Shown here: positions 1 to 64,000 of the stretch, in pieces | Layout of the letters: each line of letters opens with the position of its first letter | Position numbering within the stretch: position 1 is the stretch's first letter | Assembly (NCBI GenBank): GCA_963845565.1 | Contig: CAWJSJ010000004.1 | Coordinates: 129,298 to 193,297, forward strand | Source: an uncultured Methylomirabilota bacterium | GTDB lineage: Bacteria; Methylomirabilota; Methylomirabilia; Methylomirabilales; 2-02-FULL-66-22 | Direction: 5' to 3' | DNA: 64,000 nucleotides | Translations under genes and position numbers: made by a program | The notes under the pieces: generated by a model | What the model was told of the DNA's origin: nothing | The model's database searches: none | The model's input: the letters and a program-made list of their open reading frames with translations, nothing else

Positions 1-72
1 CTTCCGATGTTTCGCGTTGACTTTCCCCGTCCCCTTGGCTAGCGTACCCCCTGTGCCCGCGTCGAGGTACCG

Positions 73-780
73 ATGCCATCTTCCGGTAAGCTTTCCCAGA
101 TCGCGTCCCGTCTCCGTCGGACCTACGGACCTAGCCAGCCACCGCGCCGCTGGGACAACCCGCTGGATGCCTTGATTCATACGCTGTTGTCGCAGGGCGC
201 CACCGCCACGAACTGCGAGCGGGCGTATGCGAATCTGCGCCGCCGTTTCAGAACCTGGGAGGCCGTCCGGGGAGCACCCCTCAAGGACGTGGTTGCGGTC
301 ATCCGCGCGGGTGGGCTGGCGAGCATCAAGGCGGTGCACATCAAGGGGTTGCTGGAGGAGATCTGGCGGGAGCAGGGCCACTTCGACCTCAGCTTTCTCC
401 GGGACGTGTCGGACGACGAGGTCCGCGCCTACCTGGGTCGGTTCAGGGGTGTCGGCCGCATGATGACCGCCTGCGTCCTGCTGTTCGGGTTGGGCCGCGC
501 GGCGTTTCCAGTAGACACCCACGTCCTCCGCGTCTGTCGGCGACTGGGTCTTCTCAACGGACGACGGGCGCCGGAGAACGCGGAGGCATTCCTGGCGCCG
601 CCTCTCCGGCCCCGCGACTGTCAGGCGCTCCACGGGCATCTGGTGGAGCACGGCCGCGCCGTGTGCACGGCCCACCATCCCGGCTGCGATCGGTGTGCAC
701 TGGCGGAACTGTGCGATTTCTCCCGGCGGTTGCCAGGGCCGCCGAGGACCGCTCGGCGGGCTCGTCCCCCGGCCGGATGA
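73..780 (+). CDS. nth: Endonuclease III family DNA glycosylase/AP lyase (HhH-GPD, 4Fe-4S)
   Basis: 235-aa ORF; HhH-GPD region (FPVDTHVLRVCRRLGLL) and C-terminal C-x6-C-x2-C-x5-C cluster (CTAHHPGCDRCALAELC). Confidence 0.85.
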   Translation: MPSSGKLSQIASRLRRTYGPSQPPRRWDNPLDALIHTLLSQGATATNCERAYANLRRRFRTWEAVRGAPLKDVVAVIRAGGLASIKAVHIKGLLEEIWREQGHFDLSFLRDVSDDEVRAYLGRFRGVGRMMTACVLLFGLGRAAFPVDTHVLRVCRRLGLLNGRRAPENAEAFLAPPLRPRDCQALHGHLVEHGRAVCTAHHPGCDRCALAELCDFSRRLPGPPRTARRARPPAG

Positions 781-877
781 CGGCTCTGGGAGCGGGCTAT
801 GCGCGACGCCTTGCGCCGCGGTGCCGTGTCGTTTCTGTTGACAGGGGGTCCGGAATCTGGTAGGAAAAGCGTCACTT

Positions 878-951
878 GCGGGTATCGTCCAATGGTAGGG
901 CACAGGCTTCCCAAGCCTGGGATGCGGGTTCGATCCCCGCTACCCGCTCCA
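878..951 (+). tRNA. tRNA-Gly(CCC): tRNA-Gly (anticodon CCC), CCA encoded
   Basis: Cloverleaf readable by eye: acceptor GCGGGTA/TACCCGC, anticodon stem CAGGC/GCCTG with loop TTCCCAA, T-arm GCGGG-TTCGATC-CCCGC, discriminator T then CCA. Confidence 0.9.
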
Positions 952-1025
952 ATCGGTACCGGAAAGGGGCTTCGGGTGTCGCCGAAGCCTCTTGCTGTTT
1001 ATAGACCCCGCCCGATCGTCCGCGT

Positions 1026-1670
1026 GTGTCGAGACATCTCCCGGAACCTCCTGGGCGCGAGCCCGTCGTGGAGGTGGGCGTGACCTTCCGAGAAACCGTC
1101 ATGCGCATTCTGGAGGCCCGGCGTCCCCGGCAGGAAACGCCGCCGGGGTATCGCCGGGCGGCGGTCCTCCTCCCGCTGTATGAGACGGCGGCAGGCCCAT
1201 GCCTCGTGTTGACGAAGCGGACCGACCGGGTCCCGACCCATAAAGGGCAGATCAGCTTTCCCGGCGGCGGGTTCCACGAGACCGACGGCGATTTGCTGAC
1301 AACCGCGCTCCGTGAGTCGGCGGAAGAGATCGGCCTGCGGGCACACGATGTGGCGGTGGCGGGTGTCCTGGACGATGCGGCAACGGCGGCCTCGGCCCAT
1401 GTCGTGCGGCCGTTCGTCGGGTTTATCCCGCATCCCTATCCGTTTCGCCTCGACACGTTCGAGATCGAGACCCTGATCCACCTGCCGCTCGGCCCCCTGC
1501 TTGCCGAGAACTGTTTTCGGGAGGAGATCTGGGACCAGGGCGGTCACCCTCATCCGGTCTTTTTTTACGACCACGCCGGCCAGATGATTTGGGGATTGAC
1601 GGCGAGGATCTTGAAGCAATTCGTGGAGGTCATCCGTCCGTCGCTCCAACACGGCGGCCAGGCAGGGTAA
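1026..1670 (+). CDS. NUDIX hydrolase (CoA pyrophosphatase-like)
   Basis: Nudix box GGGFHETDGDLLTTALRESAEEIGL; start uncertain (GTG 1026 or ATG 1101, MRILEARRP). Confidence 0.85.
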   Translation: MSRHLPEPPGREPVVEVGVTFRETVMRILEARRPRQETPPGYRRAAVLLPLYETAAGPCLVLTKRTDRVPTHKGQISFPGGGFHETDGDLLTTALRESAEEIGLRAHDVAVAGVLDDAATAASAHVVRPFVGFIPHPYPFRLDTFEIETLIHLPLGPLLAENCFREEIWDQGGHPHPVFFYDHAGQMIWGLTARILKQFVEVIRPSLQHGGQAG

Positions 1671-1750
1671 GCGGCTCGAGCATCGCGCCCCACTGGCGGT
1701 CTTTCTCTTCGCGATGCGCCCTTAGCAGGCTGCGGAAAAACGCGCTTTCG

Positions 1751-1901
1751 CTCAGGCTGCTCAAAAAGGCCCAGGTGCAAGGCGGCGCGCCGGGTACCCA
1801 TCCGGAGGATGGGTGCTGGTGCGAGGCGTACTCACGCGTACGTCGCAGCGCCGCGCGAGCGTGCCAACGTGGCAGATGGGCCTTTTTCGGCAGCCTGTTA
1901 G
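1751..1901. repeat. ~150-bp palindromic, hairpin-rich dispersed element, copy 1
   Basis: Termini GGCTGCTCAAAAAGGCCCA / TGGGCCTTTTTCGGCAGCC are inverted repeats; internal hairpins CCCATCC-GGA-GGATGGG and GGCGTAC..GTACGTC; second copy at 41801-41950. Confidence 0.8.
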
Positions 1902-2524
1902 GCGTGTGCCCGGTGTCGGGCCTGGCCCCGCAGGAAGATTCCCAGCGGACGCCGCTCGACCAGAGCCAACCCGGCCGCCTCGTTCCGATACTCCCACCGA
2001 TCCAGGGCCAGCGGCCGCAAGTCGACCTGAAACCCGGCGCCGATCTCCGAGGCGGCCTGTGTGACGATAGCGGCAGCCTCGTTTTCGGAGTAGTTCCCGC
2101 AGATGGCGAAACGGATGATCCGGGACCCTTCGTCCACCATGATGGTGGGCAGGCCGGTCGCTCCGTCATCCGGGTGACAGATGAAGCCGCCCGGAACGTA
2201 CTCCACCGTGCCGACATTGTCGAAGAGGTGCTCCAGGAGTGCGGGCGGGTCCCACGTCCCTTCCACGGCGTAGGAGACACCGAACCCGAACGCCTCCGCG
2301 TGGGGCGATCGGGGGGGCGCGTCGTTCTTGACGCGATAGAGCCCTCGGCATCTGAGGCACGCCACCGCGGTGCCGTGTGATCCGTCCGCCTCCAGGGCGA
2401 TGCTGAGGCGGGCCCCACAGGTCGGGCAGTCTCCCGCCAGGCAGGTGCAATCATCGTCGGGGCGCACTTCCACAACGCCGGCCAGCAGTGGCGGCGACGC
2501 CGCGTCTCGCGAGGGGCCTTCCAT
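1898..2524 (-). CDS. Hypothetical protein with N-terminal Cys-rich (zinc-ribbon-like) segment
   Basis: ORF with AAGGAAGG RBS before ATG at 2524 (MEGPSRD...); motif CTCLAGDCPTCG...CLRC; stop TAA lies inside the repeat element. Confidence 0.6.
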   Translation of the reverse strand: MEGPSRDAASPPLLAGVVEVRPDDDCTCLAGDCPTCGARLSIALEADGSHGTAVACLRCRGLYRVKNDAPPRSPHAEAFGFGVSYAVEGTWDPPALLEHLFDNVGTVEYVPGGFICHPDDGATGLPTIMVDEGSRIIRFAICGNYSENEAAAIVTQAASEIGAGFQVDLRPLALDRWEYRNEAAGLALVERRPLGIFLRGQARHRAHA

Positions 2525-3004
2525 CGGTGCCGTTCCTTCCTTGAGCGCCGGGATAGCCGGGAAGATCGGCAGACGCCTGTGGCGCGTCCCCGATTCCTCC
2601 TGCTTGCAGGCTGCGTACCAAGGGCGTGCAAGGGCAAGCCTGTAAAACGCACGAGTTCCGGGGGATTTCACATGTCGCGGCGGGTATGGGCCGTGGCGGG
2701 CCCCACCCGGCACGCTCGGTCACGCGTTCTTCGGAGACGTCAGGCTGGGCGCGATCCTTCCCGGGCAGGATTTGCGCCGCGGTGGAACTTACTGCCGGTC
2801 TTCGCGAGCCGTGTGGACCACCGGCCGGATTTCTACCCGGCTTTTTGCTTGACACCGGAAGGGTGGCAGATTAGCGTCCTGTCCAGCGGCCCACCGAGGA
2901 TCTCCCCGGCTCGCCCGGAATCGCAGTGGTTGCCCTGTGTTTCGAATTCTCGAGCGGCGAGGAAAACTCCCTCGCGCTGAGTCACGGCCTCGCAATCTTC
3001 GACC

Positions 3005-4234
3005 ATGCCGGAATTCCCCACAATCCTCCCGCGAACAGAGGCGGGTCCGCCCGCCGGACCCGCCGATCTGGCGTTCGTGACCTCCACCCCCCTCACGGTT
3101 GCGGGGGGGAGCGGAACCTACGTGGGCATTCGTGAGTTGGCGCGATGCCTGGCGGACCGGCAGGTTCGCATCGCGACCTACGCGCCCGGTTTTTGGGCAC
3201 CCAGCTTTACCCTGAAGCGCCTGCTGTTCAACCTCCAGGTGGCGCCGCGCCTCCGGGCCGGACGGCACGACTGGGTGGTCGGTTTCGACTTGGACGGGTT
3301 TCACTACGGGCGCCGGCCCACCGCGCCCTACGTTGCCAGCATCAAGGGCGTGATTGCCGACGAACTCCGGAACGAACGGGGCCTCGTCCGCCGGATGCTG
3401 GCGATCCAAGCGGCGTTCGAGCGACTGGCCGTGCACCGTGCCGATGTGGTGGTCGCCACCAGCGCTTACTCTCGGGGTCGGATCGCGGAGGCCTATGGGG
3501 TTCCCATTGCCAAGGTGGTGGTGGTTCCGGAATTGATCGACCTCCGCGCCTGGGAGGCCACCGGGGAACCGGGGAGCGCGATGGAGGAGGATCCTCCGGC
3601 GGTCCTGACCGTGGCCCATCTGTACCCTCGGAAAAACGTCGGCGTCCTGCTCCGGGGCTACGCCCGGCTGCGCTCGGCCGGCGTGTCCTTCCAGGGCTGG
3701 ATCGTGGGGGACGGGCCGTGCCGGCGTGCGTGGGAGCGGCTGCGAGACGATCTTTCCTTGCAGGGCCGTGTCGAGTTCCTGGGAACCATCTCGCGCCGCG
3801 AGTTGGCGGATCGGTACCGCCGGGCCGCCGTCTTCTGTCTGCCGAGCCGGCAGGAGGGGTTCGGCATTGTTTTTCTGGAGGCCATGGCCCACGCGCGGCC
3901 AATCGTGGCGGCCCGGGCCGCTGCGGTCCCCGAGACGGTGACGGACGGCGAGGTCGGTATCCTGGCCGACCCCAACGATCCCGAGGAGTTTTCGCAGGCG
4001 CTGGCGACCCTGCTGGCGGATCGCGACCTGCGACGGCGCATGGGGCAGGCCGGCCGTCGGCGGGTGGAGTGCTATCGTTCCGATCGCGTGACGGCGCGAT
4101 TCCTGGAAACGGTCCGGGTCGCCCTGCGCGACCGGTCCGGGCCGGCGGTCCGACAGGATTCGGGTCCAGAGCGCGCCGGGGACCGCTCACTCGCCGTCGG
4201 CGAGGCCGGCAGGCGGAGGGAGGGTATGCAATGA
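3005..4234 (+). CDS. Glycosyltransferase family 4 (GT-B, group 1)
   Basis: 409 aa; EGFGIVFLEAMAHARPIVA...DGEVGIL (E-x7-E region) typical of GT4; stop overlaps next start (ATGA). Confidence 0.9.
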   Translation: MPEFPTILPRTEAGPPAGPADLAFVTSTPLTVAGGSGTYVGIRELARCLADRQVRIATYAPGFWAPSFTLKRLLFNLQVAPRLRAGRHDWVVGFDLDGFHYGRRPTAPYVASIKGVIADELRNERGLVRRMLAIQAAFERLAVHRADVVVATSAYSRGRIAEAYGVPIAKVVVVPELIDLRAWEATGEPGSAMEEDPPAVLTVAHLYPRKNVGVLLRGYARLRSAGVSFQGWIVGDGPCRRAWERLRDDLSLQGRVEFLGTISRRELADRYRRAAVFCLPSRQEGFGIVFLEAMAHARPIVAARAAAVPETVTDGEVGILADPNDPEEFSQALATLLADRDLRRRMGQAGRRRVECYRSDRVTARFLETVRVALRDRSGPAVRQDSGPERAGDRSLAVGEAGRRREGMQ

Positions 4235-4644
4235 TCCGCGTGACGAAGCGGGTGGAGTTCTGCGCCGCCCATCGCTACGTGAACCGGGCGTGGGACGACG
4301 CAGAGAACCGGCGGCGGTTCGGGAAGGCCGCGAACCTGCACGGCCATAACTACGTTCTGGAGGTCACGATCCAGGGGACGCCGTCCCCGGACACCGGCAT
4401 GGTGATGGACCTCAAAGCCCTGAAGGACCTCATCACCGAGGCGGTGCTGGATCGATTGGATCATAAGAATCTGAACGTGGACGTGGTCGCCTTTGCAGAG
4501 ACGCTGCCCACGCCGGAAAACCTGGCCGTCGTGATCTGGGACTGGCTCGCGGTTCGACTCGCGGACGCCGGCCTGTACCGTGTGCGCCTGCGGGAGGACG
4601 GCGGATCGTGCGTCGACTACTTCGGAGAGACGGGGCAGCCATGA
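4231..4644 (+). CDS. 6-pyruvoyl-tetrahydropterin synthase/QueD family protein (Ala in place of the catalytic Cys)
   Basis: MIRVTKRVEFCAAHRY...GKAANLHGHNYVLEVTIQG...DHKNLN; Zn-His motif present, QueD-like spacing but KAANLHGH instead of KCxxLHGH. Confidence 0.85.
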   Translation: MIRVTKRVEFCAAHRYVNRAWDDAENRRRFGKAANLHGHNYVLEVTIQGTPSPDTGMVMDLKALKDLITEAVLDRLDHKNLNVDVVAFAETLPTPENLAVVIWDWLAVRLADAGLYRVRLREDGGSCVDYFGETGQP

Positions 4645-5099
4645 GCGGCCCCGGGGCGATCGCCCGCGCGTCGCGGGTTCCGGTCGTGGAGGTGACCCAG
4701 GACTTTCGCTTCGCCGCGGCCCATCGGATGCACAACCCGCGCTTCTCGGCGGAGGAGAATCGGCGGCTCTACGGGCGATGCAATCACCCCAGCGGGCACG
4801 GCCACACCTACCGCCTGGCGGTGACCATCCGCGGGGCCATCTCACCGGAGACTGGCCGCCTCGACGACGGGGAGCGGCTGGCCGCCTTGGTGCAGGCGCG
4901 GGTGTTGGATCGCGTCGATCAGGCGGATCTCGACGGTCTGATCACACCGGCCGATGGGGTGACCAGCACCACGGAAGTCCTGGCCGGCGTGCTATGGCGG
5001 ATCCTGGAGGCGGCATTGCCGCCGGGGCGGCTGGTCCGGTTGCGCCTGGAGGAGACGCCGAACAATTTCTTTGAGCTGGATCGCGGCGACCGGCGATGA
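4641..5099 (+). CDS. 6-pyruvoyl-tetrahydropterin synthase (PTPS-I-like, catalytic Cys present)
   Basis: [10 protein letters not shown]...[13 protein letters not shown] matches the eukaryote-type GKCNNPNGHGHNY motif; ATGA overlap with upstream gene. Confidence 0.85.
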
Positions 5100-5157
5100 C
5101 CGACACCGCGGTCGATCGGAGGACTCCGACCCTCGGGGTCCGGAAAGCGAGCGGGAA

Positions 5158-5715
5158 ATGATCGAACCGTTGATTGTGGACCTGCTGAAGGAGTTGGGAG
5201 AGGACCCGCATCGCGAAGGCCTGCGCAGGACGCCGGAGCGCGTGGCGAGTGCCATGCACTACTTCACCTCCGGATATCACAAGACCGTGGAGGAGGTGCT
5301 GAACGAGGCGATCTTCACCGAACACTACGACGAAATGGTGGTGGTGAAGGATATCGAGATGTATTCGCTCTGCGAACACCACCTGCTACCCTTTTACGGG
5401 AAGGCGCACATCGCGTACCTCCCGGCCGGGAAGATCGTCGGTCTCAGCAAGCTGGCACGTCTGGTGGACATGTTTGCGCGTCGGCTCCAGGTCCAGGAGC
5501 GGCTCACCACGCAGATCGCTCAGGCCCTGCAGGACACCCTGCAACCGGCGGGGGTGGCGGTGGTCATCGAGGCCGTCCATTTCTGCATGATGATGCGCGG
5601 AGTGGAGAAACAGAACAGCAAGGCCATCACCTCCTGCATGCTGGGCGCCTTCCGGGATTCGCGCATGACCCGCGAGGAGTTCCTCCAGTTGATCCACAGC
5701 CACCGCACGCTGTGA
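5158..5715 (+). CDS. folE: GTP cyclohydrolase I
   Basis: [16 protein letters not shown]...[10 protein letters not shown]...[10 protein letters not shown]...HFCMMMRGV; ORF opens at TTG 5071 but ATG 5158 gives the usual ~185-aa length. Confidence 0.9.
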
Positions 5716-5891
5716 CACAATGACCAACAACCTACCCCGGACTCTTCACGAAGGATTCGTGAAGCGTCCGGGCCGGGCCAACCGCGCGGCACGTCGTGCC
5801 CGCCGCTCCGCCATCTCGGGGGCACGGCGGCGGGCACGGACCGACCCCTGGCTACGGCGAGGAGCGTCCGCGGGCGCGGAGTTTCAGCCGC

Positions 5892-8271
<2,380 letters not shown>

Positions 8272-8451
8272 TCCGCATTATTCACGATCACGATCGCGGT
8301 TTCTGCGAGTTCACTGGCCAACGGTGGTACGTGCGTTCAGCGCGCCGTCAGCGCCGCGAGCAGTCGGCCTTTTCTGCGTTGGTCAGTCCCGGGAGTGTTC
8401 GCGAAGGTGTTCGTGAATGATCTCGGCAACAGGTGGGCTCGGGGGCGGGAG

Positions 8452-8613
8452 ATGTGCGCCAACGGTGAGGAACGGCTGGAGGCCATTCGCCGGGAGCTGC
8501 AGGCCATTCTCGAGGGCGGGAAACGCATTACCGAGCGAGATCTCCTGCGTTTGTCGGCACAGACGGGTATCGACTATTCCACCGTGGTGCGGATCCAGCA
8601 GGAGCTCTCCTAG
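8452..8613 (+). CDS. Small hypothetical protein (possible HTH)
   Basis: 53 codons after a GGGAG RBS; high GC3; no family recognised. Confidence 0.3.
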   Translation: MCANGEERLEAIRRELQAILEGGKRITERDLLRLSAQTGIDYSTVVRIQQELS

Positions 8614-8711
8614 CGCGGGGGATCCCCCGCAGTGACGGGTCCCTGCGGTGGCCTTCTGCGGCGGGGCCCGGAGGGCCGCGGATCAGCGTCGGGTTTGGAG
8701 GGAGACAGCGG

Positions 8712-9344
8712 GTGGAGATCACAACGTTCGTGATTGGGCCGTTGCAGAGCAATTGCTACCTGCTGGCGGACGAGGCCTCGGGTCAGGCCGCCGTGATCGA
8801 CCCGGGCATGGAAAGCGGCGAGGTGCTCGAGGCGGTGCGGCGCCGGCGGCTTCACCTCGGGTCGGTGATCATCACCCATGGCCACTTCGATCATGTCTTT
8901 TCGAGCGCGCTCTTCAAGGCGGAAACGGGCGCTGGGATCGTCATGCACCCCGACGATCTCCCGCTGTTGGCGGAGGTGCCGGAGACCGCCCGCTTCTTCG
9001 GCGTGAAGGCCGCGACGCCACCGCAACCCGATCGGTTGGTGCGCGAGGGGGACACCATCGCGGTGGGCGGATTGTCTGTGCGCGTCCTGGAAACCCCCGG
9101 GCATACCCCCGGGAGCATCTCGCTCTGGCTGGACGACGCGGTCTTCGTGGGGGACGCACTCTTCGCGGGCTCGGTGGGCCGCACCGATCTGCGGGGAGGG
9201 TCGCTGGACGCCCTGCTGCGTTCGATCCATGGCAAACTGCTCACGCTGCCAGAACGGACGGTGGTGTACGCGGGCCACGGTCCGGCCACCAGCATCGGAG
9301 TCGAGCGGCGGGACAATCCGTTCTTGCAGGCCGGAGGCCGCTGA
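8712..9344 (+). CDS. MBL-fold metallo-hydrolase (glyoxalase II-like)
   Basis: ITHGHFDHV motif, TPGHTPGS, GRTD. Confidence 0.85.
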   Translation: MEITTFVIGPLQSNCYLLADEASGQAAVIDPGMESGEVLEAVRRRRLHLGSVIITHGHFDHVFSSALFKAETGAGIVMHPDDLPLLAEVPETARFFGVKAATPPQPDRLVREGDTIAVGGLSVRVLETPGHTPGSISLWLDDAVFVGDALFAGSVGRTDLRGGSLDALLRSIHGKLLTLPERTVVYAGHGPATSIGVERRDNPFLQAGGR

Positions 9345-9346
9345 AC

Positions 9347-9853
9347 ATGGGCGCTCCGGATCATCGCGTCGCAGCGCAGGCGGTGAAGACCGTCTCCTAC
9401 GCGATCCTGACGGTGAGTGACAGCCGAACGGAGGCGACGGACGATTCGGGCCGGCTGATTCGGGCCCTCTTCACGGAGGCGGGGCACCGCTTGACGGATT
9501 ACGAACTGGTGCGGAACTCCCCGGCGCACATCCGGGCGGCGGTCCGCCGATTCCTGCAGGGGGCGGCCCAATGTTTGGTCACGACCGGGGGTACGGGGGC
9601 CGGGCGGCGAGACATCACCGTGGAGACGCTCACGCCGCTCCTTGACAAGCTCCTCCCCGGGTTCGGCGAGTTGTTTCGCTGGCGCAGCGTTCAGGAGATC
9701 GGCACCGCCGCCATGTTGAGCCGGGCGCTATGCGGAGTGAGTCGGGGAAAAGTGATCTGCTGTCTTCCGGGGTCCGAGGCTGCGGTGCGCCTGGGGATCG
9801 GAACACTGTTGCTCCCGGAGCTTCCGCATCTAATTTGGGTTGCGAGCCGATGA
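9347..9853 (+). CDS. moaB: MoaB/MogA family molybdenum cofactor biosynthesis protein
   Basis: ILTVSDSRTEATDDSG...VTTGGTGAGRRDITVE; ATG 9347 sits 3 nt after the upstream stop. Confidence 0.8.
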   Translation: MGAPDHRVAAQAVKTVSYAILTVSDSRTEATDDSGRLIRALFTEAGHRLTDYELVRNSPAHIRAAVRRFLQGAAQCLVTTGGTGAGRRDITVETLTPLLDKLLPGFGELFRWRSVQEIGTAAMLSRALCGVSRGKVICCLPGSEAAVRLGIGTLLLPELPHLIWVASR

Positions 9854-9888
9854 GGGCCGGCCCGCTCTGACACGGAAGGAGGCTGGGC

Positions 9889-10086
9889 ATGCCGGAGCAG
9901 GAGCGAAAGCAAAAGCGGACCGATGCCGCGCCGCCGTCTGGAGGCGGCCAGGGGTCGGCCACCGCCGCGACCAAGGGCAAAAAGCTCAAAGAGGACATGG
10001 ATCGGTTGGTCGATGAGATCGACGACGTGTTGGAGGAGAATGCCGAGGAGTTCGTGAAGAGTTACGTCCAGCGCGGTGGGGAATAA
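9889..10086 (+). CDS. pup: Prokaryotic ubiquitin-like protein Pup (C-terminal GGE)
   Basis: 65 aa, disordered Gly/Lys-rich N-terminus, DRLVDEIDDVLEENAEEFVKSYVQRGGE C-terminus; GGAGG RBS. Confidence 0.9.
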   Translation: MPEQERKQKRTDAAPPSGGGQGSATAATKGKKLKEDMDRLVDEIDDVLEENAEEFVKSYVQRGGE

Positions 10087-10123
10087 CGCCGGCCGACCCG
10101 ATCGATTGCCATGAGGAGCGTCC

Positions 10124-10324
10124 ATGCCGATCTACGAATTTGTTTGTGAGCAGTGTGCACACGCCTTCGAGAAGCGCGTCGCCTCCAGTCGGACGCGGGT
10201 CCGGTGCCCGCAGTGCGAGAGTGGGCGGGTGACCCGCCAGTTCTCCACCTTCGCCTTCAAGGGCGAACGCGGTTTTGTGGGATCGCACCGCGGAGGCTGT
10301 GCGGGCTGTTCCAGCGGCGGGTGA
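10124..10324 (+). CDS. FmdB-family zinc-ribbon protein
   Basis: MPIYEFVCEQC...RCPQCES...; Gly/Cys-rich tail GGCAGCSSGG. Confidence 0.8.
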   Translation: MPIYEFVCEQCAHAFEKRVASSRTRVRCPQCESGRVTRQFSTFAFKGERGFVGSHRGGCAGCSSGG

Positions 10325-10463
10325 GGGACGTGCAGCCACTGATCCCCCGCGGGCCGGGGGAACCTGCAAGTCGAGTTCGGCGATCATGGCTGGGGATACC
10401 CCCCAGCCATTCGCGTCTTGGGTCGCGAGGCCTGCGCGGGCCGCGAACCCGGCCCGAAAGGGC

Positions 10464-10491
10464 TTGACACCCCTTTGAAGCCGATTAATAT
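10464..10491 (+). promoter_or_regulatory. Near-consensus sigma70-type promoter upstream of mpa
   Basis: TTGACA (10464-10469) - 16 nt - TAATAT (10486-10491), an AT-rich patch in GC-rich DNA ~100 nt before the mpa start. Confidence 0.45.
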
Positions 10492-10590
10492 AAAACTTGG
10501 ACGTCATTCCTGCGTGCGACGTGTTGCCAGGCCCTCCGCGGGCCGGTATCCGGGCGAACGCGGCGGGGGGTGGGTCGGAGGCGAACGATC

Positions 10591-12405
10591 ATGGGTGAAT
10601 CGGACACCAAGATGAACTCGCTGCGCAAGACGGTGCGGAGGCTCTCGGGGCAGGAGCCGCGATCGGAGGCCGGGAGTCCGCAACCCAGCGGCCAATACGA
10701 GACGGACAACGACAACCTTCAGGCGCAGGTCAAGGCGCTGGAAGAAGAGATGTTCCACCTGCGTCGGCGGCTGGAGCAGACGCCGCGGGAGTTCGAGTTC
10801 CTGCGCAACAAGCTGAGCCAGTCGCGGGAGCAGTTGGACCACGCGCAGGCGCAGAACGAGCGGCTGGCGGGTGTGCTCGGCCAAGCAAAGGATCAGATCG
10901 CGGCGCTCCGCGCCGAGGTGGATAAGCTGGCGGCTCCGCCGTCCAGTTACGGGACGATCCTCCAGGTCCATCCGGACGACACGGTGGACGTGTGGACCGG
11001 CGGGCGGAAGCTCAAGGTGAACGTCACTCCCAGCGTGGATCCGGCGGCGCTGCGCCGCGGCCGCGAGGTGGTGCTGAACGAGGCGCTGAACGTCGTGGAT
11101 CTGAGCGGCGGCGACCCGCAGGGCGAGATCGTCCGCCTGAAGGACCGCCTGGACGAGACGCGCGCCATGGTGACGCTGCGTGCCGACGAGGAGCGGGTGG
11201 TCGAACTGGCGGCCGACCTCGCCGCCGCCTTGCAGCCGGGGGACCTGCTGCGCCTGGACGCCAAAGCGGGGGTGGTCCTGGAGAAGCTCCCCAAGGCGGA
11301 GGTCGAGGATCTCGTCTTGGAAGAGGTCCCCAACATCACCTACACCGATATCGGCGGGTTGGCGGCGCAGATCGACCAGATCCGCGACGCCATCGAGCTG
11401 CCGGTCCTGTACGCCGACCACTTTGCGGTGCACAAGCTCTCGCCCCCCAAGGGGGTGCTGCTGTACGGGCCGCCGGGGTGCGGCAAGACGCTCATCGCCA
11501 AAGCGGTGGCCAATGCCTTGGCGCAGCAGCTCAGCCGCCAGACCGGCACGCCCAGCCGGGCGTACTTCCTCAACGTGAAGGGGCCCGAACTGCTCAACAA
11601 GTACGTGGGCGAAACAGAGCGGAAGCTCCGCGAGATCTTCGCCCGCGCTCGGGAGAAGGCCAGCGCCGGTGCCCCCGTGGTCATCTTCTTCGACGAGATG
11701 GATTCCCTCTTCCGGACGCGCGGATCGGGCATCTCCTCGGACGTGGAATCCACCATCGTCCCGCAGTTCTTGGCGGAGCTGGACGGCGTGGAGGGGCTCC
11801 GGCATGTGATCGTGATCGGCGCCAGCAACCGGCAGGACCTGATCGATCCGGCCGTCCTCCGGCCGGGCCGCTTCGACGTGAAGATCCGCATCGACCGCCC
11901 CAACCGGGAGGCGGCGCGCGAGATCTTCGCCAAGTACCTGACGACCGATCTGCCGTGGGCCGCCCCGGCGTTGGCAGCCCACGGGGACGACCCGGCGGCC
12001 ACGGCGGCCGCCCTGATCGAGGAGGCGCTGACGGAGATGTTTTCCGGCGACGACGCCCACCGTTTCCTGGAGGTCACCTATGCGTCCGGGGAGAAGGAGA
12101 CGCTCTACTTCAAGGACTTCGTGAGTGGGGCGATGATCGAGAGCGTCTGCACGCGGGCCAAGAAGACGGCGGTCAAGCGCATGATCACCACCGGCGTCAA
12201 GGGGATCGGTGCGGCGGATCTGACGGACGCGGTCAAGGCGGAGTTCCGGGAGAACGAGGATCTTCCCAACACCACCAACCCCGACGACTGGGCCAAGATT
12301 GCCGGCCGCCGCGGGGAACGCATCGTGCATGTCCGGCCGGTGTTCGACCGCGAAGCGAAGAAGCCCCGCAAGGTCGAGAACATCAGCACGGGCCACTATC
12401 TCTGA
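10591..12405 (+). CDS. mpa: Proteasome-associated AAA ATPase Mpa/ARC
   Basis: N-terminal coiled coil, OB region, Walker A GPPGCGKT, C-terminal GHYL (Mpa GQYL-type tail); ATG 10591 follows GGAGG (ORF opens at GTG 10570). Confidence 0.95.
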   Translation: MGESDTKMNSLRKTVRRLSGQEPRSEAGSPQPSGQYETDNDNLQAQVKALEEEMFHLRRRLEQTPREFEFLRNKLSQSREQLDHAQAQNERLAGVLGQAKDQIAALRAEVDKLAAPPSSYGTILQVHPDDTVDVWTGGRKLKVNVTPSVDPAALRRGREVVLNEALNVVDLSGGDPQGEIVRLKDRLDETRAMVTLRADEERVVELAADLAAALQPGDLLRLDAKAGVVLEKLPKAEVEDLVLEEVPNITYTDIGGLAAQIDQIRDAIELPVLYADHFAVHKLSPPKGVLLYGPPGCGKTLIAKAVANALAQQLSRQTGTPSRAYFLNVKGPELLNKYVGETERKLREIFARAREKASAGAPVVIFFDEMDSLFRTRGSGISSDVESTIVPQFLAELDGVEGLRHVIVIGASNRQDLIDPAVLRPGRFDVKIRIDRPNREAAREIFAKYLTTDLPWAAPALAAHGDDPAATAAALIEEALTEMFSGDDAHRFLEVTYASGEKETLYFKDFVSGAMIESVCTRAKKTAVKRMITTGVKGIGAADLTDAVKAEFRENEDLPNTTNPDDWAKIAGRRGERIVHVRPVFDREAKKPRKVENISTGHYL

Positions 12406-12513
12406 GCCCCGACCCCGCGTTCCGAATCCCCCGAGAGGCGAACCGCCGCGTGGGGCGGCGGTGTGGGTGACCAGCCGTGCGGCGCTGCGGCGCCGTACCG
12501 AAAGGATAGCTGC

Positions 12514-13998
12514 ATGGCGATCGAGAAGATCATGGGGAGCGAGACGGAGCTCGGCATCACTACCCACACCGCGTCCGGTTTCGATCCCGTGGGCGGCGCC
12601 ATCTTTCTGATCAACGCCGTGCCCGAGGAGGCGTCCTCGCGGGCGTTGTGGGACTACACGGGAGAGAACCCACTCCTGGACGCGCGGGGCTACGAGGCGA
12701 CCGGAGAACGCGAGCGGCCCACGGCCCAGGATAACCGTGCGCTCAACAAGGTGCTGGCGAACGGCGGGCGCCTCTACGTCGACGGCGCCCACCCCGAGTA
12801 CTCGACCCCCGAGACCAGCAACGCCCGGGATCTCGTGCTGTTCGAAAAAGCCGGGGAGCGGCTGGCCGACGCCTGCCGCGAGGCGGCCAACCGAACGCTT
12901 CCGCCGCACCAGCAGTTGGTGCTGTACAAGAACAACAGCGACGGCAAAGGGAACAGCTACGGCTATCATGAGAACTACCTGGTGGCCCGGAGCGTGCCCT
13001 TCGAGCGGTTGGTGGAGGCGTTGACCCCGTTCTTGGTTTCCCGCATCGTCGTGGCGGGTGCGGGCAAGGTGGGGGCCGAGAACGGCGCCGAGCCCTGCGC
13101 CTACCAGATCTCCCAGCGGGCCGATTTCTTCGAGACGCTGATCGGTTTGGATACCATGGCGAAGCGGCCGATCATCAACACCCGCGACGAGCCCCACGCC
13201 GACGAGGAGCGGTACCGCCGCCTCCACGTCATCGTGGGCGACTCCAACCTGGCCGAGGTGAGCACCTACCTCAAGGTCGGGACCACGGCCCTGGTGCTGG
13301 CCATGGTGGAGGACGGCGCCCTCCGGAAGGACCTCGCCCTGGAAGATCCGGTGCGGGCCATCAAGGAGATCTCCCACGACACCACCTGCACCCGGAAGGT
13401 CCGCCTGAAGCGGGGGACGGAGGTCTCGGCGGTCGAACTCCAGCGGGAGTACCTGGAGCTGGCGCAGGCCTACTACGCCACGGTCGAGCAGTCCCCCCAG
13501 GTCACCGACCTCCTGGAGCGCTGGGACCGGGTCCTGACCCAGCTCGCCGAGGACCCCCGCCAGTGCGCCCGGGAGCTGGACTGGGTCATCAAGCAGGCGC
13601 TCCTCGAGGCGTACACCAGCCGGAAGGGGATCGGGTTCGACGATCAGCGCGTCAGCATGCTGGATCTGCAGTACCACGATCTTCGCATGGACAAGGGGCT
13701 GTACTACCGGTTGGAGCGAGAGGGAATGGTGGAGCGGCTGCTCAGCGACGAGGAGATTGGCCGGGCCATGCACCTGCCCCCCACGGACACCCGGGCCTAT
13801 TTCCGGGGGACGTGCGTGCGGCGTTTCGGGGCGCAGGTGTGCGGCGCCAGCTGGACGTCCATCCTGCTGGACACCGGGGACGCCGCCGTGAAGCGCATCC
13901 CCATGGCGGAACCCGCGCGAGGGACGCGGAAACTGGTGGGCGAGATCCTGGAGCGCGCGGACAGCGTGAAGGATCTCCTGGAGCGACTGGCCGGGTAG
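12514..13998 (+). CDS. dop: Pup deamidase/depupylase Dop
   Basis: MAIEKIMGSETELGI..., carries the extra ~35-residue insertion (WDYTGENPLLDARGYEATGERERPTAQDNRALN) absent from the paralogue; 494 aa. Confidence 0.9.
   Translation: MAIEKIMGSETELGITTHTASGFDPVGGAIFLINAVPEEASSRALWDYTGENPLLDARGYEATGERERPTAQDNRALNKVLANGGRLYVDGAHPEYSTPETSNARDLVLFEKAGERLADACREAANRTLPPHQQLVLYKNNSDGKGNSYGYHENYLVARSVPFERLVEALTPFLVSRIVVAGAGKVGAENGAEPCAYQISQRADFFETLIGLDTMAKRPIINTRDEPHADEERYRRLHVIVGDSNLAEVSTYLKVGTTALVLAMVEDGALRKDLALEDPVRAIKEISHDTTCTRKVRLKRGTEVSAVELQREYLELAQAYYATVEQSPQVTDLLERWDRVLTQLAEDPRQCARELDWVIKQALLEAYTSRKGIGFDDQRVSMLDLQYHDLRMDKGLYYRLEREGMVERLLSDEEIGRAMHLPPTDTRAYFRGTCVRRFGAQVCGASWTSILLDTGDAAVKRIPMAEPARGTRKLVGEILERADSVKDLLERLAG
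13171..13679 (+). repeat. 509-bp block identical to 16278-16786 (inside dop)
   Basis: Line-by-line comparison shows no mismatch or indel at constant offset 3107. Confidence 0.9.
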
Positions 13999-14094
13999 GG
14001 ACAACAGGACAATCCGGCACGCCGGCAATTGGGCGACTTGGCGATCCGGAAATCAGGCGACAGGGCGGATGGTCCGTCCCGTCTCCTGGCGGCC

Positions 14095-14128
14095 GAATTG
14101 CGGAATTGTCAAATTGCGGCTAATCAAC
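14095..14128 (+). promoter_or_regulatory. AT-rich triple AATTG repeat upstream of prcB (possible operator/promoter)
   Basis: GAATTGCGGAATTGTCAAATTGCGGCTAATCAAC; AATTG at 14096, 14104 and 14112 (8-bp spacing), just before the prcB RBS. Confidence 0.3.
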
Positions 14129-14146
14129 GACGGAGGCGAGAGGCCT

Positions 14147-14944
14147 GTGGACGTCCATTTCAGTCGACATGACGCGGGATCCAGCTTTTTCGACTTGGTG
14201 CGGGAGCGTGAGCCGAATCTCCTGCCGCGGTTCGCGCCGGGGCGGGAGGGAGGCGAAGGAATGCCGGGGGTGCCGGTGGGCACGACCGTTCTGGCGCTGA
14301 AGTACCAGGCCGGCGTGGTGATCGCCGGCGACCGGCAGGCCACCGAGGGATACCAGGTGGCCTCGCGGCGGATCGAGAAAGTGTACGCTGCCGACGAGTA
14401 TTCCGCCGTCGCGATCGCCGGCGCGGCCGGGCCCTGTATCGAGATGGTCCGACTGTTCCAGACGGAGCTGGCCCATTACGAGAAGATCGAGGGGATGCAC
14501 CTGAGTCTGGAGGGAAAGGCCAACCGGCTGGCCCAGATGGTGCGCGCCAACCTCCCGCTGGCAATGCAGGGCCTACTGGTGGTGCCCATCTTCGCGGGCT
14601 ACGACCTGAAACGCAGCGAGGGGCGGATCTTCAAGTACGACGTCGCCGGGGGGCGTTACGAGGAAGCGGAATATTTCTCCATCGGCTCCGGCGGCAAGGA
14701 CGCCCGCTCCAGCTTGAAGAAGTTGTACCGGCCCGGCCTCGCCGAGGAGGAGGCCGTGCGCACGGCCCTGGAGGCGCTCTACGACGCCGCCGACGAGGAC
14801 CGCGGGACGGGCGGCCCCGATTTCGTGCGGGGCATCTTTCCGACCGTGAAGCTGGTCACGAGGGGCGGGGCGCTGGACGTTCCCGAGGATCGGGTGGCGA
14901 GCGCCTGCGCGGCGATCGCGGAGGCACGCAAGACGGCCGCCTGA
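14147..14944 (+). CDS. prcB: Proteasome beta subunit with propeptide
   Basis: Propeptide SSFFDLVREREPNLLP, processing site VG/TTVLALKY; GTG 14147 follows GGAGG (ORF opens at ATG 14069). Confidence 0.9.
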   Translation: MDVHFSRHDAGSSFFDLVREREPNLLPRFAPGREGGEGMPGVPVGTTVLALKYQAGVVIAGDRQATEGYQVASRRIEKVYAADEYSAVAIAGAAGPCIEMVRLFQTELAHYEKIEGMHLSLEGKANRLAQMVRANLPLAMQGLLVVPIFAGYDLKRSEGRIFKYDVAGGRYEEAEYFSIGSGGKDARSSLKKLYRPGLAEEEAVRTALEALYDAADEDRGTGGPDFVRGIFPTVKLVTRGGALDVPEDRVASACAAIAEARKTAA

Positions 14945-14999
14945 GTGGTGGGCGACCGATCGTCCCCATCACCGCCGGCCCATCGAGAAGGATGACATC

Positions 15000-15689
15000 A
15001 TGCCCTTACCGTATTACGTGTCGCCCGAGCAGATGATGCAGGATAAGGCGGAGTACGCCCGCAAGGGCATCGCCAAAGGCAAGTCCATCATCGCCCTGGA
15101 GTATGCCGGCGGTGTGCTGATCGTGGCCGAGAACCCCAGCGCGTCGCTCAACAAAGTCTCGGAGCTCTACGACCGGATCGCCTTCGCCGGGGCCGGCAAG
15201 TACGGCGAGTTCGAGCGACTGCGCAAGGAGGGGATCCGGTACGCGGACATGAAGGGCTACGCCTACGGGCGGGAGGACGTCACCGCCAAATCGCTCGCCA
15301 ACGCGTACTCCCAGGTGATCGGGAATATCTTCAGCATGGAGATCAAGCCGCTCGAGGCGGAGATCCTCGTCCTGGAAGTGGGCGAGGAGGCCGACGTGAA
15401 CGAGCTCTACCGGATCGCGTTCGACGGAAGCATCGCCGACGAGAAGGGCTACACCAGCATCGGGGGCCAGGCGGAGGAGCTGAAACTGTTCCTGAAGGAC
15501 AAGTTCGCCGAGGGGCTCGGCCTCGAGGCGGCCCTGCAGATGGCCACGCGCGCCCTGGAGGCGGCGGCCAGCCAGAAGGTGAAGGCCGCGACCCTGGAGG
15601 TTGCGGTCCTGGATCGGGCCCGGCTGGGGCGAAAGTTTCGACGGCTGCCCCAGGCGGAGTTGCGGGCCATGGTCGAGGCGGGCGGCTAG
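15000..15689 (+). CDS. prcA: Proteasome alpha subunit
   Basis: MPLPYYVSPEQMMQDKAEYARKGIAKGKS...; 229 aa. Confidence 0.9.
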   Translation: MPLPYYVSPEQMMQDKAEYARKGIAKGKSIIALEYAGGVLIVAENPSASLNKVSELYDRIAFAGAGKYGEFERLRKEGIRYADMKGYAYGREDVTAKSLANAYSQVIGNIFSMEIKPLEAEILVLEVGEEADVNELYRIAFDGSIADEKGYTSIGGQAEELKLFLKDKFAEGLGLEAALQMATRALEAAASQKVKAATLEVAVLDRARLGRKFRRLPQAELRAMVEAGG

Positions 15690-15710
15690 GCGCCGCGCCG
15701 TGTGACCGCC

Positions 15711-17069
15711 ATGCAGCGGCGGATCTTTGGCCTGGAAACCGAATACGGCCTGATCTCCTCCTCCACCGGGGGGACCATGAGCCTCTCGGTCGAGAGCGCG
15801 CTGGGCTACCTTTTCGAAAAGGTGGTGTCGCGGCAGCGCGGCACCAACGACTTTCTGCGCAACGGGGCGCGGCTGTATCAGGACACCGGGTGCCACCCCG
15901 AGTATGCGACCCCCGAGTGCGACAATCCTCTGGAACTCACCCTGCACGACAAGGCCGGCGAGCGGATCGTCGAGGAGTTGCTGCTCACCGCGGAGCAGCG
16001 ACTGCGCGACGGCGGGATTGCCTGCGACATCTTCGTCTTCAAGAACAACACCGATTCCGTCGGGAACACGTACGGCTGTCACGAGAACTACCTGGTGGAG
16101 CGCACGGTCAACTTCCACAAGCTGGCCGAACTGCTCATCCCCTTCTTCGTGACCCGGCAGGTGTTCGCCGGTGCCGGGAAGGTGTTGAAGACCCGCCTGG
16201 GGAATCATTATTATATCTCCCAGCGGGCGCAGCATATTTACCAGGAGATTTCGGGGGCCACCACCAGCTCGCGGGGTATCATCAACACCCGCGACGAGCC
16301 CCACGCCGACGAGGAGCGGTACCGCCGCCTCCACGTCATCGTGGGCGACTCCAACCTGGCCGAGGTGAGCACCTACCTCAAGGTCGGGACCACGGCCCTG
16401 GTGCTGGCCATGGTGGAGGACGGCGCCCTCCGGAAGGACCTCGCCCTGGAAGATCCGGTGCGGGCCATCAAGGAGATCTCCCACGACACCACCTGCACCC
16501 GGAAGGTCCGCCTGAAGCGGGGGACGGAGGTCTCGGCGGTCGAACTCCAGCGGGAGTACCTGGAGCTGGCGCAGGCCTACTACGCCACGGTCGAGCAGTC
16601 CCCCCAGGTCACCGACCTCCTGGAGCGCTGGGACCGGGTCCTGACCCAGCTCGCCGAGGACCCCCGCCAGTGCGCCCGGGAGCTGGACTGGGTCATCAAG
16701 CAGGCGCTCCTCGAGGCGTACACCAGCCGGAAGGGGATCGGGTTCGACGATCAGCGCGTCAGCATGCTGGATCTGCAGTACCACGACGTGCGGCGCGATC
16801 GCGGGTTCTACTCCATGCTCTGCCGCGCGGGAAAGGTGGACCGGCTTTTCGACGATGCGACGATCGAGCGGGCCATGACGATCCCACCCCAGACCACGCG
16901 GGCCAAGGTCCGGTCGGACTTCATCAACTTTGCCACCGAACGGAACAAGTCCTACGATGTGGGCTGGTCGTATCTGAAGCTGAACGATCGGTACCAGCGG
17001 ACCATCCTCTGCAAGGATCCGTTCAAGCCGTTCGATCCGCGCGTGGAAGAGTTGATCAACTCGGCTTGA
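15711..17069 (+). CDS. pafA: Pup-protein ligase PafA
   Basis: MQRRIFGLETEYGL..., lacks the Dop insertion; C-terminus DPFKPFDPRVEELI. Confidence 0.9.
   Translation: MQRRIFGLETEYGLISSSTGGTMSLSVESALGYLFEKVVSRQRGTNDFLRNGARLYQDTGCHPEYATPECDNPLELTLHDKAGERIVEELLLTAEQRLRDGGIACDIFVFKNNTDSVGNTYGCHENYLVERTVNFHKLAELLIPFFVTRQVFAGAGKVLKTRLGNHYYISQRAQHIYQEISGATTSSRGIINTRDEPHADEERYRRLHVIVGDSNLAEVSTYLKVGTTALVLAMVEDGALRKDLALEDPVRAIKEISHDTTCTRKVRLKRGTEVSAVELQREYLELAQAYYATVEQSPQVTDLLERWDRVLTQLAEDPRQCARELDWVIKQALLEAYTSRKGIGFDDQRVSMLDLQYHDVRRDRGFYSMLCRAGKVDRLFDDATIERAMTIPPQTTRAKVRSDFINFATERNKSYDVGWSYLKLNDRYQRTILCKDPFKPFDPRVEELINSA
16278..16786 (+). repeat. 509-bp block identical to 13171-13679 (inside pafA)
   Basis: See partner copy. 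Confidence 0.9.
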
Positions 17070-17187
17070 GGGGTTACAGTAGAGAGGTAGTTGGGGGAAA
17101 GGTGCGGGGTCACCCGGGACCCGGCGGTTTCGGGTACATGGCGTCGGATGCCTTGAGTGCACGGCTCACGAAAGGAGAGGGACCACC

Positions 17188-17679
17188 ATGTTGTCCAAGA
17201 CCATGCAGGACGCGGTGAACGAGCAGATTCAGAAGGAGTACTATTCGTCGTACCTGTATCTGGCCATGTCCGCCTACTGCGAGGCGAACAATCTCCCGGG
17301 CTCCGCCAGGTGGATGCGGCTGCAGAGCCAGGAAGAGCTGTCTCACGCGATGAAGCTGTATGACCACGTGTGCGATCGGGGTGGGCGGGTGACCCTGCAG
17401 GCCCTCCAGCAGCCGCCGGCCGAGTACAAGTCGGCCCTGGACATCTTTCAGAAGGTCCTGGAGCATGAGCAACACGTGACCGCCTCCATCCACAAACTGT
17501 ACGCCTTGGCCGTCAAGGAGAACGATTATCCCGGACAGATCGCGCTTCAGTGGTTCGTCACGGAGCAGGTGGAGGAAGAGAAGAACGCCGGCTTGATCGT
17601 GGAGCAGCTGAAGGCGGTCGGCGAGAGCAAGACCTCGCTGATGCTACTGGACCGGGCTCTCGGCAAACGGGGTCAGTAG
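17188..17679 (+). CDS. ftn: Ferritin (non-haem, Ftn type)
   Basis: NEQIQKEYYSSYLYLAMSAY...QEELSHAMKLYDH ferroxidase-centre residues. Confidence 0.9.
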   Translation: MLSKTMQDAVNEQIQKEYYSSYLYLAMSAYCEANNLPGSARWMRLQSQEELSHAMKLYDHVCDRGGRVTLQALQQPPAEYKSALDIFQKVLEHEQHVTASIHKLYALAVKENDYPGQIALQWFVTEQVEEEKNAGLIVEQLKAVGESKTSLMLLDRALGKRGQ

Positions 17680-17725
17680 GACGACACCTCCGGCGCCCAT
17701 TTCGCGGCGGCGGACACACGACCAG

Positions 17726-17756
17726 GCGGGGCGGCGTGGATGACACGCCGCCCCGC
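17726..17756. terminator. 13-bp perfect hairpin between convergent ferritin and deaminase genes
   Basis: GCGGGGCGGCGTG-GATGA-CACGCCGCCCCGC; no clear T-tract. Confidence 0.5.
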
Positions 17757-17808
17757 GGCTATTTGGCGGTCCGGCGTCGCCAAGCGTGCCACCGGGCGGC
17801 CTCCGGCC

Positions 17809-18393
17809 CTATGGTGTCCGGACGCCGCCGTAGACGGGCCCGCCGTTGTCCACATACTGCCGGAGGACGGCGGCGGCCTCGCCGCGGCGCACGTCCCGGG
17901 TCACGCCAATGCCCCTCCGTTCCAGCAGTCCGGGCCAGTTGACGGGCTTGTCCCCTTCATCGAATCCCACCGCGCGGGCATCCTCGTCCCGCGCGCCGCA
18001 GGCCAGCCGCCGGATTCCCGACCACGGAAGAGATCCGAGACACATCGCACACGGCTCGGTGCTCGTCACGAGTTCAAAAGGGGGAAGACCGGCCGCGCCG
18101 AGATCGTGGGTGCCCATCAATCGTTGCGCGATGGCGATGGCCACCATCTCGGCGTGGGCGACGGCACACCCCAGGGGGACGACCAGATTGACGCCGGGCG
18201 CCACCAGGGTGTGACGCCGCGAGTCGAATACCGCCGCCGCGAACGGGCCCCCTGTTCCCCGGCGCACGTTCTGGCGGGACAATTCGATCACGACCTGCAT
18301 TCGGTCGTCGATCGCCGGATAGCTCTGGGTCGGATCCGGGACCACCTCGTCAACCCAGTCGGGCAGCCGAAGTGTCACCTCGGGATACCGCAT
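17809..18393 (-). CDS. CMP/dCMP-type zinc deaminase (guanine/nucleoside deaminase-like)
   Basis: HAEMVAI ... PCAMCLG zinc motifs; ATG 18393 preceded by GGAGG; the upstream part of the 368-aa ORF is non-coding. Confidence 0.85.
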   Translation of the reverse strand: MRYPEVTLRLPDWVDEVVPDPTQSYPAIDDRMQVVIELSRQNVRRGTGGPFAAAVFDSRRHTLVAPGVNLVVPLGCAVAHAEMVAIAIAQRLMGTHDLGAAGLPPFELVTSTEPCAMCLGSLPWSGIRRLACGARDEDARAVGFDEGDKPVNWPGLLERRGIGVTRDVRRGEAAAVLRQYVDNGGPVYGGVRTP

Positions 18394-18625
18394 TTCCACC
18401 ACCCTCCTTGCGGTTTCGCATGCACCGTCCATGCTCCGTGCGGTCACGCGCGAAACCGGCCCGCCATGGAGACGAGCAGCTCGTTCTTCATCGTGTTGAG
18501 CAAGAGCGCCACCCCCTAGCCCGCATTTTTCGCGAACACAGCTCGCGAAGAATGCGGACTTAATAGGAACCCCTGGGGGCGGCGGTCCGGAACGGATCAG
18601 GCGTCGCCGGTGCACGATGACACCG

Positions 18626-18678
18626 CACCCATCCTGGCGGATCGGGTACCCGTCCGTCAGGATGGGTGCCCGATCCGC
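18626..18678. other. Interleaved complementary segments (A-B-loop-A'-B'), candidate RNA switch/pseudoknot
   Basis: A CACCCATCCTG (18626-36) pairs with A' CAGGATGGGTG (18658-68); B GCGGATCGGG (18637-46) pairs with B' CCCGATCCGC (18669-78). Confidence 0.4.
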
Positions 18679-18923
18679 CCGCCGCCACGTCTCCTCCCGC
18701 TGCAGGCGGGAATGGCTACGCGTCAGGTCAGCCCGGATTCTTCGCGAATCCTTCGTGAATAATCCGGGCGAGCGGAGGCCGCCGGTCCGCACGGATGCGC
18801 CGAGTGTCCGACAGTGTGATCCCCTCCCAGGGTCCGACCGAAGTATCGCGTACGCCTGGCGGGGGCTCAAGGGGAGAAGGGTGCTGCGGCGGATGTCGCG
18901 CGGTTCTCCTGACAACTCGGGGG

Positions 18924-19056
18924 GCGGAGATGGGGGAGCGGAGAGCCGAGAGCGTAGGCTGGAGACCGGAGGGTCGAGCCGCGAAAACCGAGCGCCGAGA
19001 ACCGCGGGCAGACTTCCGAATGCTGAACGCTGATAACTGAACGCCGAAAGCTAGAA
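18924..19056. repeat. Heptanucleotide-periodic tandem array (19 units)
   Basis: GCGGAGA TGGGGGA GCGGAGA GCCGAGA GCGTAGG CTGGAGA CCGGAGG GTCGAGC CGCGAAA ACCGAGC GCCGAGA ACCGCGG GCAGACT TCCGAAT GCTGAAC GCTGATA ACTGAAC GCCGAAA GCTAGAA. Confidence 0.8.
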
Positions 19057-19512
19057 AGGCGGCTTCGAGTCGGGGGCTGAGATCCGTGGAGGAGCGTCGT
19101 CGGGGAGTGTGGGGTGGAAATGGTGATGGAGTTGGATGGCGATCTGGGCGAGCGCCTTGAAGAGACCGTCGCAGTATCGCTCGTCGTCGAAGTGGCGCTG
19201 GAGCTCGGAGTTCACCTGGGTCCAGAACGCCTGCGGTGCCACCCGCCGGATCTCCTCGCCCCCGACGACGGCGAACCGGCGCGTGGCCGTGTTGGCATAC
19301 ACCAGAACCGCCCGCGGCCGCGCCGCCGCCGGCATATCCCAGGTTTCGAAGAGAGAAACGGCGCGGGCCTCGGGTTCCCCCGAGGCCCGCGCGTCGATGA
19401 TCAAGCCGATCGGTTCCCCGGCATGGCGGCAGGCATGGGCCAAGCCGTCCTGGAGTTGCGCCCGCTCGGCGTCCGTCAGGAACGGGCGTCGGAAGGCACG
19501 CAGGAACTCCAT
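19051..19512 (-). CDS. TPM (TLP18.3/Psb32/MOLO-1) domain protein
   Basis: 153 aa; layout FLTDAERAQL...IGLIID...AVLVYANTATRRFAVVGG...DGLFKAL fits the TPM phosphatase fold family. Confidence 0.6.
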   Translation of the reverse strand: MEFLRAFRRPFLTDAERAQLQDGLAHACRHAGEPIGLIIDARASGEPEARAVSLFETWDMPAAARPRAVLVYANTATRRFAVVGGEEIRRVAPQAFWTQVNSELQRHFDDERYCDGLFKALAQIAIQLHHHFHPTLPDDAPPRISAPDSKPPF

Positions 19513-19519
19513 GTCGACC

Positions 19520-20887
19520 CTACGCCCGCGCGGGAAGCACCGCCGTGATGGCGCCGCGGGTCGCCTCGACCAGCCGGTCCACCTGGGCGGCGGTGATCAC
19601 CAGGGGCGGCGCGAAGCACAGGATGTCGCGGACGTTCCGGGTGAAGACGCCGCGCGTTTCGAGTTCCGCCTTCACCTTGCCGACGATCTTCTTGGCCGGA
19701 TCAAAGGCGGCCTTGGTTCCGCGATCCGCCACCAATTCCACGGCCACCATCAGACCCAGGCCGCGCACTTCGCCGACCGCCTGCAGATCCGTCAGCGTCC
19801 GCATCCCGGCCAGGAGCCGCGCCCCCATCTTGGCGGCGTTATCCACCAGCCCTTCCTTCTCGATCAGTTCCAGGTTCCGGAGCCCGACCGCGCAGCAGGT
19901 GGCATGGCCGGAGTAGGTATAGGCATGCATCCAGCGATCCCCATAGGGGGCGGCCAGCATGACGTCGAGCACCGATCGGGAAACCATGATGCCGCCGAGC
20001 GGGAGGTAGCCGCTGGTGATCCCTTTGGCGAAGGCGAGGATGTCCGGTTGCACGTTCCAGCGCGTGAGGGCGAACCAGTCGCCGGTCCGGCCAAAGCCGG
20101 TGATCACCTCGTCGGCGATAAAGAGGACATCGTACTTGGTGCAGATCTGCCGGACCAGCGGGAAGTAGTCGTCCGGCGGCACGATGATGCCGCCCGCGCC
20201 CTGCACCGGCTCGGCGATGAAGGCGGCGACGGTCTCCGGGCCCTCCTTCAGGATCGTCTCCTCCAGCATCCGGGCCGCAGCCTGGCCGACCGTCTCGCCG
20301 GGCTTCGCCCCCTCGAACCGATACCCGTACGGGGTGGCGGTGTGGATGAAATTCGGGACCCGCGGCCCGAACATCCTGTCGTAGCCCGGGACGGCAGTGG
20401 CGCTCATGGCCGCCAGCGTGAGCCCGTGATATCCCATCTGGCGGGAGATCACCTTCACCTTGTCGGGCTTCCCCTTGACCTTCCAATAGAACCGGGCCGT
20501 CTTGAAGGCGCTTTCGTTCGATTCCGCCCCTCCACTGGTGAAGTACACAGCGGCGAGATTCGGGTAGGCGATCTCGGTCATCCGGTGCGCCAACCGAATG
20601 GCGGGGACGTTGGAGGAGCCGACGTAATTGGTGGAATACGCGAGGGTCGCCATCTGTTCGGCGGCGGCCTCGGCCAATTCGCGGCGTCCGTGACCCACAT
20701 TGACATTCCAGAGACAGGAGAGACCGTCCAGATACTCACGCCCCTCGGCGTCCGTCAGGACCGCCCCCTGACCCTTCACCCATACGTGCGGCTTCGCGTG
20801 GTCGTCGTGGTGATACAGGGGATGGAGCAGGTGATCGCGATCGTCCGAGAGTAGGGTGGAAACGTCCCAGTGTGCCATGCGCATCAT
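19520..20887 (-). CDS. Class III PLP-dependent aminotransferase (omega-transaminase-like)
   Basis: 455 aa; FIADEVITGFGRTGDWFA, ITSGYLPLGG. Confidence 0.9.
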   Translation of the reverse strand: MMRMAHWDVSTLLSDDRDHLLHPLYHHDDHAKPHVWVKGQGAVLTDAEGREYLDGLSCLWNVNVGHGRRELAEAAAEQMATLAYSTNYVGSSNVPAIRLAHRMTEIAYPNLAAVYFTSGGAESNESAFKTARFYWKVKGKPDKVKVISRQMGYHGLTLAAMSATAVPGYDRMFGPRVPNFIHTATPYGYRFEGAKPGETVGQAAARMLEETILKEGPETVAAFIAEPVQGAGGIIVPPDDYFPLVRQICTKYDVLFIADEVITGFGRTGDWFALTRWNVQPDILAFAKGITSGYLPLGGIMVSRSVLDVMLAAPYGDRWMHAYTYSGHATCCAVGLRNLELIEKEGLVDNAAKMGARLLAGMRTLTDLQAVGEVRGLGLMVAVELVADRGTKAAFDPAKKIVGKVKAELETRGVFTRNVRDILCFAPPLVITAAQVDRLVEATRGAITAVLPARA

Positions 20888-21090
20888 CCTCCTACGGTGA
20901 AATGAGAGAGCGAGAGAGATTAGAGGACCGACGGGCGCCTCGCTACCGGTGAGATACTAGCGCGAGCCCAGGTCGGATGTCCAGTCCAGGTGTCAGGTCG
21001 ACCTGGACTGGTCCGGCTTTCTGGGCTATAACATCGCGCGGGAGTCAAAGGCAGGCGCATCCGGACCGAACCCGCGCAAAGGAGTCATAC

Positions 21091-22663
21091 GTGGATATCC
21101 GTGTGAGCATCGGGGATGTAGCGACGTTCGCGGGCGATGGACTCGTCATCAATTTGTTCGAAGGCGTCGGCGCGTCGGGCACGACGGGCGGCCGCGGACG
21201 GTTGCGCCGCGGGACGCCGCTCGGTGGCGCGACGGCCGCGGTGGACGCCGCGCTGGGTGGGGCGATCGCGCGGCTCATCCAGACGAGAGAGGCGACCGGC
21301 AAGTGGGGCGAGCAAGCGCTGATCCATACTCTGGGACGGCTCCGGGCAGAGCGGGTCCTGGTGGTGGGCCTGGGTAAGGCCGAGGAATTGACGCTGGACC
21401 GGATCCGCGCCGCGGCGGGCGAAGCCGCCCGCGCACTTCGAAAGGCCGGCGCCCGCCGCATCGGCAGTATCGTCCACGGCGCAGGCGTCGGAGGATTCAA
21501 TATCGCTCAGGCGACGCAGGCGGTGGTCGAGGGCACGCTGCTCGGTCTCTACCGTTTCACGCGCTACCGGACGACCAACGACGCCGGCAAGGCGATCGAG
21601 CGCGTCACCTTGGTCGAACGAGACCGTCAACACCTCAAGGCCATGACCGACGCGGTACGCCGCGGCCGGATTCTGGCAGAGGCCGCCAACGCCGCCCGCG
21701 ACCTGGTGAACGAACCCGGCAACACCCTCACCCCGACCGAGCTGGCCCGCCGCGCGCGGGCGATGGCTCGAGCCGCCCGCGTTCGCTGTGAAGTCCTCGG
21801 CCCGCGGGAACTCGCCCGACTCGGCGCCGGCGGACTCCTCGGGGTGGCCCGCGGCAGCCAGGAGCCCCCACGCCTGATCGTGCTGACCCATGACGGCCGC
21901 CGCAGCGGCCCCCACCTCGGTCTGGTCGGGAAGGGGGTGACGTTCGACTCGGGCGGCATCTCCATCAAGCCGGCGGAGAACATGGAGGCCATGAAGGGCG
22001 ACATGGCCGGCGCGGCCGCGGCCATCGCCGCCATCTGCGCGATTGCGCGTTTGAACCTGCCCCTGCGGGTCACGGCCGTCATCCCGGCGACGGAGAATCT
22101 TCCCGAGCGGTTCGGCGCTCAAGCCCGGGGATATCCTGCGGGCGATGAGCGGAAAGACGATCGAGGTCATCAACACGGATGCCGAGGGTCGTCTGATCCT
22201 GGCCGACGCCCTGGCGTACGCGCGCAAGCGCGAGGTGACGCATCTGGTGGATGCGGCAACCTTGACCGGAGCCTGCGTGGTAGCGCTGGGGACGATCAAC
22301 AGCGGCGCCTTCACCAACAATCAGTCCTGGCTGGACACGGTGCTGGCGGCCGGCCGGGCGGCGGGGGAGCGGATCTGGCCCATGCCGATGGATGCCGAAT
22401 ATGACGAGCTGATCAAGAGCGACATCGCCGAGATCAAGAACACCGGCGGGCGGAAGGGGGGCGCCGTCACGGCCGCCAAGTTCCTGCAGCATTTCGTGGG
22501 AGAGACGCCGTGGGTCCACCTGGACATCGCGGGGACCTCGGAGGCGGACAAGGAGAAGGGGTACCAGCCCAAGGGCGCCACCGGAGTCATGGCGCGCACC
22601 TTCGCCATGCTGGCGATGGAGATGGTGGGGAAGAAGGAAAGAAAAGACGCCGTCAGCGATTAG
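21091..22663 (+). CDS. pepA: Leucyl aminopeptidase (M17); reading frame broken as written at ~22102-22105
   Basis: GTG 21091 after AAAGGAG. VGKGVTFDSGGISIKP and ATENLP are in one frame; PSGSALKPGDILRAMSGKTIEVINTDAEGRL continues in the +1 frame. An extra C in CTTCCCGAG explains the break. Confidence 0.85.
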
Positions 22664-22761
22664 CTTTCAGCGGTCAGCCTTCGGAGGAAACCGCCTCGCC
22701 CTGGAGTTGAGCGCTGAACGCTTAAAGCTGACTGCTGATCGCTGATCGCTGATCGCTACAC
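22650..22761. repeat. Heptanucleotide-periodic tandem array (16 units) filling a convergent spacer
   Basis: CCGTCAG CGATTAG CTTTCAG CGGTCAG CCTTCGG AGGAAAC CGCCTCG CCCTGGA GTTGAGC GCTGAAC GCTTAAA GCTGACT GCTGATC x3 GCTACAC; both flanking stop codons lie inside it. Confidence 0.8.
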
Positions 22762-22983
22762 CACCACACAGGTGATGGTCCGGCCCACGCCGTCCACGGC
22801 CTGGATCCTGGCCATCACCAGCTTGCCGATGGCGGCCGGGTCCGTGCCTTCTACCAGAGCGATGATGTCGTACGGTCCCGTGACCAGGTGGGCCGAGGCC
22901 ACCCCAGCGAGCTTCGCGATCTTCCCGCACGCGGCGCGAGCCTTCTTGGGGGCCGCCTCGATCAACACATACGCGCTGGCCAT
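22756..22983 (-). CDS. Stand-alone Lrp/AsnC ligand-binding (RAM) domain protein
   Basis: MASAYVLIEA...VTGPYDIIALVEG; GGAGGG RBS before ATG 22983. Confidence 0.75.
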   Translation of the reverse strand: MASAYVLIEAAPKKARAACGKIAKLAGVASAHLVTGPYDIIALVEGTDPAAIGKLVMARIQAVDGVGRTITCVVV

Positions 22984-23074
22984 GGTTTTCCCTCCTTGCA
23001 CGCGGACCATCCCGCCGCCACGACGACCTGTGCGCCTACCTTACGCGTCTCGGTCCGCCGCGGCAAGCGGATAA

Positions 23075-23818
23075 TCATTCCGCGGTCGGCGCGCTCACAC
23101 GATGCCAGGCGGCTTCCAGGGGTGCCGCAATCTCCGGCGGCACCAGGCCGGCGACCGGTTCACCCCGGGCCAGCCGCGCGCGAACAGCGGTCGCCGAGAC
23201 CGCCGCGAGATCGGCGGAGAGTCGGATCACGCGAATACGATCCGCGAAGGGTGCGACGTCGGCCCGAGCCAGGAAGGCAGCGATCGCCTCCAGCGGCTCC
23301 GGTGCGCGGTTGGCAACCACGCACTCGCTCCTCTCGAAGAGCCGCGAGAGCGAGGCCGCCGGGTCGGTGTAATATTTTGGCTCGAACAGCCGGACGAGGG
23401 TGTCGAATCCCAGCAGAAACACCGGCCGCGTGCCCGCAGGATAGGCGGTGCGAATGGCCTCCAGTTTGTCGACGAAACGGCCGTGACCGACCGCCGCCAC
23501 GGAGACCGTGGGGCGGGATTCGGCAAAGCGGCGCAGGAGATCCAGGCGCACGGCCAGGGGCACGCCGGTGATCGCCTTGTCCACGTTGGCGACCGCCAGG
23601 AGGAGCAAGACCTCCCCGGGCGGACTCAGCCGGCTTGCCTCTCCGATGAGGGCGGCGTGCGCTGTCGTCATTGGATTGAACGAGGCGGACAGACAGAGGA
23701 GCGTGCCCCCGTCCCCGCCGAGCCCTGCCGGCGCGCGACGCACATACGCCAGGCGCGCGGGGCCGGAGGGTGCAAGTTCCGCCAGGATGGCGGACACTGG
23801 CCGCATATTCGGCTCCAT
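23075..23818 (-). CDS. Cytidylyltransferase-fold nucleotidyltransferase (NadD/NMNAT-like)
   Basis: SFNPMTTAH (H/TxGH-type motif) and VSATAVR (ISSTxxR-type motif). Confidence 0.65.
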   Translation of the reverse strand: MEPNMRPVSAILAELAPSGPARLAYVRRAPAGLGGDGGTLLCLSASFNPMTTAHAALIGEASRLSPPGEVLLLLAVANVDKAITGVPLAVRLDLLRRFAESRPTVSVAAVGHGRFVDKLEAIRTAYPAGTRPVFLLGFDTLVRLFEPKYYTDPAASLSRLFERSECVVANRAPEPLEAIAAFLARADVAPFADRIRVIRLSADLAAVSATAVRARLARGEPVAGLVPPEIAAPLEAAWHRVSAPTAE

Positions 23819-24058
23819 CGGGCGTCCCTTCCGCGTGAGGTTCCGGTCCATCGCCAAGGAAAAGAGCATATCGGTGTACCGCCGGACCGGTCAAGAGCTC
23901 TTCCCGACCCGGGGTGGGCCGTGGGAGACGAGGTGCGACACGGCGGGGCCCGCATCTCCAGTTCCGACGCGGGGTTGCCGACACTGACAGGGGATTTTCA
24001 CCTTGACAAATATCCCTCGTACGGGTAGTTTCCCAGTTTACGTTTTGCGGGGGAATCC

Positions 24059-25400
24059 ATGTTCCAGGGGCTCAGCGACCGGCTGAACGACATCTTCAAG
24101 CGGCTGCGTGGCTTCGGCCGCCTCAGCGAGGACAACATCGCGGAGGCGTTGCGCGAGGTGCGTCTGGCCCTGCTCGAAGCGGACGTCAACGTCAAGGTCG
24201 TTCGCTCGTTCCTCGAGCGCGTCCGTGAGCGCGCCGTGGGGCGTGACGTTCTCGAATCGCTCACGCCGGGCCAGCAGGTGGTCAAGGTGGTCTATGAGGA
24301 GCTGGCGGCCCTCATGGGCGGCACGGCCAACCGCCTGCGGACCGCCGGGCAGCCACCCACCGTGCTCATGCTGGTCGGTCTGCAGGGGTCGGGAAAAACC
24401 ACCACGGCCGGGAAGCTGGCTCGGCTCCTCCGGGGCCAGGGTCAGCGGCCGCTCCTGGTGGCGGCCGACCTCCAGCGGCCGGCGGCGCAGGACCAATTGG
24501 TGACCTTGGGCGGGATGGTGGAGGTCGAGGTCTACCGTGCCGCGGGCGCCACGTCCCCCGTCGCCGTGTGCCGCGAGGCCCTGAGCCACGCCAAGGCCCG
24601 CATGCTGGATCCGGTCATCCTGGACACCGCCGGCCGCCTGCACGTGGACGAGCCGTTGATGGAGGAGCTTGCGGGCCATCAAGGCCGAACTCAAGCCGAC
24701 CGAGATTCTCATGGTGGCGGACGCCATGACCGGCCAGGATGCGGTCAACTCCGCGGCGGCCTTTCATCAGGCACTGGAGCTGACCGGCTACATCCTGACC
24801 AAGCTGGACGGCGACACGCGGGGCGGTGCGGCCCTGTCCATCCGGTCGGTCACCGGGGCGCCGATCAAGTTCGTCGGGCTGGGCGAGAAACTCGACGCCC
24901 TGGAGGTCTTTCACCCCGAGCGCATGGCCTCGCGCATCCTGGGGATGGGCGATGTGCTGAGTCTGGTGGAAAAGGCCGAGCAAGCCGTCGACCAGAAACA
25001 GGCGGCCGTCCTCCAGAAGAAGCTCAAGGCGCAGACCTTCACCCTGGAGGACTTTCGGGATCAGCTTCGGCAGGTCCGGGGCATGGGGCCGCTCGATCAG
25101 TTGATCGGGATGATCCCCGGCCTGTCGCGCGTCAAGGGATTGCCCGACTCTGCCCAGCAAGAGAAAGAGTTGAAGCGCGTGGAGGCCATCATCGACTCCA
25201 TGACGCCCGGCGAGCGGCGTCGCCCGGAGGTCCTGAACGGCTCCCGGCGAAAGCGGATCGCGGACGGGTCCGGCACCAGCGTGACCGACGTCAACCGGCT
25301 TCTGAAACAGTTTGGCGAGATGCAGAAGATGATGCGGCAGCTCATGCAGGCCGGCAAGGGCGGGCGCATGCCGCGGCATCTGCCGTTTTCGGTCCATTAA
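24059..25400 (+). CDS. ffh: Signal recognition particle protein Ffh; reading frame broken as written at ~24671
   Basis: N and G domains (GLQGSGKTTT, DTAGRLH). ...DEPLMEEL continues as RAIKAELKPTEILMVADAMTGQD in the next frame; an extra G in CTTGCGGGCC explains the break. The M-domain is intact downstream. Confidence 0.9.
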
Positions 25401-25460
25401 CCCCGGTTTGACCGGCAGGACCGCCGCGCCCGCGGCGGTCCGGATTTCCTGGGAGGCTGT

Positions 25461-25745
25461 ATGGCTGTCAAGATTCGATTGCGGCGTATGGGAACGAAGA
25501 AGGTTCCATTCTACCGGGTGGTGGTGGCGGACGAGCGCGCCGCACGGGACGGACGGTTTCTGGAGAGCTTGGGCACATACGATCCCGTCAGTCAACCGAT
25601 CGGGCTGAAGCTCGATGCCGACAAGGCCCTGCGCTGGCTGCAGAAGGGCGCTCAGCCGACCGACACGGTTCGGTCGCTCCTGCGGACGGTGGGGGTCATG
25701 CGGCGGTACGCCGAGAGCCGAGTCAAGGCTCCAGCCGCCTCCTAG
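25461..25745 (+). CDS. rpsP: 30S ribosomal protein S16
   Basis: [24 protein letters not shown]. Confidence 0.95.
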
Positions 25746-25797
25746 CGGAGGCGTTCGCGCTCGGCTCGCCGGCGGCTCTGCGAAGGGTGGGGCATGG

Positions 25798-26046
25798 ATG
25801 GAGGGGACACCCGTGTTCAAAGAGCTGGTGGAGTACGTGGCGAAGGCGCTGGTGGACCAGCCGGACCAGGTGCACGTCGAGGCGGTGGAGGATTCGACCA
25901 CCACGACGCTCAGATTGCGCGTGGCCCCCGGGGACCTCGGGCGAGTGATCGGCAAGCAAGGGCGAACGGCCCGGGCGATCCGGACGCTGCTCCACGCCAC
26001 GGCGGCCCGAGCCAAGCGGCGGGTGGTGCTGGAAATCCAGGAGTGA
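25798..26046 (+). CDS. KH-domain RNA-binding protein (UPF0109/YlqC)
   Basis: LVEYVAKALVDQPDQVHV...GRVIGKQGRTARAIRTLL; conserved position between rpsP and rimM. Confidence 0.85.
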   Translation: MEGTPVFKELVEYVAKALVDQPDQVHVEAVEDSTTTTLRLRVAPGDLGRVIGKQGRTARAIRTLLHATAARAKRRVVLEIQE

Positions 26047-26050
26047 GGCA

Positions 26051-26608
26051 ATGGGGCGGCCGGACTTCCTGATCCTCGGGCGGATCACCAAGGCGCACGG
26101 GATCCGGGGCGAGGCGAAGGTGGCCCTGTACGCCGACGACTGGGCGCCTTTCCGTGGGTTTTCCCGGTGCTGGGTGGGCCCTCGGGGCGGCCCATTCCAG
26201 CCGGTCGAGATCGAGGCCGGAAGCGCGCACGGTCGGACGGTGACGCTGAAGCTGGTGGGGGTCGACACGCCGGAGGCTGTGGCGCCGCTGGTGGGACATG
26301 AAGTGGCCATCCCGCGGACCGATGCGCCTCCGCCGCCGGACGGCTCCTTCTATCACTACGACATCCTCGGGCTCGAGGTGGTGTCGGGTGACCGCTCGCT
26401 CGGGAGCGTGCGCGAGATCGTGGAAACGCCGGCCCACGATGTGTACGTGATCCAACGGGACGGCGGCGAATGGCTGTTGCCGGCGACGCGCGTGTGTATC
26501 CGCCGCATCGACCTTGCCGCCGGACGGATCGAATTGCACCCGTCCGCGGACGTGGCCGGGCTTGGCGGCGGCGACCAGAAAGAGGAGAGGGGTTCTGAAT
26601 CGGTTTGA
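26051..26608 (+). CDS. rimM: 16S rRNA processing protein RimM
   Basis: LGRITKAHGIRGEAKV; PRC barrel C-terminus. Confidence 0.9.
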   Translation: MGRPDFLILGRITKAHGIRGEAKVALYADDWAPFRGFSRCWVGPRGGPFQPVEIEAGSAHGRTVTLKLVGVDTPEAVAPLVGHEVAIPRTDAPPPPDGSFYHYDILGLEVVSGDRSLGSVREIVETPAHDVYVIQRDGGEWLLPATRVCIRRIDLAAGRIELHPSADVAGLGGGDQKEERGSESV

Positions 26609-27362
26609 TGTTTTGACGTTGTTCCCCGCGATGTTCGACGGGCCGTTGCGGGAAAGCATCCTGAGTCGCGCCCAGGACAAGGGCCTCGCCGCGATTCACG
26701 TCCATGACCTCCGGGGCTGGACGCACGACCGGCACCGCGTGGTGGACGACGTTCCGTACGGGGGCGGGGCGGGCATGGTGCTCAAGCCCGAGCCGGTGTT
26801 TGAGGCCGTCGAGGCGTTGCGACAGGGACCGGCCAGCACCGTGGTGGCCTTGACCCCGCAAGGCATACCGTTCACCCAGCGGTTGGCCTCCGAGCTCGCG
26901 TGCCTCCCGCACCTGATCCTGCTGTGCGGGCGGTACGAGGGGTTCGATGACCGGATCCCCGAGGGCCTGCAGGCCTTGGAAATTTCGGTCGGCGACTACG
27001 TCCTCTCCGGGGGGGAGATCCCTGCGCTGGTCGTCTTGGATGCCACGGTCCGGCTGATCCCGGGGGTGCTGGGGGACGAGACCTCGGCCTTGACCGACTC
27101 TTTTGCCACGGGACTGCTGGAACACCCGCATTACACGCGGCCACCGACGTTCCGTGGGATGAGGGTGCCTCCGGTGCTGTTGTCGGGGGATCATCAGGCC
27201 ATCGCGCGCTGGCGGCGAAAGCAGGCGTTGCGGAGAACCCAGGAGCGGCGTCCGGACCTCCTCCGACAGACGAACCTGTCAGACGCAGATCGGGAACTCC
27301 TGGCCGAGGTCGAGGCAGAGGATGCGGGCATCTCGAGGACAGGTCACGGCGTGACGAAATGA
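26514..27362 (+). CDS. trmD: tRNA (guanine37-N1)-methyltransferase TrmD
   Basis: RFDVLTLFPAMFDGPL...DDVPYGGGAGMV. No canonical start near the conserved N-terminus: TTG 26514 overlaps rimM by 95 nt, and CTG 26595 is the nearest alternative. Confidence 0.9.
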   Translation: MPPDGSNCTRPRTWPGLAAATRKRRGVLNRFDVLTLFPAMFDGPLRESILSRAQDKGLAAIHVHDLRGWTHDRHRVVDDVPYGGGAGMVLKPEPVFEAVEALRQGPASTVVALTPQGIPFTQRLASELACLPHLILLCGRYEGFDDRIPEGLQALEISVGDYVLSGGEIPALVVLDATVRLIPGVLGDETSALTDSFATGLLEHPHYTRPPTFRGMRVPPVLLSGDHQAIARWRRKQALRRTQERRPDLLRQTNLSDADRELLAEVEAEDAGISRTGHGVTK

Positions 27363-27475
27363 TCAGGCTCGGCTTCGAGACGGGTGCGGAGCGAGCCTGG
27401 ATGGTGGTCACCGTTTTGGGCGAGGCATCGGGCCGCGGCGATCGGCCGACGTGATAGCCTCCAGGGGGTACGCGC

Positions 27476-27823
27476 ATGCAAGCGATTCAGGCAGTCGAGG
27501 AGAAACACCTGAGGACGGACCACCCGCCATTCAAGCCTGGGGACACGGTCAAGGTCCAGGTGAAGGTCGTGGAAGGGGACAAGGAGCGGTTGCAGGCCTT
27601 CGAGGGGATCTGCATCCGGCGGCGCGGGGCCGGGCTCAGCGCCACCTTCACCGTCCGGAAGGTGACGTACGGGGTCGGGGTCGAGCGCACCTTTCCTCTG
27701 CACTCGCCCAGCATTGACCGGATCGAGGTCCTGCGGCAAGGGTTGGTGCGCCGGGCAAAGCTGTACTACCTCCGCAAGTTGAAGGGCAAGGCGGCGCGGA
27801 TCAAGGAACGGCGCACCCGCTAG
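27476..27823 (+). CDS. rplS: 50S ribosomal protein L19
   Basis: [31 protein letters not shown]. Confidence 0.95.
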
Positions 27824-27840
27824 CTCCGCCAATACTACGC

Positions 27841-28518
27841 ATGGCCGGACGCCGCGTGACCTCCTTCCTTTCTCGGCGCGCCTCCCTGCCGGTGCTGTCG
27901 GCGGCCTGGGAGGGCGCGGTGCCTGTCGGGAGTCGTCTGGCCGGGGTGGACGAGGCCGGCCGGGGCAGCCTGGCCGGTCCGGTGGTGGCCGCGGCGGTGA
28001 TCCTTCCGATGGAGGCCACGCTTCCCGGTCTGACGGACAGCAAACTGCTCTCGCCGTCGGTGCGTGTCCGCCTGGCGGAGATGATCCGGTCACAGGCTGT
28101 CGCCTGCGCGGTGGCCGCGGTGGAGGCGTCGCAGATCGACGCCACCAACATCCTGCGGGCGACCCTCGAGGCCATGGCGCGAGCGGTGCGTGATCTTGCC
28201 GTCCAGCCGGACCTGGTCCTGGTGGACGGGAATATGGTCCCACCCTTGGCGGTGCCGGCGCGGTGGGTCATCCGCGGGGATCAACTCGTGCCGGCCATCT
28301 CGGCCGCGTCCATCCTGGCGAAGGTCACCCGGGACGCCATCATGGACGAATGGGCGGTCCGGTTTCCCGCCTACGGTTTCGCCCAGCACAAAGGATACGG
28401 GACCGCCGCCCACCGTTCGCGCATCGCGGCCATCGGGCCGTGCTCCATTCATCGCAAGACGTTTGCCGGCGTGCGCGAGCACCTGGGCGGGGCGGGCGCG
28501 CAGGGGAGTCTGTGGTGA
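27841..28518 (+). CDS. rnhB: Ribonuclease HII
   Basis: [20 protein letters not shown]...DSKLL. Confidence 0.9.
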
Positions 28519-28901
28519 CGGAGGCTCGCCGCGCCCTGGGGAAGCTCGGGGAAGCCGCCGCGGCCGCGTATCTCCAGCGGAACGGCGTCCGGATCCTGGC
28601 GGCCAACTTCGCGTGCGCCGCCGGCGAGATCGATCTGATCGGGACGGAGCGCGAGGCGCTCCTGTTCATCGAGGTGAAGACTCGGACCTCGGAGGCGTTC
28701 GGGCCGCCGCACCTGGCCGTTCACCAGCGCAAGCAGCGGCAGATCGTGCGGGTGGCGCAGTGGTTCCTGGCCGAACGGCGGATGCCCGAGACGGCGTGCC
28801 GCTTCGACGTCGTGGCGGTGACCTTCCCGCCGGGCGACGGGACGCCCCGGATTCACTGGGTACGGGATGCGTTTCCGGCAGAAGGGGTACAGGTATGGTG
28901 A
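28512..28901 (+). CDS. yraN: YraN family (UPF0102) endonuclease-like protein
   Basis: GEIDLIGTEREALLFIEVKTR; GTG start overlapping the rnhB stop. Confidence 0.8.
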   Translation: MVTEARRALGKLGEAAAAAYLQRNGVRILAANFACAAGEIDLIGTEREALLFIEVKTRTSEAFGPPHLAVHQRKQRQIVRVAQWFLAERRMPETACRFDVVAVTFPPGDGTPRIHWVRDAFPAEGVQVW

Positions 28902-29386
28902 TGAATCCCAAGCCGGATCTGACGGTGGTGCCGGACATCCTGCGCACGGTTCCGTTCTTCCAGGAGCTGACCCAGGCGGAACTGGACCTGGTCATCGCCC
29001 TGGGGCACGTGGTTGCCTACCCCAAGGACATGGCGCTCTTCCAGGAAGGGGACAAGGGCGAGGCGCTCTATGTGGTCATCGAGGGCGCCGTGCGGATCAT
29101 GAAGAACGCGCCGGACGCCGGGGCGGAAGTCATGGCCTTCCTGGAGCGGGGAGGATGTTTCGGCGAGATGGCCCTGGTGGACGACTTTCCTCGGTCTGCC
29201 ACCGCCATCGCCCACGAGGAGTGCGTGGTCCTGTTCCTGGAGCGAGACGCCGTTCTGGACCTCTTCCGGGAGGCGCCCGTGGTCGGCCGGAAGATTCTCT
29301 GGGCTTTTTGCCGCAGCCTGTCGCTCCGGTTACGGGAAGCGGACGATCGGATTGCGGTGCTGTCCTCCTTTGGCCGTCCCGCCTGA
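28895..29386 (+). CDS. Cyclic-nucleotide-binding domain protein
   Basis: FQEGDKGEALYVVIEGAV...FGEMALVDDFPRSATAIA. Confidence 0.8.
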   Translation: MVMNPKPDLTVVPDILRTVPFFQELTQAELDLVIALGHVVAYPKDMALFQEGDKGEALYVVIEGAVRIMKNAPDAGAEVMAFLERGGCFGEMALVDDFPRSATAIAHEECVVLFLERDAVLDLFREAPVVGRKILWAFCRSLSLRLREADDRIAVLSSFGRPA

Positions 29387-29623
29387 CGCGGTCGGCCGGT
29401 GACGGCCGGGGGGCGACCGACCTCGCGGGTCGCAATACGGCTTGTCGGTGCACGGTGTTGTCATTCGGTCCGGATCCGTCACGAATCCGTCGTGATAAGC
29501 CGGGCGAGGGTCTCTGCTTGACGGCCTCCGGTGGCGCCCTGTGGTGTGGAGACATCCGAAATGCCCCTTGCCTCGCACGCACGCCGTGCCGCAGGCGAGC
29601 GGTGCGGCGGAGAGGAGTCCGAT

Positions 29624-30076
29624 ATGCAGAACATTCAACGCGGTCCCAAAGCGGTCCAGGCGGGGCAGGGCCGAACGCTCGTCGCACTGGGCGAGCGGGT
29701 CACGCTGAAACTGACAGGGGAGGACACCGAGGGGGCCTCTGCTCTGGTCGAAATATCCACGCCGCCCCAGGTCGGGCCGCCGTTGCACGTCCACCAGCGA
29801 GAGGACGAGAGTGTCTACGTGCTGGAGGGGATGTTCGAGATCCGCGTCGGCGGTCGGATGATCCCGGCTCCCCCGGGGACTTTTGCCTTCCTGCCCCGGG
29901 ATATCCCACACAACTATACGAACGTCGGCTACCGCACCGGACGACTGCTTGTCACCATCACCCCCGCGGGGTTTGAGACGTTCTTCGAGGAGCTGAGTCG
30001 GTTCTCGCCGGGGGCACCGCCCGCCCGAGACCAGCTCGTCGCGCTCGGCCGGAAGTACGGTCTCGAGATCCTGTAG
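29624..30076 (+). CDS. Cupin domain protein
   Basis: PPLHVHQREDESVYVLEG...PRDIPHNY; AGAGGAG RBS before ATG 29624. Confidence 0.75.
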   Translation: MQNIQRGPKAVQAGQGRTLVALGERVTLKLTGEDTEGASALVEISTPPQVGPPLHVHQREDESVYVLEGMFEIRVGGRMIPAPPGTFAFLPRDIPHNYTNVGYRTGRLLVTITPAGFETFFEELSRFSPGAPPARDQLVALGRKYGLEIL

Positions 30077-30175
30077 CCGCAGGCGTCTCCGAGGAGCCTC
30101 CGCCCGACCCCTGTGCCTCCTCCTACACGCCGCGCCCGGCGGTTGTCGGCGCGATTCCCCGGGGAGATCCGCCTG

Positions 30176-31117
30176 ATGATTGTGATCGCCAGCGCCAACG
30201 GCCGGATCGGCATCGAGGACGCCATGCGGGTGCTCCGGAACGGCGGATCGGCCCTGGATGCGGTCGAGGCCGGGATCCGGCCCGTCGAGAGCAACCCCGA
30301 AGACCACACCGTCGGCTACTCGGGTCTCCCCAACCTCTTGGGTGAGGTCGAGGTGGACGCCAGCATCATGGACGGCGGGACGCTTCAAGCGGGCGCGGTG
30401 GGCGCGGTCCGACATTGCCTCCACGCCATCTCACTGGCCCGGAAGGTCATGGAGGAGCTTCCGCACGTTCTGCTGGTGGGCGCGGGTGCGGAGCGGTTTG
30501 CCCGGGAAATGGGGTTTCCGGAAACCGACCTGCTCACCCCGGAGGCCAAGGCGATCTGGCGGGAGATCTTCGACGCGAAAGTGCCCTCGGTGTACGAGGA
30601 ACGGCTGGGCTACGTGGAAAGCATCCGCCGCTTCGCCAAGCTGGCGGCGGATCCGGAGCGGCCGAACGAGACCGTCAACGTCATCGCGCAGGACGCCCAG
30701 GGGAATCTGGCCACCGGGGTGAGCACCAGCGGCTGGTCCTGGAAGTACCCCGGCCGGTTGGGCGACTCGCCCGTGGTCGGGGCGGGGAACTACGCCGACA
30801 ATCGGTTTGGCGCCGCAGCGTGCACGGGGCGGGGCGAAATGGCCATGCGACTCTGCACGGCACACAGCGTGGTGACCTACCTGAAAATGGGGATGACACT
30901 GGAGGCGGCCGGCCGCGAGGCCGTGGCGGATCTGGCGTATCTGGTGGATCCGTACTTCGGCCGGGTGAGCCTGATCGCCATGGACGCGCGGGGCAACCAC
31001 GCGGGGTTCTCCAACGCCCCCGATCAGACCTACCTGTACCTGACGGATGACCTGACGACATGCGTCGAGGCGCCGCGGATCCACGTGGAGACCGGAGAGA
31101 TGGGCCGGCGGGCCTGA
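30176..31117 (+). CDS. Ntn-hydrolase asparaginase family (glycosylasparaginase / isoaspartyl peptidase-like)
   Basis: [26 protein letters not shown]...[10 protein letters not shown]...[13 protein letters not shown]...ACTGRGE. Confidence 0.8.
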
Positions 31118-31150
31118 GGGGCTGTCGGCGTGTACCAAGAGGAGGCGTCA

Positions 31151-32299
31151 ATGGAGCAACTCGGCGGGCTGTTCGACCACTTGAAGATGCTGACGGCGCT
31201 TCCGGCCACCAGCGGATTCGAGCAAGGGATCGCGCGACGACTCCTGGAGGAGATGCGCCCCCTGGCGGACCGGGTCGAGGTGGATCCCTTCGGGAACGTG
31301 TACGGCACGATCGAGGGTTCCGGGGGCCCTCGCGTCTTGCTGCCTGCCCACAGCGATTCGGTGGGGATGATCGTTTCCCACATCGAGGAGAACGGGTATC
31401 TCCGGTTCGACGTCGTGGGGTCCGTCCCGGCGAATCTTACCTACGCGCAGCGAGTCCTGATCTGCACGCCCCAGGGATTGCGCACGGGGGTGGTGGGATC
31501 GAAGCCGGGCCACATCGCCTTCCGCCTGGAACCGGATCTGGGAACGACAATCCCGCCGGTGGATGCGCTCTTCATCGACGTGGGGGCGTCATCCAGGCGC
31601 GAGGTCCAGCGGCTGGGGATCGAGCCGGGGCAGCAGGTGACCTGGGACCGGGACCTCGCTTGGCTGGGCGACCCCTCGACGGGCCTCGTCACGGGGCGGT
31701 CGCTGGACGACAAAGTCGGATGTCTGGCCTTGCTGGAGGCGATGCGCCAGTTGCGCGACTCCGGCCAGCGGCCCTACGTCACGGCGATCTTCGTCGCCGC
31801 CGTGCAAGAGGAGGTGGGCCTGCGCGGGGCGACCCAGGCCGCCGGCCGGATCCGACCGGATCTCTGCATCGGGATCGACGCCACCGTGTCCCAGGCGGGT
31901 TTCGGAAGCGGACTCGGCGTCCACCCCGGCACGGCCTTTTCCGAAGCCGCGAACAGCCTCGGGGCCGGTCCGGGCCTCTCGGTGATGGACCGGGGAGCCT
32001 CGGTTCCATATGGCCTCTTCGGCCATCCGGCCCTGATCGCGCTCTTCCGCGAGGTCGCCGCGCGGAAGAAGATCCCGTACCAGATCGAAGGCAGCATGCC
32101 GATCATCACCTCGGACGCGGCCGCGGTCCAGTTCGCCGGGGCGGGCGTGCCGTCCCTCACCATCAAGATACCCTCACGCTACACCCACGGGCCCGTCGAG
32201 GTGTGCTCGCTGGCGGATGTGGCCGCGACGGCGGATCTGGTGGCGGGGGCATTGCGCGCGATCGGGCCGGACAGCCGATTCCAGTTCGTGGACGCCTGA
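31151..32299 (+). CDS. M42 family (glutamyl) aminopeptidase
   Basis: LPATSGFEQ...PAHSDSVG...[10 protein letters not shown]...QEEVGLRGA; GGAGG RBS before ATG 31151. Confidence 0.85.
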
Positions 32300-32349
32300 A
32301 ACAGGCGCACATTGGCAGAACGGCCCCGCCCATGACGAAGGAGCCTGTA

Positions 32350-32781
32350 ATGCTCAAGGGAATCTCGCCGCTCGTCGGCCCCGACCTGCTGGCGCTCCTG
32401 TGTCGCATGGGGCACGGGGACGAGATCGTCCTAGCCGATGCCCACTTCCCGGGGGAAAGCGTCGGCCGGCGGGTCGTGCGTGCGGATGGATTGCGGATCG
32501 CGGATCTTCTGGATGCGGTCCTTCCGCTCCTGGAATTGGACAGCAAGGGGGGAAGTCCGACGGTCATGATGGCGTCCGATGGGAAGGATACTCTCGACCC
32601 GACGGTGGAGGATTCGTACCGCCGGGTGATCCTCCGGCACTGCCCTGGCGCACCGCCCATCGCGCGAGACGAGCGGTTCGCTTTCTACGAGCGAGCCCGG
32701 AAGGCGTTTGCCGTCGTGATGACCGGCGAGACTGCGAAGTACGGGAACATCATCCTGCGGAAAGGCGTGACCCCCTGCTAG
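32350..32781 (+). CDS. RbsD/FucU family sugar mutarotase
   Basis: [34 protein letters not shown]; AAGGAG RBS. Confidence 0.8.
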
Positions 32782-32873
32782 TGTCCTGAGTTAGAAGTTC
32801 GCCAACATATTTCAAGGCCAGAGGGCGATCCCGAGGGTCGGTGGAATTGTTCGCGAACTTCTGATTCGAGATA
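32782..32873. repeat. Degenerate 7-bp-periodic spacer between convergent genes
   Basis: Units GGCCAGA GGGCGAT CCCGAGG GTCGGTG GAATTGT TCGCGAA CTTCTGA TTCGAGA TACTAGA GCTTAGC keep purines at positions 5-6. Confidence 0.5.
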
Positions 32874-33056
32874 CTAGAGCTTAGCCGGGTGGCACAGGCT
32901 GCTGGCCTTGGCGGCCGCGCGCCCGCACTCCTTGCAGATGTACTTGGCATCCTTGACCAGCGGCCGCAGTTCCTTCACGTCCACGCGGCAGCAACAGCAG
33001 GCCAGCGCGCACAGCTTGTTCTCGTGCCAACCCGACATCTTTGTCTTTGCCGCCAT
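32874..33056 (-). CDS. Small Cys-rich protein (60 aa, 8 Cys including a CCCC run)
   Basis: MAAKTKMSGWHENKLCALACCCCRVDVKELRPLVKDAKYICKECGRAAAKASSLCHPAKL; GGAGG RBS; last gene downstream of dctM. Confidence 0.5.
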   Translation of the reverse strand: MAAKTKMSGWHENKLCALACCCCRVDVKELRPLVKDAKYICKECGRAAAKASSLCHPAKL

Positions 33057-33157
33057 TCCCAGCCTCCTCTCTGTGCATCCATGCGTCCCGGTGCCGGGAG
33101 TGCGCATGGACCGTTGGTAAGTGTGTCAACACCTTCCGCGAGCCACCCACACCGGCC

Positions 33158-34450
33158 TTACCGACCCAGGATGGCGCCGGGGAGCCAGACGGAAAGGCCG
33201 GGGAAGAGGACGATGATCGTCAGGGTGATGGCCAGGGGGACGTACCAGGGGAGCATGGCGACGGAGAGACGCTCCAGGGACAGCCCGGTCACCCGGTTCA
33301 GCGTGTAGAGGACCGAGCCCACCGGCGGAGTCACGAGGCCGATCATCAGGTTGAAGACCATGATGACGCCGAAGTGGATGGGATCGATCCCGAACTGCTT
33401 CACCATCGGCATGAGCACGGGCACCAGGATGAAGAGGGCCGGCGTCGCGTCGATGAAGCAGCCCACGACCAGCAGGAAGATGTTAATGAGCAGCAGGAAT
33501 GCCAACTGCGAGCTGACCACGCTCCCTATCCACTCCACGAGGAGGCTGGAGATCTGATAGCGGGCCAGGACCCAGCCGTAGATGGAGCTGGCCGCCACGA
33601 TGAGCAGGATGATCGAGGTATCCAGCATGGAGTCCCGCAGGACCCGGCGCAGGCTCTGCCAGGTCAGGGTCCGGTAGACGAGCCCCATGAAGAGGGCATA
33701 GCAGACCGCAATGGCGGCCGCCTCGGTGGGGGTGAAGACGCCGGAGACGATCCCCCCGATCAGGAGAGCCGGAGCCAGGAGCGGCAAGGAGCCCCGCTTG
33801 AGCGCGGCCCCCATCTCGCGCCAGGTGGCGCGCGGCTTGGCCTGCCAGCCGTACCAGGGGGCCATGGCCACCAGGAGCCCCATCATCATCAGGCCCATGA
33901 GGATACCGGGGAAGAGCCCCGCGACGAGAAGCTTGGCCACCGACTCTCCCGCCATGGCCCCGTAGATCACCATGGGGATGCTGGGGGGAATGATGGGGCC
34001 GATGGTCGCCGAGGCGGCCGTCACGGCGGTGCTGAACTCCAGGCTATAGCCCTCGTCCACCATCGCCTTGATCTCCATGTTTCCCAGCCCGCCGGCATCC
34101 GCCACGGCCGAGCCGGACATGCCCGCGAAGATCATGCTCCCCAGCACGTTGACGTGGCCGAGTCCCCCCCGGAAATGGCCCACCAGGCACTTGGCGAACT
34201 CGAAGATCCGGTCGGTGATCTGCGCTTCGTTGCACAGCCGTCCCGCCAGGATGAAGAAGGGAATGGCGAGCAGGGTGAAGTTCGTCACCCCATACATGAC
34301 CCGCTGCGCCAGGATGTCCCAGGGGATATCCAGGAATCCCCGCAGGAGGCCCAGGGTGACGACGCTCGTGAGCCCCATGCCCAGGGCCACCGGAAACCCG
34401 AGGAGAATCAGCAGCAACAGAAGCCCCATCATCACACATACGATGAACAT
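33158..34450 (-). CDS. dctM: TRAP transporter large permease
   Basis: 430 aa, polytopic, typical DctM N-terminus MFIVCVMMGLLLLLILLGFPVALGMG. Confidence 0.9.
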   Translation of the reverse strand: MFIVCVMMGLLLLLILLGFPVALGMGLTSVVTLGLLRGFLDIPWDILAQRVMYGVTNFTLLAIPFFILAGRLCNEAQITDRIFEFAKCLVGHFRGGLGHVNVLGSMIFAGMSGSAVADAGGLGNMEIKAMVDEGYSLEFSTAVTAASATIGPIIPPSIPMVIYGAMAGESVAKLLVAGLFPGILMGLMMMGLLVAMAPWYGWQAKPRATWREMGAALKRGSLPLLAPALLIGGIVSGVFTPTEAAAIAVCYALFMGLVYRTLTWQSLRRVLRDSMLDTSIILLIVAASSIYGWVLARYQISSLLVEWIGSVVSSQLAFLLLINIFLLVVGCFIDATPALFILVPVLMPMVKQFGIDPIHFGVIMVFNLMIGLVTPPVGSVLYTLNRVTGLSLERLSVAMLPWYVPLAITLTIIVLFPGLSVWLPGAILGR

Positions 34451-34459
34451 GCGGTCTCC

Positions 34460-35050
34460 TCAGGCTTTCGGAGAGTGCAGGAGCGCTCGCCAGTTTCGGC
34501 CGAGATTCCTCAGGGTGAGGAGGACCAGCAGCGCGAAGCAGACGGGGACGGCGGCATAGACGTAGCTCATGCTCATGCGGAAGCTGCCTGCCTCCACGGC
34601 GGAGACGGTCCACATCATGACGGCACCCCCGTAGGCGATGCCTCCGAAGAAGATCACCCCTCCGACTGCGATGATGCATTCCACGGCGGCCTTGAGTCGA
34701 CCTGGGAGACGCTCCAAGATGAGCGTGGTCCGCAGGTCCAGACCCTCTCGGGCCGCGATGATGCATCCGAGGAAGATCGCGTAAGCGGAAAACCACCGAG
34801 CCGCCTCTTCGGTCCACGGAACCGACACCTCTAGGACATAGCGGAAGAAGACCTGCGCCGTCACCAGGACGAGCATGCAGATGAACGTGAACAGCGCAAG
34901 GCGCTCCACCGTCCTCCAGAACCATCCGAGGAATCTGCTGCATTGGCCTACCTTCGCACGGCGCGCCCCCCGGCCCGCAGTCGCGAACGGCTGCGCGCCG
35001 GCCGAGGGCCACCGTAAGCGCGCGGAGCCCCGATCCAGCCGGAGCCCCAC
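34460..35050 (-). CDS. dctQ: TRAP transporter small permease
   Basis: Four hydrophobic segments, position between dctP and dctM; start uncertain. Confidence 0.75.
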   Translation of the reverse strand: MGLRLDRGSARLRWPSAGAQPFATAGRGARRAKVGQCSRFLGWFWRTVERLALFTFICMLVLVTAQVFFRYVLEVSVPWTEEAARWFSAYAIFLGCIIAAREGLDLRTTLILERLPGRLKAAVECIIAVGGVIFFGGIAYGGAVMMWTVSAVEAGSFRMSMSYVYAAVPVCFALLVLLTLRNLGRNWRALLHSPKA

Positions 35051-35062
35051 GCGGCGGTCGAC

Positions 35063-36061
35063 TTACTTCCCGACGATCTGCTGCAACAGCCCCTTGACCT
35101 CGGGCGCCCACAACTGGTCGGCGATCCGATCGATGGCCGGGCGCGCCGCGGCGATGAACTTCTGCTTGTCCACCTCCATGAACTTCACGCCATGGTTCTT
35201 CTCCATGGTCGCGCGAAGCCCGTTCGCCTTCTCCACCTGCTGGCTGCTGCCCCAGGCGGTGGCCCCCTTGATCGCGTCCACGACGATCTTCTGGTTAGCG
35301 GGGGTGAGGCCCTGGTAGAACTTCTCGTTCACGACCCAGTGGAAGTAGCTCGAGATATGCTCGGTCATCATCACGAACTTCTGCACCTCGTAGAGCTTCC
35401 CCTCGAAGATCTGCAGGACCGGGTTCTCCTGGCCGTTCACCACACCGGTCTGCAGGGCAGTGAAGACCTCGGGCCAGGCCACCGGGGTCGGCAGGGCGCC
35501 GATCTCTTTCCAGACGTCCACCCAGGTCTTGATCTCGGGCACGCGCAGCTTCAGCCCCTTCACGTCCGCCGGGGTCGTGATGGGCTTGTTGGCGGTCAGC
35601 AGCCGGGCGCCGCGCCGGGAGATGCCGACGATGCGCTGGTTGCCGTTCTTAATCATCGCCTCGTTGAGCTTCTCGCCGATCGGGCCGTTGTAGGCCTTGT
35701 CCACCCCCTCGTAGCCGGGGAAGACGAAGGGCACGGTCATGACGGCGTACTTCGCCCCGTAGGTCGAGACCCCCATGTCGCCGGCCTGGAAGATCTGGAA
35801 CTCGTTCCGGCTCGTCGCCTCCATGATGTCCCGCTCGCCGCCGACCTCGGGCCCGAGGAGCCGCACGGCCATCTCGCCGTTGCTGTTCTTCTCCAGGCTC
35901 TCCTTGATCCGGTTGGCGATCCCCCAGACGATCTCTTCGGTGCGGGCGTTGTGCATGACCACGGTGACGTTCATCGGGGTGCCCGCCAGCACCGGTGGCG
36001 CGATCGCGACCACGCCGACAAGAAAACCAAGCGATAGCAGCACGGCAACAGTTCGCTTCAT
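35063..36061 (-). CDS. dctP: TRAP transporter substrate-binding protein
   Basis: Signal peptide MKRTVAVLLSLGFLVGVVAIAPPVLAG, DctP-type body; GGAGGG RBS before ATG 36061. Confidence 0.9.
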   Translation of the reverse strand: MKRTVAVLLSLGFLVGVVAIAPPVLAGTPMNVTVVMHNARTEEIVWGIANRIKESLEKNSNGEMAVRLLGPEVGGERDIMEATSRNEFQIFQAGDMGVSTYGAKYAVMTVPFVFPGYEGVDKAYNGPIGEKLNEAMIKNGNQRIVGISRRGARLLTANKPITTPADVKGLKLRVPEIKTWVDVWKEIGALPTPVAWPEVFTALQTGVVNGQENPVLQIFEGKLYEVQKFVMMTEHISSYFHWVVNEKFYQGLTPANQKIVVDAIKGATAWGSSQQVEKANGLRATMEKNHGVKFMEVDKQKFIAAARPAIDRIADQLWAPEVKGLLQQIVGK

Positions 36062-36494
36062 GGTTGACCCTCCTTCTGCGTGTTGGCCAAACCGGTGAAA
36101 GCACACGGCTCGTGTGGCGCGAAATACGCGTCGCACAAAGCCTCACCATACCCAAACGTCGGATGGCGTCGAGGACGGACCTTATCCGCAAGGAAGTTCG
36201 CCTGTCAAGCCGAAACGCGAATCTGCCTACCCTGCGTGCGTCATTGGACCACGCCGCACGCGGAGCCAGCGAGGCGGCGAGTGCTTTGCATCACCGTGTT
36301 GTGCTGACCGGTCGGGGATGGAAGGGCGTTCGGCCGGCGCGACAGGCAATCCGATGCACCGCGGGGCCCGCAGCCGCGACGTGCCCGGGCGCGTACCAAC
36401 ATCCCTCGGCCGGCCCGTTCTCTGGGGGGCTATACCGTTCTGTCTCGGAGCGCGGGGTCTCCTCGATCCAGCAGGTGGGGCGGGTCCGATTCGG

Positions 36495-36896
36495 TCACGA
36501 GTGGGCGTAGACGGGTATGGGAAAAGGCCCCACGGGCGCGTCCGCGACGTTCTCCCCGTTGCCTTCGGCGGCACGGCCGGCGGTTGGGGTCGAATGCTCC
36601 AGCATGCCCACCACCCGTTCGACCAGTTCGGTGGCGGTATTCTCTTTGAGAAAGATCCCGTCCTTGGCGACGATCCGCATCTGGGTGATCGTCGTCCCGC
36701 CCCCCTCCAGTTCGACATAGACCTGACGGTCCTTGGCGCTGCCGAAGAGGGCGTCGAACGCCCCGTCCCCTTGGGGCCGGCGCGGTCGCACCTTGAGGCC
36801 CATATGCTGCAGCAAGAGCGCAGTGGCCTCGCGCGCTCGGGAGAGAGGTACGGGCAGGATTCTGTACGTCACGGCCAAAGTTCTGAGCTTCGACAT
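36495..36896 (-). CDS. Small protein, DUF3568-like (paralogue of 37652-38014)
   Basis: LAVTYRILPVPLSRAREAT...YVELEGGGTTITQMRIVAKDGIFLKENTATELVERV mirrors the paralogue. Confidence 0.5.
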   Translation of the reverse strand: MSKLRTLAVTYRILPVPLSRAREATALLLQHMGLKVRPRRPQGDGAFDALFGSAKDRQVYVELEGGGTTITQMRIVAKDGIFLKENTATELVERVVGMLEHSTPTAGRAAEGNGENVADAPVGPFPIPVYAHS

Positions 36897-37651
36897 GATC
36901 GCCCTCGGATTCCGCCTGTCGGCTATCGCGAACGGCGTGAGGTCACAGGGCCAGCGCGGCGTTCGGTTCCATTACGGCACTTTGCTCAGAAGCAACCTTT
37001 GTGCCTGCAGGCCCACTTCGTGGGATCGGACCGGTGATGACAGCGCTTCGCAAGCACTCGCGCGGGCCTTCGAGTGGTGAAGAGGCAATGGTCCGATCGT
37101 GCGAAGCGTCTGACGTGCGTTCGAGCGGGTGCGCACTTGTCGGCAAGCCTCCTTCGCCGACTCATTTCAAACACGTATTTTCAATTGGTTACCGAGATAC
37201 CTGGGGTGGGCCGTGCCGATGGAATTCCGTCTTGATAGGTTGACCCCACGGTACCTACCCAGGTGCTATGCGGGCCCCTCTCACGAGCGCACCCTTGCGG
37301 GGAGCGTCCGCAGGGGGGCGCATGAGGCGCCAAGACATTCCCCACCTGACGTCCGGGGTGCTCGGCATCAGGCTTTCGGGTCAGAAAGTGATAAGTGTGC
37401 CTTACACACACGAACCCCTCCCATGCCGGTCGTGTTCGTATTCTTGGATCGGTCTTTCGAGAAAAGCATGGAGAATCGAATGGTTGCGAACGTTCACGAC
37501 TAATGGATCGGTGGGATTATGGGAAAGTCGGAATACCTCTCGATATTTGCCAATCGGCAGGATGGCTTGAACAGCCTGGTGTGGAGAAAAGAGAGCGGCG
37601 GATGGGTCGAGCAGCGCCGGTGGGCCATCCGAGGAAACGGCGCCGCCGTAA

Positions 37652-38014
37652 TCACACGGCGAGGGCGGGAATGGCGTTTCCGGTCGCGGGTAGCCCGGTT
37701 AGGGGGACTCTTCCTTGCTCCAGAAGGTACGCCACGCGCCTGATGAGTTCGGTTGCCGCATTGTCGGCGAAGAAGACACCCTCTTTGGCGAGAACCCGCG
37801 CCCGCGTGGCCTCGGTCCCATTGGTTTCGAGTTCGACGTACAGTTTTCGCCGCCAGCCGCTGGCCAGAACGCGGGCGCTTCCATCCCGCCGTCTTCCCCT
37901 GTGGAGCACCTTCAGATCCATCTGAGTCAGCACGTCAACGGTGGCCTGATGGACGCGTGAGACCGGGGCGGGAAACGTCTTGTAGGTGAGGGCTAGAATA
38001 CACAACTTCTTCAT
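37652..38014 (-). CDS. Small protein, DUF3568-like (paralogue of 36495-36896)
   Basis: MKKLCILALTYKTFPAPVSRVHQAT...YVELETNGTEATRARVLAKEGVFFADNAATELIRRV. Confidence 0.5.
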   Translation of the reverse strand: MKKLCILALTYKTFPAPVSRVHQATVDVLTQMDLKVLHRGRRRDGSARVLASGWRRKLYVELETNGTEATRARVLAKEGVFFADNAATELIRRVAYLLEQGRVPLTGLPATGNAIPALAV

Positions 38015-38371
38015 CTGCCGCTCCGTATGGCCATCTATCTTTTGTCGTCGTTGTCGTTGTCCTGCGCCATTTCTCTTCGAGGAGCCAGCCGGGATGTTCC
38101 TCGAAGAGGCAACCTTCGTGCCCCTGGTCGGCATGGAGAGGCCGGCATTAAGAGGCCGCGTATTTTCGAGCGGATGCGCCGAAATCCTCCGTCTTGTTGG
38201 TGTTTTCTTTGGGTGGCACTCGAGAAGAAACTACCGTGTAAAAAGCGGCCGAGGGGCACATTGCGCCGACCGCGCGGCCGAAGATGCTTTTTGATTGACG
38301 CTCCCCACCGCGTGTGTTAACAAGCCTCGAGCCCTCCCCGCGTCCCTATGCCGACGACCGGAGGCGATCCG

Positions 38372-39904
38372 ATGCTCGCCAAGGTCCTCTCCAGTGCCGT
38401 GCTCGGTGTCGATGCCTACCTGGTGGCGGTGGAAGTGGACATTGCCCTCGGCCTTCCCACCTTCAATACCGTCGGCTTACCCGACGCAGCGGTCAAGGAG
38501 AGCCGCGACCGCGTCAAGGCTGCGGTCAAGAACTCCGGCTTCGAGTTTCCCGCCAAGCGCATCACGGTGAACCTGGCGCCGGCGGACATCAAGAAAGAAG
38601 GCGCCGCCTTCGACTTGCCCACTGCCGTCGGGATCCTGGCGGCCCAAGAGATCGTCCGCGGAGATCGCCTGGGGCAGTTCGTCATCCTGGGGGAGCTGTC
38701 GCTGGACGGTTCCGTCCGACCCATCCGCGGGGCGCTGTCCATGGCGGTGGCGGCGCGGGAAGCGAATCTGGAGGGCGTCCTCGTTCCGGTCGAGAACGCG
38801 CCGGAGGCGGCGGTGGTGGAGGGGTTGGCGGTGCACGGCGTGGCAAGCCTGCAGCACGCGGTGGCGCTCCTGAACGGCGAACAGGAGTTCACTCCGACCA
38901 CGGTGGACCTGGAAGCCACATTCGCCGTGTCGGCGGACTACGGGGTGGACTTCAGCGACGTGAAGGGGCAGGAGCACGCCAAGCGGGCCCTGGAGGTGGC
39001 CGCGGCGGGCGGACACAACATCCTGCTCCTCGGCCCGCCCGGCTCGGGGAAGACGATGCTGGCCCGACGGCTCCCCACGATCCTGCCGACGCTCTCGCTG
39101 GAGGAAGCCATCTCGACCACCAAGATCCACTCCATCTGCGGGCTGCTGTCTGCCGGGCAGGCGCTGCTGGCCACCCGGCCCTTCCGGGCGCCCCACCACA
39201 CCATCTCGGACGCCGGCCTCATCGGCGGGGGCAACATCCCGCGGCCGGGAGAGGTGAGCCTCGCCCACCACGGAGTCCTCTTCCTGGACGAGCTGCCCGA
39301 ATTCAAGCGGCACGTTCTGGAGGTCCTGCGGCAACCGCTGGAGGATGGGCAGGTCACCATCGCGCGGGCGCTCTCCTCACTGACGTACCCCGCGCGGTTT
39401 ATGCTGGCGGCCGCCATGAATCCCTGCCCGTGCGGCTATGCCACCGACCCCACCAAGGAGTGCTCCTGCACGCCGCTGCAGATCCAGCGCTACCTGGCGC
39501 GGATCTCGGGGCCTCTGCTGGATCGCATCGACATCCACATCGACGTCCCCCCGCTCAAACATCGGGAACTCGGCGGTGAGCCGTCGGGGGAGCCGTCGAC
39601 GACCATTCGAGAACGCGTCCGGCGGGCTCGCCACCTGCAGCAGGAGCGCTTTCGTCGCAGCAAGGCGTTCTGCAACGCGCACATGAGCACCCGGCAGATC
39701 CGGAAACACTGCCAGGTGGAGGGTGAAGCGAAGAGCCTGCTGGAGATGGCCATGGAGCGATTGGGGCTGTCCGCCCGGGCCTACGACCGGATTCTCAAGG
39801 TCGGCCGCACCATCGCGGACATCGCCGGGGCGGAACACATCCAGCCGGAGCACATTGCCGAAGCGATCCAGTACCGGTCGCTGGACCGCGGCCCACGACG
39901 ATGA
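38372..39904 (+). CDS. comM: YifB/ComM family Mg-chelatase-like ATPase
   Basis: [23 protein letters not shown]..., Walker A GPPGSGKT, Zn-finger-like CPCGY...C. Confidence 0.9.
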
Positions 39905-40016
39905 TCGGGCGGCCGAGGCATGCCGCGAACCGTCGCCGTCTCGGGTCGTGCGGCGCGCCGAGGTCGATTGGCGTCCGGCGTTATGGGGTAGAGGAAGACG
40001 AACGGGAGACGCGCTG

Positions 40017-40382
40017 ATGGCTTCAGCACCGCTGGCATCGATTCCGCGGGACTATCCGCGCATTATGTCCCAGATTCCCGTCCAGATTCAGGTCGCGCAT
40101 GCCTGGGAGACCAGCATGCATGCGTCCATGGCCGCCACCCTCTTCAATGTCAGCCGGGGCGGGGCGGGCGTCTTTCTCCCGTATGTCCTGCCGCCCCGGA
40201 CGCGGCTCGCCGTCCTGATCCCGGTCGCGGTGCCCAGCCTGCGAATTCCGGCAGAAGTGGTTTGGACCTCGCGCGCGCCCTGGCGTGGTGGCGGTACTGC
40301 GGCGTACGGGCTGCGATGGATGATCTATCTGTCTCGGGAAAGCCTGGAGGCCATGGTTCCCGGGGGGAGCCTGCCGGCCTGA
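40017..40382 (+). CDS. PilZ domain protein
   Basis: RDYPR (RxxxR) and NVSRGG ((D/N)xSxxG) c-di-GMP-binding motifs. Confidence 0.65.
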   Translation: MASAPLASIPRDYPRIMSQIPVQIQVAHAWETSMHASMAATLFNVSRGGAGVFLPYVLPPRTRLAVLIPVAVPSLRIPAEVVWTSRAPWRGGGTAAYGLRWMIYLSRESLEAMVPGGSLPA

Positions 40383-40441
40383 CGGGCGCGAAGCGGGAAT
40401 TTGCTTGTCGCCGCCGGCGGATTTGATTAGATTGTCGGGCC

Positions 40442-40948
40442 ATGTCGCCATCGTCCAACAAGAAGCCGGCTCGGGGAGCGGAGAACAAAACCCTCTGCGC
40501 CAACCGCAAGGCCCGATATGATTATCACATCGAAGAAACCTACGAGGTCGGCATCGCCCTCCTCGGGAGCGAGGTGAAGTCCATCCGGCAGGGGCGCGCC
40601 AACCTGCGCGACAGCTACGCCGCAGTCGAGCGCGGGGAACTCTTCCTGCACAACTGTCACATCAGTCCCTACGAGCAGGCCGGCCAGTTCGCCCCGGATC
40701 CTCTCCGCTCCCGCAAGCTCCTCATGCACCGCGCCGAGATCCAGCGGCTGGTGGGGAAGGTGGAGCAGAAGGGACTCACCCTCGTGCCCCTGAGCCTCTA
40801 TCTGAAAGGCCCGCACGTGAAGGTGAGCTTAGCCCTGGCGCGGGGCAAGCGGGAATACGACCGGCGAGAAGACATCAAGGCGCGCGAGGCGGACCGCGAA
40901 GTGGCCCGGATGTCCCGGGGGCGGGCCAATCGACCGCTCGAATCCTGA
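40442..40948 (+). CDS. smpB: SsrA-binding protein
   Basis: NRKARYDYHIEETYEVGIALLGSEVKSIR...SRKLLMHRAEI. Confidence 0.95.
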   Translation: MSPSSNKKPARGAENKTLCANRKARYDYHIEETYEVGIALLGSEVKSIRQGRANLRDSYAAVERGELFLHNCHISPYEQAGQFAPDPLRSRKLLMHRAEIQRLVGKVEQKGLTLVPLSLYLKGPHVKVSLALARGKREYDRREDIKAREADREVARMSRGRANRPLES

Positions 40949-40967
40949 ACGCCGGCAAGGAGACACG

Positions 40968-41720
40968 ATGAAGATCGCAGCCCATCTCGATCCGGATGTG
41001 ATGGCCAGAGCCGCGGCGGACGCTGCGGCGCAGATCCTGCGGGATGCCCTGCAGCGCCAGGGGCGGGCGGCCTTCGTGGCCGCAACAGGCGCCTCCCAGT
41101 TCAACTTCCTGAAGCACCTGGTGGCCGCGCGGGGCATCGCGTGGGAGCGGACGACGATGTTCCACCTGGACGAGTACATCGGCCTCTCGGCGGAGCATCC
41201 GGCCAGCTTCCGGCGGTACCTGCGCGAGCGACTGACGAGCCAGGTCTCCATCGGGACGGTCTGCTTCGTGGAGGGGGACGCGCCGGACATCGTGGCCGAG
41301 CTCGATCGGCTGAACCGGACCATCGCCGCGGTCCCGATCGATGCCGCCTTCGTGGGGATCGGGGAGAACGGCCACCTGGCCTTCAACGATCCCCCGGCAG
41401 ATTTCGCGGTCGAGACGCCCTTCATCCGTGTGACGCTGGATGAGGCCTGCCGCCGTCAGCAGTTCGGGGAGGGGTGGTTCAAGACGCTGGAGGACGTGCC
41501 GCGGGAGGCCATCTCGATGACCGTGCGGCAGATCATGAAGGCGGCCCACATCATCTGCACGGTCCCCGAGAAGCGTAAGGCGCAGGCCGTCAAGGCCTGC
41601 CTGGAAGGAGAGGTCGGGCCCATGTGCCCTGCCTCCATCTTACGGACCCATCCGTCCTGCCGCCTGTTCCTGGATAAGGACTCTGTCAGTTTGCTCAAGC
41701 CGGCCACACTATCGGCGTGA
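40968..41720 (+). CDS. nagB: Glucosamine-6-phosphate deaminase family protein
   Basis: ATGASQFNFL...MFHLDEYIGL...VGIGENGHLAFNDP. Confidence 0.85.
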   Translation: MKIAAHLDPDVMARAAADAAAQILRDALQRQGRAAFVAATGASQFNFLKHLVAARGIAWERTTMFHLDEYIGLSAEHPASFRRYLRERLTSQVSIGTVCFVEGDAPDIVAELDRLNRTIAAVPIDAAFVGIGENGHLAFNDPPADFAVETPFIRVTLDEACRRQQFGEGWFKTLEDVPREAISMTVRQIMKAAHIICTVPEKRKAQAVKACLEGEVGPMCPASILRTHPSCRLFLDKDSVSLLKPATLSA

Positions 41721-41792
41721 CAGACGAGCCACGAGCCTAGAGCCACGAGCGGCGACCGGAGGGCCGAGAGCGTAGCGGGACGCGGAAGAATT
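41716..41792. repeat. Heptanucleotide-periodic tandem array (11 units)
   Basis: CGTGACA GACGAGC CACGAGC CTAGAGC CACGAGC GGCGACC GGAGGGC CGAGAGC GTAGCGG GACGCGG AAGAATT; shares CCGAGAGCGTAG and GACCGGAGGG with the 18.9-kb array. Confidence 0.75.
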
Positions 41793-41800
41793 CACGTCTC

Positions 41801-41950
41801 CTCAGGCTGCTCAAAACGGTCCAGATGCAAGGCGGAAGGCGCAAGGCGGGTCCCGGCCGCAGGCTGGGTCCAGGCGTACTCCAGGTACGCCGCAACGAGT
41901 GCCTCAGCCTTTCAACGCCGCAGATGGGCCGTTTTCAGCAGCCTGTTAGA
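41801..41950. repeat. ~150-bp palindromic, hairpin-rich dispersed element, copy 2
   Basis: Same termini (CTCAGGCTGCTCAAAA...GCAGATGGGCC.TTTT..GCAGCCTGTTAG); internal hairpins CCCGGCC-GCA-GGCTGGG and GGCGTAC-TCCAG-GTACGCC. Confidence 0.8.
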
Positions 41951-43260
41951 GCGGAGAGCCAGCGGGCGGTGCGGAGGAGCCGGGCATCGTCGCCGCGGCG
42001 TCCGACGAGCTGGACGCCCAGCGGCAGGCCGCGGGGACCATGGAGAAGCGGCAGCGTGACGGCCGGGACCCCGCACAGCGTCCAGGCGGTGCAAAAGATG
42101 GGGCTGCCGGTGGAGGTGAGCCCCGCGGGCGCCTCTCCCGTGGTGGCCGGCGTCAGGATGGCGTCGTACCGCGCGAAGATCGCCTCCAGGGCCTGGATCA
42201 ATCCCCGCACCCTCTCCACGGCCCGAGTGTAATCCACGGCCAGTGTTCGCTGGCCGCGCTCGATCATCGTCCGCAGGGTGTCGCTCAACTGCTCTTTGCC
42301 CTGCCGATACTCCGCATCAAAACTAAAGGCCAGATCGGCTTCCATGATGGTGCGATGCAGGTCCGCGGCCTCGGCGAACGGCGGCGGTAGCGCGACCTCC
42401 TCCGCACAACCGAGGCGGCCCGCGAACTCCGAGAAACGCCGGCGGGTGTCCGGGTCGGCGTCCTCCCAAAACGGCGATTTGACGAACGCCAGCCACGGGC
42501 GGGACGGGGGGTCCTGGTTGGCGGACTCGAGGAAGCGCGGCAGCGATTGGCGTTGCATCGCCGGGTCCCGGCCGTCGTAGACCATCAGGGTGTGGGCAAG
42601 CAGGGCGGCGTCCTCTACGGTGCGCGCGAAGACGCCGACGTGGTCGAGGTGCGGCGACTGGCGGAGCGCGCCGACTCGGGAGATGAGGCCGAATGTCGGC
42701 TTGAACCCCACGACGCCGCAGTACGCGGCCGGTCGGATCACCGAGCCGTTGGTCTGCGACCCGATGGCCAGCGGCACCATCCCGGCGGCGACGGCGGCGG
42801 CCGATCCGCTGGAGGAGCCGCCGGGGGTATGGGCGGGATCGTGCGGATTCCGTGTCTTCCCGGGACTGTAAACGGCCAGTTCGGTCGTCACGGTCTTGCC
42901 GACGATGACCGCTCCCGCGGCGCGAAGCAGCGTCACGGCCATGGCGTCCTCGACCGGTTGTCGGCCGGCGTGCAGGACGGTGCCGTTCTCGGTGGGCATA
43001 TCCGCGGTGTCGAAGATGTCCTTGATGCCGACCGGCAGGCCGTGAAGGGGGCCGAGAAACGTCCGCTGGCCGAGCGCGCGATCCCGATCCCGGGCTTGCG
43101 CCATTGCGCGCTCGGGGTCAAGGAGGGTCCAGGCCTGGACGCGGGGCTCGACGGCCCGGATCCGGTCCAGACACGCGCGGAGCAGCGCGGTGGCATCCAA
43201 CTCGCGCCCCCGGATTGCCCGCAGCGCGTCGCAAGCAGTGAGCGCAGTGAAATCGTTCAT
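41935..43260 (-). CDS. Amidase-signature family amidase
   Basis: [36 protein letters not shown]; last residues and the stop lie inside the repeat element. Confidence 0.85.
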
Positions 43261-43577
43261 GGGATCCTCGGGGCCGCGACGGACGAGGGTGCAGCGCCGG
43301 TGCACGCCGGCGCTGCAGAGGGCTTCGGGGGAGACAGATACCGCAAGTGGCGTCCGTCGTCAAGCGAATCGGGGGCGTGTCGCGCACAGTGGTGCGGTAC
43401 GCGGTCAGGGTTGACGAGTCGGACGCATGCGACTTGCGCCTGACAAGCGGGCGGGAGTGTAGTACCCTCGTGTCACCCGGACGCCGTGCCCGAGTCCTGC
43501 GAGGAGGGCGGTCACCCCGGGCGGGGCATGGGCGCGCACTCGAGGCGAAATGGCTGCCGAACGACAGGGAGGAGACG

Positions 43578-44807
43578 ATGCGGAAGATCAGCGTGCGGAA
43601 TCCGGTGGTGGAACTCGACGGCGACGAAATGACCCGGATCATCTGGAAGGCGATCAAGGAGAAGCTCATCTCTCCATACGTGGATCTCGATCTCAAATAC
43701 TATGATCTCGGCATCGAGAGTCGCGATCGCACCGACGACCGGATCACCGTGGAGGCCGCCGAGGCGATCAAGCGCTACCGGGTCGGCGTCAAGTGCGCGA
43801 CCATCACGCCGGACGACAACCGGATGAAGGAGTTCACCCTCAAGCGGATGTACAAGTCCCCCAACGGGACCATCCGGAACATCCTCACCGGTACCGTCTT
43901 CCGGGAGCCCATCGTCTGCAAGAACGTCCCCCGCCTGATTCCGAGCTGGACCAAGCCGATCTGCATCGGGCGCCACGCCTTCGGCGATCAGTATGTGGCG
44001 ACCGATTTCGTGGTGCCGGGCAACGGCAAGCTGACGATCACCTTCACGCCCGAAGGCGGCGGAGAGCCGACGACCTACGAGGCCTACCAGTTCAAGACCG
44101 GGGGCGGGGTGGCGCTGGCGATGTACAACACCGAGGAGTCCATTCGCGGCTTCGCGCACGCCTGCTTCAACCAGGCGCTGCTGAAGGGGTGGCCCCTGTA
44201 CCTCTCCACCAAGGATACCATCCTCAAGAAATACGACGGACGCTTCAAGGATATCTTTCGGGAGATCTACGAGGGCGAGTATCGGCAGCGTTTCGAGGCG
44301 GCCGGGATCTCCTACGAGCACCGGCTCATCGACGACATGATTGCCTCCTCCCTGAAAATGGCCGGGGCGTTTGTCTGGGCATGCAAGAATTACGATGGGG
44401 ATAACGCGTCCGACATGATCGCACAAGGGTTCGGCTCCTTGGGACTCATGACCTCGACACTCATCACGCCCGACGGGGGAACCATGGAGGCCGAGGCCGC
44501 CCACGGAACGGTCACGCGCCACTTCCGCGACCACCAGCAGGGCAAGCGCACATCCACCAACCCCATCGCCTCGATCTTCGCGTGGACCCGCGGACTGGCC
44601 TTCCGGGGCCGGCTCGACGACAACCGGGAGCTCGTCGGGTTCTGCGAGACCCTGGAGAAGGTCTGCGTGGAGACCGTGGAATCGGGCAAGATGACCAAGG
44701 ACCTCGCCGTGTGCATCCACGGCAAGGACGTGAAGCCCGCGCACTATCTCTACACCGAGGACTTCCTGGCGGCCTTGGACAAGAACTTGCGGGCTCGACT
44801 GGGGTGA
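43578..44807 (+). CDS. icd: NADP-dependent isocitrate dehydrogenase (eukaryote-like dimeric type)
   Basis: [14 protein letters not shown]...[10 protein letters not shown]...[10 protein letters not shown]...[10 protein letters not shown]. Confidence 0.95.
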
Positions 44808-44855
44808 GCAAGGCGGCGGGATCAGAGACGACGGCGCGGTGCGCGCCGCATCGTC

Positions 44856-45911
44856 TCATGCCTCGAAGGGAATCCCGACGCTCGCTCCCAGCTTGGTCAG
44901 GTCGTTGACGACGGCGTCGCTCAGCGGGATGCCCTGTTCTCGCCGCTCCTGCTCCGTGAGGAACTCGGGTTCCCCGGCCACCATGATCTTGCTGAATCCC
45001 TTCGCCAGGGGTTCCGCCTTGACCTCGCGGATCATGGCATCCATGTTGGCCTTGAATTCGGCGGCGGGCCGGAACCGATCGATCCGGATCGCGCCGAAGA
45101 AATGGCCGACCCCTTGGTTGCGTGTGGGGTTGTTGTACAACTCCCCGACATGCGGCCCGAAGGGACCGCCGGCCAGCGTGGCCGTCAGCACCTCGATGGC
45201 CATCGCCAGGCCGAAGCCCTTGTGACCGCCCAGCGGGAGCAGCGCGCCCTCGTTGGCTTCCTTGGCGCTGGTGGTCGGCTCGCCGTCCTTGTTGAGACCC
45301 CAGGAGATGGGGATGGTCTCGCCCTTCTTCGCCGCCAGGATGATGGCGCCCCGGGCGACGACGCTGGTGGCCATGTCCAGGACGAACGGCTTCTCCTCGC
45401 CGGCGGGCACCGCGATGGCCAGGGGGTTGGTCCCGAAGAAGGCCTTGCGCCCGCCCCATGGCGCCATCAGGGAGGGGGAGTTGGTGAGCGAGATGCCGAT
45501 CATGTCCTGGTCCAGCGCCATCATGGCATAGTACGCGGCCGTTCCAAAGTGCGTGGAATTCTTGGCCGTCACCATCCCGATGCCCGCCGATCCGGCCTTG
45601 GCAATGGCGAGCCGCATGGCCCGGGTGCCGACCACCTGCCCGAGGCCGTCCTGCCCATCGTAGACGGCCGTCGTCGGCGTCTCGGCGCTCACGACCCCCT
45701 GCGCGCGCCCGTTGGTGAGCCCGGCCCGCAGCCGCTCCACGTAGATGGGGAGCCGGGTGATGCCGTGCGTGTCCACGCCGCGCAGGTTGGCCGCCAGGAG
45801 TGAGTGGGCCACGATCTCGGCGTTCTCCCTGGGCACGCCCGCCTTTTCCAGCGCCGCCACGCAAAATGCCGAGAGTTGTGATGACTTGAAGCGACGTCCG
45901 GTGTCTTCCAT
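44856..45911 (-). CDS. Ldh_2 family (malate/L-lactate/sulfolactate-type) dehydrogenase
   Basis: LLAANLRGVDTHGITRLPIYVERL; 351 aa. Confidence 0.85.
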   Translation of the reverse strand: MEDTGRRFKSSQLSAFCVAALEKAGVPRENAEIVAHSLLAANLRGVDTHGITRLPIYVERLRAGLTNGRAQGVVSAETPTTAVYDGQDGLGQVVGTRAMRLAIAKAGSAGIGMVTAKNSTHFGTAAYYAMMALDQDMIGISLTNSPSLMAPWGGRKAFFGTNPLAIAVPAGEEKPFVLDMATSVVARGAIILAAKKGETIPISWGLNKDGEPTTSAKEANEGALLPLGGHKGFGLAMAIEVLTATLAGGPFGPHVGELYNNPTRNQGVGHFFGAIRIDRFRPAAEFKANMDAMIREVKAEPLAKGFSKIMVAGEPEFLTEQERREQGIPLSDAVVNDLTKLGASVGIPFEA

Positions 45912-46192
45912 GCTGTCAGCCTCCGTGTGTTTTTGCGTCCGCGATCCGTGGGGTCCGCTGAACCTTCGGTCGGCCCGGCCCGAATGGGCGGAGGATGCCG
46001 CAGGCTGCCAGGGCAGTCAAGGGCAAACTGGGGCCCGTGGACCGGTTGCCAGGTGGCCGAGGCGAACGTGCCAGGCGGGCGGAGGAATTCCCCATCTCTT
46101 GGTTCCTGACTGACAGCCGGGCATGAATATGGTATAAATGACGCAGCATTGTGTGAACTGCGAATCGTCATCCTTTCGTTGAGGAGGTCGTA

Positions 46193-47095
46193 ATGGCAAA
46201 AGCTCGGGTGTCCATGGCAGGCATCTTTCCGCCCATTCCCACGCCCTTCGATGCGGCGGAGGAGCTGGATCTCAAGGCGTTGGCCGGCAACATCGAGAAG
46301 TGGAACAAGACGCCGATCAACGGGTACGTCGTGCTGGGATCCAACGGCGAAATGACCTACCTGTCCGAGGCGGAGAAGGTGGCGGTGTACGAGACGGCGC
46401 GGAAGCACATCCCGTCGAGCAAGCTCATGATGGCGGGCTGCGGTTGTGAGTCCACCCACAGCAGCATCCAGCTCACCAAGAAGGCGGCGGCGATCGGGGC
46501 GGACGTGGCGCTCTTCATCAGCCCCTGCTACTACAAGTCGAAGATGGACAACGCCGCGCTCGCGGACTACTACACGCGCCTCGCCGATGCCTCGCCGATC
46601 CCGGTGAGCGTGTACAACTTCCCGGCGAACACGGGCATTGACATGACGGCGGAGCTGGTCATCAAGCTGTCGCAGCACCCGAACATCGCGGCCGTCAAGG
46701 AGAGCGGCGGCAACGTGGTGAAGATGGGCGAGATCATCAAGAACGTCCGCCCGGACTTCCAGGTGCTGGCGGGATCGGCCGGGTTCCTGTACCCGTCCCT
46801 GGTCCTCGGCGCCGTGGGCGGCGTCCTGGCCCTGGCCAACATCGCGCCGCAGCAGTGCTGCGACATCCTCGCCTTTGCCAAGGCGGGGAAGCACGAGGAG
46901 GCTCGCCAGCTCCAGCTCCGGATGATCGCGCCGAACACCGCGGTCACCGCGGGCTTCGGCGTGGCCGGGTTGAAGGCTGCCATGGACATGCTGGGCATGG
47001 TCGGCGGCAAGCCGCGGAGCCCGATGCAGCCGCTCAGCGACGAGCAAAAGGCGAAGCTCAAGGGCATCCTGCAGACCGCGGGCATTCTGCAGTAG
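46193..47095 (+). CDS. Dihydrodipicolinate synthase/N-acetylneuraminate lyase family protein
   Basis: GIFPPIPTPF...GYVVLGSNGEMTYLS... Confidence 0.85.
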   Translation: MAKARVSMAGIFPPIPTPFDAAEELDLKALAGNIEKWNKTPINGYVVLGSNGEMTYLSEAEKVAVYETARKHIPSSKLMMAGCGCESTHSSIQLTKKAAAIGADVALFISPCYYKSKMDNAALADYYTRLADASPIPVSVYNFPANTGIDMTAELVIKLSQHPNIAAVKESGGNVVKMGEIIKNVRPDFQVLAGSAGFLYPSLVLGAVGGVLALANIAPQQCCDILAFAKAGKHEEARQLQLRMIAPNTAVTAGFGVAGLKAAMDMLGMVGGKPRSPMQPLSDEQKAKLKGILQTAGILQ

Positions 47096-47122
47096 TGTCC
47101 GATCTCCGTGGGCAATGGTTTT

Positions 47123-47157
47123 CTGCCAGCTGTCACCTGCCCGCTGCCAGCTGGCTT
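47123..47157. repeat. 35-bp CTGCCAG heptad module
   Basis: CTGCCAG CTGTCAC CTGCCCG CTGCCAG CTGGCTT, ending 5 nt before the tmRNA 5' end. Confidence 0.75.
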
Positions 47158-47162
47158 TTCAA

Positions 47163-47512
47163 GGGGGTGCAACGGTTTCGACGGGGGCAAGGGGGTACAG
47201 GTGGCATGCCGAGTCCCCACCGGCTCGTAAAAGGTGGGAAAAACACAACTGCCAATAACGAATTGGCCCTCGCTGCCTAACTAGCAGCGACGTCCCCCTT
47301 GCCCCGCTTGCCGGGTGAGATCGGGGCGTCATAAAGGCAAGCTAGGCTAGCCGATCCCGGCCCGGGGTCGGCCGGATGAAAACCAATGGGCTGGTCGTCG
47401 GGAGCCCTGCCGGCGGGGTTACCTGGCGACGAGAAAAAAACGCCGGCTACGCATGTAGAAGCCTGTACTGACAGGTTCTCGGACGGGGGTTCGACTCCCC
47501 CCACCTCCACCA
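47163..47512 (+). ncRNA. ssrA: tmRNA (SsrA), tag ANNELALAA
   Basis: 5' GGGGGTGCAACGGTTTCGACGGGGG pairs with 3' ...CACCTCCACCA (G3:U pair); tag ORF GCC AAT AAC GAA TTG GCC CTC GCT GCC TAA at 47251-47280; T-arm GGGGGTTCGACTCCCCC. Confidence 0.95.
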
Positions 47513-47516
47513 GAAC

Positions 47517-47550
47517 GAACGGGCTCCCCTCGGGGAGCCCGTTCGATTTT
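47517..47550 (+). terminator. Rho-independent terminator of ssrA
   Basis: GAACGGGCTCCCC-TC-GGGGAGCCCGTTC followed by GATTTT. Confidence 0.8.
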
Positions 47551-47594
47551 GCTGATACGGGCCGGGACGACTGGCGGGCAATAATAAGCGCCGT

Positions 47595-47628
47595 AACGGG
47601 CTCCCCTCGGGGAGCCCGTTTCGTTTTA
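47595..47628 (+). terminator. Second copy of the same terminator hairpin
   Basis: AACGGGCTCCCCTCGGGGAGCCCGTT (26 nt identical to the first) followed by TCGTTTTA. Confidence 0.6.
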
Positions 47629-47841
47629 TGCCATTGTGACGGTTTCGTTCATCAAGCCCGGCCGCCTGTCACCTACCCGCGGCCGGCCGGTCTTCAGTCC
47701 TCTGCCTTCCGCCTCCTGCTCTTCCCTCATCGACGAATTGACGAACGGCCTGCTTGACGAACTGACCCGTCGCCGTTTACCGCCTGCCCCCGCCCTTCGG
47801 CTCTCGGCACTCGGCTCTACAGACTCGCGCAGTGACCCCGG

Positions 47842-48123
47842 ATGTCACAGCCCTCTTGTATGATCCCGCCAGACGAGAGCCACCAGGGCGGGCGAGCGCG
47901 AATCAGCGGACGCGGCACCCTGGAGTCAGGGGAGGAGGACACCCATGCGGATGTACGAGCTGTGGAAACGGCGACGCCGGAGCGGGAGCCGCGCCGACTC
48001 GAAGACGCGGGCGGGCCGGTGCTGTTCGACCGGTCCTGTGACGCGGAGGCGTACTCGGCGGAGGATCGGGACCGCTGGGAGGCGCGCTTCACCATCGTGC
48101 CGGTCACGGTCGGCCGGGCCTGA
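47842..48123 (+). CDS. Small hypothetical protein upstream of the ClpP-fold protease
   Basis: High GC3 in the C-terminal half (VLFDRSCDAEAYSAEDRDRWEARFTIVPVTVGRA). A strong GGAGGAGG-ATG at 47945 is in another frame, so the start or frame is unresolved. Confidence 0.3.
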   Translation: MSQPSCMIPPDESHQGGRARISGRGTLESGEEDTHADVRAVETATPEREPRRLEDAGGPVLFDRSCDAEAYSAEDRDRWEARFTIVPVTVGRA

Positions 48124-48174
48124 ATCGGCCGGGGGCACTCGTTGACGCAAACCCCGCAGGACAAGGAGGTGTCC

Positions 48175-49119
48175 ATGACGACTTCCGAACAGCAGGTTCC
48201 CACGGCGGCGGAGCGCATTCGCGAGGCGGCGGCGGCGTTGGCGCGCCACCGGGGCGGCCCGTGTCTGGTCTTTGTCAGCCGGTCCCTGGTCCACGCGGAC
48301 ATCCTCACCGTCCGGACCGCGCTCGGGAGTGCCCGCGGGGACCATCTCGATATGATCGTGGCCGGCCCGGGCGGGCGGAGCGAGGCCGCGTACCTCCTCG
48401 CCCGGGAGCTCCGGCGCCGGTTCGCGCGCCTGACGGCCTATGTGCCCTTCGAGGCGAAGAGTGCGGCCACGCTCCTGTGTCTCGCCGCGGACGAGCTGGT
48501 CCTGGGCGACCTGGGGGAACTGGGCCCCCTCGATCAGCAGTACGAGGCGAAGCAGACCGCCGACTACCCTCTGAGCACCTCCCAGCTGCTCCCCGGGGTC
48601 GCGCTCCGTCAGCTCCAGGACGGGGCCACGGCGTGCTATGACGCCCTGGTGCGCCGGATCGTGAAGGAGAGCGGCCTCCGGCCGCTCGAGGCGGGCAGCA
48701 AGGCCGCCGAGCTCGTCGGGACCCTGTATGCGCCCCTCGTCCAGCAGCTCGACCCAACCCGGTTGGCGGAGTGTGCCCGCGGGTTGGCCGTGGGGAAGGC
48801 GTACGCCGAACGGGTGCTGCGGCGCTACCGGCCCGCCCTCTGGGCGGAATCCGGCCCCCAGCTCCTGGACCGCCTGGTGCAGGACTACGCGACCCACAAC
48901 TTTGTCCTCGATCGCGAGGAACTCGCGGAGGTGGGCCTCCCCACCCGGGCGCCCGACGACACGGAGGCGGCTCTGCTGAACCAGCTCGCCCTCGCGCTGA
49001 TTGCGTTCGGAACGGACGACGACCTGATCGCCCTCGTGACTGCGGGCCGACGGGACCCCCACGCTGGCGGCTGCCGGTTCCAGCCAGGCGCGGGGACACA
49101 CGCCGCGGAAAACACTTAG
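48175..49119 (+). CDS. ClpP/SppA-fold serine proteinase (SDH-family-like)
   Basis: DMIVAGPGGRSEAAYLLARELRRRF..LTAYVPFEAKSAATLLCLAADELVLGDLGELGPLDQQ resembles the SDH proteinase core; GGAGG RBS before ATG 48175. Confidence 0.55.
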   Translation: MTTSEQQVPTAAERIREAAAALARHRGGPCLVFVSRSLVHADILTVRTALGSARGDHLDMIVAGPGGRSEAAYLLARELRRRFARLTAYVPFEAKSAATLLCLAADELVLGDLGELGPLDQQYEAKQTADYPLSTSQLLPGVALRQLQDGATACYDALVRRIVKESGLRPLEAGSKAAELVGTLYAPLVQQLDPTRLAECARGLAVGKAYAERVLRRYRPALWAESGPQLLDRLVQDYATHNFVLDREELAEVGLPTRAPDDTEAALLNQLALALIAFGTDDDLIALVTAGRRDPHAGGCRFQPGAGTHAAENT

Positions 49120-49470
49120 GGGGCGCGCAGGTCGCACTACATAGAAGGGACGATCTCAATGCGAACTGCGGGACGGCACCGGCGGCTCGCGGCGGTTCTG
49201 CTGTGTGCGGTGATTGTGGCAGGGTGCGCGCTGTGCCGGCTTCATGGTTGACATTCTCACCAAGACACAACACTCTGAGATGCGCCCGGAGTTGATGGAG
49301 CGTTTCGAGCATTCGCTCCTGATCCACGGTGGCGCGCGCTGAACGACTTGGCTGCGGCGTGGCGGCCGTGGCGTGGACTTCAGGGTCCTCCCAGCATCAA
49401 TGGCACCGTTTCCGACTAGGCGGGAGGGAGTGCAGACGGTATAATATCCTTACGAGGGACGGTAGGAACA

Positions 49471-49670
49471 ATGATCTATCGTATTGCGCTTCGAGCATCG
49501 GAGGAAGGGTATCAGCGCGTCGGTGCCGGGCTTGCCTGGCTGTTGGTCGCAGGGGGCCACCGAAGCGGGAAGCGCTGGAGAACATCCGGGAGGCTATCCG
49601 GGAGTACCTTGCGGTCGCCGCGGAATTGACCCAGGGTGCCGAGATGCGTGAAGTTGACGTTGCGGTCTAG
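49471..49670 (+). pseudogene. hicB: HicB-family antitoxin, two frame changes
   Basis: MIYRIALRASEEGY / SASVPGLPGCWSQGATEA / EALENIREAIREYLAVAAEL... are readable only by switching frames twice. Confidence 0.7.
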
Positions 49671-49672
49671 CC

Positions 49673-49782
49673 ATGGGAAAGTTTCCCGGCATCAACCATC
49701 TGGATGCCGTCCGCGCCCTCCAGAAAGCTGGTTTCCGCATCGCTCGCCAAGGTAAACACTTGTCATGACTGACGGCGTCCGC
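49673..49782 (+). pseudogene. hicA: HicA-family toxin, frame-shifted and 3'-truncated
   Basis: MGKFPGINHLDAVRALQKAGFRIARQGKHL then (frame change) VMTDGVR; homology ends where the HD-like remnant begins. Confidence 0.6.
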
Positions 49783-50026
49783 ATGCGAGCGCGGCACCCC
49801 GCCGACCGTGGTCGCGGTCCGATTGTCGTTCACCCGACGCGCGTCATGGAGGACCGAGAACAGCTCCACGACGTCGGGGTCGGCTCACCGTCGTGCGGCG
49901 AGGCGGAGGCCGATCGTTCGCACGCGCGCCCAGTGGGAGATGCCATGGATCCCGTCTCCACTCGAGTCGATGCAGCTGGCGGATCGCGTCGAGGAGCGGG
50001 CCGGTCGACGCAGACGGCCGTGTCAT
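49780..50026 (-). pseudogene. Decayed 5' fragment of an HD-like gene (paralogue of 58891-59427)
   Basis: Across three frames: LLDAIRQLHRLEW / GDGIHGISHWARVRTIGLRLAARR / VVELFSVLHDARRVND / DRDHGRRGAAL, versus the intact IWTIHAIRAQYTLPWRGTHGITHWARVREAGLRLAARTGANLAVVELFAVLHDARRRNEGVDPGHGGRGADF. Confidence 0.65.
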
Positions 50027-50099
50027 CCGCGTGGGCCTTCAGCTTGCCACCTCGCCCGCTCGGCCAATGGACGCATCGACGCGTAGACTCTGTCGCTCC

Positions 50100-50127
50100 C
50101 TGCCAGCCGCCAGCTGTCTACTGCCAG
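50100..50127. repeat. CTGCCAG heptad module
   Basis: CTGCCAG CCGCCAG CTGTCTA CTGCCAG, directly 3' of the WYL gene stop. Confidence 0.6.
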
Positions 50128-50138
50128 CGTCCCCCAGG

Positions 50139-51127
50139 TCACGTCTTGCTGAGAATCCGCTCGGCGGCGCTGCGAACAGCGTCCTTGAGTTCTTGAGGCC
50201 GGAGGATCGTCACGCCGCCGCCGAATCCCAGGAGCCACCCGACCAGCTCCGGCGTGGCGGCGACGGTGAGGGTCATCCGGAGGCGGCCGGTCTTCTGGGG
50301 CTCGAGCTTCTGGCTGGGGTGCCAGGTCCGGTCCTTCACCCAGGCGGTGGTGGCCTTATCGAAGAGAAGCTCGACGGTGACGGGCTTTCCCCGCATCACC
50401 CGAAGAGCGTCCCCGACGTAGGCCTCCAGGTCGAAGCTGAGGGGAAGCTGGAAGGCGTGGTCGGTGAGGGTGCAGCTCCGGATCCGCTCCACGGCGAAGA
50501 GCCGGACGGACTCGCGCAGGTGGCAGTAGGCGACCAAATAGAGTGCGCCGTTCGCGTACCACAAACGGTAGGGGTTCACTTCCCGCCGCGTGGTCTGGTT
50601 CCGGCTGGCGGTGAAATACCGGAGCTGGACCGTCCGGCCCTTGGTGATCGCCTCGGTCAGTTTGTCGATGGTCTCCTTGTGCTGGCGGTAGCTCACGTGA
50701 GGACCGAGGCCGATGGCGAAGCAACCGTCCAGTTGTTGGAGGTACGCGTGGCCCGGGGCGGGGAGGGCGGTCGCGGCCTTCCCCAGGGCAGAGTCGAGGG
50801 ATGCCTGGAGCTGGGTCCCCTCCAAGGGGCGCAGGAGGCCCCGGCTAAACGTCAAGGCCATCAGTTCCGTCGGGGAGAAGGCGAGCGCGGGGATATTGCG
50901 GAAGCCCTCCATCAGCTTCCAGACCACGCCGCGGCCGTCGACCTTCTCCGTGAGGAGGGGGAATCCCGCGGCTTCCAGTGCTTCCAGATCCCGGCGGATC
51001 GTCCGGTGGTGCCGCGTGAAATCGGCGGGGAGTCCGTCCGCCAGCGCCTGGAGCGTCAGCCCTCCCGGGACACCTCGAGGGTGCGGAGCAGGTGCCACTG
51101 GCGGGTGACCTGGTCGTTCCGGGGCAT
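50139..51127 (-). pseudogene. HTH-WYL domain transcriptional regulator, one frame change near 51058-51062
   Basis: MPRNDQVTRQWHLLRTLEVSREG (frame 1) continues as LTLQALADGLPADFTRHHRTIRRDLEALEAAGFPL...; WYL region NPYRLWYANGALYLVAYC. Confidence 0.75.
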
Positions 51128-51533
51128 GCCGACCCTCCCAATTTCGGGGTCCACCTCGCAAATCCGATGTCGTGACGCCCGGGACTCTGACACATTCCCT
51201 GGCCTCGAGCAATCACAGCGTGGCAATTGTCCGCCTGCGTCTGCAACCCGCGGTCGGCCCCAAATGCGCGACACAGATGGGAGCCGTGTTCGGTATGCGG
51301 TGTGAAGAACCTCGGTCGCAGATTGAGCCCGCGCTCGTGCCTGCCCTCGGTGACACGGCGCTCTTCCGGACGCCTCTCCTGTTCGCGTCAGGTGGTGGGG
51401 GGCTCGTGGAAACTCTGCGAGGTTCCCGTGGGGTTAGGGCGTCTCCTTGAGGAGTCGCTTGACCAGTCGGACGAACTCCGTCGCTTCGTCAGGAGGTTGC
51501 GAGCCTCGGTCTCCGCGATGCGGCCCGCCATCC

Positions 51534-52225
51534 AGTCAGAACTTCATCGGCGCACCTGGTGCGACCATTCAGCAGGCCCTCTACATTCCGCCAGAGCCCT
51601 CCCGGGTGCCGGCGTATATGGACAACTGGGAGAAATACTACCACGCGGACGAGCGGGATCCCTTGGTGCAGCTCGCCCTGATCCATGCCCAGTTCGAACT
51701 GATCCATGCGTTTCTGGATGGCAATGGTCGACTCGGCCGGATCCTCGTCCCGATCTTCCTCTACGAACGGCAGCTCCTCGCTCGGCCGATGTTCTACCTC
51801 TCCGCGTACCTCGAGAGCCACCGCGAGGAGTATGTGGGGTTGTTGCGGGGACTGGACGGGCCGGAGACGTGGAGCCCATGGATCGCCTTTTTCCTGCGCG
51901 CCCTGACCGAGCAGGCGCGGGAAGGCGCCACGAAGGCCAGGCGGATCCTGGCCCTGTACGGGCGCCTCAAGGGCGAAATCCTGGAGTTGACCCATTCCCA
52001 GTTCGCCGTCCCGCTCCTCGACCGACTCTTCCACCAGCCGGTGTTTGCGAGCAGCACGCTGGTTGCCGACAAGGCCATGCCGAGCAAACCCATGGTCATG
52101 GCGCTGCTCCGAAAGCTGCGAGATGCCGGCATCCTGGTGGTGGTCCGCGAAGGGAGCGGCCGGCGGGCCAGATCCTCGCCCTGGGCGAACTGGTGAATCT
52201 CTGCGAAGGGAAGCGGGCTTTCTGA
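51534..52225 (+). pseudogene. Fic/DOC family protein, 5'-truncated with a frame change near 52165
   Basis: SQNFIGAPGATIQQALYIPPEP...HAFLDGNGRLGR (Fic motif)...; tail GSGRRA / QILALGELVNLCEGKRAF is in another frame; the usual N-terminal ~170 aa are absent. Confidence 0.8.
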
Positions 52226-52404
52226 GGAGCGGGGGCCCGGCTGCAGCGATCAATCCCTGTCCTTGCTTTCCAGCGCCCGAGTGCCTCTGCAGTACTGTTG
52301 TCTCCCCATCACGCCATCCCCCCTTTCCGCCTCGTTCTGTTCCTTGCCGGCTACCAGTTGCTGGAAACGCCGGAAGCTCTGCGCATAGCGCGCTCCCAGT
52401 CTAT

Positions 52405-52511
52405 GCAGATGCTGGCGACGTGAAGCCGGCCATCCAGCGGCTCACCGCCTTTCTCGCCGCTCCCGAGGTGGCGGCAGCGACCGACCCTGAGATCCGGGCC
52501 ACCCGGCGGCG
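52405..52511 (+). repeat. Diverged duplicate of the vWA gene 3' end (matches 56722-56828)
   Basis: ADAGDVKPAIQRLTAFLAAPEVAAATDPEIRATRRR vs ADAGDVKEAIQRLTAFLAAPEVAAATDPEIQAARRR; 107 nt, no indel, about 11 mismatches by eye. Confidence 0.8.
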
Positions 52512-52593
52512 GATCCGGTCCGTTTGAGGCGACTCGCGGATCTCGGCAGGCGAGATGGTCTCGCGCTTGATCCGGCCGGAGCGGAGCAGATCG

Positions 52594-52954
52594 TCAAGCG
52601 CCATCGGGGGACCCCAGGAGGGGAATCAGTGGGCCGGCGAGGATCCGGGCGACGAAGCTGCCCCGTTCGCGGCGCCGGCGAGCGAATTCGCGGGGCGTCA
52701 AGGTCGTCTCCCGGCTGTAAGGAACGTTTGAGCCGACGGACGGCGGCGCGAGCCTCCAGGGACCGAATGGGCTGGGCGAGAAAGGACCGGCCTGCAAAGG
52801 GAAAGCGGCAGAGGGTGGGGACCAGGTCGTCGAACAGGCGGTCGAGGAGGCGATCAAACGCCCCGCGCCCCTCCTCGCCGAGGAAAGTCTGGATGGCCCC
52901 AAGGTTCTCGGCGAAGTTGTGGGTAAAGACCGGCGCGAGCCGCTTACCGGCCAT
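52594..52954 (-). pseudogene. parE: ParE/RelE-family toxin, one frame change near 52695-52705
   Basis: MAGKRLAPVFTHNFAENLGAIQTFLGEEGRGAFDRLLDRLFDDLVPTLCRFPFAGRSF...; start overlaps the antitoxin stop (ATGGCCGGTAA). Confidence 0.6.
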
Positions 52955-53223
52955 AGCGGGTACGTAACTGACGTACCGTCAGGGTCCGACCGGCCGCGAT
53001 GTCGGCATCGCTGCGCGGCCTCGTGGAGAAGAAGCAGGTGGATCCGCTCCCGTTCCAAGCGGTGATAGTACTCCAACCGGTCGGCGCCAATCAGCGCGGC
53101 ACAGCTCTCGCCGTTCTTGGTGATCAGTTTTTCGACCGGACCGCCGGACACCTCCTCACACGGTTCGGTGAACTGGGCACGCGCCTTGGTGAGGGGGACA
53201 ACGTCTCGTGGCGACAGGGACAT
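52944..53223 (-). pseudogene. phd: Phd/YefM-family antitoxin, one frame change near 53008-53012
   Basis: MSLSPRDVVPLTKARAQFTEPCEEVSGGPVEKLITKNGESCAALIGADRLEYYHRLE..., tail DADIAAGRTLTVRQLRTRYGR in another frame; GGAGG RBS. Confidence 0.7.
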
Positions 53224-53380
53224 GGGACACCTCCTTCGCATGGACGGAGGATATGCACTGTACAGGATTCTGTCAAGTCGAGTCACCCACTGGACGCGCA
53301 CGGAGGCCCTCGGGTATGAAACAAACCAGGATGGGTGACACCGGTGGGAAAAGCCGTCTACGGGGAGGAGGTCCCTGACC

Positions 53381-53615
53381 GTGAAGAAGACCCGGAAGGT
53401 TCAGCGTTTCACCGTGGTTCTGGAGCGCGACGAGGACGGGTTCTACGTGGCGTCCATTCCGGCCCGCGCGGGGTGCCCCCGGCCGATCACTGGACAGGCC
53501 ATGCGGCGCATTCGGGAGGCGGCGGGCAGAGGCTGGAGGTCCGTCGGGAAGGCGGGGCGGATCGCTGCCGACCTTGGATCTGGTCGGAGTCCAGCAGCTC
53601 GAGATCCCCGCATGA
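53381..53615 (+). pseudogene. hicB: HicB-family antitoxin, at least three frame changes
   Basis: VKKTRKVQRFTVVLERDEDGFYVASIPA.., QAMRRIREAA, RLEVRREGG and LPTLDLVGVQQLEIPA are spread over all three frames. Confidence 0.65.
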
Positions 53616-53701
53616 CCCGCCTTGCCCCCATCTCCGCCCGCGAGTTGCAGGCAATGCTCTCCCGGCTGGGATTTCAGCTGGTCCGACAGAAGAGGTCGTA
53701 A
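53612..53701 (+). pseudogene. hicA: HicA-family toxin, 3'-truncated fragment
   Basis: MTRLAPISARELQAMLSRLGFQLVRQK then stop; ATGA overlap with hicB. Confidence 0.6.
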
Positions 53702-54266
53702 ATGGAGAAGGGCACGGTGGAGCGCATCCCTGCCGAGCGCGTTGCGCGGGCGATCGTGCTGGTGCGTGGGCAGCGTGTACTCTTGGACAGGGACTTGGCG
53801 GTTCTGTACGGGGTGGAGACGCGCGTGCTGAATCAAGCGGTACGGCGGAACATCGTGCGGTTCCCGCCGGATTTCCTGTTCAGGCTCACCCGCGAAGAGA
53901 TTCGGGACATATCACAAATTGTGACATGTTCGACCATCAAGCACGCCCGCAGCGTGAACGCGTTCACCGAGCAGGGGGTGGCGATGCTCTCGAGCGTCCT
54001 CAAGAGCGAGCGGGCGATTGCGGTCAATATTGCCATCATGCGGGCGTTCGTGCGGCTGCGCGAGACGACGTCTTTGCAGAACGACCTTATCACCAAGCTC
54101 GGCGATCTGGAGGCAAGATCGGACAAGACGCGAGATTCGCACGCTAGTGGACGCCATCCGCCAGCTCATGGCCCCGCCGGAGAAGGCCTGGCGGCCCCCC
54201 GACGTCCCAAGGAACGCGTCTCGCTGTCCCTGTCGGATATCCCTGTCGCCCCTCGGCTTCGGGTGA
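53702..54266 (+). pseudogene. ORF6N (KilA-N-like) domain protein, frame change near 54130
   Basis: IVLVRGQRVLLDRDLAVLYGVETRVLNQAVRRNIVRFPPDFLFRLT...FTEQGVAMLSSVLKSERAIAVNIAIMRAFVRLRE; tail EIRTLVDAIRQLMAPPEK in another frame. Confidence 0.75.
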
Positions 54267-54486
54267 GGCAGGGGTCCGGCGTACCGAGTGCGGCGGCCGC
54301 GGCGCCCAGGCGGGCAGTCAGGAGTGGAATAAGATAAACAAATTACGGTCGACGAATTGCTCAGCTCCCCGCAGCGAGCCGCAGCCAGGCCGGTGGCCGC
54401 GGTGTGATTGCGAAGCCGGTTTCACGTGGTATGAAGGTGCCGTCGGTGCACAGATCGCGGGCGCTGAATGGGTCAGGGGGGCAGCC

Positions 54487-54795
54487 ATGACGCTGAGCCG
54501 GGAGGAGCGGGAACGGCTCAAACGCGAGGTCGTGGCCTGTTTGAGCGGCGAACCGGAAGTCCGACGGGTGGTGCTCTTCGGATCGTTCGTGACGAGTCCG
54601 ACGCCGCACGACTTGGATGTGGCGGTCTTCCAGGAAAGTGACGAGGGCTACCTGCCCCTCGCGCTCAAGTACCGCCGACTGCTCCGGAGGGTCGCGGAAA
54701 CGATCCCCGTGGATGTCCTCCCCCTCCGCTCCGCTGGGACGACCGGGGAATTCCTGAAAGAGGTGGAGCGGGGCGAGGTGGTGTATGTCCGCTGA
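54487..54795 (+). CDS. Minimal nucleotidyltransferase (MNT) antitoxin
   Basis: VVLFGSFVTSPTPHDLDVAV (GS...D.D motif); intact 102 aa. Confidence 0.8.
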   Translation: MTLSREERERLKREVVACLSGEPEVRRVVLFGSFVTSPTPHDLDVAVFQESDEGYLPLALKYRRLLRRVAETIPVDVLPLRSAGTTGEFLKEVERGEVVYVR

Positions 54796-55175
54796 GGCGC
54801 GCCGCTGGTTGGGGTATGCGGAAGAGAATCGGCGCGCCGCGGAACTCTGTCTGCAGGCGAACCCATCAACCCGTGCTTGCAGAATGCCCAGCAGGCGGTG
54901 AGAAGGCACTCAAGGCCCTGCATCTCGGCAGTGGACTTTCCCTCAAGAGGACCCACAGCATCGGGGAACTTCGGAGAGATCTTCTCCGCGCGCAGGTAGA
55001 CCCCGGACTGACAGCGGATGCCGCCGACCTCTTGGATACGATCTACCTCCCATCGAAGTATCCCCTCGGCTCTGTCTTGCCGGATTTCGAGCCCGACGTC
55101 ACGATGGCACAACGCTGCGTGGCGCTTGCCAATGAAGTGCTCACCGCAGCCGGCAAACGATTCCCCTCGGAATAG
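54785..55175 (+). pseudogene. HEPN domain toxin partner of MNT, two frame changes
   Basis: MSAEARRWLGYAEENRRAAELCLQA / PINPCLQNAQQAV / EKALKALHLGSGLSLKRTHSIGELRRDL (R-x4-H motif); start overlaps the MNT stop by 11 nt. Confidence 0.7.
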
Positions 55176-55403
55176 CGCGTTTCGTTTCCCCCCACCGTTC
55201 GTATGCAGTTCCCTCAGCGACTGTTCAGTCTCGACGCCTTGACCGACCGCGAGCATCGTTGACCTGGTTGTCCACCGCCTTCGGACCGTCCGCAACCTCC
55301 TGCGTGCGCCCCAGCGCCCCTGCACCTCGGCGCCTCTGTCGCCTTCAGGTTTCCCTGTCCCGCTCGCTGTCGCTGGCGCACACGCCCTGCCCGCTGTTCT
55401 CCC

Positions 55404-55615
55404 CAATCTGCAATCTGCATTCGACAATCCGCAATTCCCATTGTGACCCCACATGTCACACATGTATGGCATCCTCGTCGCGTCGGCGCTTGAACTTGAT
55501 TGCCGATTGCCGATTGATGATTGCCGATTGCTGAACAAAGCGTAAGGCGCTGAGCGCTTAGCGCCAGAGGATTCCGTTCTCTGCCGGCTGCCAACTGCCC
55601 GCTGCCAGCTGGCCC
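55404..55615. repeat. ~210 bp of uninterrupted 7-bp phase (about 30 heptads)
   Basis: CAATCTG CAATCTG CATTCGA CAATCCG CAATTCC ... GCCGATT GCCGATT GATGATT GCCGATT GCTGAAC ... CTGCCGG CTGCCAA CTGCCCG CTGCCAG CTGGCCC. Confidence 0.75.
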
Positions 55616-55632
55616 TGGAAGGGAGGCTTCTT

Positions 55633-56946
55633 ATGTCGGAACCCGCATCGCCAAATCGCCAAATTGCCCAGTTGCCGCACGCCGTCCTGATGCGTCTGGA
55701 CATCATCCCCGAACGCCCGTGCCTGCCGGTCGGCGAGGTCACCTCCCTTCCCGTCCTCATCCGCCTCACCGCGCCCACCGTTCCCCAGATGGCCCGGAAG
55801 CCCCTCAACCTCTGTCTCGTGATCGATCGGAGTGGCTCGATGGCAGACGAGAAGCTCCGCCACACCATCGCCTCGGCCAAGTTCGTGGTCGAGCGACTGG
55901 CGGCCACCGACCTCCTTTCGGTGGTCCAGTTCGACGAGCGGGTGAAAGTCGTCATCCCGCCGGGACCCGTGACCGATCGGGCGCACCTCTGCCGTCGCCT
56001 GGACGGCATCCACGCCGGCGGGCAGACGAACCTCTCGGGCGGCTGGCTGCGTGGCGCGGCCTGTGTCCGGGAGCGGCAGGCGCCCGATTACATCAACCGG
56101 GTCATCCTGCTCACCGACGGCCAGGCCAATCACGGGATCACCGATCCGGCTGTCCTGGTGAAGCATGCGGCGGAATTGACCGAAGAGGGAATCACCACAA
56201 CGACGATAGGTTACGGCGAAGACTTCAACGAAGATCTCCTGACGGCATTGGCCGATGCCGGCCGGGGAAACGCCTACCACGTCGAGACCGCGGACCAGGC
56301 GCCGACCATCTTCGCGCGGGAATTGGAAGGACTCCTGGCGATCGCCGCCCAGAACGTCCGGGTGACGTTCACCCCGAGCGGTCTCGTCCGGCGGGTGGAC
56401 CTCTGTTCAACCATGGAGCACCACCGGGACGGGAGGACCCTCACCGTCACCGTGGGCGATCTCGTCAGCGAGGACACCCGGTCCCTGCTTCTCATCCTCC
56501 GGACCGATCCCGGGAAGAAGGAGGGGTGGGCGGATCTGGGGACGGTCACCGTCACGTACGACGACGTGGTCGGGGGGATTTGTTCCAGGACCCTCACCCA
56601 CGAGGTCGTCGTCGGAGCGATCGCCCCCGCGAAAGTCGCCGCCATCCCGCCGGATGCCGCGGTGGGCAAAGAACTGCTCATCCTCCGTGCCGCGAAAGTC
56701 CTCCAGGCTGCCATCACCGAGGCAGATGCTGGCGACGTGAAGGAGGCCATCCAGCGGCTCACCGCCTTCCTCGCCGCTCCCGAGGTTGCGGCAGCCACCG
56801 ATCCCGAGATCCAGGCCGCCCGCCGGCGACTCAAGGAGATGCTCCACGATCTCCAGGATCGGGGGTTCGACAAGATGTCCCGGAAGCACATGGTCTATTC
56901 CAGTCGCGAGTGGACCCAGGGCAGGTCGAAGGGAGGGGCTGACTAG
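55633..56946 (+). CDS. von Willebrand factor A (vWA) domain protein
   Basis: MIDAS DRSGSM, ...GGQTNLSGG..., LLTDGQAN; intact 437 aa with a helical C-terminal region. Confidence 0.85.
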   Translation: MSEPASPNRQIAQLPHAVLMRLDIIPERPCLPVGEVTSLPVLIRLTAPTVPQMARKPLNLCLVIDRSGSMADEKLRHTIASAKFVVERLAATDLLSVVQFDERVKVVIPPGPVTDRAHLCRRLDGIHAGGQTNLSGGWLRGAACVRERQAPDYINRVILLTDGQANHGITDPAVLVKHAAELTEEGITTTTIGYGEDFNEDLLTALADAGRGNAYHVETADQAPTIFARELEGLLAIAAQNVRVTFTPSGLVRRVDLCSTMEHHRDGRTLTVTVGDLVSEDTRSLLLILRTDPGKKEGWADLGTVTVTYDDVVGGICSRTLTHEVVVGAIAPAKVAAIPPDAAVGKELLILRAAKVLQAAITEADAGDVKEAIQRLTAFLAAPEVAAATDPEIQAARRRLKEMLHDLQDRGFDKMSRKHMVYSSREWTQGRSKGGAD

Positions 56947-58160
56947 AGCTCCGCGAATGGCAGGGCCGTGACGCCCGGGGCGAGCGGCAAGCGGACCTCG
57001 CCGGCGTGAACCACGTAGCCGGGCGCGGCCTTGGTGCCGAGCAGTTCGCGAAAGGCGACGATTCCCGAGGCCATCGCCGGCCGTGGGGTGGCGGAGGTCT
57101 TCACCTCGATGGGGACGAGAACCGACCCCGTGTCCACGACGAAGTCCACTTCTGCGCCGGTGGAGGTCCGCCAGAAGTACACCTCGGGGTCGATCCCGCG
57201 CCCACCCAGGCCTTTCACGAGTTCTGCGAGAACGGCGGTCTCGAAGATCGCGCCGGCCATCGGACCGGCGGCCGCGTGGGTCGCGTCCCGCAGTCCGGCC
57301 AGGAAGCACAGGATCCCGGTATCAGTGAAGTACACCTTGGGGGTCTTCACGAGACGCTTGCCGACGTTGGCAAAGTAGGGGCGCACGATCCGGATCTGAT
57401 GGGTGGCTTCCAGGACCGAGAGCCACGCCTTGGCGGTGTTCACCGCGACCCCGAGGTCGCGGGCCAAGTCGGTCAGGTTGAGAAGCTGCCCGCTCCGGGC
57501 CGCCAGTCCCCGCAGGAAGACCTGGAAGAGCGTGAGGTCGCCGACCTGGCGCAGGACGCGGACATCCCGCTCCAGGTAGGTTTGGATATAGCTGGCGTGC
57601 CAGAGGGCCGGCTCCCGCTTCGGATGGGCGGCGAGTTCCGGGTAGCCGCCCCGGAGCAGATGTGCCCAGAGGGCGCGAAGGGGCGGGACCTGGCGGAGGG
57701 TGCCGGTCCGTTCCCATGGCAGCGGCCGACCAGGTTCGCCCGCAAGCTCACGATGGGACAAGGGCAAGAGCCGTAGGGTGGCGGCACGACCGGCCAGGGA
57801 CTCGGTGATCTGCGCCATCAGGAGCAGGTTCTGGGACCCGGTCAGGAGATACTGGCCCGTGGCCGCCCGGCGGGCGTCGATCCGCTCCTTGACATAGGGC
57901 AAGAGGTCGGGCGCGTACTGGACCTCGTCGAGGATGACCGGCGGGGGATACAAGTCCAGAAAGCCCCGCGGGTCCGCGGCAGCCGCCGCGCGGACGTCCG
58001 GCGCCTCCAGGGACACATACCGGGCGCGGCGGCCGAACAGGCGGGCGAGGAGCGTCGTTTTCCCGGCCTGGCGAGGACCGGTGAGCACCACCGCGGGGAA
58101 CTCCCTGGCCGCCTGCCGCAGAACGGGCTCCAGGGTACGAGGGATGTAACGGGTGGCCAT
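56943..58160 (-). CDS. AAA ATPase with DUF4143 domain
   Basis: LTGPRQAGKTTL Walker A, ILDEVQ Walker B, C-terminal DUF4143-like region; intact 405 aa. Confidence 0.8.
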   Translation of the reverse strand: MATRYIPRTLEPVLRQAAREFPAVVLTGPRQAGKTTLLARLFGRRARYVSLEAPDVRAAAAADPRGFLDLYPPPVILDEVQYAPDLLPYVKERIDARRAATGQYLLTGSQNLLLMAQITESLAGRAATLRLLPLSHRELAGEPGRPLPWERTGTLRQVPPLRALWAHLLRGGYPELAAHPKREPALWHASYIQTYLERDVRVLRQVGDLTLFQVFLRGLAARSGQLLNLTDLARDLGVAVNTAKAWLSVLEATHQIRIVRPYFANVGKRLVKTPKVYFTDTGILCFLAGLRDATHAAAGPMAGAIFETAVLAELVKGLGGRGIDPEVYFWRTSTGAEVDFVVDTGSVLVPIEVKTSATPRPAMASGIVAFRELLGTKAAPGYVVHAGEVRLPLAPGVTALPFAEL

Positions 58161-58268
58161 GCGGGCTCTCCTGTCTGTGCAATTATGCATTTGGAGTGCA
58201 CGATTGCAAGGCCAAAATTCACCGGCGGCAGGTGGAACAGGGAGACTGCACTCCGTCTCTCTGACTCG

Positions 58269-58339
58269 CTGCCTTCTGCCCGCTGGTAGCTGTACTTCAG
58301 TCCCCTGCCAGCTGCCATCTGCCCGCTGCTAGCTGGTCG
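58269..58339. repeat. Two adjacent CTGCCAG heptad modules
   Basis: CTGCCTT CTGCCCG CTGGTAG CTGTACT ... CTGCCAG CTGCCAT CTGCCCG CTGCTAG CTGGTCG, ending 5 nt before ATG 58345. Confidence 0.75.
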
Positions 58340-58344
58340 AAACG

Positions 58345-58669
58345 ATGAGCGGTCGAACCGGATCGGCCGGACGGAGGAACGGCAGGGACGGATCGAGGTG
58401 TACGACACGCAATCCAACCGCATCGGCGAGGGGGTGCGGCAACCGGACGGCAGCATCGACTTTCGGGACCCGCAGGGGAATCGGATTGGACGCACCGGCC
58501 CGCCGAGCACCGACGGCTCGGTGCGGTTTGACGATGCGCGTCCAACCGCGTCGGGCAGGGCAGGCCCGACACCACGGGGCGCTATCAGTACGAGGACCGG
58601 GGATCCACCCGGCGCGGCAGCGGCGACGCCTCGGGCCCCGTGTGGCTCCAGCGCGGCTCGCGGAAGTAG
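58345..58669 (+). pseudogene. Small tandem-repeat protein (SNR[IV]G repeats); start and frame unresolved
   Basis: ERSNRIGRTEERQGRIEVYD TQSNRIGEGVRQPDGSIDFRD PQGNRIGRTGPPSTDGSVRFDDA then (other frame) SNRVGQGRPDTTGRYQYEDRGSTRRGSGDASGPVWLQRGSRK*. Confidence 0.35.
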
Positions 58670-58738
58670 GCCGATGTTTCCGACTGCGCACGGAGGCGGG
58701 ACGGCGGCATTGGGGCGTTCTTTCCGCGTCCCAGCCCA

Positions 58739-58766
58739 CTGCCACCTGCTTCCTGCCAGCTGGTTT
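58739..58766. repeat. CTGCCAG heptad module
   Basis: CTGCCAC CTGCTTC CTGCCAG CTGGTTT. Confidence 0.6.
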
Positions 58767-58890
58767 CCATGGTGCCCAACGCCAGACACGTGCACGCGGG
58801 TCGGGCTACGCCCTTGCACCGTGCAGAGGTGTCTGTTATACATCCCACCGGGCTTTCGCCCGTCCTTGGAAGCTTGGAGCTCGACGGCCG

Positions 58891-59427
58891 ATGTCCTCAG
58901 ACCTTACTGAGATATGGACAATCCATGCGATTCGGGCACAATACACGCTCCCCTGGCGGGGTACTCACGGCATCACCCACTGGGCCAGGGTGCGAGAGGC
59001 GGGGCTCCGCCTGGCGGCACGGACTGGCGCCAATCTGGCCGTCGTGGAGTTGTTCGCGGTGCTGCACGACGCCCGCCGCCGGAACGAGGGGGTGGACCCC
59101 GGCCACGGCGGGCGGGGAGCGGACTTCGCCGCCACACTCCGGGGCACGCTGATTCATCTCGCCCAGGCCGAGTTCGCGCTCCTTCACACTGCCTGTGCCG
59201 ACCATACCAAGGGGTTGCTCGACGCCGACATCACGATCCAGACCTGCTGGGACGCGGACCGACTGGACCTCGGTCGGGTTGGTACCACACCGGACCCGGC
59301 GCGGTTGTGCACCGCCGCGGCCCGGGATCCTGACATGATCCGATGGGCCGGGCAGCGCAGCGGCGGGGAGTATGTGCCACCGGTGGTGGACCAGGAGTGG
59401 GATGGGGGGCGGCGCACGCGGAGGTAA
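58891..59427 (+). CDS. HD-domain-like hypothetical protein
   Basis: THGITHWARV...FAVLHDARR...CWDADRLDLGRVG; intact 178 aa; decayed paralogue at 49.8-50.0 kb. Confidence 0.6.
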   Translation: MSSDLTEIWTIHAIRAQYTLPWRGTHGITHWARVREAGLRLAARTGANLAVVELFAVLHDARRRNEGVDPGHGGRGADFAATLRGTLIHLAQAEFALLHTACADHTKGLLDADITIQTCWDADRLDLGRVGTTPDPARLCTAAARDPDMIRWAGQRSGGEYVPPVVDQEWDGGRRTRR

Positions 59428-59686
59428 AGGAGTGGGCGGAGTCAATTGGAGGATCGGATGTTTTCGGACGCATGCTAGTTCCAGCTTTTCACCCGGGAAC
59501 TGAGGTACCGGACACCTTTTGACGCGTAACCATTTGATTTCCTTGAAGCGCCAATCAGATTCTTCTGCCAAATACGACAAGTTGCGCGAGTCCGGCACCT
59601 CCCTGCCTCGCCTACCCGCCACCGCGTGATGGCACGAGGGCGTGCGTGTCGAGTCATCTCGTGGTCGTCGTGCCCGGCGCCAGCAC

Positions 59687-60022
59687 CTATGCGGCCCGGA
59701 CTGTGGTCTCCCCGTGCGTCGGAATATTGGTGATCTCTTCCGCCAGTCGGCGTTCCGCATGCCACAGGTCGAATGCCTGCTGGAGTCGCAACCAGAGCCC
59801 CGGTCCGTTGCCGCAGAATTTCCCCAGGCGAACGGCCGTGTCCGGCGTCACGGGCGCCCGGCAGGCCAGAATCCGGTGCAGCATTTGTCGGCTCACCCCG
59901 AGTTGCCGCGCCGCATCGCTTACAGACAGGCGAAGCGCCGGCAGGACGTCTTCCCGCAGAATGGCGCCGGGGTGCGTGGGGGGGCGCTCCAGTCGCCGGT
60001 CCCTCTTTGCGGCTTTCACCAT
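59687..60022 (-). CDS. higA: HigA-family (XRE HTH) antitoxin
   Basis: HPGAILREDVLPALRLSVSDAARQLGVSRQMLHRILA...; GGAGG RBS. Confidence 0.85.
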   Translation of the reverse strand: MVKAAKRDRRLERPPTHPGAILREDVLPALRLSVSDAARQLGVSRQMLHRILACRAPVTPDTAVRLGKFCGNGPGLWLRLQQAFDLWHAERRLAEEITNIPTHGETTVRAA

Positions 60023-60036
60023 CGGACTTTCTCCTC

Positions 60037-60257
60037 CTAGTGATATTGCTCCAGGTTCACCCGCAGCGCCTCGCCATCGATCCACTCGAAGGTGATACAC
60101 CAGGGGCCGTTCACGTGCAGACTGAAGCGCCTCGGCCGCCCCCGCAAGGGGTGGAAGTCGAACCCCGGGACATTCAAATCGTTTAGCGCATCGGCCCGAT
60201 CAAGCGCATCGAGGCGGCGCAGGGCCCTCGCCTGCAGGTCCGGACGGACGTATGCGC
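60037..60257 (-). pseudogene. higB: HigB toxin, C-terminal 70 codons (split by the IS)
   Basis: (A)YVRPDLQARALRRLDALDRADALNDLNVPGFDFHPLRGRPRRFSLHVNGPWCITFEWIDGEALRVNLEQYH*. Confidence 0.8.
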
Positions 60258-61502
60258 AGGACAGGCGGTTAAGTGAAAACTCTGCTCTACTGGACGGGAC
60301 GATGTGCCGTCCCCCAAGGAGAGCAGCGCATGAAACGTCCCCGACGGAATCACGCCCCCGCCTTCAAGGCCAAGGTGGCCCTCGCGGCCCTGAAGGGCGA
60401 CCGGACCCTGGCCGAGCTCGCGCAGCAGTTCGACGTCCACCCGAACCAGATCACGCAGTGGAAGACCCAGCTCCTGGAACGGGCGATGGAGCTCTTCGCC
60501 ACCCCGGCCGAGCGCCAGGCCGCCGCGCCCCGACGTCAAGGCCCTCCACGCGAAGATCGGCCAGCTGGCCATGGAGAACGATTTTTTGGCCGGCGCGCTC
60601 GGTCGGCTCCCCGATGCGAGCGGCAAAGCGATGATCAGCCCGCCAGCACCCGCTGCCGGTGACGCGCCAGTGCCAGCTCCTGGCGCTCGCCCGGTCGTCG
60701 GTGTACTACACGCCCCAGCCGGTCTCGGCGGCCGACCCTGGCCCTGATGCGCCAGCTCGACGAGCTGCATCTGGAGTATCCCTTCGCCGGCAGCCGGATG
60801 CTCCGGGATCTGCTGCGGCTCCGGGGCGTGCGTCGTCGGCCGCAAGCACGTGGCCACCCTGATGCGGCGGATGGGGATCGCCGCGCTGTACCGGCACCCC
60901 CGGACCACCCAGCCCCACCCGGGGCACCAGGTGTTCCCGTACCTGCTCCGCGATCTGCGCGATCACGGCCCCCAACCAGGTCTGGGCCATGGACCTCACG
61001 TACCTCCCGATGCGCCACGGCTTCCTCTACCTGGTCGCCGTGCTGGACTGGGCGACCCGCCGGGTCCTGGCCTGGCGCCTCTCGAACACCCTGACCACGG
61101 ACTGTTGTCTCGACGCCCTGGAGGCCGCGATCCAGGACCACGGCTGCCCCGGGATCCTGAACACCGACCAGGGGAGCCAGTTCACCAGCACCGCCTTCGT
61201 CGCCTGGTCCAGCAGCACGGCATCCAGCTCAGCATGGACGGGCAAGGGCGCCTGGCGCGACAACCTCTTCGTCGAGCGCCTCTGGAAGAGCGTCAAGTAC
61301 GAAGAGGTGTACCTGCATGCCTATGACTCGGTGACCGAGGCCCAGCAGGGCCTGGCCCGGTACTTCACCTTCTACAACCAGGGCCGGCCGCACTCGGCCC
61401 TGGACGGCCGGACCCCGGATATGGTCTACTTCGGCGTGCTGCCTCAGCGCGAGGCGGCGTAACGTGACCCGAGCAGAGTTCCACTTAACGCGCCCCGTTT
61501 CC
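60258..61502 (+). mobile_element. IS3-family insertion sequence (1245 bp) inserted in higB
   Basis: Imperfect ~30-bp terminal IRs (AGGACAGGCGGTTAAGTGAAAACTCTGCTC / GAGCAGAGTTCCACTTAACGCGCCCCGTTTCCT), flanked by direct repeat GTATGCGC (60250-57 and 61503-10). Confidence 0.85.
60330..61462 (+). pseudogene. IS3-family transposase orfA/orfB with multiple extra frame changes
   Basis: orfA MKRPRRNHAPAFKAKVALAALKGDRTLAELAQQFDVHPNQITQWK. The orfB pieces are scattered over three frames: TRQCQLLALARSSVYY, MRQLDELHLEYPFAGSRML, VATLMRRMGIAALY, MDLTYLPMRHGFLYLVAVLDW..., HGIQLSMDG. Confidence 0.8.
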
Positions 61503-61565
61503 TGTATGCGCTCTCGCCCGTGTCGAACAGGGCCTTCAGCCCTTTATGCTTGAAGCTGCGGATCA
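61503..61565 (-). pseudogene. higB: HigB toxin, N-terminal 21 codons (split by the IS)
   Basis: MIRSFKHKGLKALFDTGESAY joins seamlessly to VRPDLQ... once the IS and one GTATGCGC copy are removed. Confidence 0.8.
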
Positions 61566-61950
61566 TCGCGCGTCAGTGTCAACCATCACGTTACACCCTG
61601 TCAAGCGAAATATGACCGCCGGTACCTGGTACCGATGGCGGGACGAGCGAACGGCCCGGTGATGGGTCTCTTGGGGGAAACGGCGCAGCGCTTTCAAGTG
61701 CTCACCCCGGCCTGCCATCCTATAAGGTATCGCGGCCTGGCCGGGGCGATCCTCGTGAACCTGGAGGTGATCATCCGGGGCGCCGGTTGACGGCGTCGGA
61801 GGTCAGCGGCTGCGCTTTACGTTTTGTGCTCATGGGGGTAAGAGAATTACCCTGGTGATCGCCAAAGGGAAAGTCGGTCGAAAGATGTACTGACTTGACA
61901 ATACTCTCCGTAACTCGCAATATATGGCGTGTTGTGGAGGATATGAGCAA

Positions 61951-62749
61951 GTGCCAGTCCTGGATTTCTTTTCCGCACACCCGGTCTTCACGCGGGAGGA
62001 GTTTGCCCACTTCCTGCGGGGGCGATTGGTCAAGTCCGCACGTACTACCGAATCCCACCTTCTGCGATACCTCACCTCAGGGCGGATCGGCCGGGTCAAG
62101 CGGGGCGTCTATTTCAGCGCCGGCCCCGGCGAAACGGCTGAGAACGCTTCGCTCGATTTCCTGTTGGTGGCCAGCCGCCTGACGTCTGACGGGGTCTTGG
62201 CCTACCACACCGCCCTCGAGGCGCACGGGTACGCTCAGAGCCTTTTCGAGCGGTTGTATTTCCTGACGACGTCCAAGGCCAAGCCGCTGACGTTTCGAGG
62301 GCGCCACTTCATCCCGGTGCTCGCCGTCCGCGGCCCTCCGCCGGAAGAAGAAGGCGTTCACGCTGTCGACCGAGGTCGAGCGGCGAGGGCTGCCGTGTCG
62401 GGTCACCACGATGGAGCGCACACTGGTGGATGTGCTGGACCGGCCGGATCTCGCGGGTGGTTTTGAGGAGGTCTGGCGGTCCCTGTCCAGTGTGCCGCTG
62501 TTCGACCTGAACGTCGTCGTCGACTACGTCCGGCTCTGCGGTCAGGCGACGCTCGCTGCCAAGGTAGGATTCTTTCTTGAGCAGCATCAACAGTCGCTCA
62601 GCGTACCGAAAGACGTCCTGGAGCGGCTCCGCAAGATGCGGCCCAAGCAGCCCCACTACCTGGATCGGCGACTGGGAGGCAAGATGGCGCCCGGGTGGAA
62701 TCTGCTGGTACCGGCCGCGATCTTTCCACTTGACGGATATTCCATATGA
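61951..62749 (+). pseudogene. AbiEi-like (COG5340) antitoxin/transcriptional regulator, one frame change near 62324
   Basis: PVLDFFSAHPVFTREEF...GVLAYHTALEAHGYA... / ALRRKKKAFTLSTEVERRGLPCRVTTMERTLVDVLDRPDLAGGFEEVW...; GTG 61951 after GGAGG. Confidence 0.7.
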
Positions 62750-63129
62750 GTTATAGTCCTGATACGGAATGGCCGGTCGAATACACGGATGAGTTCGAGA
62801 CGTGGTGGGAGCGTCTGACGGAGGCGGAACAGGAGGATGTGGCCGCCAAGGTCATCTTGCTCCAGCGCCTGGGGCCCGCGCTCCCCCGACCGCACGCCGA
62901 TGTGGTGCGGTCTTCCAGGTATGCCAATATGAAGGAGCTGCGGATCCAGCATGCCGGACGGCCGTACCGCGTGCTGTATGCGTTCGATCCCCGGCGGTGT
63001 GCGATCCTGTTGATTGGCGGGGACAAGACAGGCAACGATCGCTGGTACGAGATATTCGTCCCGCGGGCGGACCGGCTGTATGGCGAGCACATCGCGAGCC
63101 TGAGGGGGGAGGGTATGACTGATGGCTAA
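62746..63129 (+). CDS. RelE/ParE superfamily toxin (Gp49/HigB-like)
   Basis: EFETWWERLTEAEQEDV...MKELRIQHAGRPYRVLYAFDPRRCAILLIGGDKTGNDRWY; ATGA overlap with the AbiEi-like gene. Confidence 0.8.
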   Translation: MSYSPDTEWPVEYTDEFETWWERLTEAEQEDVAAKVILLQRLGPALPRPHADVVRSSRYANMKELRIQHAGRPYRVLYAFDPRRCAILLIGGDKTGNDRWYEIFVPRADRLYGEHIASLRGEGMTDG

Positions 63130-63439
63130 GAACTTCAAGGCACTGCAGGCGAAGATGCCGCCCGGGGCACGGCTGCGCGCCGAGGCCAAGGCGGATGCCA
63201 TGCTCCGATCGATGTCCCTGGACGAGCTCCGCGAGGCGCTGAACCTCACCCAGGAGGAGCTCGCCAATCGCCTCCAGGTGAAGCAGCCGGCCGTCGCCAA
63301 ACTGGAACGGCGCGAGGACGTTCGGTTGAGCACGCTTCGGGCTCTCATCGAGGCAATGGGGGGACACATCGAAGTGCGTGCGGTCTTCCCTCAAGGCACC
63401 GTCGTCCTGCGGCAGCCCAGCGAATCGCAAGCCGCGTGA
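63122..63439 (+). CDS. XRE-family HTH antitoxin
   Basis: LDELREALNLTQEELANRLQVKQPAVAKLERRED; 8-nt overlap with the toxin gene. Confidence 0.8.
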   Translation: MAKNFKALQAKMPPGARLRAEAKADAMLRSMSLDELREALNLTQEELANRLQVKQPAVAKLERREDVRLSTLRALIEAMGGHIEVRAVFPQGTVVLRQPSESQAA

Positions 63440-63513
63440 GCGATTGGCTATGATGATTTCCCGCGTTTCAGCTCATCGGTAACCTCCCGGCAGAGCCCAA
63501 GGAGGTGTGAGGC

Positions 63514-63804
63514 ATGGCGATCAATCCTATCGCCTCCGCCCGCGCGGTCAACGAGCAGTTCCTTCGCTATCAGCTCACCGCCTTTCCTCTCGCCGACGAG
63601 GCGGTGTCGCGGCAGGCCGACGAGGGCATCCGCTCGCCCGCCAAAGCCTTCCGGGTGGGCCCCCGAATTCGGGACCTCGTGACGCAGGAGGTCCTCCACC
63701 CAGCGTTCCCCGGCATCGTCGAGTATCCCGACCTGGTCGCGCACCAGGATCCCGGGTCGTCGATCCGGGAGCCGGCCGAGGGAGACGAGGGCCATGGCGC
63801 GTGA
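63514..63804 (+). CDS. Hypothetical protein (N-terminus resembles the start of some SF2 helicases)
   Basis: GGAGG RBS, high GC3 throughout, MAINPIASARAVNEQFLRYQLTAFPLAD; stop overlaps the next start. Confidence 0.45.
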   Translation: MAINPIASARAVNEQFLRYQLTAFPLADEAVSRQADEGIRSPAKAFRVGPRIRDLVTQEVLHPAFPGIVEYPDLVAHQDPGSSIREPAEGDEGHGA

Positions 63805-64000
63805 CAACCAGGGGTTCATTTCAGGCGTCCACAATTACTGCGACCGGTGGTGCGAGCGCTGCCCCTTCGCCAGTCGGTGCCGCGCCTACGCCATGGAGAT
63901 GAGCATCCGGATCGACGGCTTCGACGGCGAGCTGACGCAGGCCGCCGAGGGGTTGTCGGCGGAGTCGGCAGGGGAGTGGCGTGAGGAGAATTTCCTGGCC
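63794..64000 (+). CDS. Hypothetical Cys-motif protein, 5' part only (runs off the window)
   Basis: MARDNQGFISGVHNYCDRWCERCPFASRCRAYAMEMS...; open to the window end. Confidence 0.5.
   Translation, partial: MARDNQGFISGVHNYCDRWCERCPFASRCRAYAMEMSIRIDGFDGELTQAAEGLSAESAGEWREENFLA

Follow-up and report, generated by a model that had tools for sequence, protein, structure and literature searches.

The tufA/tufB genes of Salmonella and E. coli and the rRNA operons undergo RecA-dependent gene conversion and evolve in concert, with intrachromosomal non-reciprocal recombination leaving the copies near-identical within a genome and diverging between species. In the primate red/green opsin genes and in RHD/RHCE, conversion is segmental and takes place between diverged tandem paralogues, with selection preserving the specificity sites. 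The result is a mosaic in which sequences group by genome or species over the converted segments and by gene over the function-determining ones, and there are signatures of GC-biased conversion.

PafA attaches the degradation tag Pup and Dop removes it; these are the general roles of the two enzymes, and those described here are predicted to share them. The actinobacterial pair (M. tuberculosis, M. smegmatis, C. glutamicum and Acidothermus; PDB entries 4B0R, 4B0T, 4BJR and 5LRT) belongs to the same families, TIGR03688 for Dop and TIGR03686 for PafA. With twenty substitutions, the Dop of M. smegmatis became a ligase (Dop2PafA-alpha; Hecht et al. 2020, PMC7947786), and the direction of the reaction was found to be set by Dop residues 27-104, the alpha-loop at 209-221 and Ser450 (PMC7947786). 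Here we present evidence that the central ~510 nt (~170 codons) of dop and pafA evolve in concert through recurrent gene conversion in a Methylomirabilota (NC10-type) lineage, a reading to which we give a probability of roughly 0.88.

We found no earlier description in the literature of gene conversion or concerted evolution in PafA, Dop or depupylase, or of pupylation in Methylomirabilis, and the dop/pafA instance of segmental concerted evolution appears to be unreported so far. A genome study of M. tuberculosis Erdman mentions both "gene conversion" and "depupylase" but appears to be unrelated.

Results

The DNA analyzed is a 64-kb stretch, hereafter the window, that was placed in the Methylomirabilota (NC10-type) from the names of the nearest database proteins and loci. 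The gene order is pup-Zn ribbon-arc-dop-prcB-prcA-pafA, with dop and pafA in direct orientation and 3.1 kb apart. Several of the assignments below refer to a related locus, L002, which is 99.46% identical to the window across 13 kb.

9889..10086, + strand: pup; open reading frame of 65 aa, C-terminus GGE; PF05639 (Pup) at the matching place in L002
10124..10324, + strand: small Zn-ribbon protein between pup and arc; open reading frame; PF09723 (Zn_ribbon_8) in the L002 equivalent
10591..12405, + strand: arc/mpa-type proteasomal AAA ATPase; open reading frame; Prot_ATP_ID_OB_N/C and AAA domains in the L002 equivalent
12514..13998, + strand: dop (depupylase); 494 aa; TIGR03688 above cut-off
13126..13164, + strand: Dop-type alpha-loop FFETLIGLDTMAK; from the translation and alignment with Acel Dop F208-K220
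13171..13679, + strand: shared block, dop copy; Dop residues 220-388 plus 2 nt of codon 389 (IINTRDEPHAD...MLDLQYH)
14069..14944, + strand: prcB (proteasome beta subunit); open reading frame; PF00227 in the L002 equivalent
15000..15689, + strand: prcA (proteasome alpha subunit); open reading frame of 229 aa; PF00227 in the L002 equivalent
15711..17069, + strand: pafA (Pup ligase); 452 aa; TIGR03686 above cut-off
16233..16271, + strand: PafA-type alpha-loop HIYQEISGATTSS; equivalent to residues 174-186 of M. smegmatis PafA in PMC7947786
16278..16786, + strand: shared block, pafA copy; PafA residues 190-358 plus 2 nt of codon 359

The translation of pup terminates in ...QRGGE. The arc product is 604 aa when counted from its ATG, the open reading frame itself opening at GTG 10570, and the start of prcB is uncertain: the longest open reading frame runs from 14069 and the L002 call corresponds to 14261. 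The pafA product is identical to protein P0121, which is present on other contigs.

Against the NCBIfam models, the window Dop scored 570.2 bits with TIGR03688 (cut-off 492.3) versus 416 with the PafA model, and the window PafA scored 575.3 bits with TIGR03686 (cut-off 551.3). Dop aligned over its full length with Acidothermus Dop (4B0R/5LRT, E 1e-151), Dop-loop included, and PafA matched C. glutamicum PafA (4B0T) across residues 2-450; among PDB sequences, PafA scored slightly higher with Acidothermus Dop (363.5 bits) than with C. glutamicum PafA (344.7 bits). The Dop-loop, a ~40-residue insertion before strand beta2, lies at residues ~35-80 of the window Dop (…RALWDYTGENPLLDARGYE…), where W47 of the Acel Dop loop is conserved, and is missing from the PafA open reading frame. 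The alpha-loop, defined as Acel Dop F208-K220 in PMC8599861 and also described in PMC7947786, retains F, E, G, L and K in Dop (Acel F208, E210, G214, L215 and K220) and is of the PafA type in PafA (His, Ser, Ala-Thr-Thr, Ser); the position of the latter comes from an alignment by eye, counted from the arginine of NTRDEP (Msm R193). In the catalytic-Asp motif of Dop, LYVDGAHPEY, the Asp is present and the one-residue insertion of PafA is absent. The PafA motif, LYQDTGCHPEY, has the extra residue following the catalytic Asp when aligned by eye with Msm D57-V58-G59-S60. At actinobacterial His95 (position 11 of PMC7947786) the window Dop has Gly, which was invariant in an 18-sequence Dop alignment. 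The Dop-specific segments had a dN/dS of 0.13-0.30, which together with the intact open reading frame suggests that dop is a working gene; the PafA-specific segments gave 0.04-0.24.

When dop 13171-13679 was compared with pafA 16278-16786, 509 of 509 bases of the assembled consensus matched, with no indel and an offset of 3107 throughout. The run is maximal, with a mismatch at the adjacent base on either end, and both copies read in frame 0 of their genes, so the perfect, in-frame and abruptly bounded identity reported in the first-pass annotation holds in exact pairwise comparison. Scored over 60 nt at a time at the same offset, identity was 0.23-0.45 upstream of the block, and 0.58-0.62 over the first ~120 nt downstream before dropping to ~0.3. 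The block is the sole long repeat within the window. Its ~170 residues make up 37% of PafA and 34% of Dop, and beyond it the two proteins are 41% (N segment) and 31% (C segment) identical, as had been said of the flanks, which are those of ordinary diverged paralogues. Chance cannot account for 509 consecutive matches between paralogues so diverged.

At least 9 further assemblies, made independently from related Methylomirabilota (NC10-type) genomes, contain the block, with dop and pafA copies 95-100% identical and conserved boundaries. All sequences compared were metagenomic, and the assemblies come from a variety of samples and were made with several pipelines (ENA "contig_N" type, SPAdes NODE, JGI). 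The two copies matched at 509 of 509 positions in L002 and exactly over 523 nt in L084 (on a 5.6-Mb contig) and 510 nt in L086. There was 1 mismatch in each of L001, L085 (where it is synonymous) and L097, 5 in L173, which encodes a PafA named Ca. Methylomirabilis limnetica by NCBI, and 24 in L087 (95% identity). L088 (~84% over the block) and L089 (74%) were less homogenized, with both genes intact. Between genomes, the block was 74-88% identical (12-26% nucleotide difference), and relatives with a Dop merely 68-80% identical to that of the window had the same homogenized block with the same edges.

Per-segment identities were computed in 65 loci. In the outgroups, Dop and PafA were 42-51% (Actinomycetota) and 46-64% (Nitrospirota) identical in amino acids over the block, and no long dop/pafA nucleotide match was found in these outgroup loci. 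A scan of GTDB genomes, in which the matches listed were almost all outgroups together with at least 2 short Methylomirabilota contigs, served as a negative control. A metagenome scan gave L097 as the only new locus with both genes intact, and also a looping contig, L102.

In NJ trees of the N and C segments, Dop and PafA fell into separate clades, and in the tree of the block, Dop and PafA from each genome were sisters. Such segment-specific trees had been suggested as a check; their outcome, flanks that split by gene and a block that splits by genome, is the pattern of concerted evolution. The dS of the block was 0-0.01 within a genome versus 0.35-0.65 between genomes, with dN/dS no higher than 0.40 in every segment. 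Because synonymous sites are homogenized, selection at the protein level is not the explanation, and convergence by selection was ruled out by the dS pattern. Differences between close strains were found in both copies: at block position 153 both copies carry C in the window but T in L002, L001 and L003, and at position 289 both copies carry T in L002 alone. A mobile-element or insertion reading was also ruled out, the block being a conserved fold core in all homologues.

GC3 of the block exceeded that of the flanks by +0.05 to +0.16 in the clade, versus +0.014 ± 0.024 (maximum 0.081) in 58 other loci, and reached the extreme values of 0.95-0.99. This clade-only elevation is suggestive of GC-biased conversion, with codon selection in the segment as the alternative. 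We dropped the naming of a donor paralogue. The block alone scored 209 bits with the Dop and 199 with the PafA NCBIfam model, its mean identity to outgroup blocks was 51-55%, equal for Dop and PafA, and the diagnostic positions of PMC7947786 within it form a mosaic, PafA-type at V34, S35 and I38 and Dop-type at V37, L40 and Q42.

The block starts two codons past the alpha-loop, the last function-discriminating element before it. It holds strand beta7 and its nucleotide/phosphate-binding motif NTRDEPHAD, together with the mostly helical latter half of the large N-terminal domain. A poor AlphaFold2 model of PafA (mean pLDDT 43; 25 close homologues) likewise shows the block as mainly helical. Block residues that contact nucleotide or substrates include H231 of Acel Dop (PMC8599861) and R207 and R218 of C. 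glutamicum PafA (PMC10465538). Residues of the Pup-binding groove are not listed in PMC8599861, PMC12053664, PMC10465538 or PMC3511204. All 20 of the Dop-to-ligase positions of PMC7947786 fall outside the block. The ten "uniquely conserved" positions (34-43) of that study lie inside, cannot differ between the two enzymes and would thus be dispensable for specificity. With the core identical in two enzymes of opposite direction, whatever sets that direction must lie in the first ~190-220 and the last ~95-105 residues. Judged from sequence, the locus would be a natural domain-swap experiment, with ~170 residues common to a ligase and the hydrolase undoing its reaction, and such natural chimeras agree with and extend the 20-substitution result (PMC7947786).

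Discussion

The genes dop and pafA are old, functionally diverged paralogues in direct orientation, and we propose that repeated non-reciprocal homologous recombination copies the segment between them. With conversion far outpacing point mutation in the block, the two copies in a genome would remain the same, or almost the same, as the block diverges between genomes. Two limits may confine the tracts: the flanks may be too diverged for strand exchange, and selection may purge tracts that overwrite the ligase- or hydrolase-determining parts. The parts so protected would be the N-terminal ~190-220 residues, with the catalytic-Asp neighborhood, the Dop-loop and the alpha-loop, and the C-terminal ~95-105 residues, and the homogenized core would suit both enzymes equally. 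We infer a RecA-type machinery, the relative weights of selection and homology at the edges, and the activity of both enzymes. Homology limits alone could account for the constant boundaries, and the selective part is likewise one that we infer.

Homogenization might itself be advantageous if it kept both enzymes fitted to one set of partners, namely Pup, nucleotide and the substrates they share. Its persistence over a deep clade with fixed boundaries is in keeping with this, as are the block residues that touch nucleotide or substrates in both enzymes. However, the copies have drifted in L087, L088 and L089 with their genes intact, Actinomycetota and Nitrospirota manage without a homogenized block, and neutral conversion confined by homology fits the data equally well; we consider an advantage of this kind improbable.

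The first-pass annotation proposed a very recent gene conversion. Conversion stands, on the strength of the direct repeats, the trees and the dS values, but the single recent event does not, as the same block is homogenized across diverged genomes, which makes conversion recurrent and long-lasting. The absence of any difference in 509 nt does indicate that the latest conversion in this lineage was recent. One event confined to the strain of the window is nevertheless very unlikely, given the same edges in genomes with so diverged a Dop and a block tree that clusters by genome clade-wide.

An artefact of assembly or polishing, in which one paralogue's consensus overwrote its partner, or the resolution of a collapsed repeat went wrong, and the true genes differ, is less credible still. 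Assemblers do struggle here, looping contigs (L003, L102) and hybrid open reading frames being common in public data, and polishing with multi-mapped reads is able to erase a few true differences. However, at least 9 other assemblies from varied samples and pipelines have the same block and edges, in several of them 1-24 positions still differ between dop and pafA, so identity was not forced, and the blocks match within each genome yet differ between genomes; an artefact would have had to arise anew each time at the same pair of codons. The alternative offered at first, a chimeric or collapsed consensus, is therefore rejected for the whole block by the shared edges in L001, L002, L084, L085, L086, L087, L097 and L173, by the strain SNPs in both copies and by the retained differences, and polishing might have removed one or two last mismatches at most.

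Least plausible of all is a lone domain swap in the ancestor of the clade, after which strong purifying selection and codon bias would have kept the copies alike with no further conversion: conserved motifs (NTRDEPHAD, DLQYHD) and a GC3 that restricts synonymous change would help it, but it predicts divergence within genomes at least as great as between them, against the dS observed, and the SNPs separating near-identical strains occur in both copies.

Because of the 509-bp direct repeat, assemblers leave out the prcB-prcA interval or loop through it, and public metagenomes contain many hybrid Dop/PafA open reading frames and looping contigs as a result. Hybrids made up 67 of the 234 protein clusters retrieved, some of them named Dop in NCBI, and DopN-block-PafA-C hybrid genes are widespread on contigs without prcB-prcA (L091, L092). 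In line with the expectation that the repeat makes this interval prone to deletion or duplication, public contigs have exactly such junctions, but assembler mis-joins would look the same. Calls of proteasome-gene presence or absence in Methylomirabilota MAGs, and family alignments that draw on data of this sort, may therefore be wrong. It is an improbable idea that the core is a shared functional module, with conversion as a device for co-adaptation, and that some of these hybrids are real recombinant genotypes. If so, hybrids of this type would represent natural single-enzyme, proteasome-less pupylation, formed recurrently by deletion between the repeats.

Like the actinobacterial pair, the pair in the window has a Dop-loop in Dop and none in PafA, distinct alpha-loops, and clusters with arc, pup, prcB and prcA. 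Unlike the window clade, 32 Actinomycetota loci had only 42-51% protein identity in the block region, no higher than in the N segment, and pup lies between dop and prcB in Actinobacteria but upstream of arc in the window clade. Dop2PafA-alpha (PMC7947786) led to the same conclusion on the determinants of direction that the natural chimeras reach independently; it is the product of laboratory mutagenesis in one actinobacterial enzyme, whereas here the whole 170-residue core is naturally common to both genes.

Conversion bounded by selection and homology is a mechanism of a known kind, and the locus offers a clean bacterial case of long-lived, segment-restricted concerted evolution of functionally opposed paralogues, with a GC3 signature. 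The edge two codons from a specificity element makes it useful for studying how selection and homology bound conversion tracts. In tufA/tufB and the rRNA operons the copies are redundant and homogenized over nearly their full length, whereas in dop and pafA, with their opposing activities, only the middle third is. The mosaic clustering is that of the opsins and RHD/RHCE, but those systems are eukaryotic and meiotic, with conversion that is usually patchy and short-lived, whereas the dop/pafA case is bacterial and has one fixed block with sharp edges conserved over deep divergence.

A 509-nt block shared by dop and pafA

The first-pass annotation had described a 509-bp stretch of perfect identity between dop and pafA, and exact comparison bore this out. 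Window positions 13171-13679 and 16278-16786 agreed at 509 of 509 positions at a constant offset of 3107, no longer exact run joined the two genes, and both copies were in frame within open reading frames scoring above the curated NCBIfam cut-offs for depupylase Dop (12514-13998; TIGR03688, 570 bits) and the Pup ligase PafA (15711-17069; TIGR03686, 575 bits). At the same offset, identity dropped to 0.23-0.45 per 60 nt upstream of the block; downstream it was about 0.6 over 120 nt and then about 0.3. The window PafA (15711-17066) scored higher against Acidothermus Dop (363.5 bits) than against C. glutamicum PafA (344.7 bits) among PDB sequences because of the shared block, which could mislead best-hit annotation of PafA.

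Gene order was taken from L002, a database locus 99.5% identical to the window, and runs pup (65 aa), Zn-ribbon protein, arc/mpa, dop, prcB, prcA, pafA, ferritin.

Window equivalents of the L002 genes.
9889-10086, pup
10124-10324, Zn-ribbon protein
10591-12405, arc/mpa AAA ATPase
12514-13998, dop
14069-14944, prcB
15000-15689, prcA
15711-17069, pafA

The window Pup ends in GGE, so the deamidation step is not required. The nearest database homologues and loci bear the names Methylomirabilota, NC10 or Ca. Methylomirabilis. The window's clade has pup upstream of arc, adjoining the Zn-ribbon gene (window 9889-10324). Two outgroup loci without a homogenised block, L089 (7522-7719) and L090 (7526-7723), carry a 65-aa gene between dop and prcB, the actinobacterial arrangement; it matched Pfam Pup in L089, and no Pfam hit was recorded in L090. 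In L086, L087 and L173, pup was seen neither between dop and prcB nor in the fetched upstream flank.

The 64-kb window held no other long repeat. Its shorter ones were direct pairs at 52405-52511 / 56722-56828 (107 nt, 91% identity) and 1723-1785 / 41773-41835 (63 nt, 78%), and a 48-nt family rich in CTGCCAGCTG at 47118-47165, 55576-55623, 58300-58347 and 58727-58774. The first copy of this family abuts the 5' end of a tmRNA gene (47163-47512; Rfam RF00023, 202 bits), and the three others, diverged to 63-83%, lie 8-11 kb downstream.

The block in other genomes

In protein searches, orthologues of Dop and of PafA tracked the window block at equal identity, and their N and C segments, the parts flanking the block, matched only their own orthologue. 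In another four genomes, Dop and PafA encoded on the same contig shared an unbroken identical run of 170-174 residues. Across the tabulated loci the left edge was constant at the first base of ATCATCAACACC (IINTRDEPHAD) and the right edge at CAGTACCAYGA (LQYHD).

Agreement between the dop and pafA copies of the block in related loci.
L002, 704-kb ENA contig: 509/509
L001, ENA: 1 mismatch
L084, 5.6-Mb contig: 523 nt exact, extending 13 nt further on the right
L086, JGI, 65 kb: 510 nt exact
L085, 221 kb: 1 mismatch, synonymous
L087, JGI: 24 mismatches (95.3%)
L097, JGI: 1 mismatch
L173, SPAdes, 83 kb: 5 mismatches, all within the 3' third; encodes a PafA that NCBI names Ca. Methylomirabilis limnetica

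In more distant loci, block identity graded down to about 83-84% (L088), 74% (L089) and 70-80% (L090). Among the matches listed, 58 loci lay outside the lineage (21 Nitrospirota, 32 Actinomycetota, and MAGs labelled Rokubacteria and Myxococcota); in these, dop and pafA shared only short matches of 72-90% near conserved motifs, and the block proteins were 42-64% identical.

Two loci had unusual dop sequences. L001 dop (98.2% identical to the window) carries a frameshift close to the 5' end (about 2803-2935) and was called as a 450-aa gene; this is probably a long-read assembly indel error rather than a pseudogene. An Egibacteraceae MAG (L079) carries a 125-nt dop fragment covering the alpha-loop and NTRDEPHAD region twice, 1.8 kb apart (5748-5872 and 7574-7696; 96.8% identity, two single-base indels), and this looks like a pseudogene remnant.

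Concerted evolution of the block

Block identity was 95-100% within genomes versus 74-88% between genomes. In neighbour-joining trees built by segment, the N and C segments placed Dop in a clade apart from PafA, whereas the block made each genome's Dop and PafA sisters. By Nei-Gojobori estimates, within-genome block dS was 0 in the window, L084 and L086, 0.01 in L085, 0.17 in L087, 0.27 in L088 and 0.82 in L089; between genomes it was 0.35-0.65 in the block and 0.55-1.4 in the flanks. All segments had dN/dS of 0.40 or less, and both genes are therefore under purifying selection. Near-identical strains differed in step at the two copies: at block position 153 the two window copies read C and the two copies in each of L002, L001 and L003 read T, and position 289 is T in both L002 copies and in no other such strain compared. 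Position 222 differs solely in the pafA copy of L001.

The first-pass annotation had offered a chimeric assembly consensus as the alternative to gene conversion. For the block as a whole we reject this, as the block recurs at the same edges in other loci; the identities, segment trees, dS values and strain variants also exclude it, save that polishing may have erased a last mismatch or two. The same evidence taken jointly excludes a single ancient swap without later conversion, and likewise convergence by selection. Gene conversion is thus supported, but not as the very recent event first proposed: relatives have a homogenised block too, and the process is clade-wide and ongoing.

Most likely, two direct repeats lying 3.1 kb apart undergo RecA-type gene conversion, which would recur far faster than mutation. 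The edges would be held partly by the absence of homology beyond them, and also by selection against tracts that overwrite the alpha-loop/Dop-loop side or the C-terminal side. In L084, the 13-nt rightward extension gives Dop a PafA-like DIRRD; edges can therefore shift slightly, and PafA can act as donor. The 5' two-thirds of the L173 block and a 107-nt stretch in L087 stayed exact as the remainder drifted, a pattern which suggests that a tract often covers less than the whole block.

Between the two block copies of L088 (282-5030), identity has fallen to about 84%, and non-synonymous changes make up a high share (dN 0.154, dS 0.27); protein divergence may be rapid once conversion stops, as judged from this one genome.

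GC3 in the window was 0.97 in the block versus 0.85-0.89 in the flanks. The block excess was +0.05 to +0.16 in seven clade loci and +0.014 +/- 0.024 (maximum 0.081) in 58 other loci among the matches listed. Such a rise is consistent with conversion biased towards GC; it may also stem from stronger codon selection.

Hybrid genes, loops and deletions

We sorted the 234 protein clusters from the two protein searches by segment make-up, which gave 66 Dop, 101 PafA and 67 hybrids joining the N part of one paralogue through the block to the C part of the other. Forty-eight hybrids were DopN-block-PafA-C (481-482 aa) and 19 were PafA-N-block-DopC (464 aa). Every sublineage had hybrids, and their halves were often 100% identical to intact Dop or PafA of the same populations.

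Contigs with a repeated or shortened locus.
L003, JGI metagenome: 1-1438 = 3108-4545, period 3107, 100%
L102, JGI metagenome: 1-3391 = 3108-6498, period 3107, 99.88%
L091, NCBI MAG GCA_040960995, 37.8 kb: arc, 482-aa DopN/block/PafA-C hybrid (7001-8449), genes normally downstream of pafA
L092, JGI, 20.4 kb: same arrangement, hybrid 7001-8449

L003 and L102 traverse the 3107-nt cycle dopC-prcB-prcA-pafN-block more than once, yielding 464-aa PafA-N/block/Dop-C reading frames; either the assembler circled through the repeat or the tandem duplications are real. L091 and L092 are without prcB-prcA, the exact layout expected of a deletion between the repeats or of an assembler shortcut. Both hybrid forms were found mostly on short contigs and the reciprocal 464-aa form cannot arise by simple deletion; we therefore read most hybrids and loops as assembler mis-joins across the repeat, some possibly being real deletion or duplication variants. 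Four 482-aa hybrids (P0092, P0095, P0103 and P0107) carry the NCBI name 'depupylase/deamidase Dop', and hybrids, at 67 of 234 clusters, could introduce contamination into family alignments and into the gene inventories of MAGs.

Position of the block in the enzymes

Aligned to Acidothermus Dop (4B0R/5LRT), the window Dop FFETLIGLDTMAK falls on the alpha-loop F208-K220, and the block begins at the equivalent of I223, the start of strand beta7. In PafA it begins two residues past HIYQEISGATTSS, which corresponds to M. smegmatis PafA 174-186. The segment matching the block spans about 189-357 in M. smegmatis PafA and about 224-392 in M. smegmatis Dop. M. smegmatis Dop has been turned into a ligase by 20 changes, located in Dop 27-104 with the Dop-loop deleted, in the alpha-loop 209-221 and at Ser450 (Hecht et al., PMC7947786); all 20 map outside the block. 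The block takes in residues tied to functions common to both enzymes, namely H231 (Acel Dop numbering) of the nucleotide pocket (PMC8599861) and R207 and R218, which contact substrate in C. glutamicum PafA (PMC10465538).

Ten 'uniquely conserved' positions (34-43) of PMC7947786 map inside the block, and 35, 37, 38 and 42 tell Dop from PafA in Actinomycetota. In Nitrospirota and the window's clade, PafA has the Dop-type V37 and Q42, and Dop the PafA-type I38. Unlike in Actinomycetota, Nitrospirota Dop and PafA are more alike in the block (46-64%) than in the N segment (35-46%). Less firmly than our other conclusions, these residues and identities suggest that exchange in this segment may date back to the ancestor of the non-actinobacterial clusters, continuing only in Methylomirabilota.

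Outside the block, the catalytic Asp of window Dop is adjoined by Gly91 (12781-12783); in actinobacterial Dop this residue is His, maximally conserved (Acel H95, position 11 of PMC7947786). Gly also occupies this site in PafA and is invariant across an 18-sequence Dop alignment.

Comparison with published work

Full-text literature searches turned up no account of dop and pafA evolving in concert or undergoing gene conversion with each other, nor any study of Methylomirabilis pupylation. In the phylogeny of PMC7947786, Dop and PafA are treated as two clades with a clean separation, and NC10 is mentioned solely as sporadic draft genomes. The block matters for pupylation enzymology, for the biology of conversion tracts and for caution in interpreting MAGs. 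Gene conversion is a familiar mechanism, and the geometry of the dop/pafA case is unusually informative.

Follow-up and report, generated by a model that had tools for sequence, protein, structure and literature searches.

Degenerate heptanucleotide arrays in the intergenic spacers of a GC-rich Methylomirabilota genome

An excess of 7-nt tandem repeats in the intergenic DNA of bacteria was reportedly noted in 1990, for the short tandemly repeated repetitive (STRR) sequences, and again in 2007, in genome surveys; we know of no accepted cause or function for it. The same question is raised by a 64,000-nt stretch of DNA from an uncultured Methylomirabilota bacterium (hereafter, the window). A preliminary description, made from the letters of the window alone, claimed that the DNA between gene ends parses into 7-bp units at four sites, which were said to be related to one another and to recall the STRR heptamers of heterocystous cyanobacteria. 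Are these arrays real, where do they lie, how do they change between genomes, and what could account for them?

Each cited interval was parsed in a 7-nt register, and its self-identity was computed for lags of 1 to 20 nt. At lag 7, self-identity was 0.563 for array A (18924–19056; z 6.8), 0.552 for array B (22650–22761; z 7.2), and 0.571 for array C (41716–41792; z 4.9), as judged against 2000 dinucleotide shuffles, whose lag-7 identity was approximately 0.25–0.30. None of the 2000 shuffles reached these values, even when the best lag from 4 to 12 was taken for the shuffles. The corresponding identities at lag 14 were 0.61, 0.50, and 0.48, and the remaining lags gave approximately 0.2–0.3. The fourth site (32782–32873) has no 7-nt periodicity (lag-7 identity 0.27, z 0.5); this spacer, which separates convergent genes, is a long and near-perfect hairpin without periodicity (−54.2 kcal/mol, z −8.3). 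The claim of 7-bp arrays is thus borne out at three of the four sites and fails at the hairpin.

The signal is not confined to these three sites. When the window was scanned in sliding 49-nt segments with an identity cut-off of at least 0.55, lags 7 (223 segments) and 14 (153) ranked first and second, followed by lag 21 (103), a multiple of both 7 and 3; the multiple-of-3 lags from 3 to 18 gave 44–71 segments, and the remaining lags no more than 53. Pooled intergenic DNA of the window has a lag-7 peak (0.293 vs. approximately 0.273, about 5 SD), and pooled coding DNA of the window has none (0.262). Independently, TRF called a period of 7 or 14 at nine sites that do not overlap, more than for any other period class in the window, and the scan added arrays at 41809–41882, 47095–47161, 47656–47842, 55374–55463, 55474–55628, and 58265–58360.

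A gene map was built from a codon-usage model together with Pfam, tmRNA, and tRNA matches. Every segment with a lag-7 identity of at least 0.55 is intergenic, and intergenic DNA makes up only about 24% of the window. Strong arrays occur in 7 of the 50 spacers that are 50 nt or longer (2 of 8 convergent, 1 of 8 divergent, and 4 of 34 tandem) and cover approximately 1.07 kb of the approximately 15.5 kb of intergenic DNA. The preliminary description had assigned the arrays to 3′ and convergent spacers. Arrays A, B, and C do lie there, but the description is incomplete as a rule, because the arrays at 47.7, 55.4–55.6, and 58.3 kb precede genes. Its statement that flanking stop codons fall within the terminal units was correct (TAG 22661–22663, CTA 22756–22758, CTA 19051–19053, and TGA 41718–41720), as was its reading of the arrays as non-coding, 7-periodic, mutually related, and STRR-like.

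Three unit vocabularies recur. Units of the GAGCNNN/GCCGAGA type form the first part of array A, array C, and, as the reverse complement, array E2; GCTGANN units form the last part of array A, array B, and, as GCCGATT/GCAGATT, array F; and CTGCCNG units form a dispersed 48-nt element that we call D2. Array A (strand unassigned) consists of approximately 19 degenerate heptamers in a 648-nt spacer, directly 3′ of a TPM-domain gene on the minus strand (19051–19512), with GAGCNNN/GCCGAGA-type units in its initial two thirds and GCTGANN-type units (GCTGAAC GCTGATA ACTGAAC) in its final third. Its unit positions 2, 4, and 5 are better conserved than the others (chi-square, p = 0.012), an unevenness that counts against strand slippage alone. 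Array C (41716–41780, plus; TRF match 41724–41750) begins at the TGA stop codon of a plus-strand gene (40968–41720) and has approximately nine units of the GAGCNNN type (e.g., CACGAGC and CTAGAGC). Both arrays are unidirectional and unstructured, with fold z scores of +0.5 and +1.8 for array A RNA and +0.6 for array C. As had been noticed before, they have two strings in common, a 12-mer and a 10-mer: CCGAGAGCGTAG, at 18946 and 41764, and GACCGGAGGG, at 18964 and 41754, occur nowhere else in the window. Relative to their respective upstream genes, the two arrays have opposite polarity.

The preliminary description overlooked that array B is made of two opposed arrays flanking a loop. Its left arm (22650–22684, minus) has four to five units that read NNTCAGC on the plus strand and GCTGANN on the minus strand, and contains the pepA stop codon TAG; its right arm (22706–22761, plus; TRF period 7, 7.1 copies) has eight GCTGANN units, including GCTGATC three times in succession, and ends at the stop codon of a convergent AsnC-family gene. 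The (NNTCAGC)4–5 and (GCTGANN)8 arms pair in a predicted hairpin of −53 kcal/mol (fold z −6.1). Array F is built likewise, from a left arm of (CAATCTG)4.6 (55404–55435, minus; TRF), whose minus-strand reading is of the GCAGATT type, and a right arm of (GATTGCC)4.9 (55498–55531, plus; TRF score 54), which is GCCGATT in a GCNGANN register; its arms pair in predicted hairpins of −46 and −52 kcal/mol (z −3.9 and −3.7). On the plus strand, arrays B and F thus both read (NNTCAGC)n, loop, (GCTGANN)n.

A scan for intrinsic terminators, each a GC-rich hairpin with a U-tract after it, was negative at A, B, C, and F, and neither the B nor the F hairpin has a U-tract behind it; in the parts of the window scanned, canonical terminators occur solely after the tmRNA gene, and terminator-like sites overall were in no excess over shuffles. 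A sigma-70 promoter scan found none at A, B, C, or F. At the gathering score, Rfam 15 matched no array anywhere in the window, its only hits being the tmRNA (47163–47512) and one tRNA, and with E-values up to 1 the region 18350–19100 returned sub-threshold noise only. None of the five G-quadruplex motifs in the window overlaps an array. Rho subunits each cover approximately 12–13 nt of RNA. Array A has a C-rich strand without structure, and Rho utilization there was considered; the 7-nt period does not match the Rho spacing.

The closest genome match to the window is L001, a metagenome-assembled genome labeled "uncultured candidate division NC10 bacterium" (PafA 96% identical), which is syntenic over window positions 4–27.5 kb at approximately 88% nucleotide identity; the matches beyond it are to Methylomirabilota and then Nitrospirota. 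The preliminary description had rightly noted a GC-rich genome with a Pup-proteasome (the window is 66.5% GC and carries pup, mpa/arc, dop, prcBA, and pafA), and from the sequence matches to NC10, Methylomirabilota, and Nitrospirota we conclude that the host is a GC-rich NC10/Methylomirabilota bacterium and therefore no actinobacterium. Exact-protein look-ups led to other, independent assemblies that belong to the species of the window: L081 and L082 (99.5–99.7% identical to the window), L083–L085 (98.8–99.2%), and L086 and L087 (approximately 98% where collinear, 94–99% across alignment blocks), along with four JGI contigs. The arrays are present in at least seven independent ENA/JGI assemblies of this species and in the 88%-identical relative; because independent assemblies carry them, they are real and not an assembly artefact. 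They are also patchy, since L212, 18 kb of sequence from another strain that overlaps the right end of the window, has no array.

Between strains, the arrays differ by whole units. For example, at approximately 22.75 kb GCTGATC stands twice in L081 but three times in the window and in three other strains, an exact 7-nt indel between sequences that are 99.5% identical overall, and L086 lacks one TCTCGGC unit at 47802 in array E. Unit number thus varies between strains, and at the species level array B of L001 is shorter by a single 28-nt gap, or four units, in a MAFFT alignment (the anchored B spacers of the two genomes have a net difference of 32 nt); what is left still forms a hairpin, with a 17-bp perfect stem (z −3.7). 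The A spacer of L001 holds an orthologous but strongly diverged array. In both spacers the flanks are approximately 90% identical and the arrays heavily rearranged, and in the strain and relative alignments the arrays are less conserved than their own flanks. Around array C, strain SNPs cluster, with 12 of the 54 SNPs of a 4.7-kb alignment falling within 179 nt. In the more distant L014 (approximately 76–80% identity), only a remnant is left at B, and an array occurs in another, divergent spacer. Judged from these alignments, such turnover is the behavior of slippage-prone simple repeats.

The arrays are periodic, restricted to intergenic DNA, polymorphic by whole units, subject to turnover, and endowed with hairpin potential. 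We think it fairly probable that they are degenerate arrays of the STRR type that arose by slippage and, where opposed arrays form hairpins, act in transcript termination or stabilization. Strand slippage during replication, possibly with template switching, would create, expand, contract, and erode them, and selection against frameshifts and stop codons would confine them to spacers: a 7-nt unit breaks the reading frame, and units with TGA or TAG would place stops in all three frames within three units. Where two opposed arrays adjoin, the transcript of either strand could fold into a hairpin of 20–40 bp. In a genome whose classical terminators, in the parts scanned, lie only beside the tmRNA gene, such hairpins would most likely serve as bidirectional terminators that lack a U-tract, or would protect the 3′ ends of mRNAs; array B, set exactly between two convergent stop codons, would probably terminate or stabilize the transcripts of both flanking genes. 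Such a role does not apply to arrays A and C, because both are unstructured. The fast turnover of the arrays appears as whole-unit indels among strains, unit replacement between species, and gain or loss of arrays at greater distance. The slippage reading is supported by published precedent for the repeat class, its proposed origin by slippage, its position near stop codons, its inverted pairs, and its length variation (PMC4692102; PMC4679880).

How new, then, are these arrays? As summarized in PMC4679880, Mrazek et al. (2007) found heptanucleotides to be the top class of long simple repeats in most prokaryotic genomes; the species rich in them, as given there and in PMC4692102, include Burkholderia, Actinobacteria, Xanthomonas, and cyanobacteria, and the proposed cause is polymerase slippage with a footprint of approximately 7 nt. 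The arrays of the window have the 7-nt tandem period, the unit-number polymorphism, and the preference for non-coding DNA of that class, together with its excess over other unit sizes, its GC-rich hosts, and its proposed origin by slippage. Unlike that class, they are far more degenerate (55–60% identity between successive units), the unit shifts along the array, and most of them lie near or below the usual thresholds of tandem-repeat finders. Slippage by itself gives no reason for 7 nt to be the favored size.

The nearest counterpart is in Xanthomonas, where intergenic GGGAATC arrays in a GC-rich genome mostly lie 0–50 nt from a stop codon or overlap it, occur singly or as inverted pairs capable of forming stem-loops, and occupy corresponding spacers in two species, with highly variable length and sequence (Rehm et al., 2015; PMC4692102). 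The window arrays resemble these in their GC-rich host, intergenic position near stop codons, inverted pairs, positional conservation, and variation in length and sequence. They differ from them, and from the intergenic GGGGAYT heptamers of Nostoc (PMC4692102), in phylum, in unit sequence, and in having neither G-runs nor overlap with G-quadruplex motifs; units GGGAATC, GGGGAYT, and GGACCGG are absent from the window as tandem arrays. Two families with a CTGA core are likewise intergenic: the TAACTGA direct repeats that MacGregor (2015; PMC4679880) described in marine Beggiatoaceae, cyanobacteria, and Bacteroidetes and, in Geobacter metallireducens, MTYCTGA (five copies), reported alongside GGACCGG (four copies; PMC2700814). 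In the register used here, TAACTGA becomes ACTGATA, and array A has GCTGATA ACTGAAC; none of these published units occurs in the window in its exact form, and two tandem TAACTGA units with up to two mismatches had no match there. The Beggiatoaceae repeats mostly lie just upstream of start codons (PMC4679880), unlike arrays A–C, which follow stop codons, and the Geobacter elements have a fixed copy number, unlike the window arrays. By a rough post hoc estimate, an enrichment of CTGA among the TRF heptamer consensuses would fail multiple-testing correction.

The STRR sequences of heterocystous cyanobacteria have the units CCCCAGT, TTGGTCA, and CAACAGT, in near-perfect arrays at many places in non-coding DNA. 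The window arrays share with them the tandem heptanucleotides, the non-coding location, and the occurrence at multiple places; they differ in being degenerate, in their units (no three-unit tandem of STRR1-3 was found in the window at up to two mismatches), and in a host that belongs to the Methylomirabilota and is no heterocystous cyanobacterium. The statement that such arrays are undescribed in this kind of GC-rich genome does not stand, given the Xanthomonas arrays (PMC4692102) and the Burkholderia and Actinobacteria named in PMC4679880. Because of these precedents the kind is not new; the lineage is, as a full-text literature search for heptamer repeats with Methylomirabilis/NC10, Rokubacteria, or Nitrospira surfaced no relevant paper among the matches listed. 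The feature is therefore real and statistically robust, was partly misdescribed at first, and is of an ordinary kind in a new host with new units; the repeat class is already known. What it adds is an extension of the phenomenon to Methylomirabilota (NC10) and Nitrospirota, and live unit-by-unit polymorphism between strains that are 98–99.7% identical.

Similar arrays occur well beyond this species. Among 80 labeled loci (1.18 Mb), those of Nitrospirota with period-7 arrays and inverted heptamer hairpins are L019, L048, L050, and L073, the hairpins having z scores of −7.3 (L019), −7.8 (L050), and −3.1 (L073). In 1.25 Mb of NC10 and Nitrospirota loci, a core of RCTGA recurs at least three times at exact 7-nt spacing in nine arrays, located in the window, L001, L007, L037, L054, and L068, and in none at a spacing of 6, 8, or 9 nt. 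Such strict spacing in NC10, Nitrospirota, and metagenome contigs counts against slippage alone. A scan of JGI metagenome contigs with the pattern (GCTGANN)4GCTGA, which fixes the core by query, returned at least 120 loci with five or more GCTGANN units. The metagenome matches listed range from 30% to 75% GC and have 5–37 units per array; GCTGATA is the commonest unit among them, and the NN positions often differ within an array. Those listed arrays with both flanks classifiable number 61, comprising 18 sense-tandem, 18 antisense-tandem, 18 convergent, and 7 divergent cases, of which the convergent class looks larger than expected from the genomic background. These 61 arrays thus favor neither strand with respect to the neighboring genes, which fits an origin at the DNA level, and a reading as a strand-specific 3′-UTR element was rejected on the equal sense and antisense counts among the matches listed and the opposite polarity of arrays A and C. 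In 27 loci among the matches listed, an inverted partner lies within 250 nt, and the polarity 5′-(NNTCAGC)n...(GCTGANN)n-3′ outnumbers the opposite one by 22 to 5 (binomial p = 0.0015), the majority polarity being also that of arrays B and F and of L068. Slippage does not account for this bias. The 7-nt spacing of RCTGA across environmental genomes and the polarity among the matches listed are thus two testable regularities.

These regularities bear on a different explanation, one that we consider unlikely, in which the arrays are a multivalent binding platform. A putative RNA- or single-stranded DNA-binding factor (for example, with a cold-shock, S1, or KH domain) or a DNA-binding factor would read one RCTGA or GAGC core per 7 nt, with slippage tuning the copy number, in the service of RNA stability, translation, or chromosome organization. 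It would explain why the unit core is conserved and two to three positions are free to vary within an array, why RCTGA keeps its exact 7-nt spacing in the NC10 and Nitrospirota loci and is never spaced by 6, 8, or 9 nt, and why inverted pairs among the matches listed prefer one polarity. A role as regulator sites has been proposed for two similar heptamers with a CTGA core, TAACTGA in Beggiatoaceae (PMC4679880) and MTYCTGA in Geobacter (PMC2700814), and CspB, as cited in PMC4679880, binds approximately one heptamer per protein. The breadth of GCTGANN arrays in the metagenome contigs is a further point in its favor, although the search imposed the core, so that core conservation in that set is circular. 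Against a binding platform, the arrays show no preferred orientation to transcription among the matches listed (18 vs. 18), several unrelated unit families (GAGCNNN, GCTGANN, CTGCCNG, and AAGGCGG) coexist in one window, arrays are gained and lost among close relatives and missing from 43 of the 50 spacers, and no candidate binding protein was found. We give somewhat less credence still to the stronger form, in which RCTGANN/GAGCNNN arrays are a widespread cis-element with a 7-nt recognition code read by a conserved factor. If that form were true, the polarity would mark a directional function, such as factor-assisted bidirectional termination or RNA 3′-end protection, the code would be common to NC10, Nitrospirota, Geobacter, Beggiatoaceae, and many uncultured bacteria, and the long-noted heptanucleotide excess of prokaryotes would be accounted for. 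The arrays would then be a general regulatory element; if slippage is all there is, they are a matter of routine repeat annotation.

Another possibility is that the arrays are small elements of the MITE or REPIN type, mobile or dispersed, with internal heptamers and an ability to reach new spacers, or that they descend from such elements; we regard it as improbable and as fitting the D2 family only. D2 has four plus-strand copies (47118, 55576, 58300, and 58727) that are 63–83% identical, with the identity extending into non-periodic flanks, and the element combines (CTGCCNG)4 with GCCAGCTGGC. In array D (47123–47154, plus; TRF and D2 repeat family), (CTGCCNG)4 ends in the palindrome GCCAGCTGGC, and this copy follows the DHDPS stop codon (47095) and immediately precedes the tmRNA gene. 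The second copy (55581–55612, plus; (CTGCCNG)4) is 20 nt upstream of the ATG of a VWA-domain gene (55633). Array G (58268–58336, plus), in a divergent spacer, consists of two adjoining D2-like (GCTGCCN) blocks, with 8 nt between it and the next ATG (58345), and a further, degenerate D2-like copy lies at 58732–58763. Each of the four D2 copies is 5–50 nt upstream of a gene or ATG. Dispersal could likewise explain the unique 12-mer and 10-mer common to arrays A and C, but these stand in a different order in the two arrays, which is a better fit to a common unit vocabulary than to insertion. Inverted pairs superficially resemble REPIN doublets, in which imperfect palindromes of 20–40 nt are paired in inverted orientation and served by a cognate RAYT transposase. 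In the B and F doublets the arms have the periodicity of the units, and they are not alike at the two loci; a scan of approximately 30 window proteins showed no RAYT, and neither terminal inverted repeats nor target duplications were seen around arrays A–C. Orthologous arrays, moreover, change in situ by whole units and not by presence or absence. The window does contain a clear MITE-like element, in two copies (1723–1901 and 41773–41950), and it is separate from array C: the possibility that array C belongs to the adjacent copy was rejected because the other copy carries no array. Within the copy next to array C, AAGGCGG is expanded to three units (41829–41849, plus; TRF and alignment of the element copies) vs. 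one in the other copy.

A role as contingency loci, in which unit number would alter promoter spacing or 5′-UTR structure and so switch neighboring genes, seems to us very improbable as a general account. Unit number is polymorphic among strains, and start codons follow arrays D2, F, and G at a distance of 5–50 nt in an island that varies between strains, lies downstream of the tmRNA gene, and carries toxin-antitoxin and defense-like genes. Arrays E1 and E2 (47656–47842, minus) follow the tmRNA terminators, precede a small ORF, and are made up of CT-rich heptamers and of (CTCTCGG)n, whose unit reads GCCGAGA on the opposite strand (lag-7 identity 0.55–0.61; TRF match 47797–47827). Phase variation could apply to those arrays that precede genes of the island. 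The stop codons that arrays A, B, and C follow, however, belong to housekeeping genes, and a classical effect of copy number on expression is impossible there; the polymorphisms were observed only at 3′-end or spacer sites; and phase-variable repeats are as a rule perfect, unlike the degenerate arrays of the window.

Chance or misassembly is as good as negligible as an explanation: the non-periodic site at 32782–32873 and the single-base indels of the window assembly relative to four other assemblies would suit it, but the three arrays reach z scores of 4.9–7.2 with 0 of 2000 shuffles as high, and they recur in at least seven independent assemblies and the 88%-identical relative. Heptamer arrays can themselves break short-read assemblies and mislead gene callers at stop codons.

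We compared the dop gene (depupylase, 12463-13998) with its paralogue pafA (Pup ligase, 15702-17069) and found that 509 nt of the two (13171-13679 in dop, 16278-16786 in pafA) are 99.6-99.8% identical; outside this stretch, the two genes share only ~76% identity. In L014, a more distant relative, dop and pafA are likewise only ~76% alike. The stretch is also present in three independent assemblies of the window's species (L081, L082, and L085), so the near-identity looks like the product of a recent conversion event between the Pup ligase and depupylase genes rather than an assembly chimera.

The window and the four other assemblies of its species were also compared at the level of single bases. 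At ~22098 and ~24668-24671, the window has one surplus base each relative to all four, and the former breaks the reading frame of the gene for the M17 leucyl aminopeptidase, leaving two ORFs at 20977-22404 and at 22145-22663. Both surplus bases are probably assembly consensus errors rather than signs of true pseudogenes. Many more 1-nt differences occur at 48-54 kb. At 22637, a G/T polymorphism among strains shifts the stop codon of pepA: the gene encodes 515 aa when it ends with TAA at 22636, and 523 aa when it is read through to a TAG at 22661, which lies inside array B, a degenerate 7-bp tandem repeat. The repeat units therefore encode the tail of the PepA protein in some strains.

The preliminary description placed a fourth 7-nt array at 32782-32873, but this region has no 7-nt period. 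Instead, a near-perfect inverted repeat of ~40 bp occupies the whole convergent spacer; its plus-strand RNA has a predicted fold of -54 kcal/mol (z -8.3), and the minus-strand fold is weaker (z -4.3). Among the matches listed (metagenome contigs L092-L211), (GCTGANN)n arrays that form inverted pairs show a strong preference for one polarity, with 5'-(NNTCAGC)n...(GCTGANN)n-3' in 22 loci versus the opposite in 5.

Compared to the syntenic contig of L001, a closer NC10 relative, the non-coding stretch at 18791-18915 is ~90% conserved, and the adjoining heptamer array A far less so. No Rfam family matches this stretch, and its predicted fold is not significant (z about 0). Missing from the L001 contig are the argininosuccinate synthase gene region (5722-7394) and ~280 nt (18107-18383) forming the 5' half of a dCMP/cytidine deaminase-like gene.

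A dispersed MITE-like element of ~175 nt, bounded by terminal inverted repeats (AGCAGGCTGC.GAAAAA ... TTTTTC.GCAGCCTGYTA), is present at 1723-1901 and 41773-41950, and also in several Methylomirabilota-like contigs, namely L004, L014, and two assemblies of the window's species, L086 and L087. The latter two carry a 3.9-kb ABC-transporter segment that the window lacks at 44835/44859, and their MITE-like copies lie inside this segment and at one of its ends.

The tmRNA gene (ssrA, 47163-47512, 202 bits) is followed by two copies of a canonical terminator (47518-47550 and 47595-47627), doubled by a 77-nt tandem repeat found only in the window's strain. Downstream is a strain-variable island (47.6-59 kb), consistent with integration at ssrA. 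The window's island carries WYL, Fic, ORF6N, Polbeta/HEPN, VWA, and DUF4143-ATPase genes, and other strains have ParE, HicB, PIN, and ISL3 instead at the same position.

Follow-up and report, generated by a model that had tools for sequence, protein, structure and literature searches.

The question raised by this locus is what a short module of CTGCC-type heptads, found just upstream of the tmRNA gene (ssrA) and again ahead of other genes nearby, represents, and what it does, if anything. A preliminary description had offered a protein-binding array, a recombination hot spot at the joints between gene cassettes, or a promoter-proximal element. The window, i.e. the whole stretch of 64,000 nucleotides that was analysed (C4:129298-193297), belongs to an assembly of 5.36 Mb with 66% G+C (genome G000), and relatives of its dihydrodipicolinate-synthase (DHDPS) gene are found in Methylomirabilota/NC10 MAGs. 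The six copies described earlier are all present at their coordinates, far above chance:

47123-47157, plus strand, CTGCCNG module 1, five units: CTGCCAG CTGTCAC CTGCCCG CTGCCAG CTGGCTT
55581-55615, plus strand, CTGCCNG module 2: CTGCCGG CTGCCAA CTGCCCG CTGCCAG CTGGCCC
58305-58339, plus strand, CTGCCNG module 3: CTGCCAG CTGCCAT CTGCCCG CTGCTAG CTGGTCG
58269-58296, plus strand, diverged CTGCC array: CTGCCTT CTGCCCG CTGGTAG CTGTACT
58739-58766, plus strand, diverged CTGCC array: CTGCCAC CTGCTTC CTGCCAG CTGGTTT
50100-50127, minus strand, array, in the sense of the WYL gene: CTGGCAG TAGACAG CTGGCGG CTGGCAG

Each of the three modules consists of five in-phase CTGxxxx units; the other three arrays are weaker but still in phase, and the one at 58269-58296 has CTGTACTTCAG in common with an array elsewhere in the genome (C2:2039308). 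The pattern CTGCCNGCTG matches the window 11 times, always on the plus strand, where 1.15 matches are expected and none of 100 shuffles reached 11, and with about 26 such CTGCC arrays in 5.36 Mb, the occurrence of at least five within 11.6 kb has a Poisson P of ~5e-9, which upholds the view of a non-random, periodic module. A search of positions 44000-64000 against Rfam returned no RNA family except tmRNA.

The genes and arrays that adjoin the modules are as follows:

46193-47095, plus strand, DHDPS-family gene upstream of ssrA (Pfam PF00701, E = 5e-59), with its stop codon at 47093-47095
47096-47122, plus strand, weak hairpin and T-run directly after the DHDPS stop, a terminator-like match with 6 pairs and the tail ATGGTTTTCT
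47163-47512, plus strand, ssrA (tmRNA), tag ANNELALAA (ARAGORN; Rfam RF00023, 202.5 bits)
55404-55435, plus strand, CAATCTG-type heptad array in the same spacer as module 2
55498-55533, plus strand, GATTGCC-type heptad array in the same spacer as module 2
55537-55564, plus strand, xxAGCGC-type heptad array in the same spacer as module 2
55633-56946, plus strand, vWA-domain gene (Pfam PF00092, E = 1e-19)

All three modules had been said to end shortly before a start, and this is borne out for two of them: module 1 ends 5 nt ahead of the tmRNA 5′ end, and module 2 ends 17 nt before ATG 55633, which is preceded by the Shine-Dalgarno (SD) sequence GGGAGG. The start assigned to module 3, ATG 58345, is doubtful, as its frame encodes Arg-rich junk and, in G009, the closest relative, the counterpart of this ATG is followed by a stop after 6 codons; a frame with SNRIG repeats opens at GTG 58398 and later degenerates, and the region 58345-58670 is probably a decaying or frameshifted small gene. 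ATG 55633 itself has a strong SD of its own, but the orthologue in another relative (G004, locus L054), whose protein begins MRLDIVPERP, starts at the counterpart of a downstream ATG near 55690. Relative to that orthologue, the first 19 codons in the window (MSEPASPNRQIAQLPHAVL, 55633-55692) form an N-terminal extension, and the G004 leader is short, without the GATTGCC, xxAGCGC and CTGCC-module arrays that adjoin the window's start. The 19-codon extension and the array-rich leader of ~150 nt appear to be recent additions.

The module is not confined to this neighbourhood in kind. A self-match scan of the genome yields 116 arrays of period 7, compared with 28 of period 6 and 11 of period 8, and at a TRF score of at least 50 there are 60 period-7 arrays versus 5, 15 and 6 at neighbouring periods; 70% of the period-7 arrays are intergenic. 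Runs of four or more CTGNNNN units form 75 arrays genome-wide and are of two kinds, CTGCCNG and GCTGANN, and the genome holds at least six unit types, including GAGCCGN, CAATCGN, AACCGAC and TCGAATT. Outside called genes, in the ~21% of the genome left uncalled, lie 23 of 28 CTGCY arrays and 69 of 70 CTGA arrays, where the calls come from a simple self-trained caller and are approximate (79% coding), so that distances to starts are equally uncertain. The modules share the traits by which heptanucleotide tandem repeats are recognized, having at least three head-to-tail 7-nt units, an excess of period 7, a mostly intergenic position, and copy numbers that change by whole units. The CTGCC module is therefore no separate element, and represents one local variety of a genome-wide class of imperfect heptanucleotide arrays with more than 100 members in 5.4 Mb. 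To place all copies but the first at boundaries of gene cassettes was too narrow, since such arrays lie at gene boundaries throughout the genome, including those of core genes and the spacers between tRNA genes. Further heptad arrays in the window, of the GAGCC, GCTGA and GGCTC types, lie at 18925-18957, 22704-22764, 41722-41761 and 47787-47819, all in spacers beside gene ends.

How the arrays are placed depends on their orientation. Between co-oriented genes, 18 of 23 sense-strand GCTGA arrays precede the downstream start by 1-48 nt, and 12 of 14 TCAGC arrays follow the upstream stop by 1-16 nt; a frequent layout of the spacer is stop, (NNTCAGC)3-5, spacer, (GCTGANN)3-7, SD, start. The order can also be scored in a way that needs no gene calls: TCAGC..GCTGA pairs occur 10 times (28 times with a relaxed partner) and the reverse order never. 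Arrays of the GCTGA type are over-represented behind genes and in convergent spacers, and under-represented in divergent ones. Across five unit types, the right-hand gene is the nearer one for 41 R-form arrays versus 15, and the left-hand gene for 49 L-form arrays versus 20 (Fisher p = 9e-7), so the proposed bias toward pre-start positions is recovered over all unit types, while the CTGCC type taken alone shows the same trend at a level that is not significant. Most genomic copies of the CTGCC type are in fact GGCAG arrays straight after stops, and the window copies at 47123, 55581 and 58305 represent the complementary pre-start form. The copy at 50100 had been grouped with the elements upstream of starts; it sits 11 nt past the stop of the WYL gene on the minus strand (50139-51212) and, in the sense of that gene, is of the GGCAG type, the purine-rich form that follows stops. 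More generally, purine-rich forms (GGCAG, TCAGC, GAGCC) come after stops, and their pyrimidine-rich complements (CTGCC, GCTGA) come before starts, whichever of the two strands is concerned.

Neighbouring arrays of the same type are inverted in 22 instances and direct in 2. When inverted pairs of all types are pooled, 22 of the 27 have a purine-rich arm on the 5′ side and 5 have a pyrimidine-rich arm there (p = 0.0015). A rule that the G-rich arm comes first was rejected, as the excess of G over C, with 16 pairs versus 9, lacks significance. Hairpin stability does not account for the fixed purine-first polarity. Also rejected was a role as an all-frame stop, in which three GCTGANN units would place TGA in all three frames before a start: the CTGCC, GGCTC, CAATC and CGGTT arrays contain no stops, and GCTGA pairs also fill spacers between tRNA genes (G024, G021).

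The position of module 1 poses the question of the ssrA promoter most directly, as the module had been taken for the only candidate promoter space of this gene. A search for sigma-70-like -35/-10 sequences on the plus strand of 46000-47162 gave no match, and the best promoter reading by eye within the module, CTGTCA-N17-GGCTTT, agrees at 5 of 12 positions. In seven relatives (loci L032-L038, from G006, G017, G011, G001, G015, G005 and G007), all with an upstream neighbour of ssrA other than the DHDPS gene, a promoter TTGACA-N17-TAGACT is conserved ~60-80 nt upstream of the mature tmRNA 5′ end. Five of the seven (G011, G001, G015, G007 and, in weaker form, G005) carry TCACG-type heptads between this promoter and the tmRNA, and the leader heptads of these promoter-bearing relatives end 7-16 nt ahead of the tmRNA. 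Genomes in which the DHDPS gene is the neighbour are without TTGACA-N17-TAGACT before ssrA, and their DHDPS-ssrA spacers contain the following:

G014, TCAGC x5 / GCTGA x4, the whole spacer an inverted array with no promoter
G018, GAGCC / GGCTC
G012, GGCAG and GAGCC / GGCTC
G004, TCAGC x4 / CTGCC x3, one unit fewer in the ssrA array
G009 and the window, the CTGCC module alone

A sigma-70 promoter conserved at the position of the module was thus rejected, because the promoter of the relatives lies 5′ of the heptads and the spacers of G014, G018 and G012 are paired arrays of other unit types. We regard it as highly unlikely that the 47123 module nevertheless constitutes or includes the promoter of ssrA or an element proximal to it. 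The hexamers CTGCCA and CTGTCA do agree with TTGACA at 4 of 6 positions, and if the weak terminator-like hairpin after the DHDPS stop were efficient, the module space alone would remain for a promoter; but a -10-like hexamer at the proper spacing is missing, and the same module type is also found after stops and between tRNAs. Since no promoter-like site lies between the two genes and the heptads of relatives stand in the leader, the DHDPS gene and ssrA are probably co-transcribed, or ssrA is reached by read-through, with the tmRNA 5′ end made by RNase P. We infer transcription of the module, the ssrA start site and processing alike from sequence comparison.

Whether the modules form a structure of their own can be judged from the predicted stems:

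47125-47132 / 47148-47155, plus strand, module 1 stem, GCCAGCUG / CAGCUGGC, with a 15-nt loop, followed by UUUUCAA and the tmRNA 5′ end
55583-55590 / 55606-55613, plus strand, module 2 stem, with one A-U changed to G.U
58307-58314 / 58330-58337, plus strand, module 3 stem, with two G-C changed to G.U

None of the three modules has a partner arm, and the terminal CTGG in each lets GCCAGCTG...CAGCTGGC pair as an 8-bp stem around a conserved 15-nt loop. RNAfold predicts one structure common to all three (z = -2.8, -0.9 and -1.5, the latter two weak), and the segment 47118-47162 folds at -15.8 kcal/mol (z = -2.8). The three stem substitutions among the modules are all wobble-compatible (A-U to G.U once, G-C to G.U twice), with no double compensatory change; as the chance of such an outcome is ~1 in 8, they are only suggestive of a shared hairpin. 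Where arrays do form inverted pairs, the paired arms fold into long hairpins with bulges, at -31 to -74 kcal/mol. The variable dinucleotides of these arms show no excess complementarity, and permuting the order of units leaves the folds as strong (mean z = +0.16), and on this ground compensatory pairing of the variable dinucleotides was rejected. The DHDPS-ssrA spacers of relatives fold with z = -2.6 to -4.9, and those of G000 and G009 fold no better than shuffles (z = -1.2 and +0.75).

The same hairpin invites a second reading of the ssrA copy, as a leaky intrinsic terminator or attenuator whose 8-bp GC-rich stem and UUUU, 7 nt before the tmRNA, would tune read-through from the DHDPS gene into ssrA. 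This appears very improbable. The stability of the stem and the UUUUCAA that follows it are in keeping with a terminator, as is the frequent presence of a hairpin and T-run enclosed in the spacers of other array pairs. Against it, a loop of 15 nt is on the long side for a terminator, the terminator scan made no call here, the U-run is missing from modules 2 and 3 as it is from the spacers of G014 and G018, and ssrA would starve on termination at this point unless it had a second promoter.

Arrays of this class also occupy the spacers between tRNA genes. In the Pro-Arg-His-Arg-Arg-Lys-Leu cluster of the genome (C2:2423708-2424878), five of six spacers hold an inverted heptad pair, four of the form (GATTGNN)n..(NNCAATC)n and that of the Arg-Arg spacer AATGACC..GGTCATT, and the tRNA-Lys/tRNA-Leu spacer is without one. 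The tRNA-Ile/Ala spacer of the rRNA operon (C2:2415464-2415694) contains a GATTG..CAATC pair; the arrays of this operon are confined to that spacer and none flanks 16S or 23S, so that gene-enclosing processing stems as in rRNA were rejected as a model. The same tRNA cluster carries GCGGAAT..ATTCCGC or AATGACC..GGTCATT in G139, G004 and G014, GGGTNTA..TANACCC and TCAGC..GCTGA in a second family (G024), and GTTCANN..NNTGAAC in a third (G021); heptads were not found in this cluster in G022 (family f5) or G031 (another order). Of 27 heptad-bearing tRNA spacers, 21 give a more stable fold for the sense RNA than for the antisense, with a mean difference of -5.2 kcal/mol (Wilcoxon p = 1.8e-4) and 101 G.U pairs in the sense versus 50 in the antisense. 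The layout equals its own reverse complement, so that the asymmetry stems from mismatches; it fits a constraint at the RNA level, although C-to-T mutation linked to transcription could produce the same pattern. Between protein genes, the sense strand is the better folder in 9 of 18 pairs, which is no bias. Transcription and processing are probable both for the spacers that separate neighbouring tRNA genes of one orientation and for the one that precedes the tmRNA.

The proposal of a protein-binding array, whether operator or insulator, has to be set against this diversity of units. The omega-repressor operators of pSM19035, which a ribbon-helix-helix protein binds, consist of contiguous 7-bp units in direct and inverted order, whose arrangement matters, with a single consensus unit at plasmid promoters. 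The arrays described here resemble them in their contiguous, direct or inverted 7-bp units, a comparison of DNA layout alone, and differ in having many unit types that stand in leaders, in 3′ UTRs and between tRNAs. If the arrays were double-stranded DNA sites for a protein that reads 7-bp units cooperatively in this manner, the conserved core of 4-5 nt with 2-3 free positions per unit and the dependence of the layout on orientation would both be accounted for, and the heptad pairs of Geobacter have been proposed as regulator sites (PMC2700814). However, at least six unit types would need equally many readers, and orthologous sites differ in unit type but share the layout. Arrays between adjacent tRNA genes and after the stops of convergent spacers are unexpected for operators, as is their position in leaders, and the strand asymmetry of G.U pairs in tRNA spacers points to RNA. 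The protein-site proposal thus loses ground and is improbable.

Turnover of the arrays is best followed in G009, which is syntenic with G000 at ~90% identity. Orthologous arrays of the two genomes differ by indels of ~21, 21, 28 and 28 nt, or one genome lacks the array; at the 58305 site, only the 3′ end of the module, CTGCTAGCTGGTCGAAACGATG, is left in G009. The ssrA module has the same length in both, with 2 substitutions in unit 2, and the 27 nt upstream of it are more diverged. Within the window, the three modules are one another's best blastn matches, with similarity that stops at 32-34 nt and unrelated flanks, and the pattern GCCNGCTGNNNNCTGCCCGCTGNNAGCTGG has 4 matches in 21 genomes of the genus, which are the three window sites and the G009 ssrA site only. 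The exact module was therefore probably copied locally among leaders, for which local copying or gene conversion is the simplest reading of the alignments. The same abrupt end of similarity excludes a MITE or larger shared mobile element, and a link to REP/BIME elements and RAYT transposases was rejected with four PF01797 (Y1 transposase) genes present and no period-7 array within 1.2 kb of any. Modules without GTT or AAC cores, read directly, and a class that also occurs in tRNA and core-gene spacers, do not fit integron attC sites. The idea of a recombination hot spot or cassette joint is unsupported on similar grounds: the class recurs in tRNA-cluster and core-gene spacers, the flanks are not shared, and there is no GTTRRRY core.

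On a larger scale, CTGCCNN x3 is essentially limited to this genus. Almost every genome in five families of the order Methylomirabilales has GCTGANN x3, with 10-170 matches each and close to 0 in a reversed control; family f5 lacks it, and ~107 genomes from the rest of the class (the sister order) have 0-5 matches per genome.

Such turnover raises the possibility that the arrays are functionless mutational debris, written into tolerant DNA (UTRs and spacers) by lineage-specific slippage or fold-back copying, which we consider unlikely. It would account for the whole-unit indels, for arrays gained or lost at ~90% identity, for the vWA 5′ UTR of G004 that is without them, and for the many unit types, and it sits well with variable positions that show no compensation and with pairs between protein genes that show no strand bias. 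However, debris would not be expected to keep its layout in the same tRNA-cluster and DHDPS-ssrA spacers of three families while the unit type turns over, nor would its two arms always change jointly. The fixed polarity, the preference of tRNA spacers for sense-strand folding, and an ssrA module that is better kept than the 27 nt upstream of it likewise oppose it.

The explanation that we favour, with moderate confidence, is that the module is the genus-specific CTGCC variety of the imperfect heptad arrays that occupy untranslated spacers across Methylomirabilales, a slippage-prone repeat in transcribed leaders, forming an 8-bp hairpin and having an effect that, if any, is structural. Under this explanation, the ssrA module would lie in the 5′ leader of a DHDPS-ssrA (or read-through) transcript, from which RNase P would remove it on making the mature tmRNA 5′ end, and the vWA and 58305 copies would lie in 5′ UTRs. 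Each would fold as the hairpin drawn above for module 1 (GCCAGCUG/CAGCUGGC). In addition to slippage, local copying or gene conversion would have carried the exact module into the three leaders, which lie close together. The module might serve as a spacer or insulating hairpin that lets neighbouring RNAs or cistrons fold independently, or it might mark processing or stability sites; it would not act as a promoter, an operator or a recombination site. A bolder possibility, which we hold to be rather unlikely, is that the arrays constitute a boundary code of locked polarity, with the purine arm leading, which is read at the RNA level and which Methylomirabilales actively maintain. Such a code would require a lineage-specific factor that writes or reads 7-nt units, absent from family f5 and the sister order; complementary arms would bracket each cistron, tRNA and tmRNA and direct folding or processing, and CTGCCNG would be the 3′ arm of this genus, copied between leaders.

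Heptad repeats as such have precedents. The STRR heptamers of cyanobacteria (Calothrix, Nostoc) have been described since 1990. Heptanucleotide SSRs are over-represented in prokaryotes (Mrazek et al., 2007, as cited in PMC4692102). Like these SSRs and STRR sequences, the Methylomirabilales arrays are tandem 7-nt units whose period stands out against periods 5-9, mostly intergenic, with several unit types per genome and no established function; unlike them, the units are imperfect, with a conserved core and free positions, lie flush with stops and starts, and follow the purine-first polarity. Direct repeats of TAACTGA in marine Beggiatoaceae, cyanobacteria and Bacteroidetes, for which a post-transcriptional role has been proposed, are near-perfect copies of one unit that overlap the position of the ribosome-binding site and form an inverted pair once only (MacGregor, 2015; PMC4679880). 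They resemble the present arrays in their forward heptads a few nt from start codons and in the CTGA core in common with the order-wide GCTGANN, whereas here the SD usually lies 3′ of the array and complementary arrays follow stop codons. The GGGAATC repeats of Xanthomonas and GGGGAYT repeats of Nostoc (Rehm et al., 2015; PMC4692102) are likewise intergenic heptads, with some convergent inverted pairs and same-site variation in length and sequence between close relatives, but they are G-rich and quadruplex-forming, and CTGCCNG has no G-runs. In Geobacter metallireducens, MTYCTGA x5 in pairs and GGACCGG x4 are annotated as global-regulator sites or RNA elements, with no boundary or polarity rule reported (PMC2700814). 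These share with our arrays the 4-5 tandem heptads, the mostly inverted pairs and the CTGA core. Enterobacterial REPs consist of a single palindrome of ~35 bp and are mobilised by RAYT transposases. The arrays are similar to REP/BIME elements as dispersed, hairpin-forming intergenic repeats, transcribed as far as can be deduced here, with enrichment of the GCTGA type at gene ends; they differ in having arms made of heptad arrays, unrelated spacers, and no array near the four Y1-transposase genes.

The repeat class is thus known but unexplained, and the module is a further member of it. Our literature search found no paper linking NC10 or Methylomirabilis to heptamer repeats. What the present analysis adds is a stop/start polarity rule, a purine-first rule, the finding that tRNA and ssrA spacers keep their layout when the unit type changes, and the distribution at the level of the order. 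With its sharp order-level presence and absence, fixed polarity, and arrays in spacers that are probably transcribed and processed, this lineage offers a clean system for the study of heptad repeats, and the existence of Methylomirabilis enrichment cultures makes it feasible to test the arrays at the RNA level and to look for a reader or writer factor by phyletic profiling. In annotation, such modules should not be taken for promoters, operators or cassette joints.

Several minor features lie beside the genes discussed above. Just 3′ of ssrA, two copies of one strong terminator hairpin (GGGCTCCCCTCGGGGAGCCC and a T-run) stand ~80 nt apart, at 47516-47545 and 47595-47620, and the similarity of most relatives to the window ends at the tmRNA 3′ end (47512). 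Upstream of the vWA gene, an inverted repeat TGTGAC-N7-GTCACA (55442-55460) is kept in G004 though the leader around it differs, and is a candidate operator or promoter element. It is flanked on the left by the CAATC array (55404-55435) and on the right by the GATTG array (55498-55533), the reverse of the usual arm order. Elsewhere in the genome, C2:2613565-2613874 holds a remnant of a vWA paralogue with 81-86% identity to pieces of 55609-56914, located beside a CTGCCCA/CTGCCAG array.
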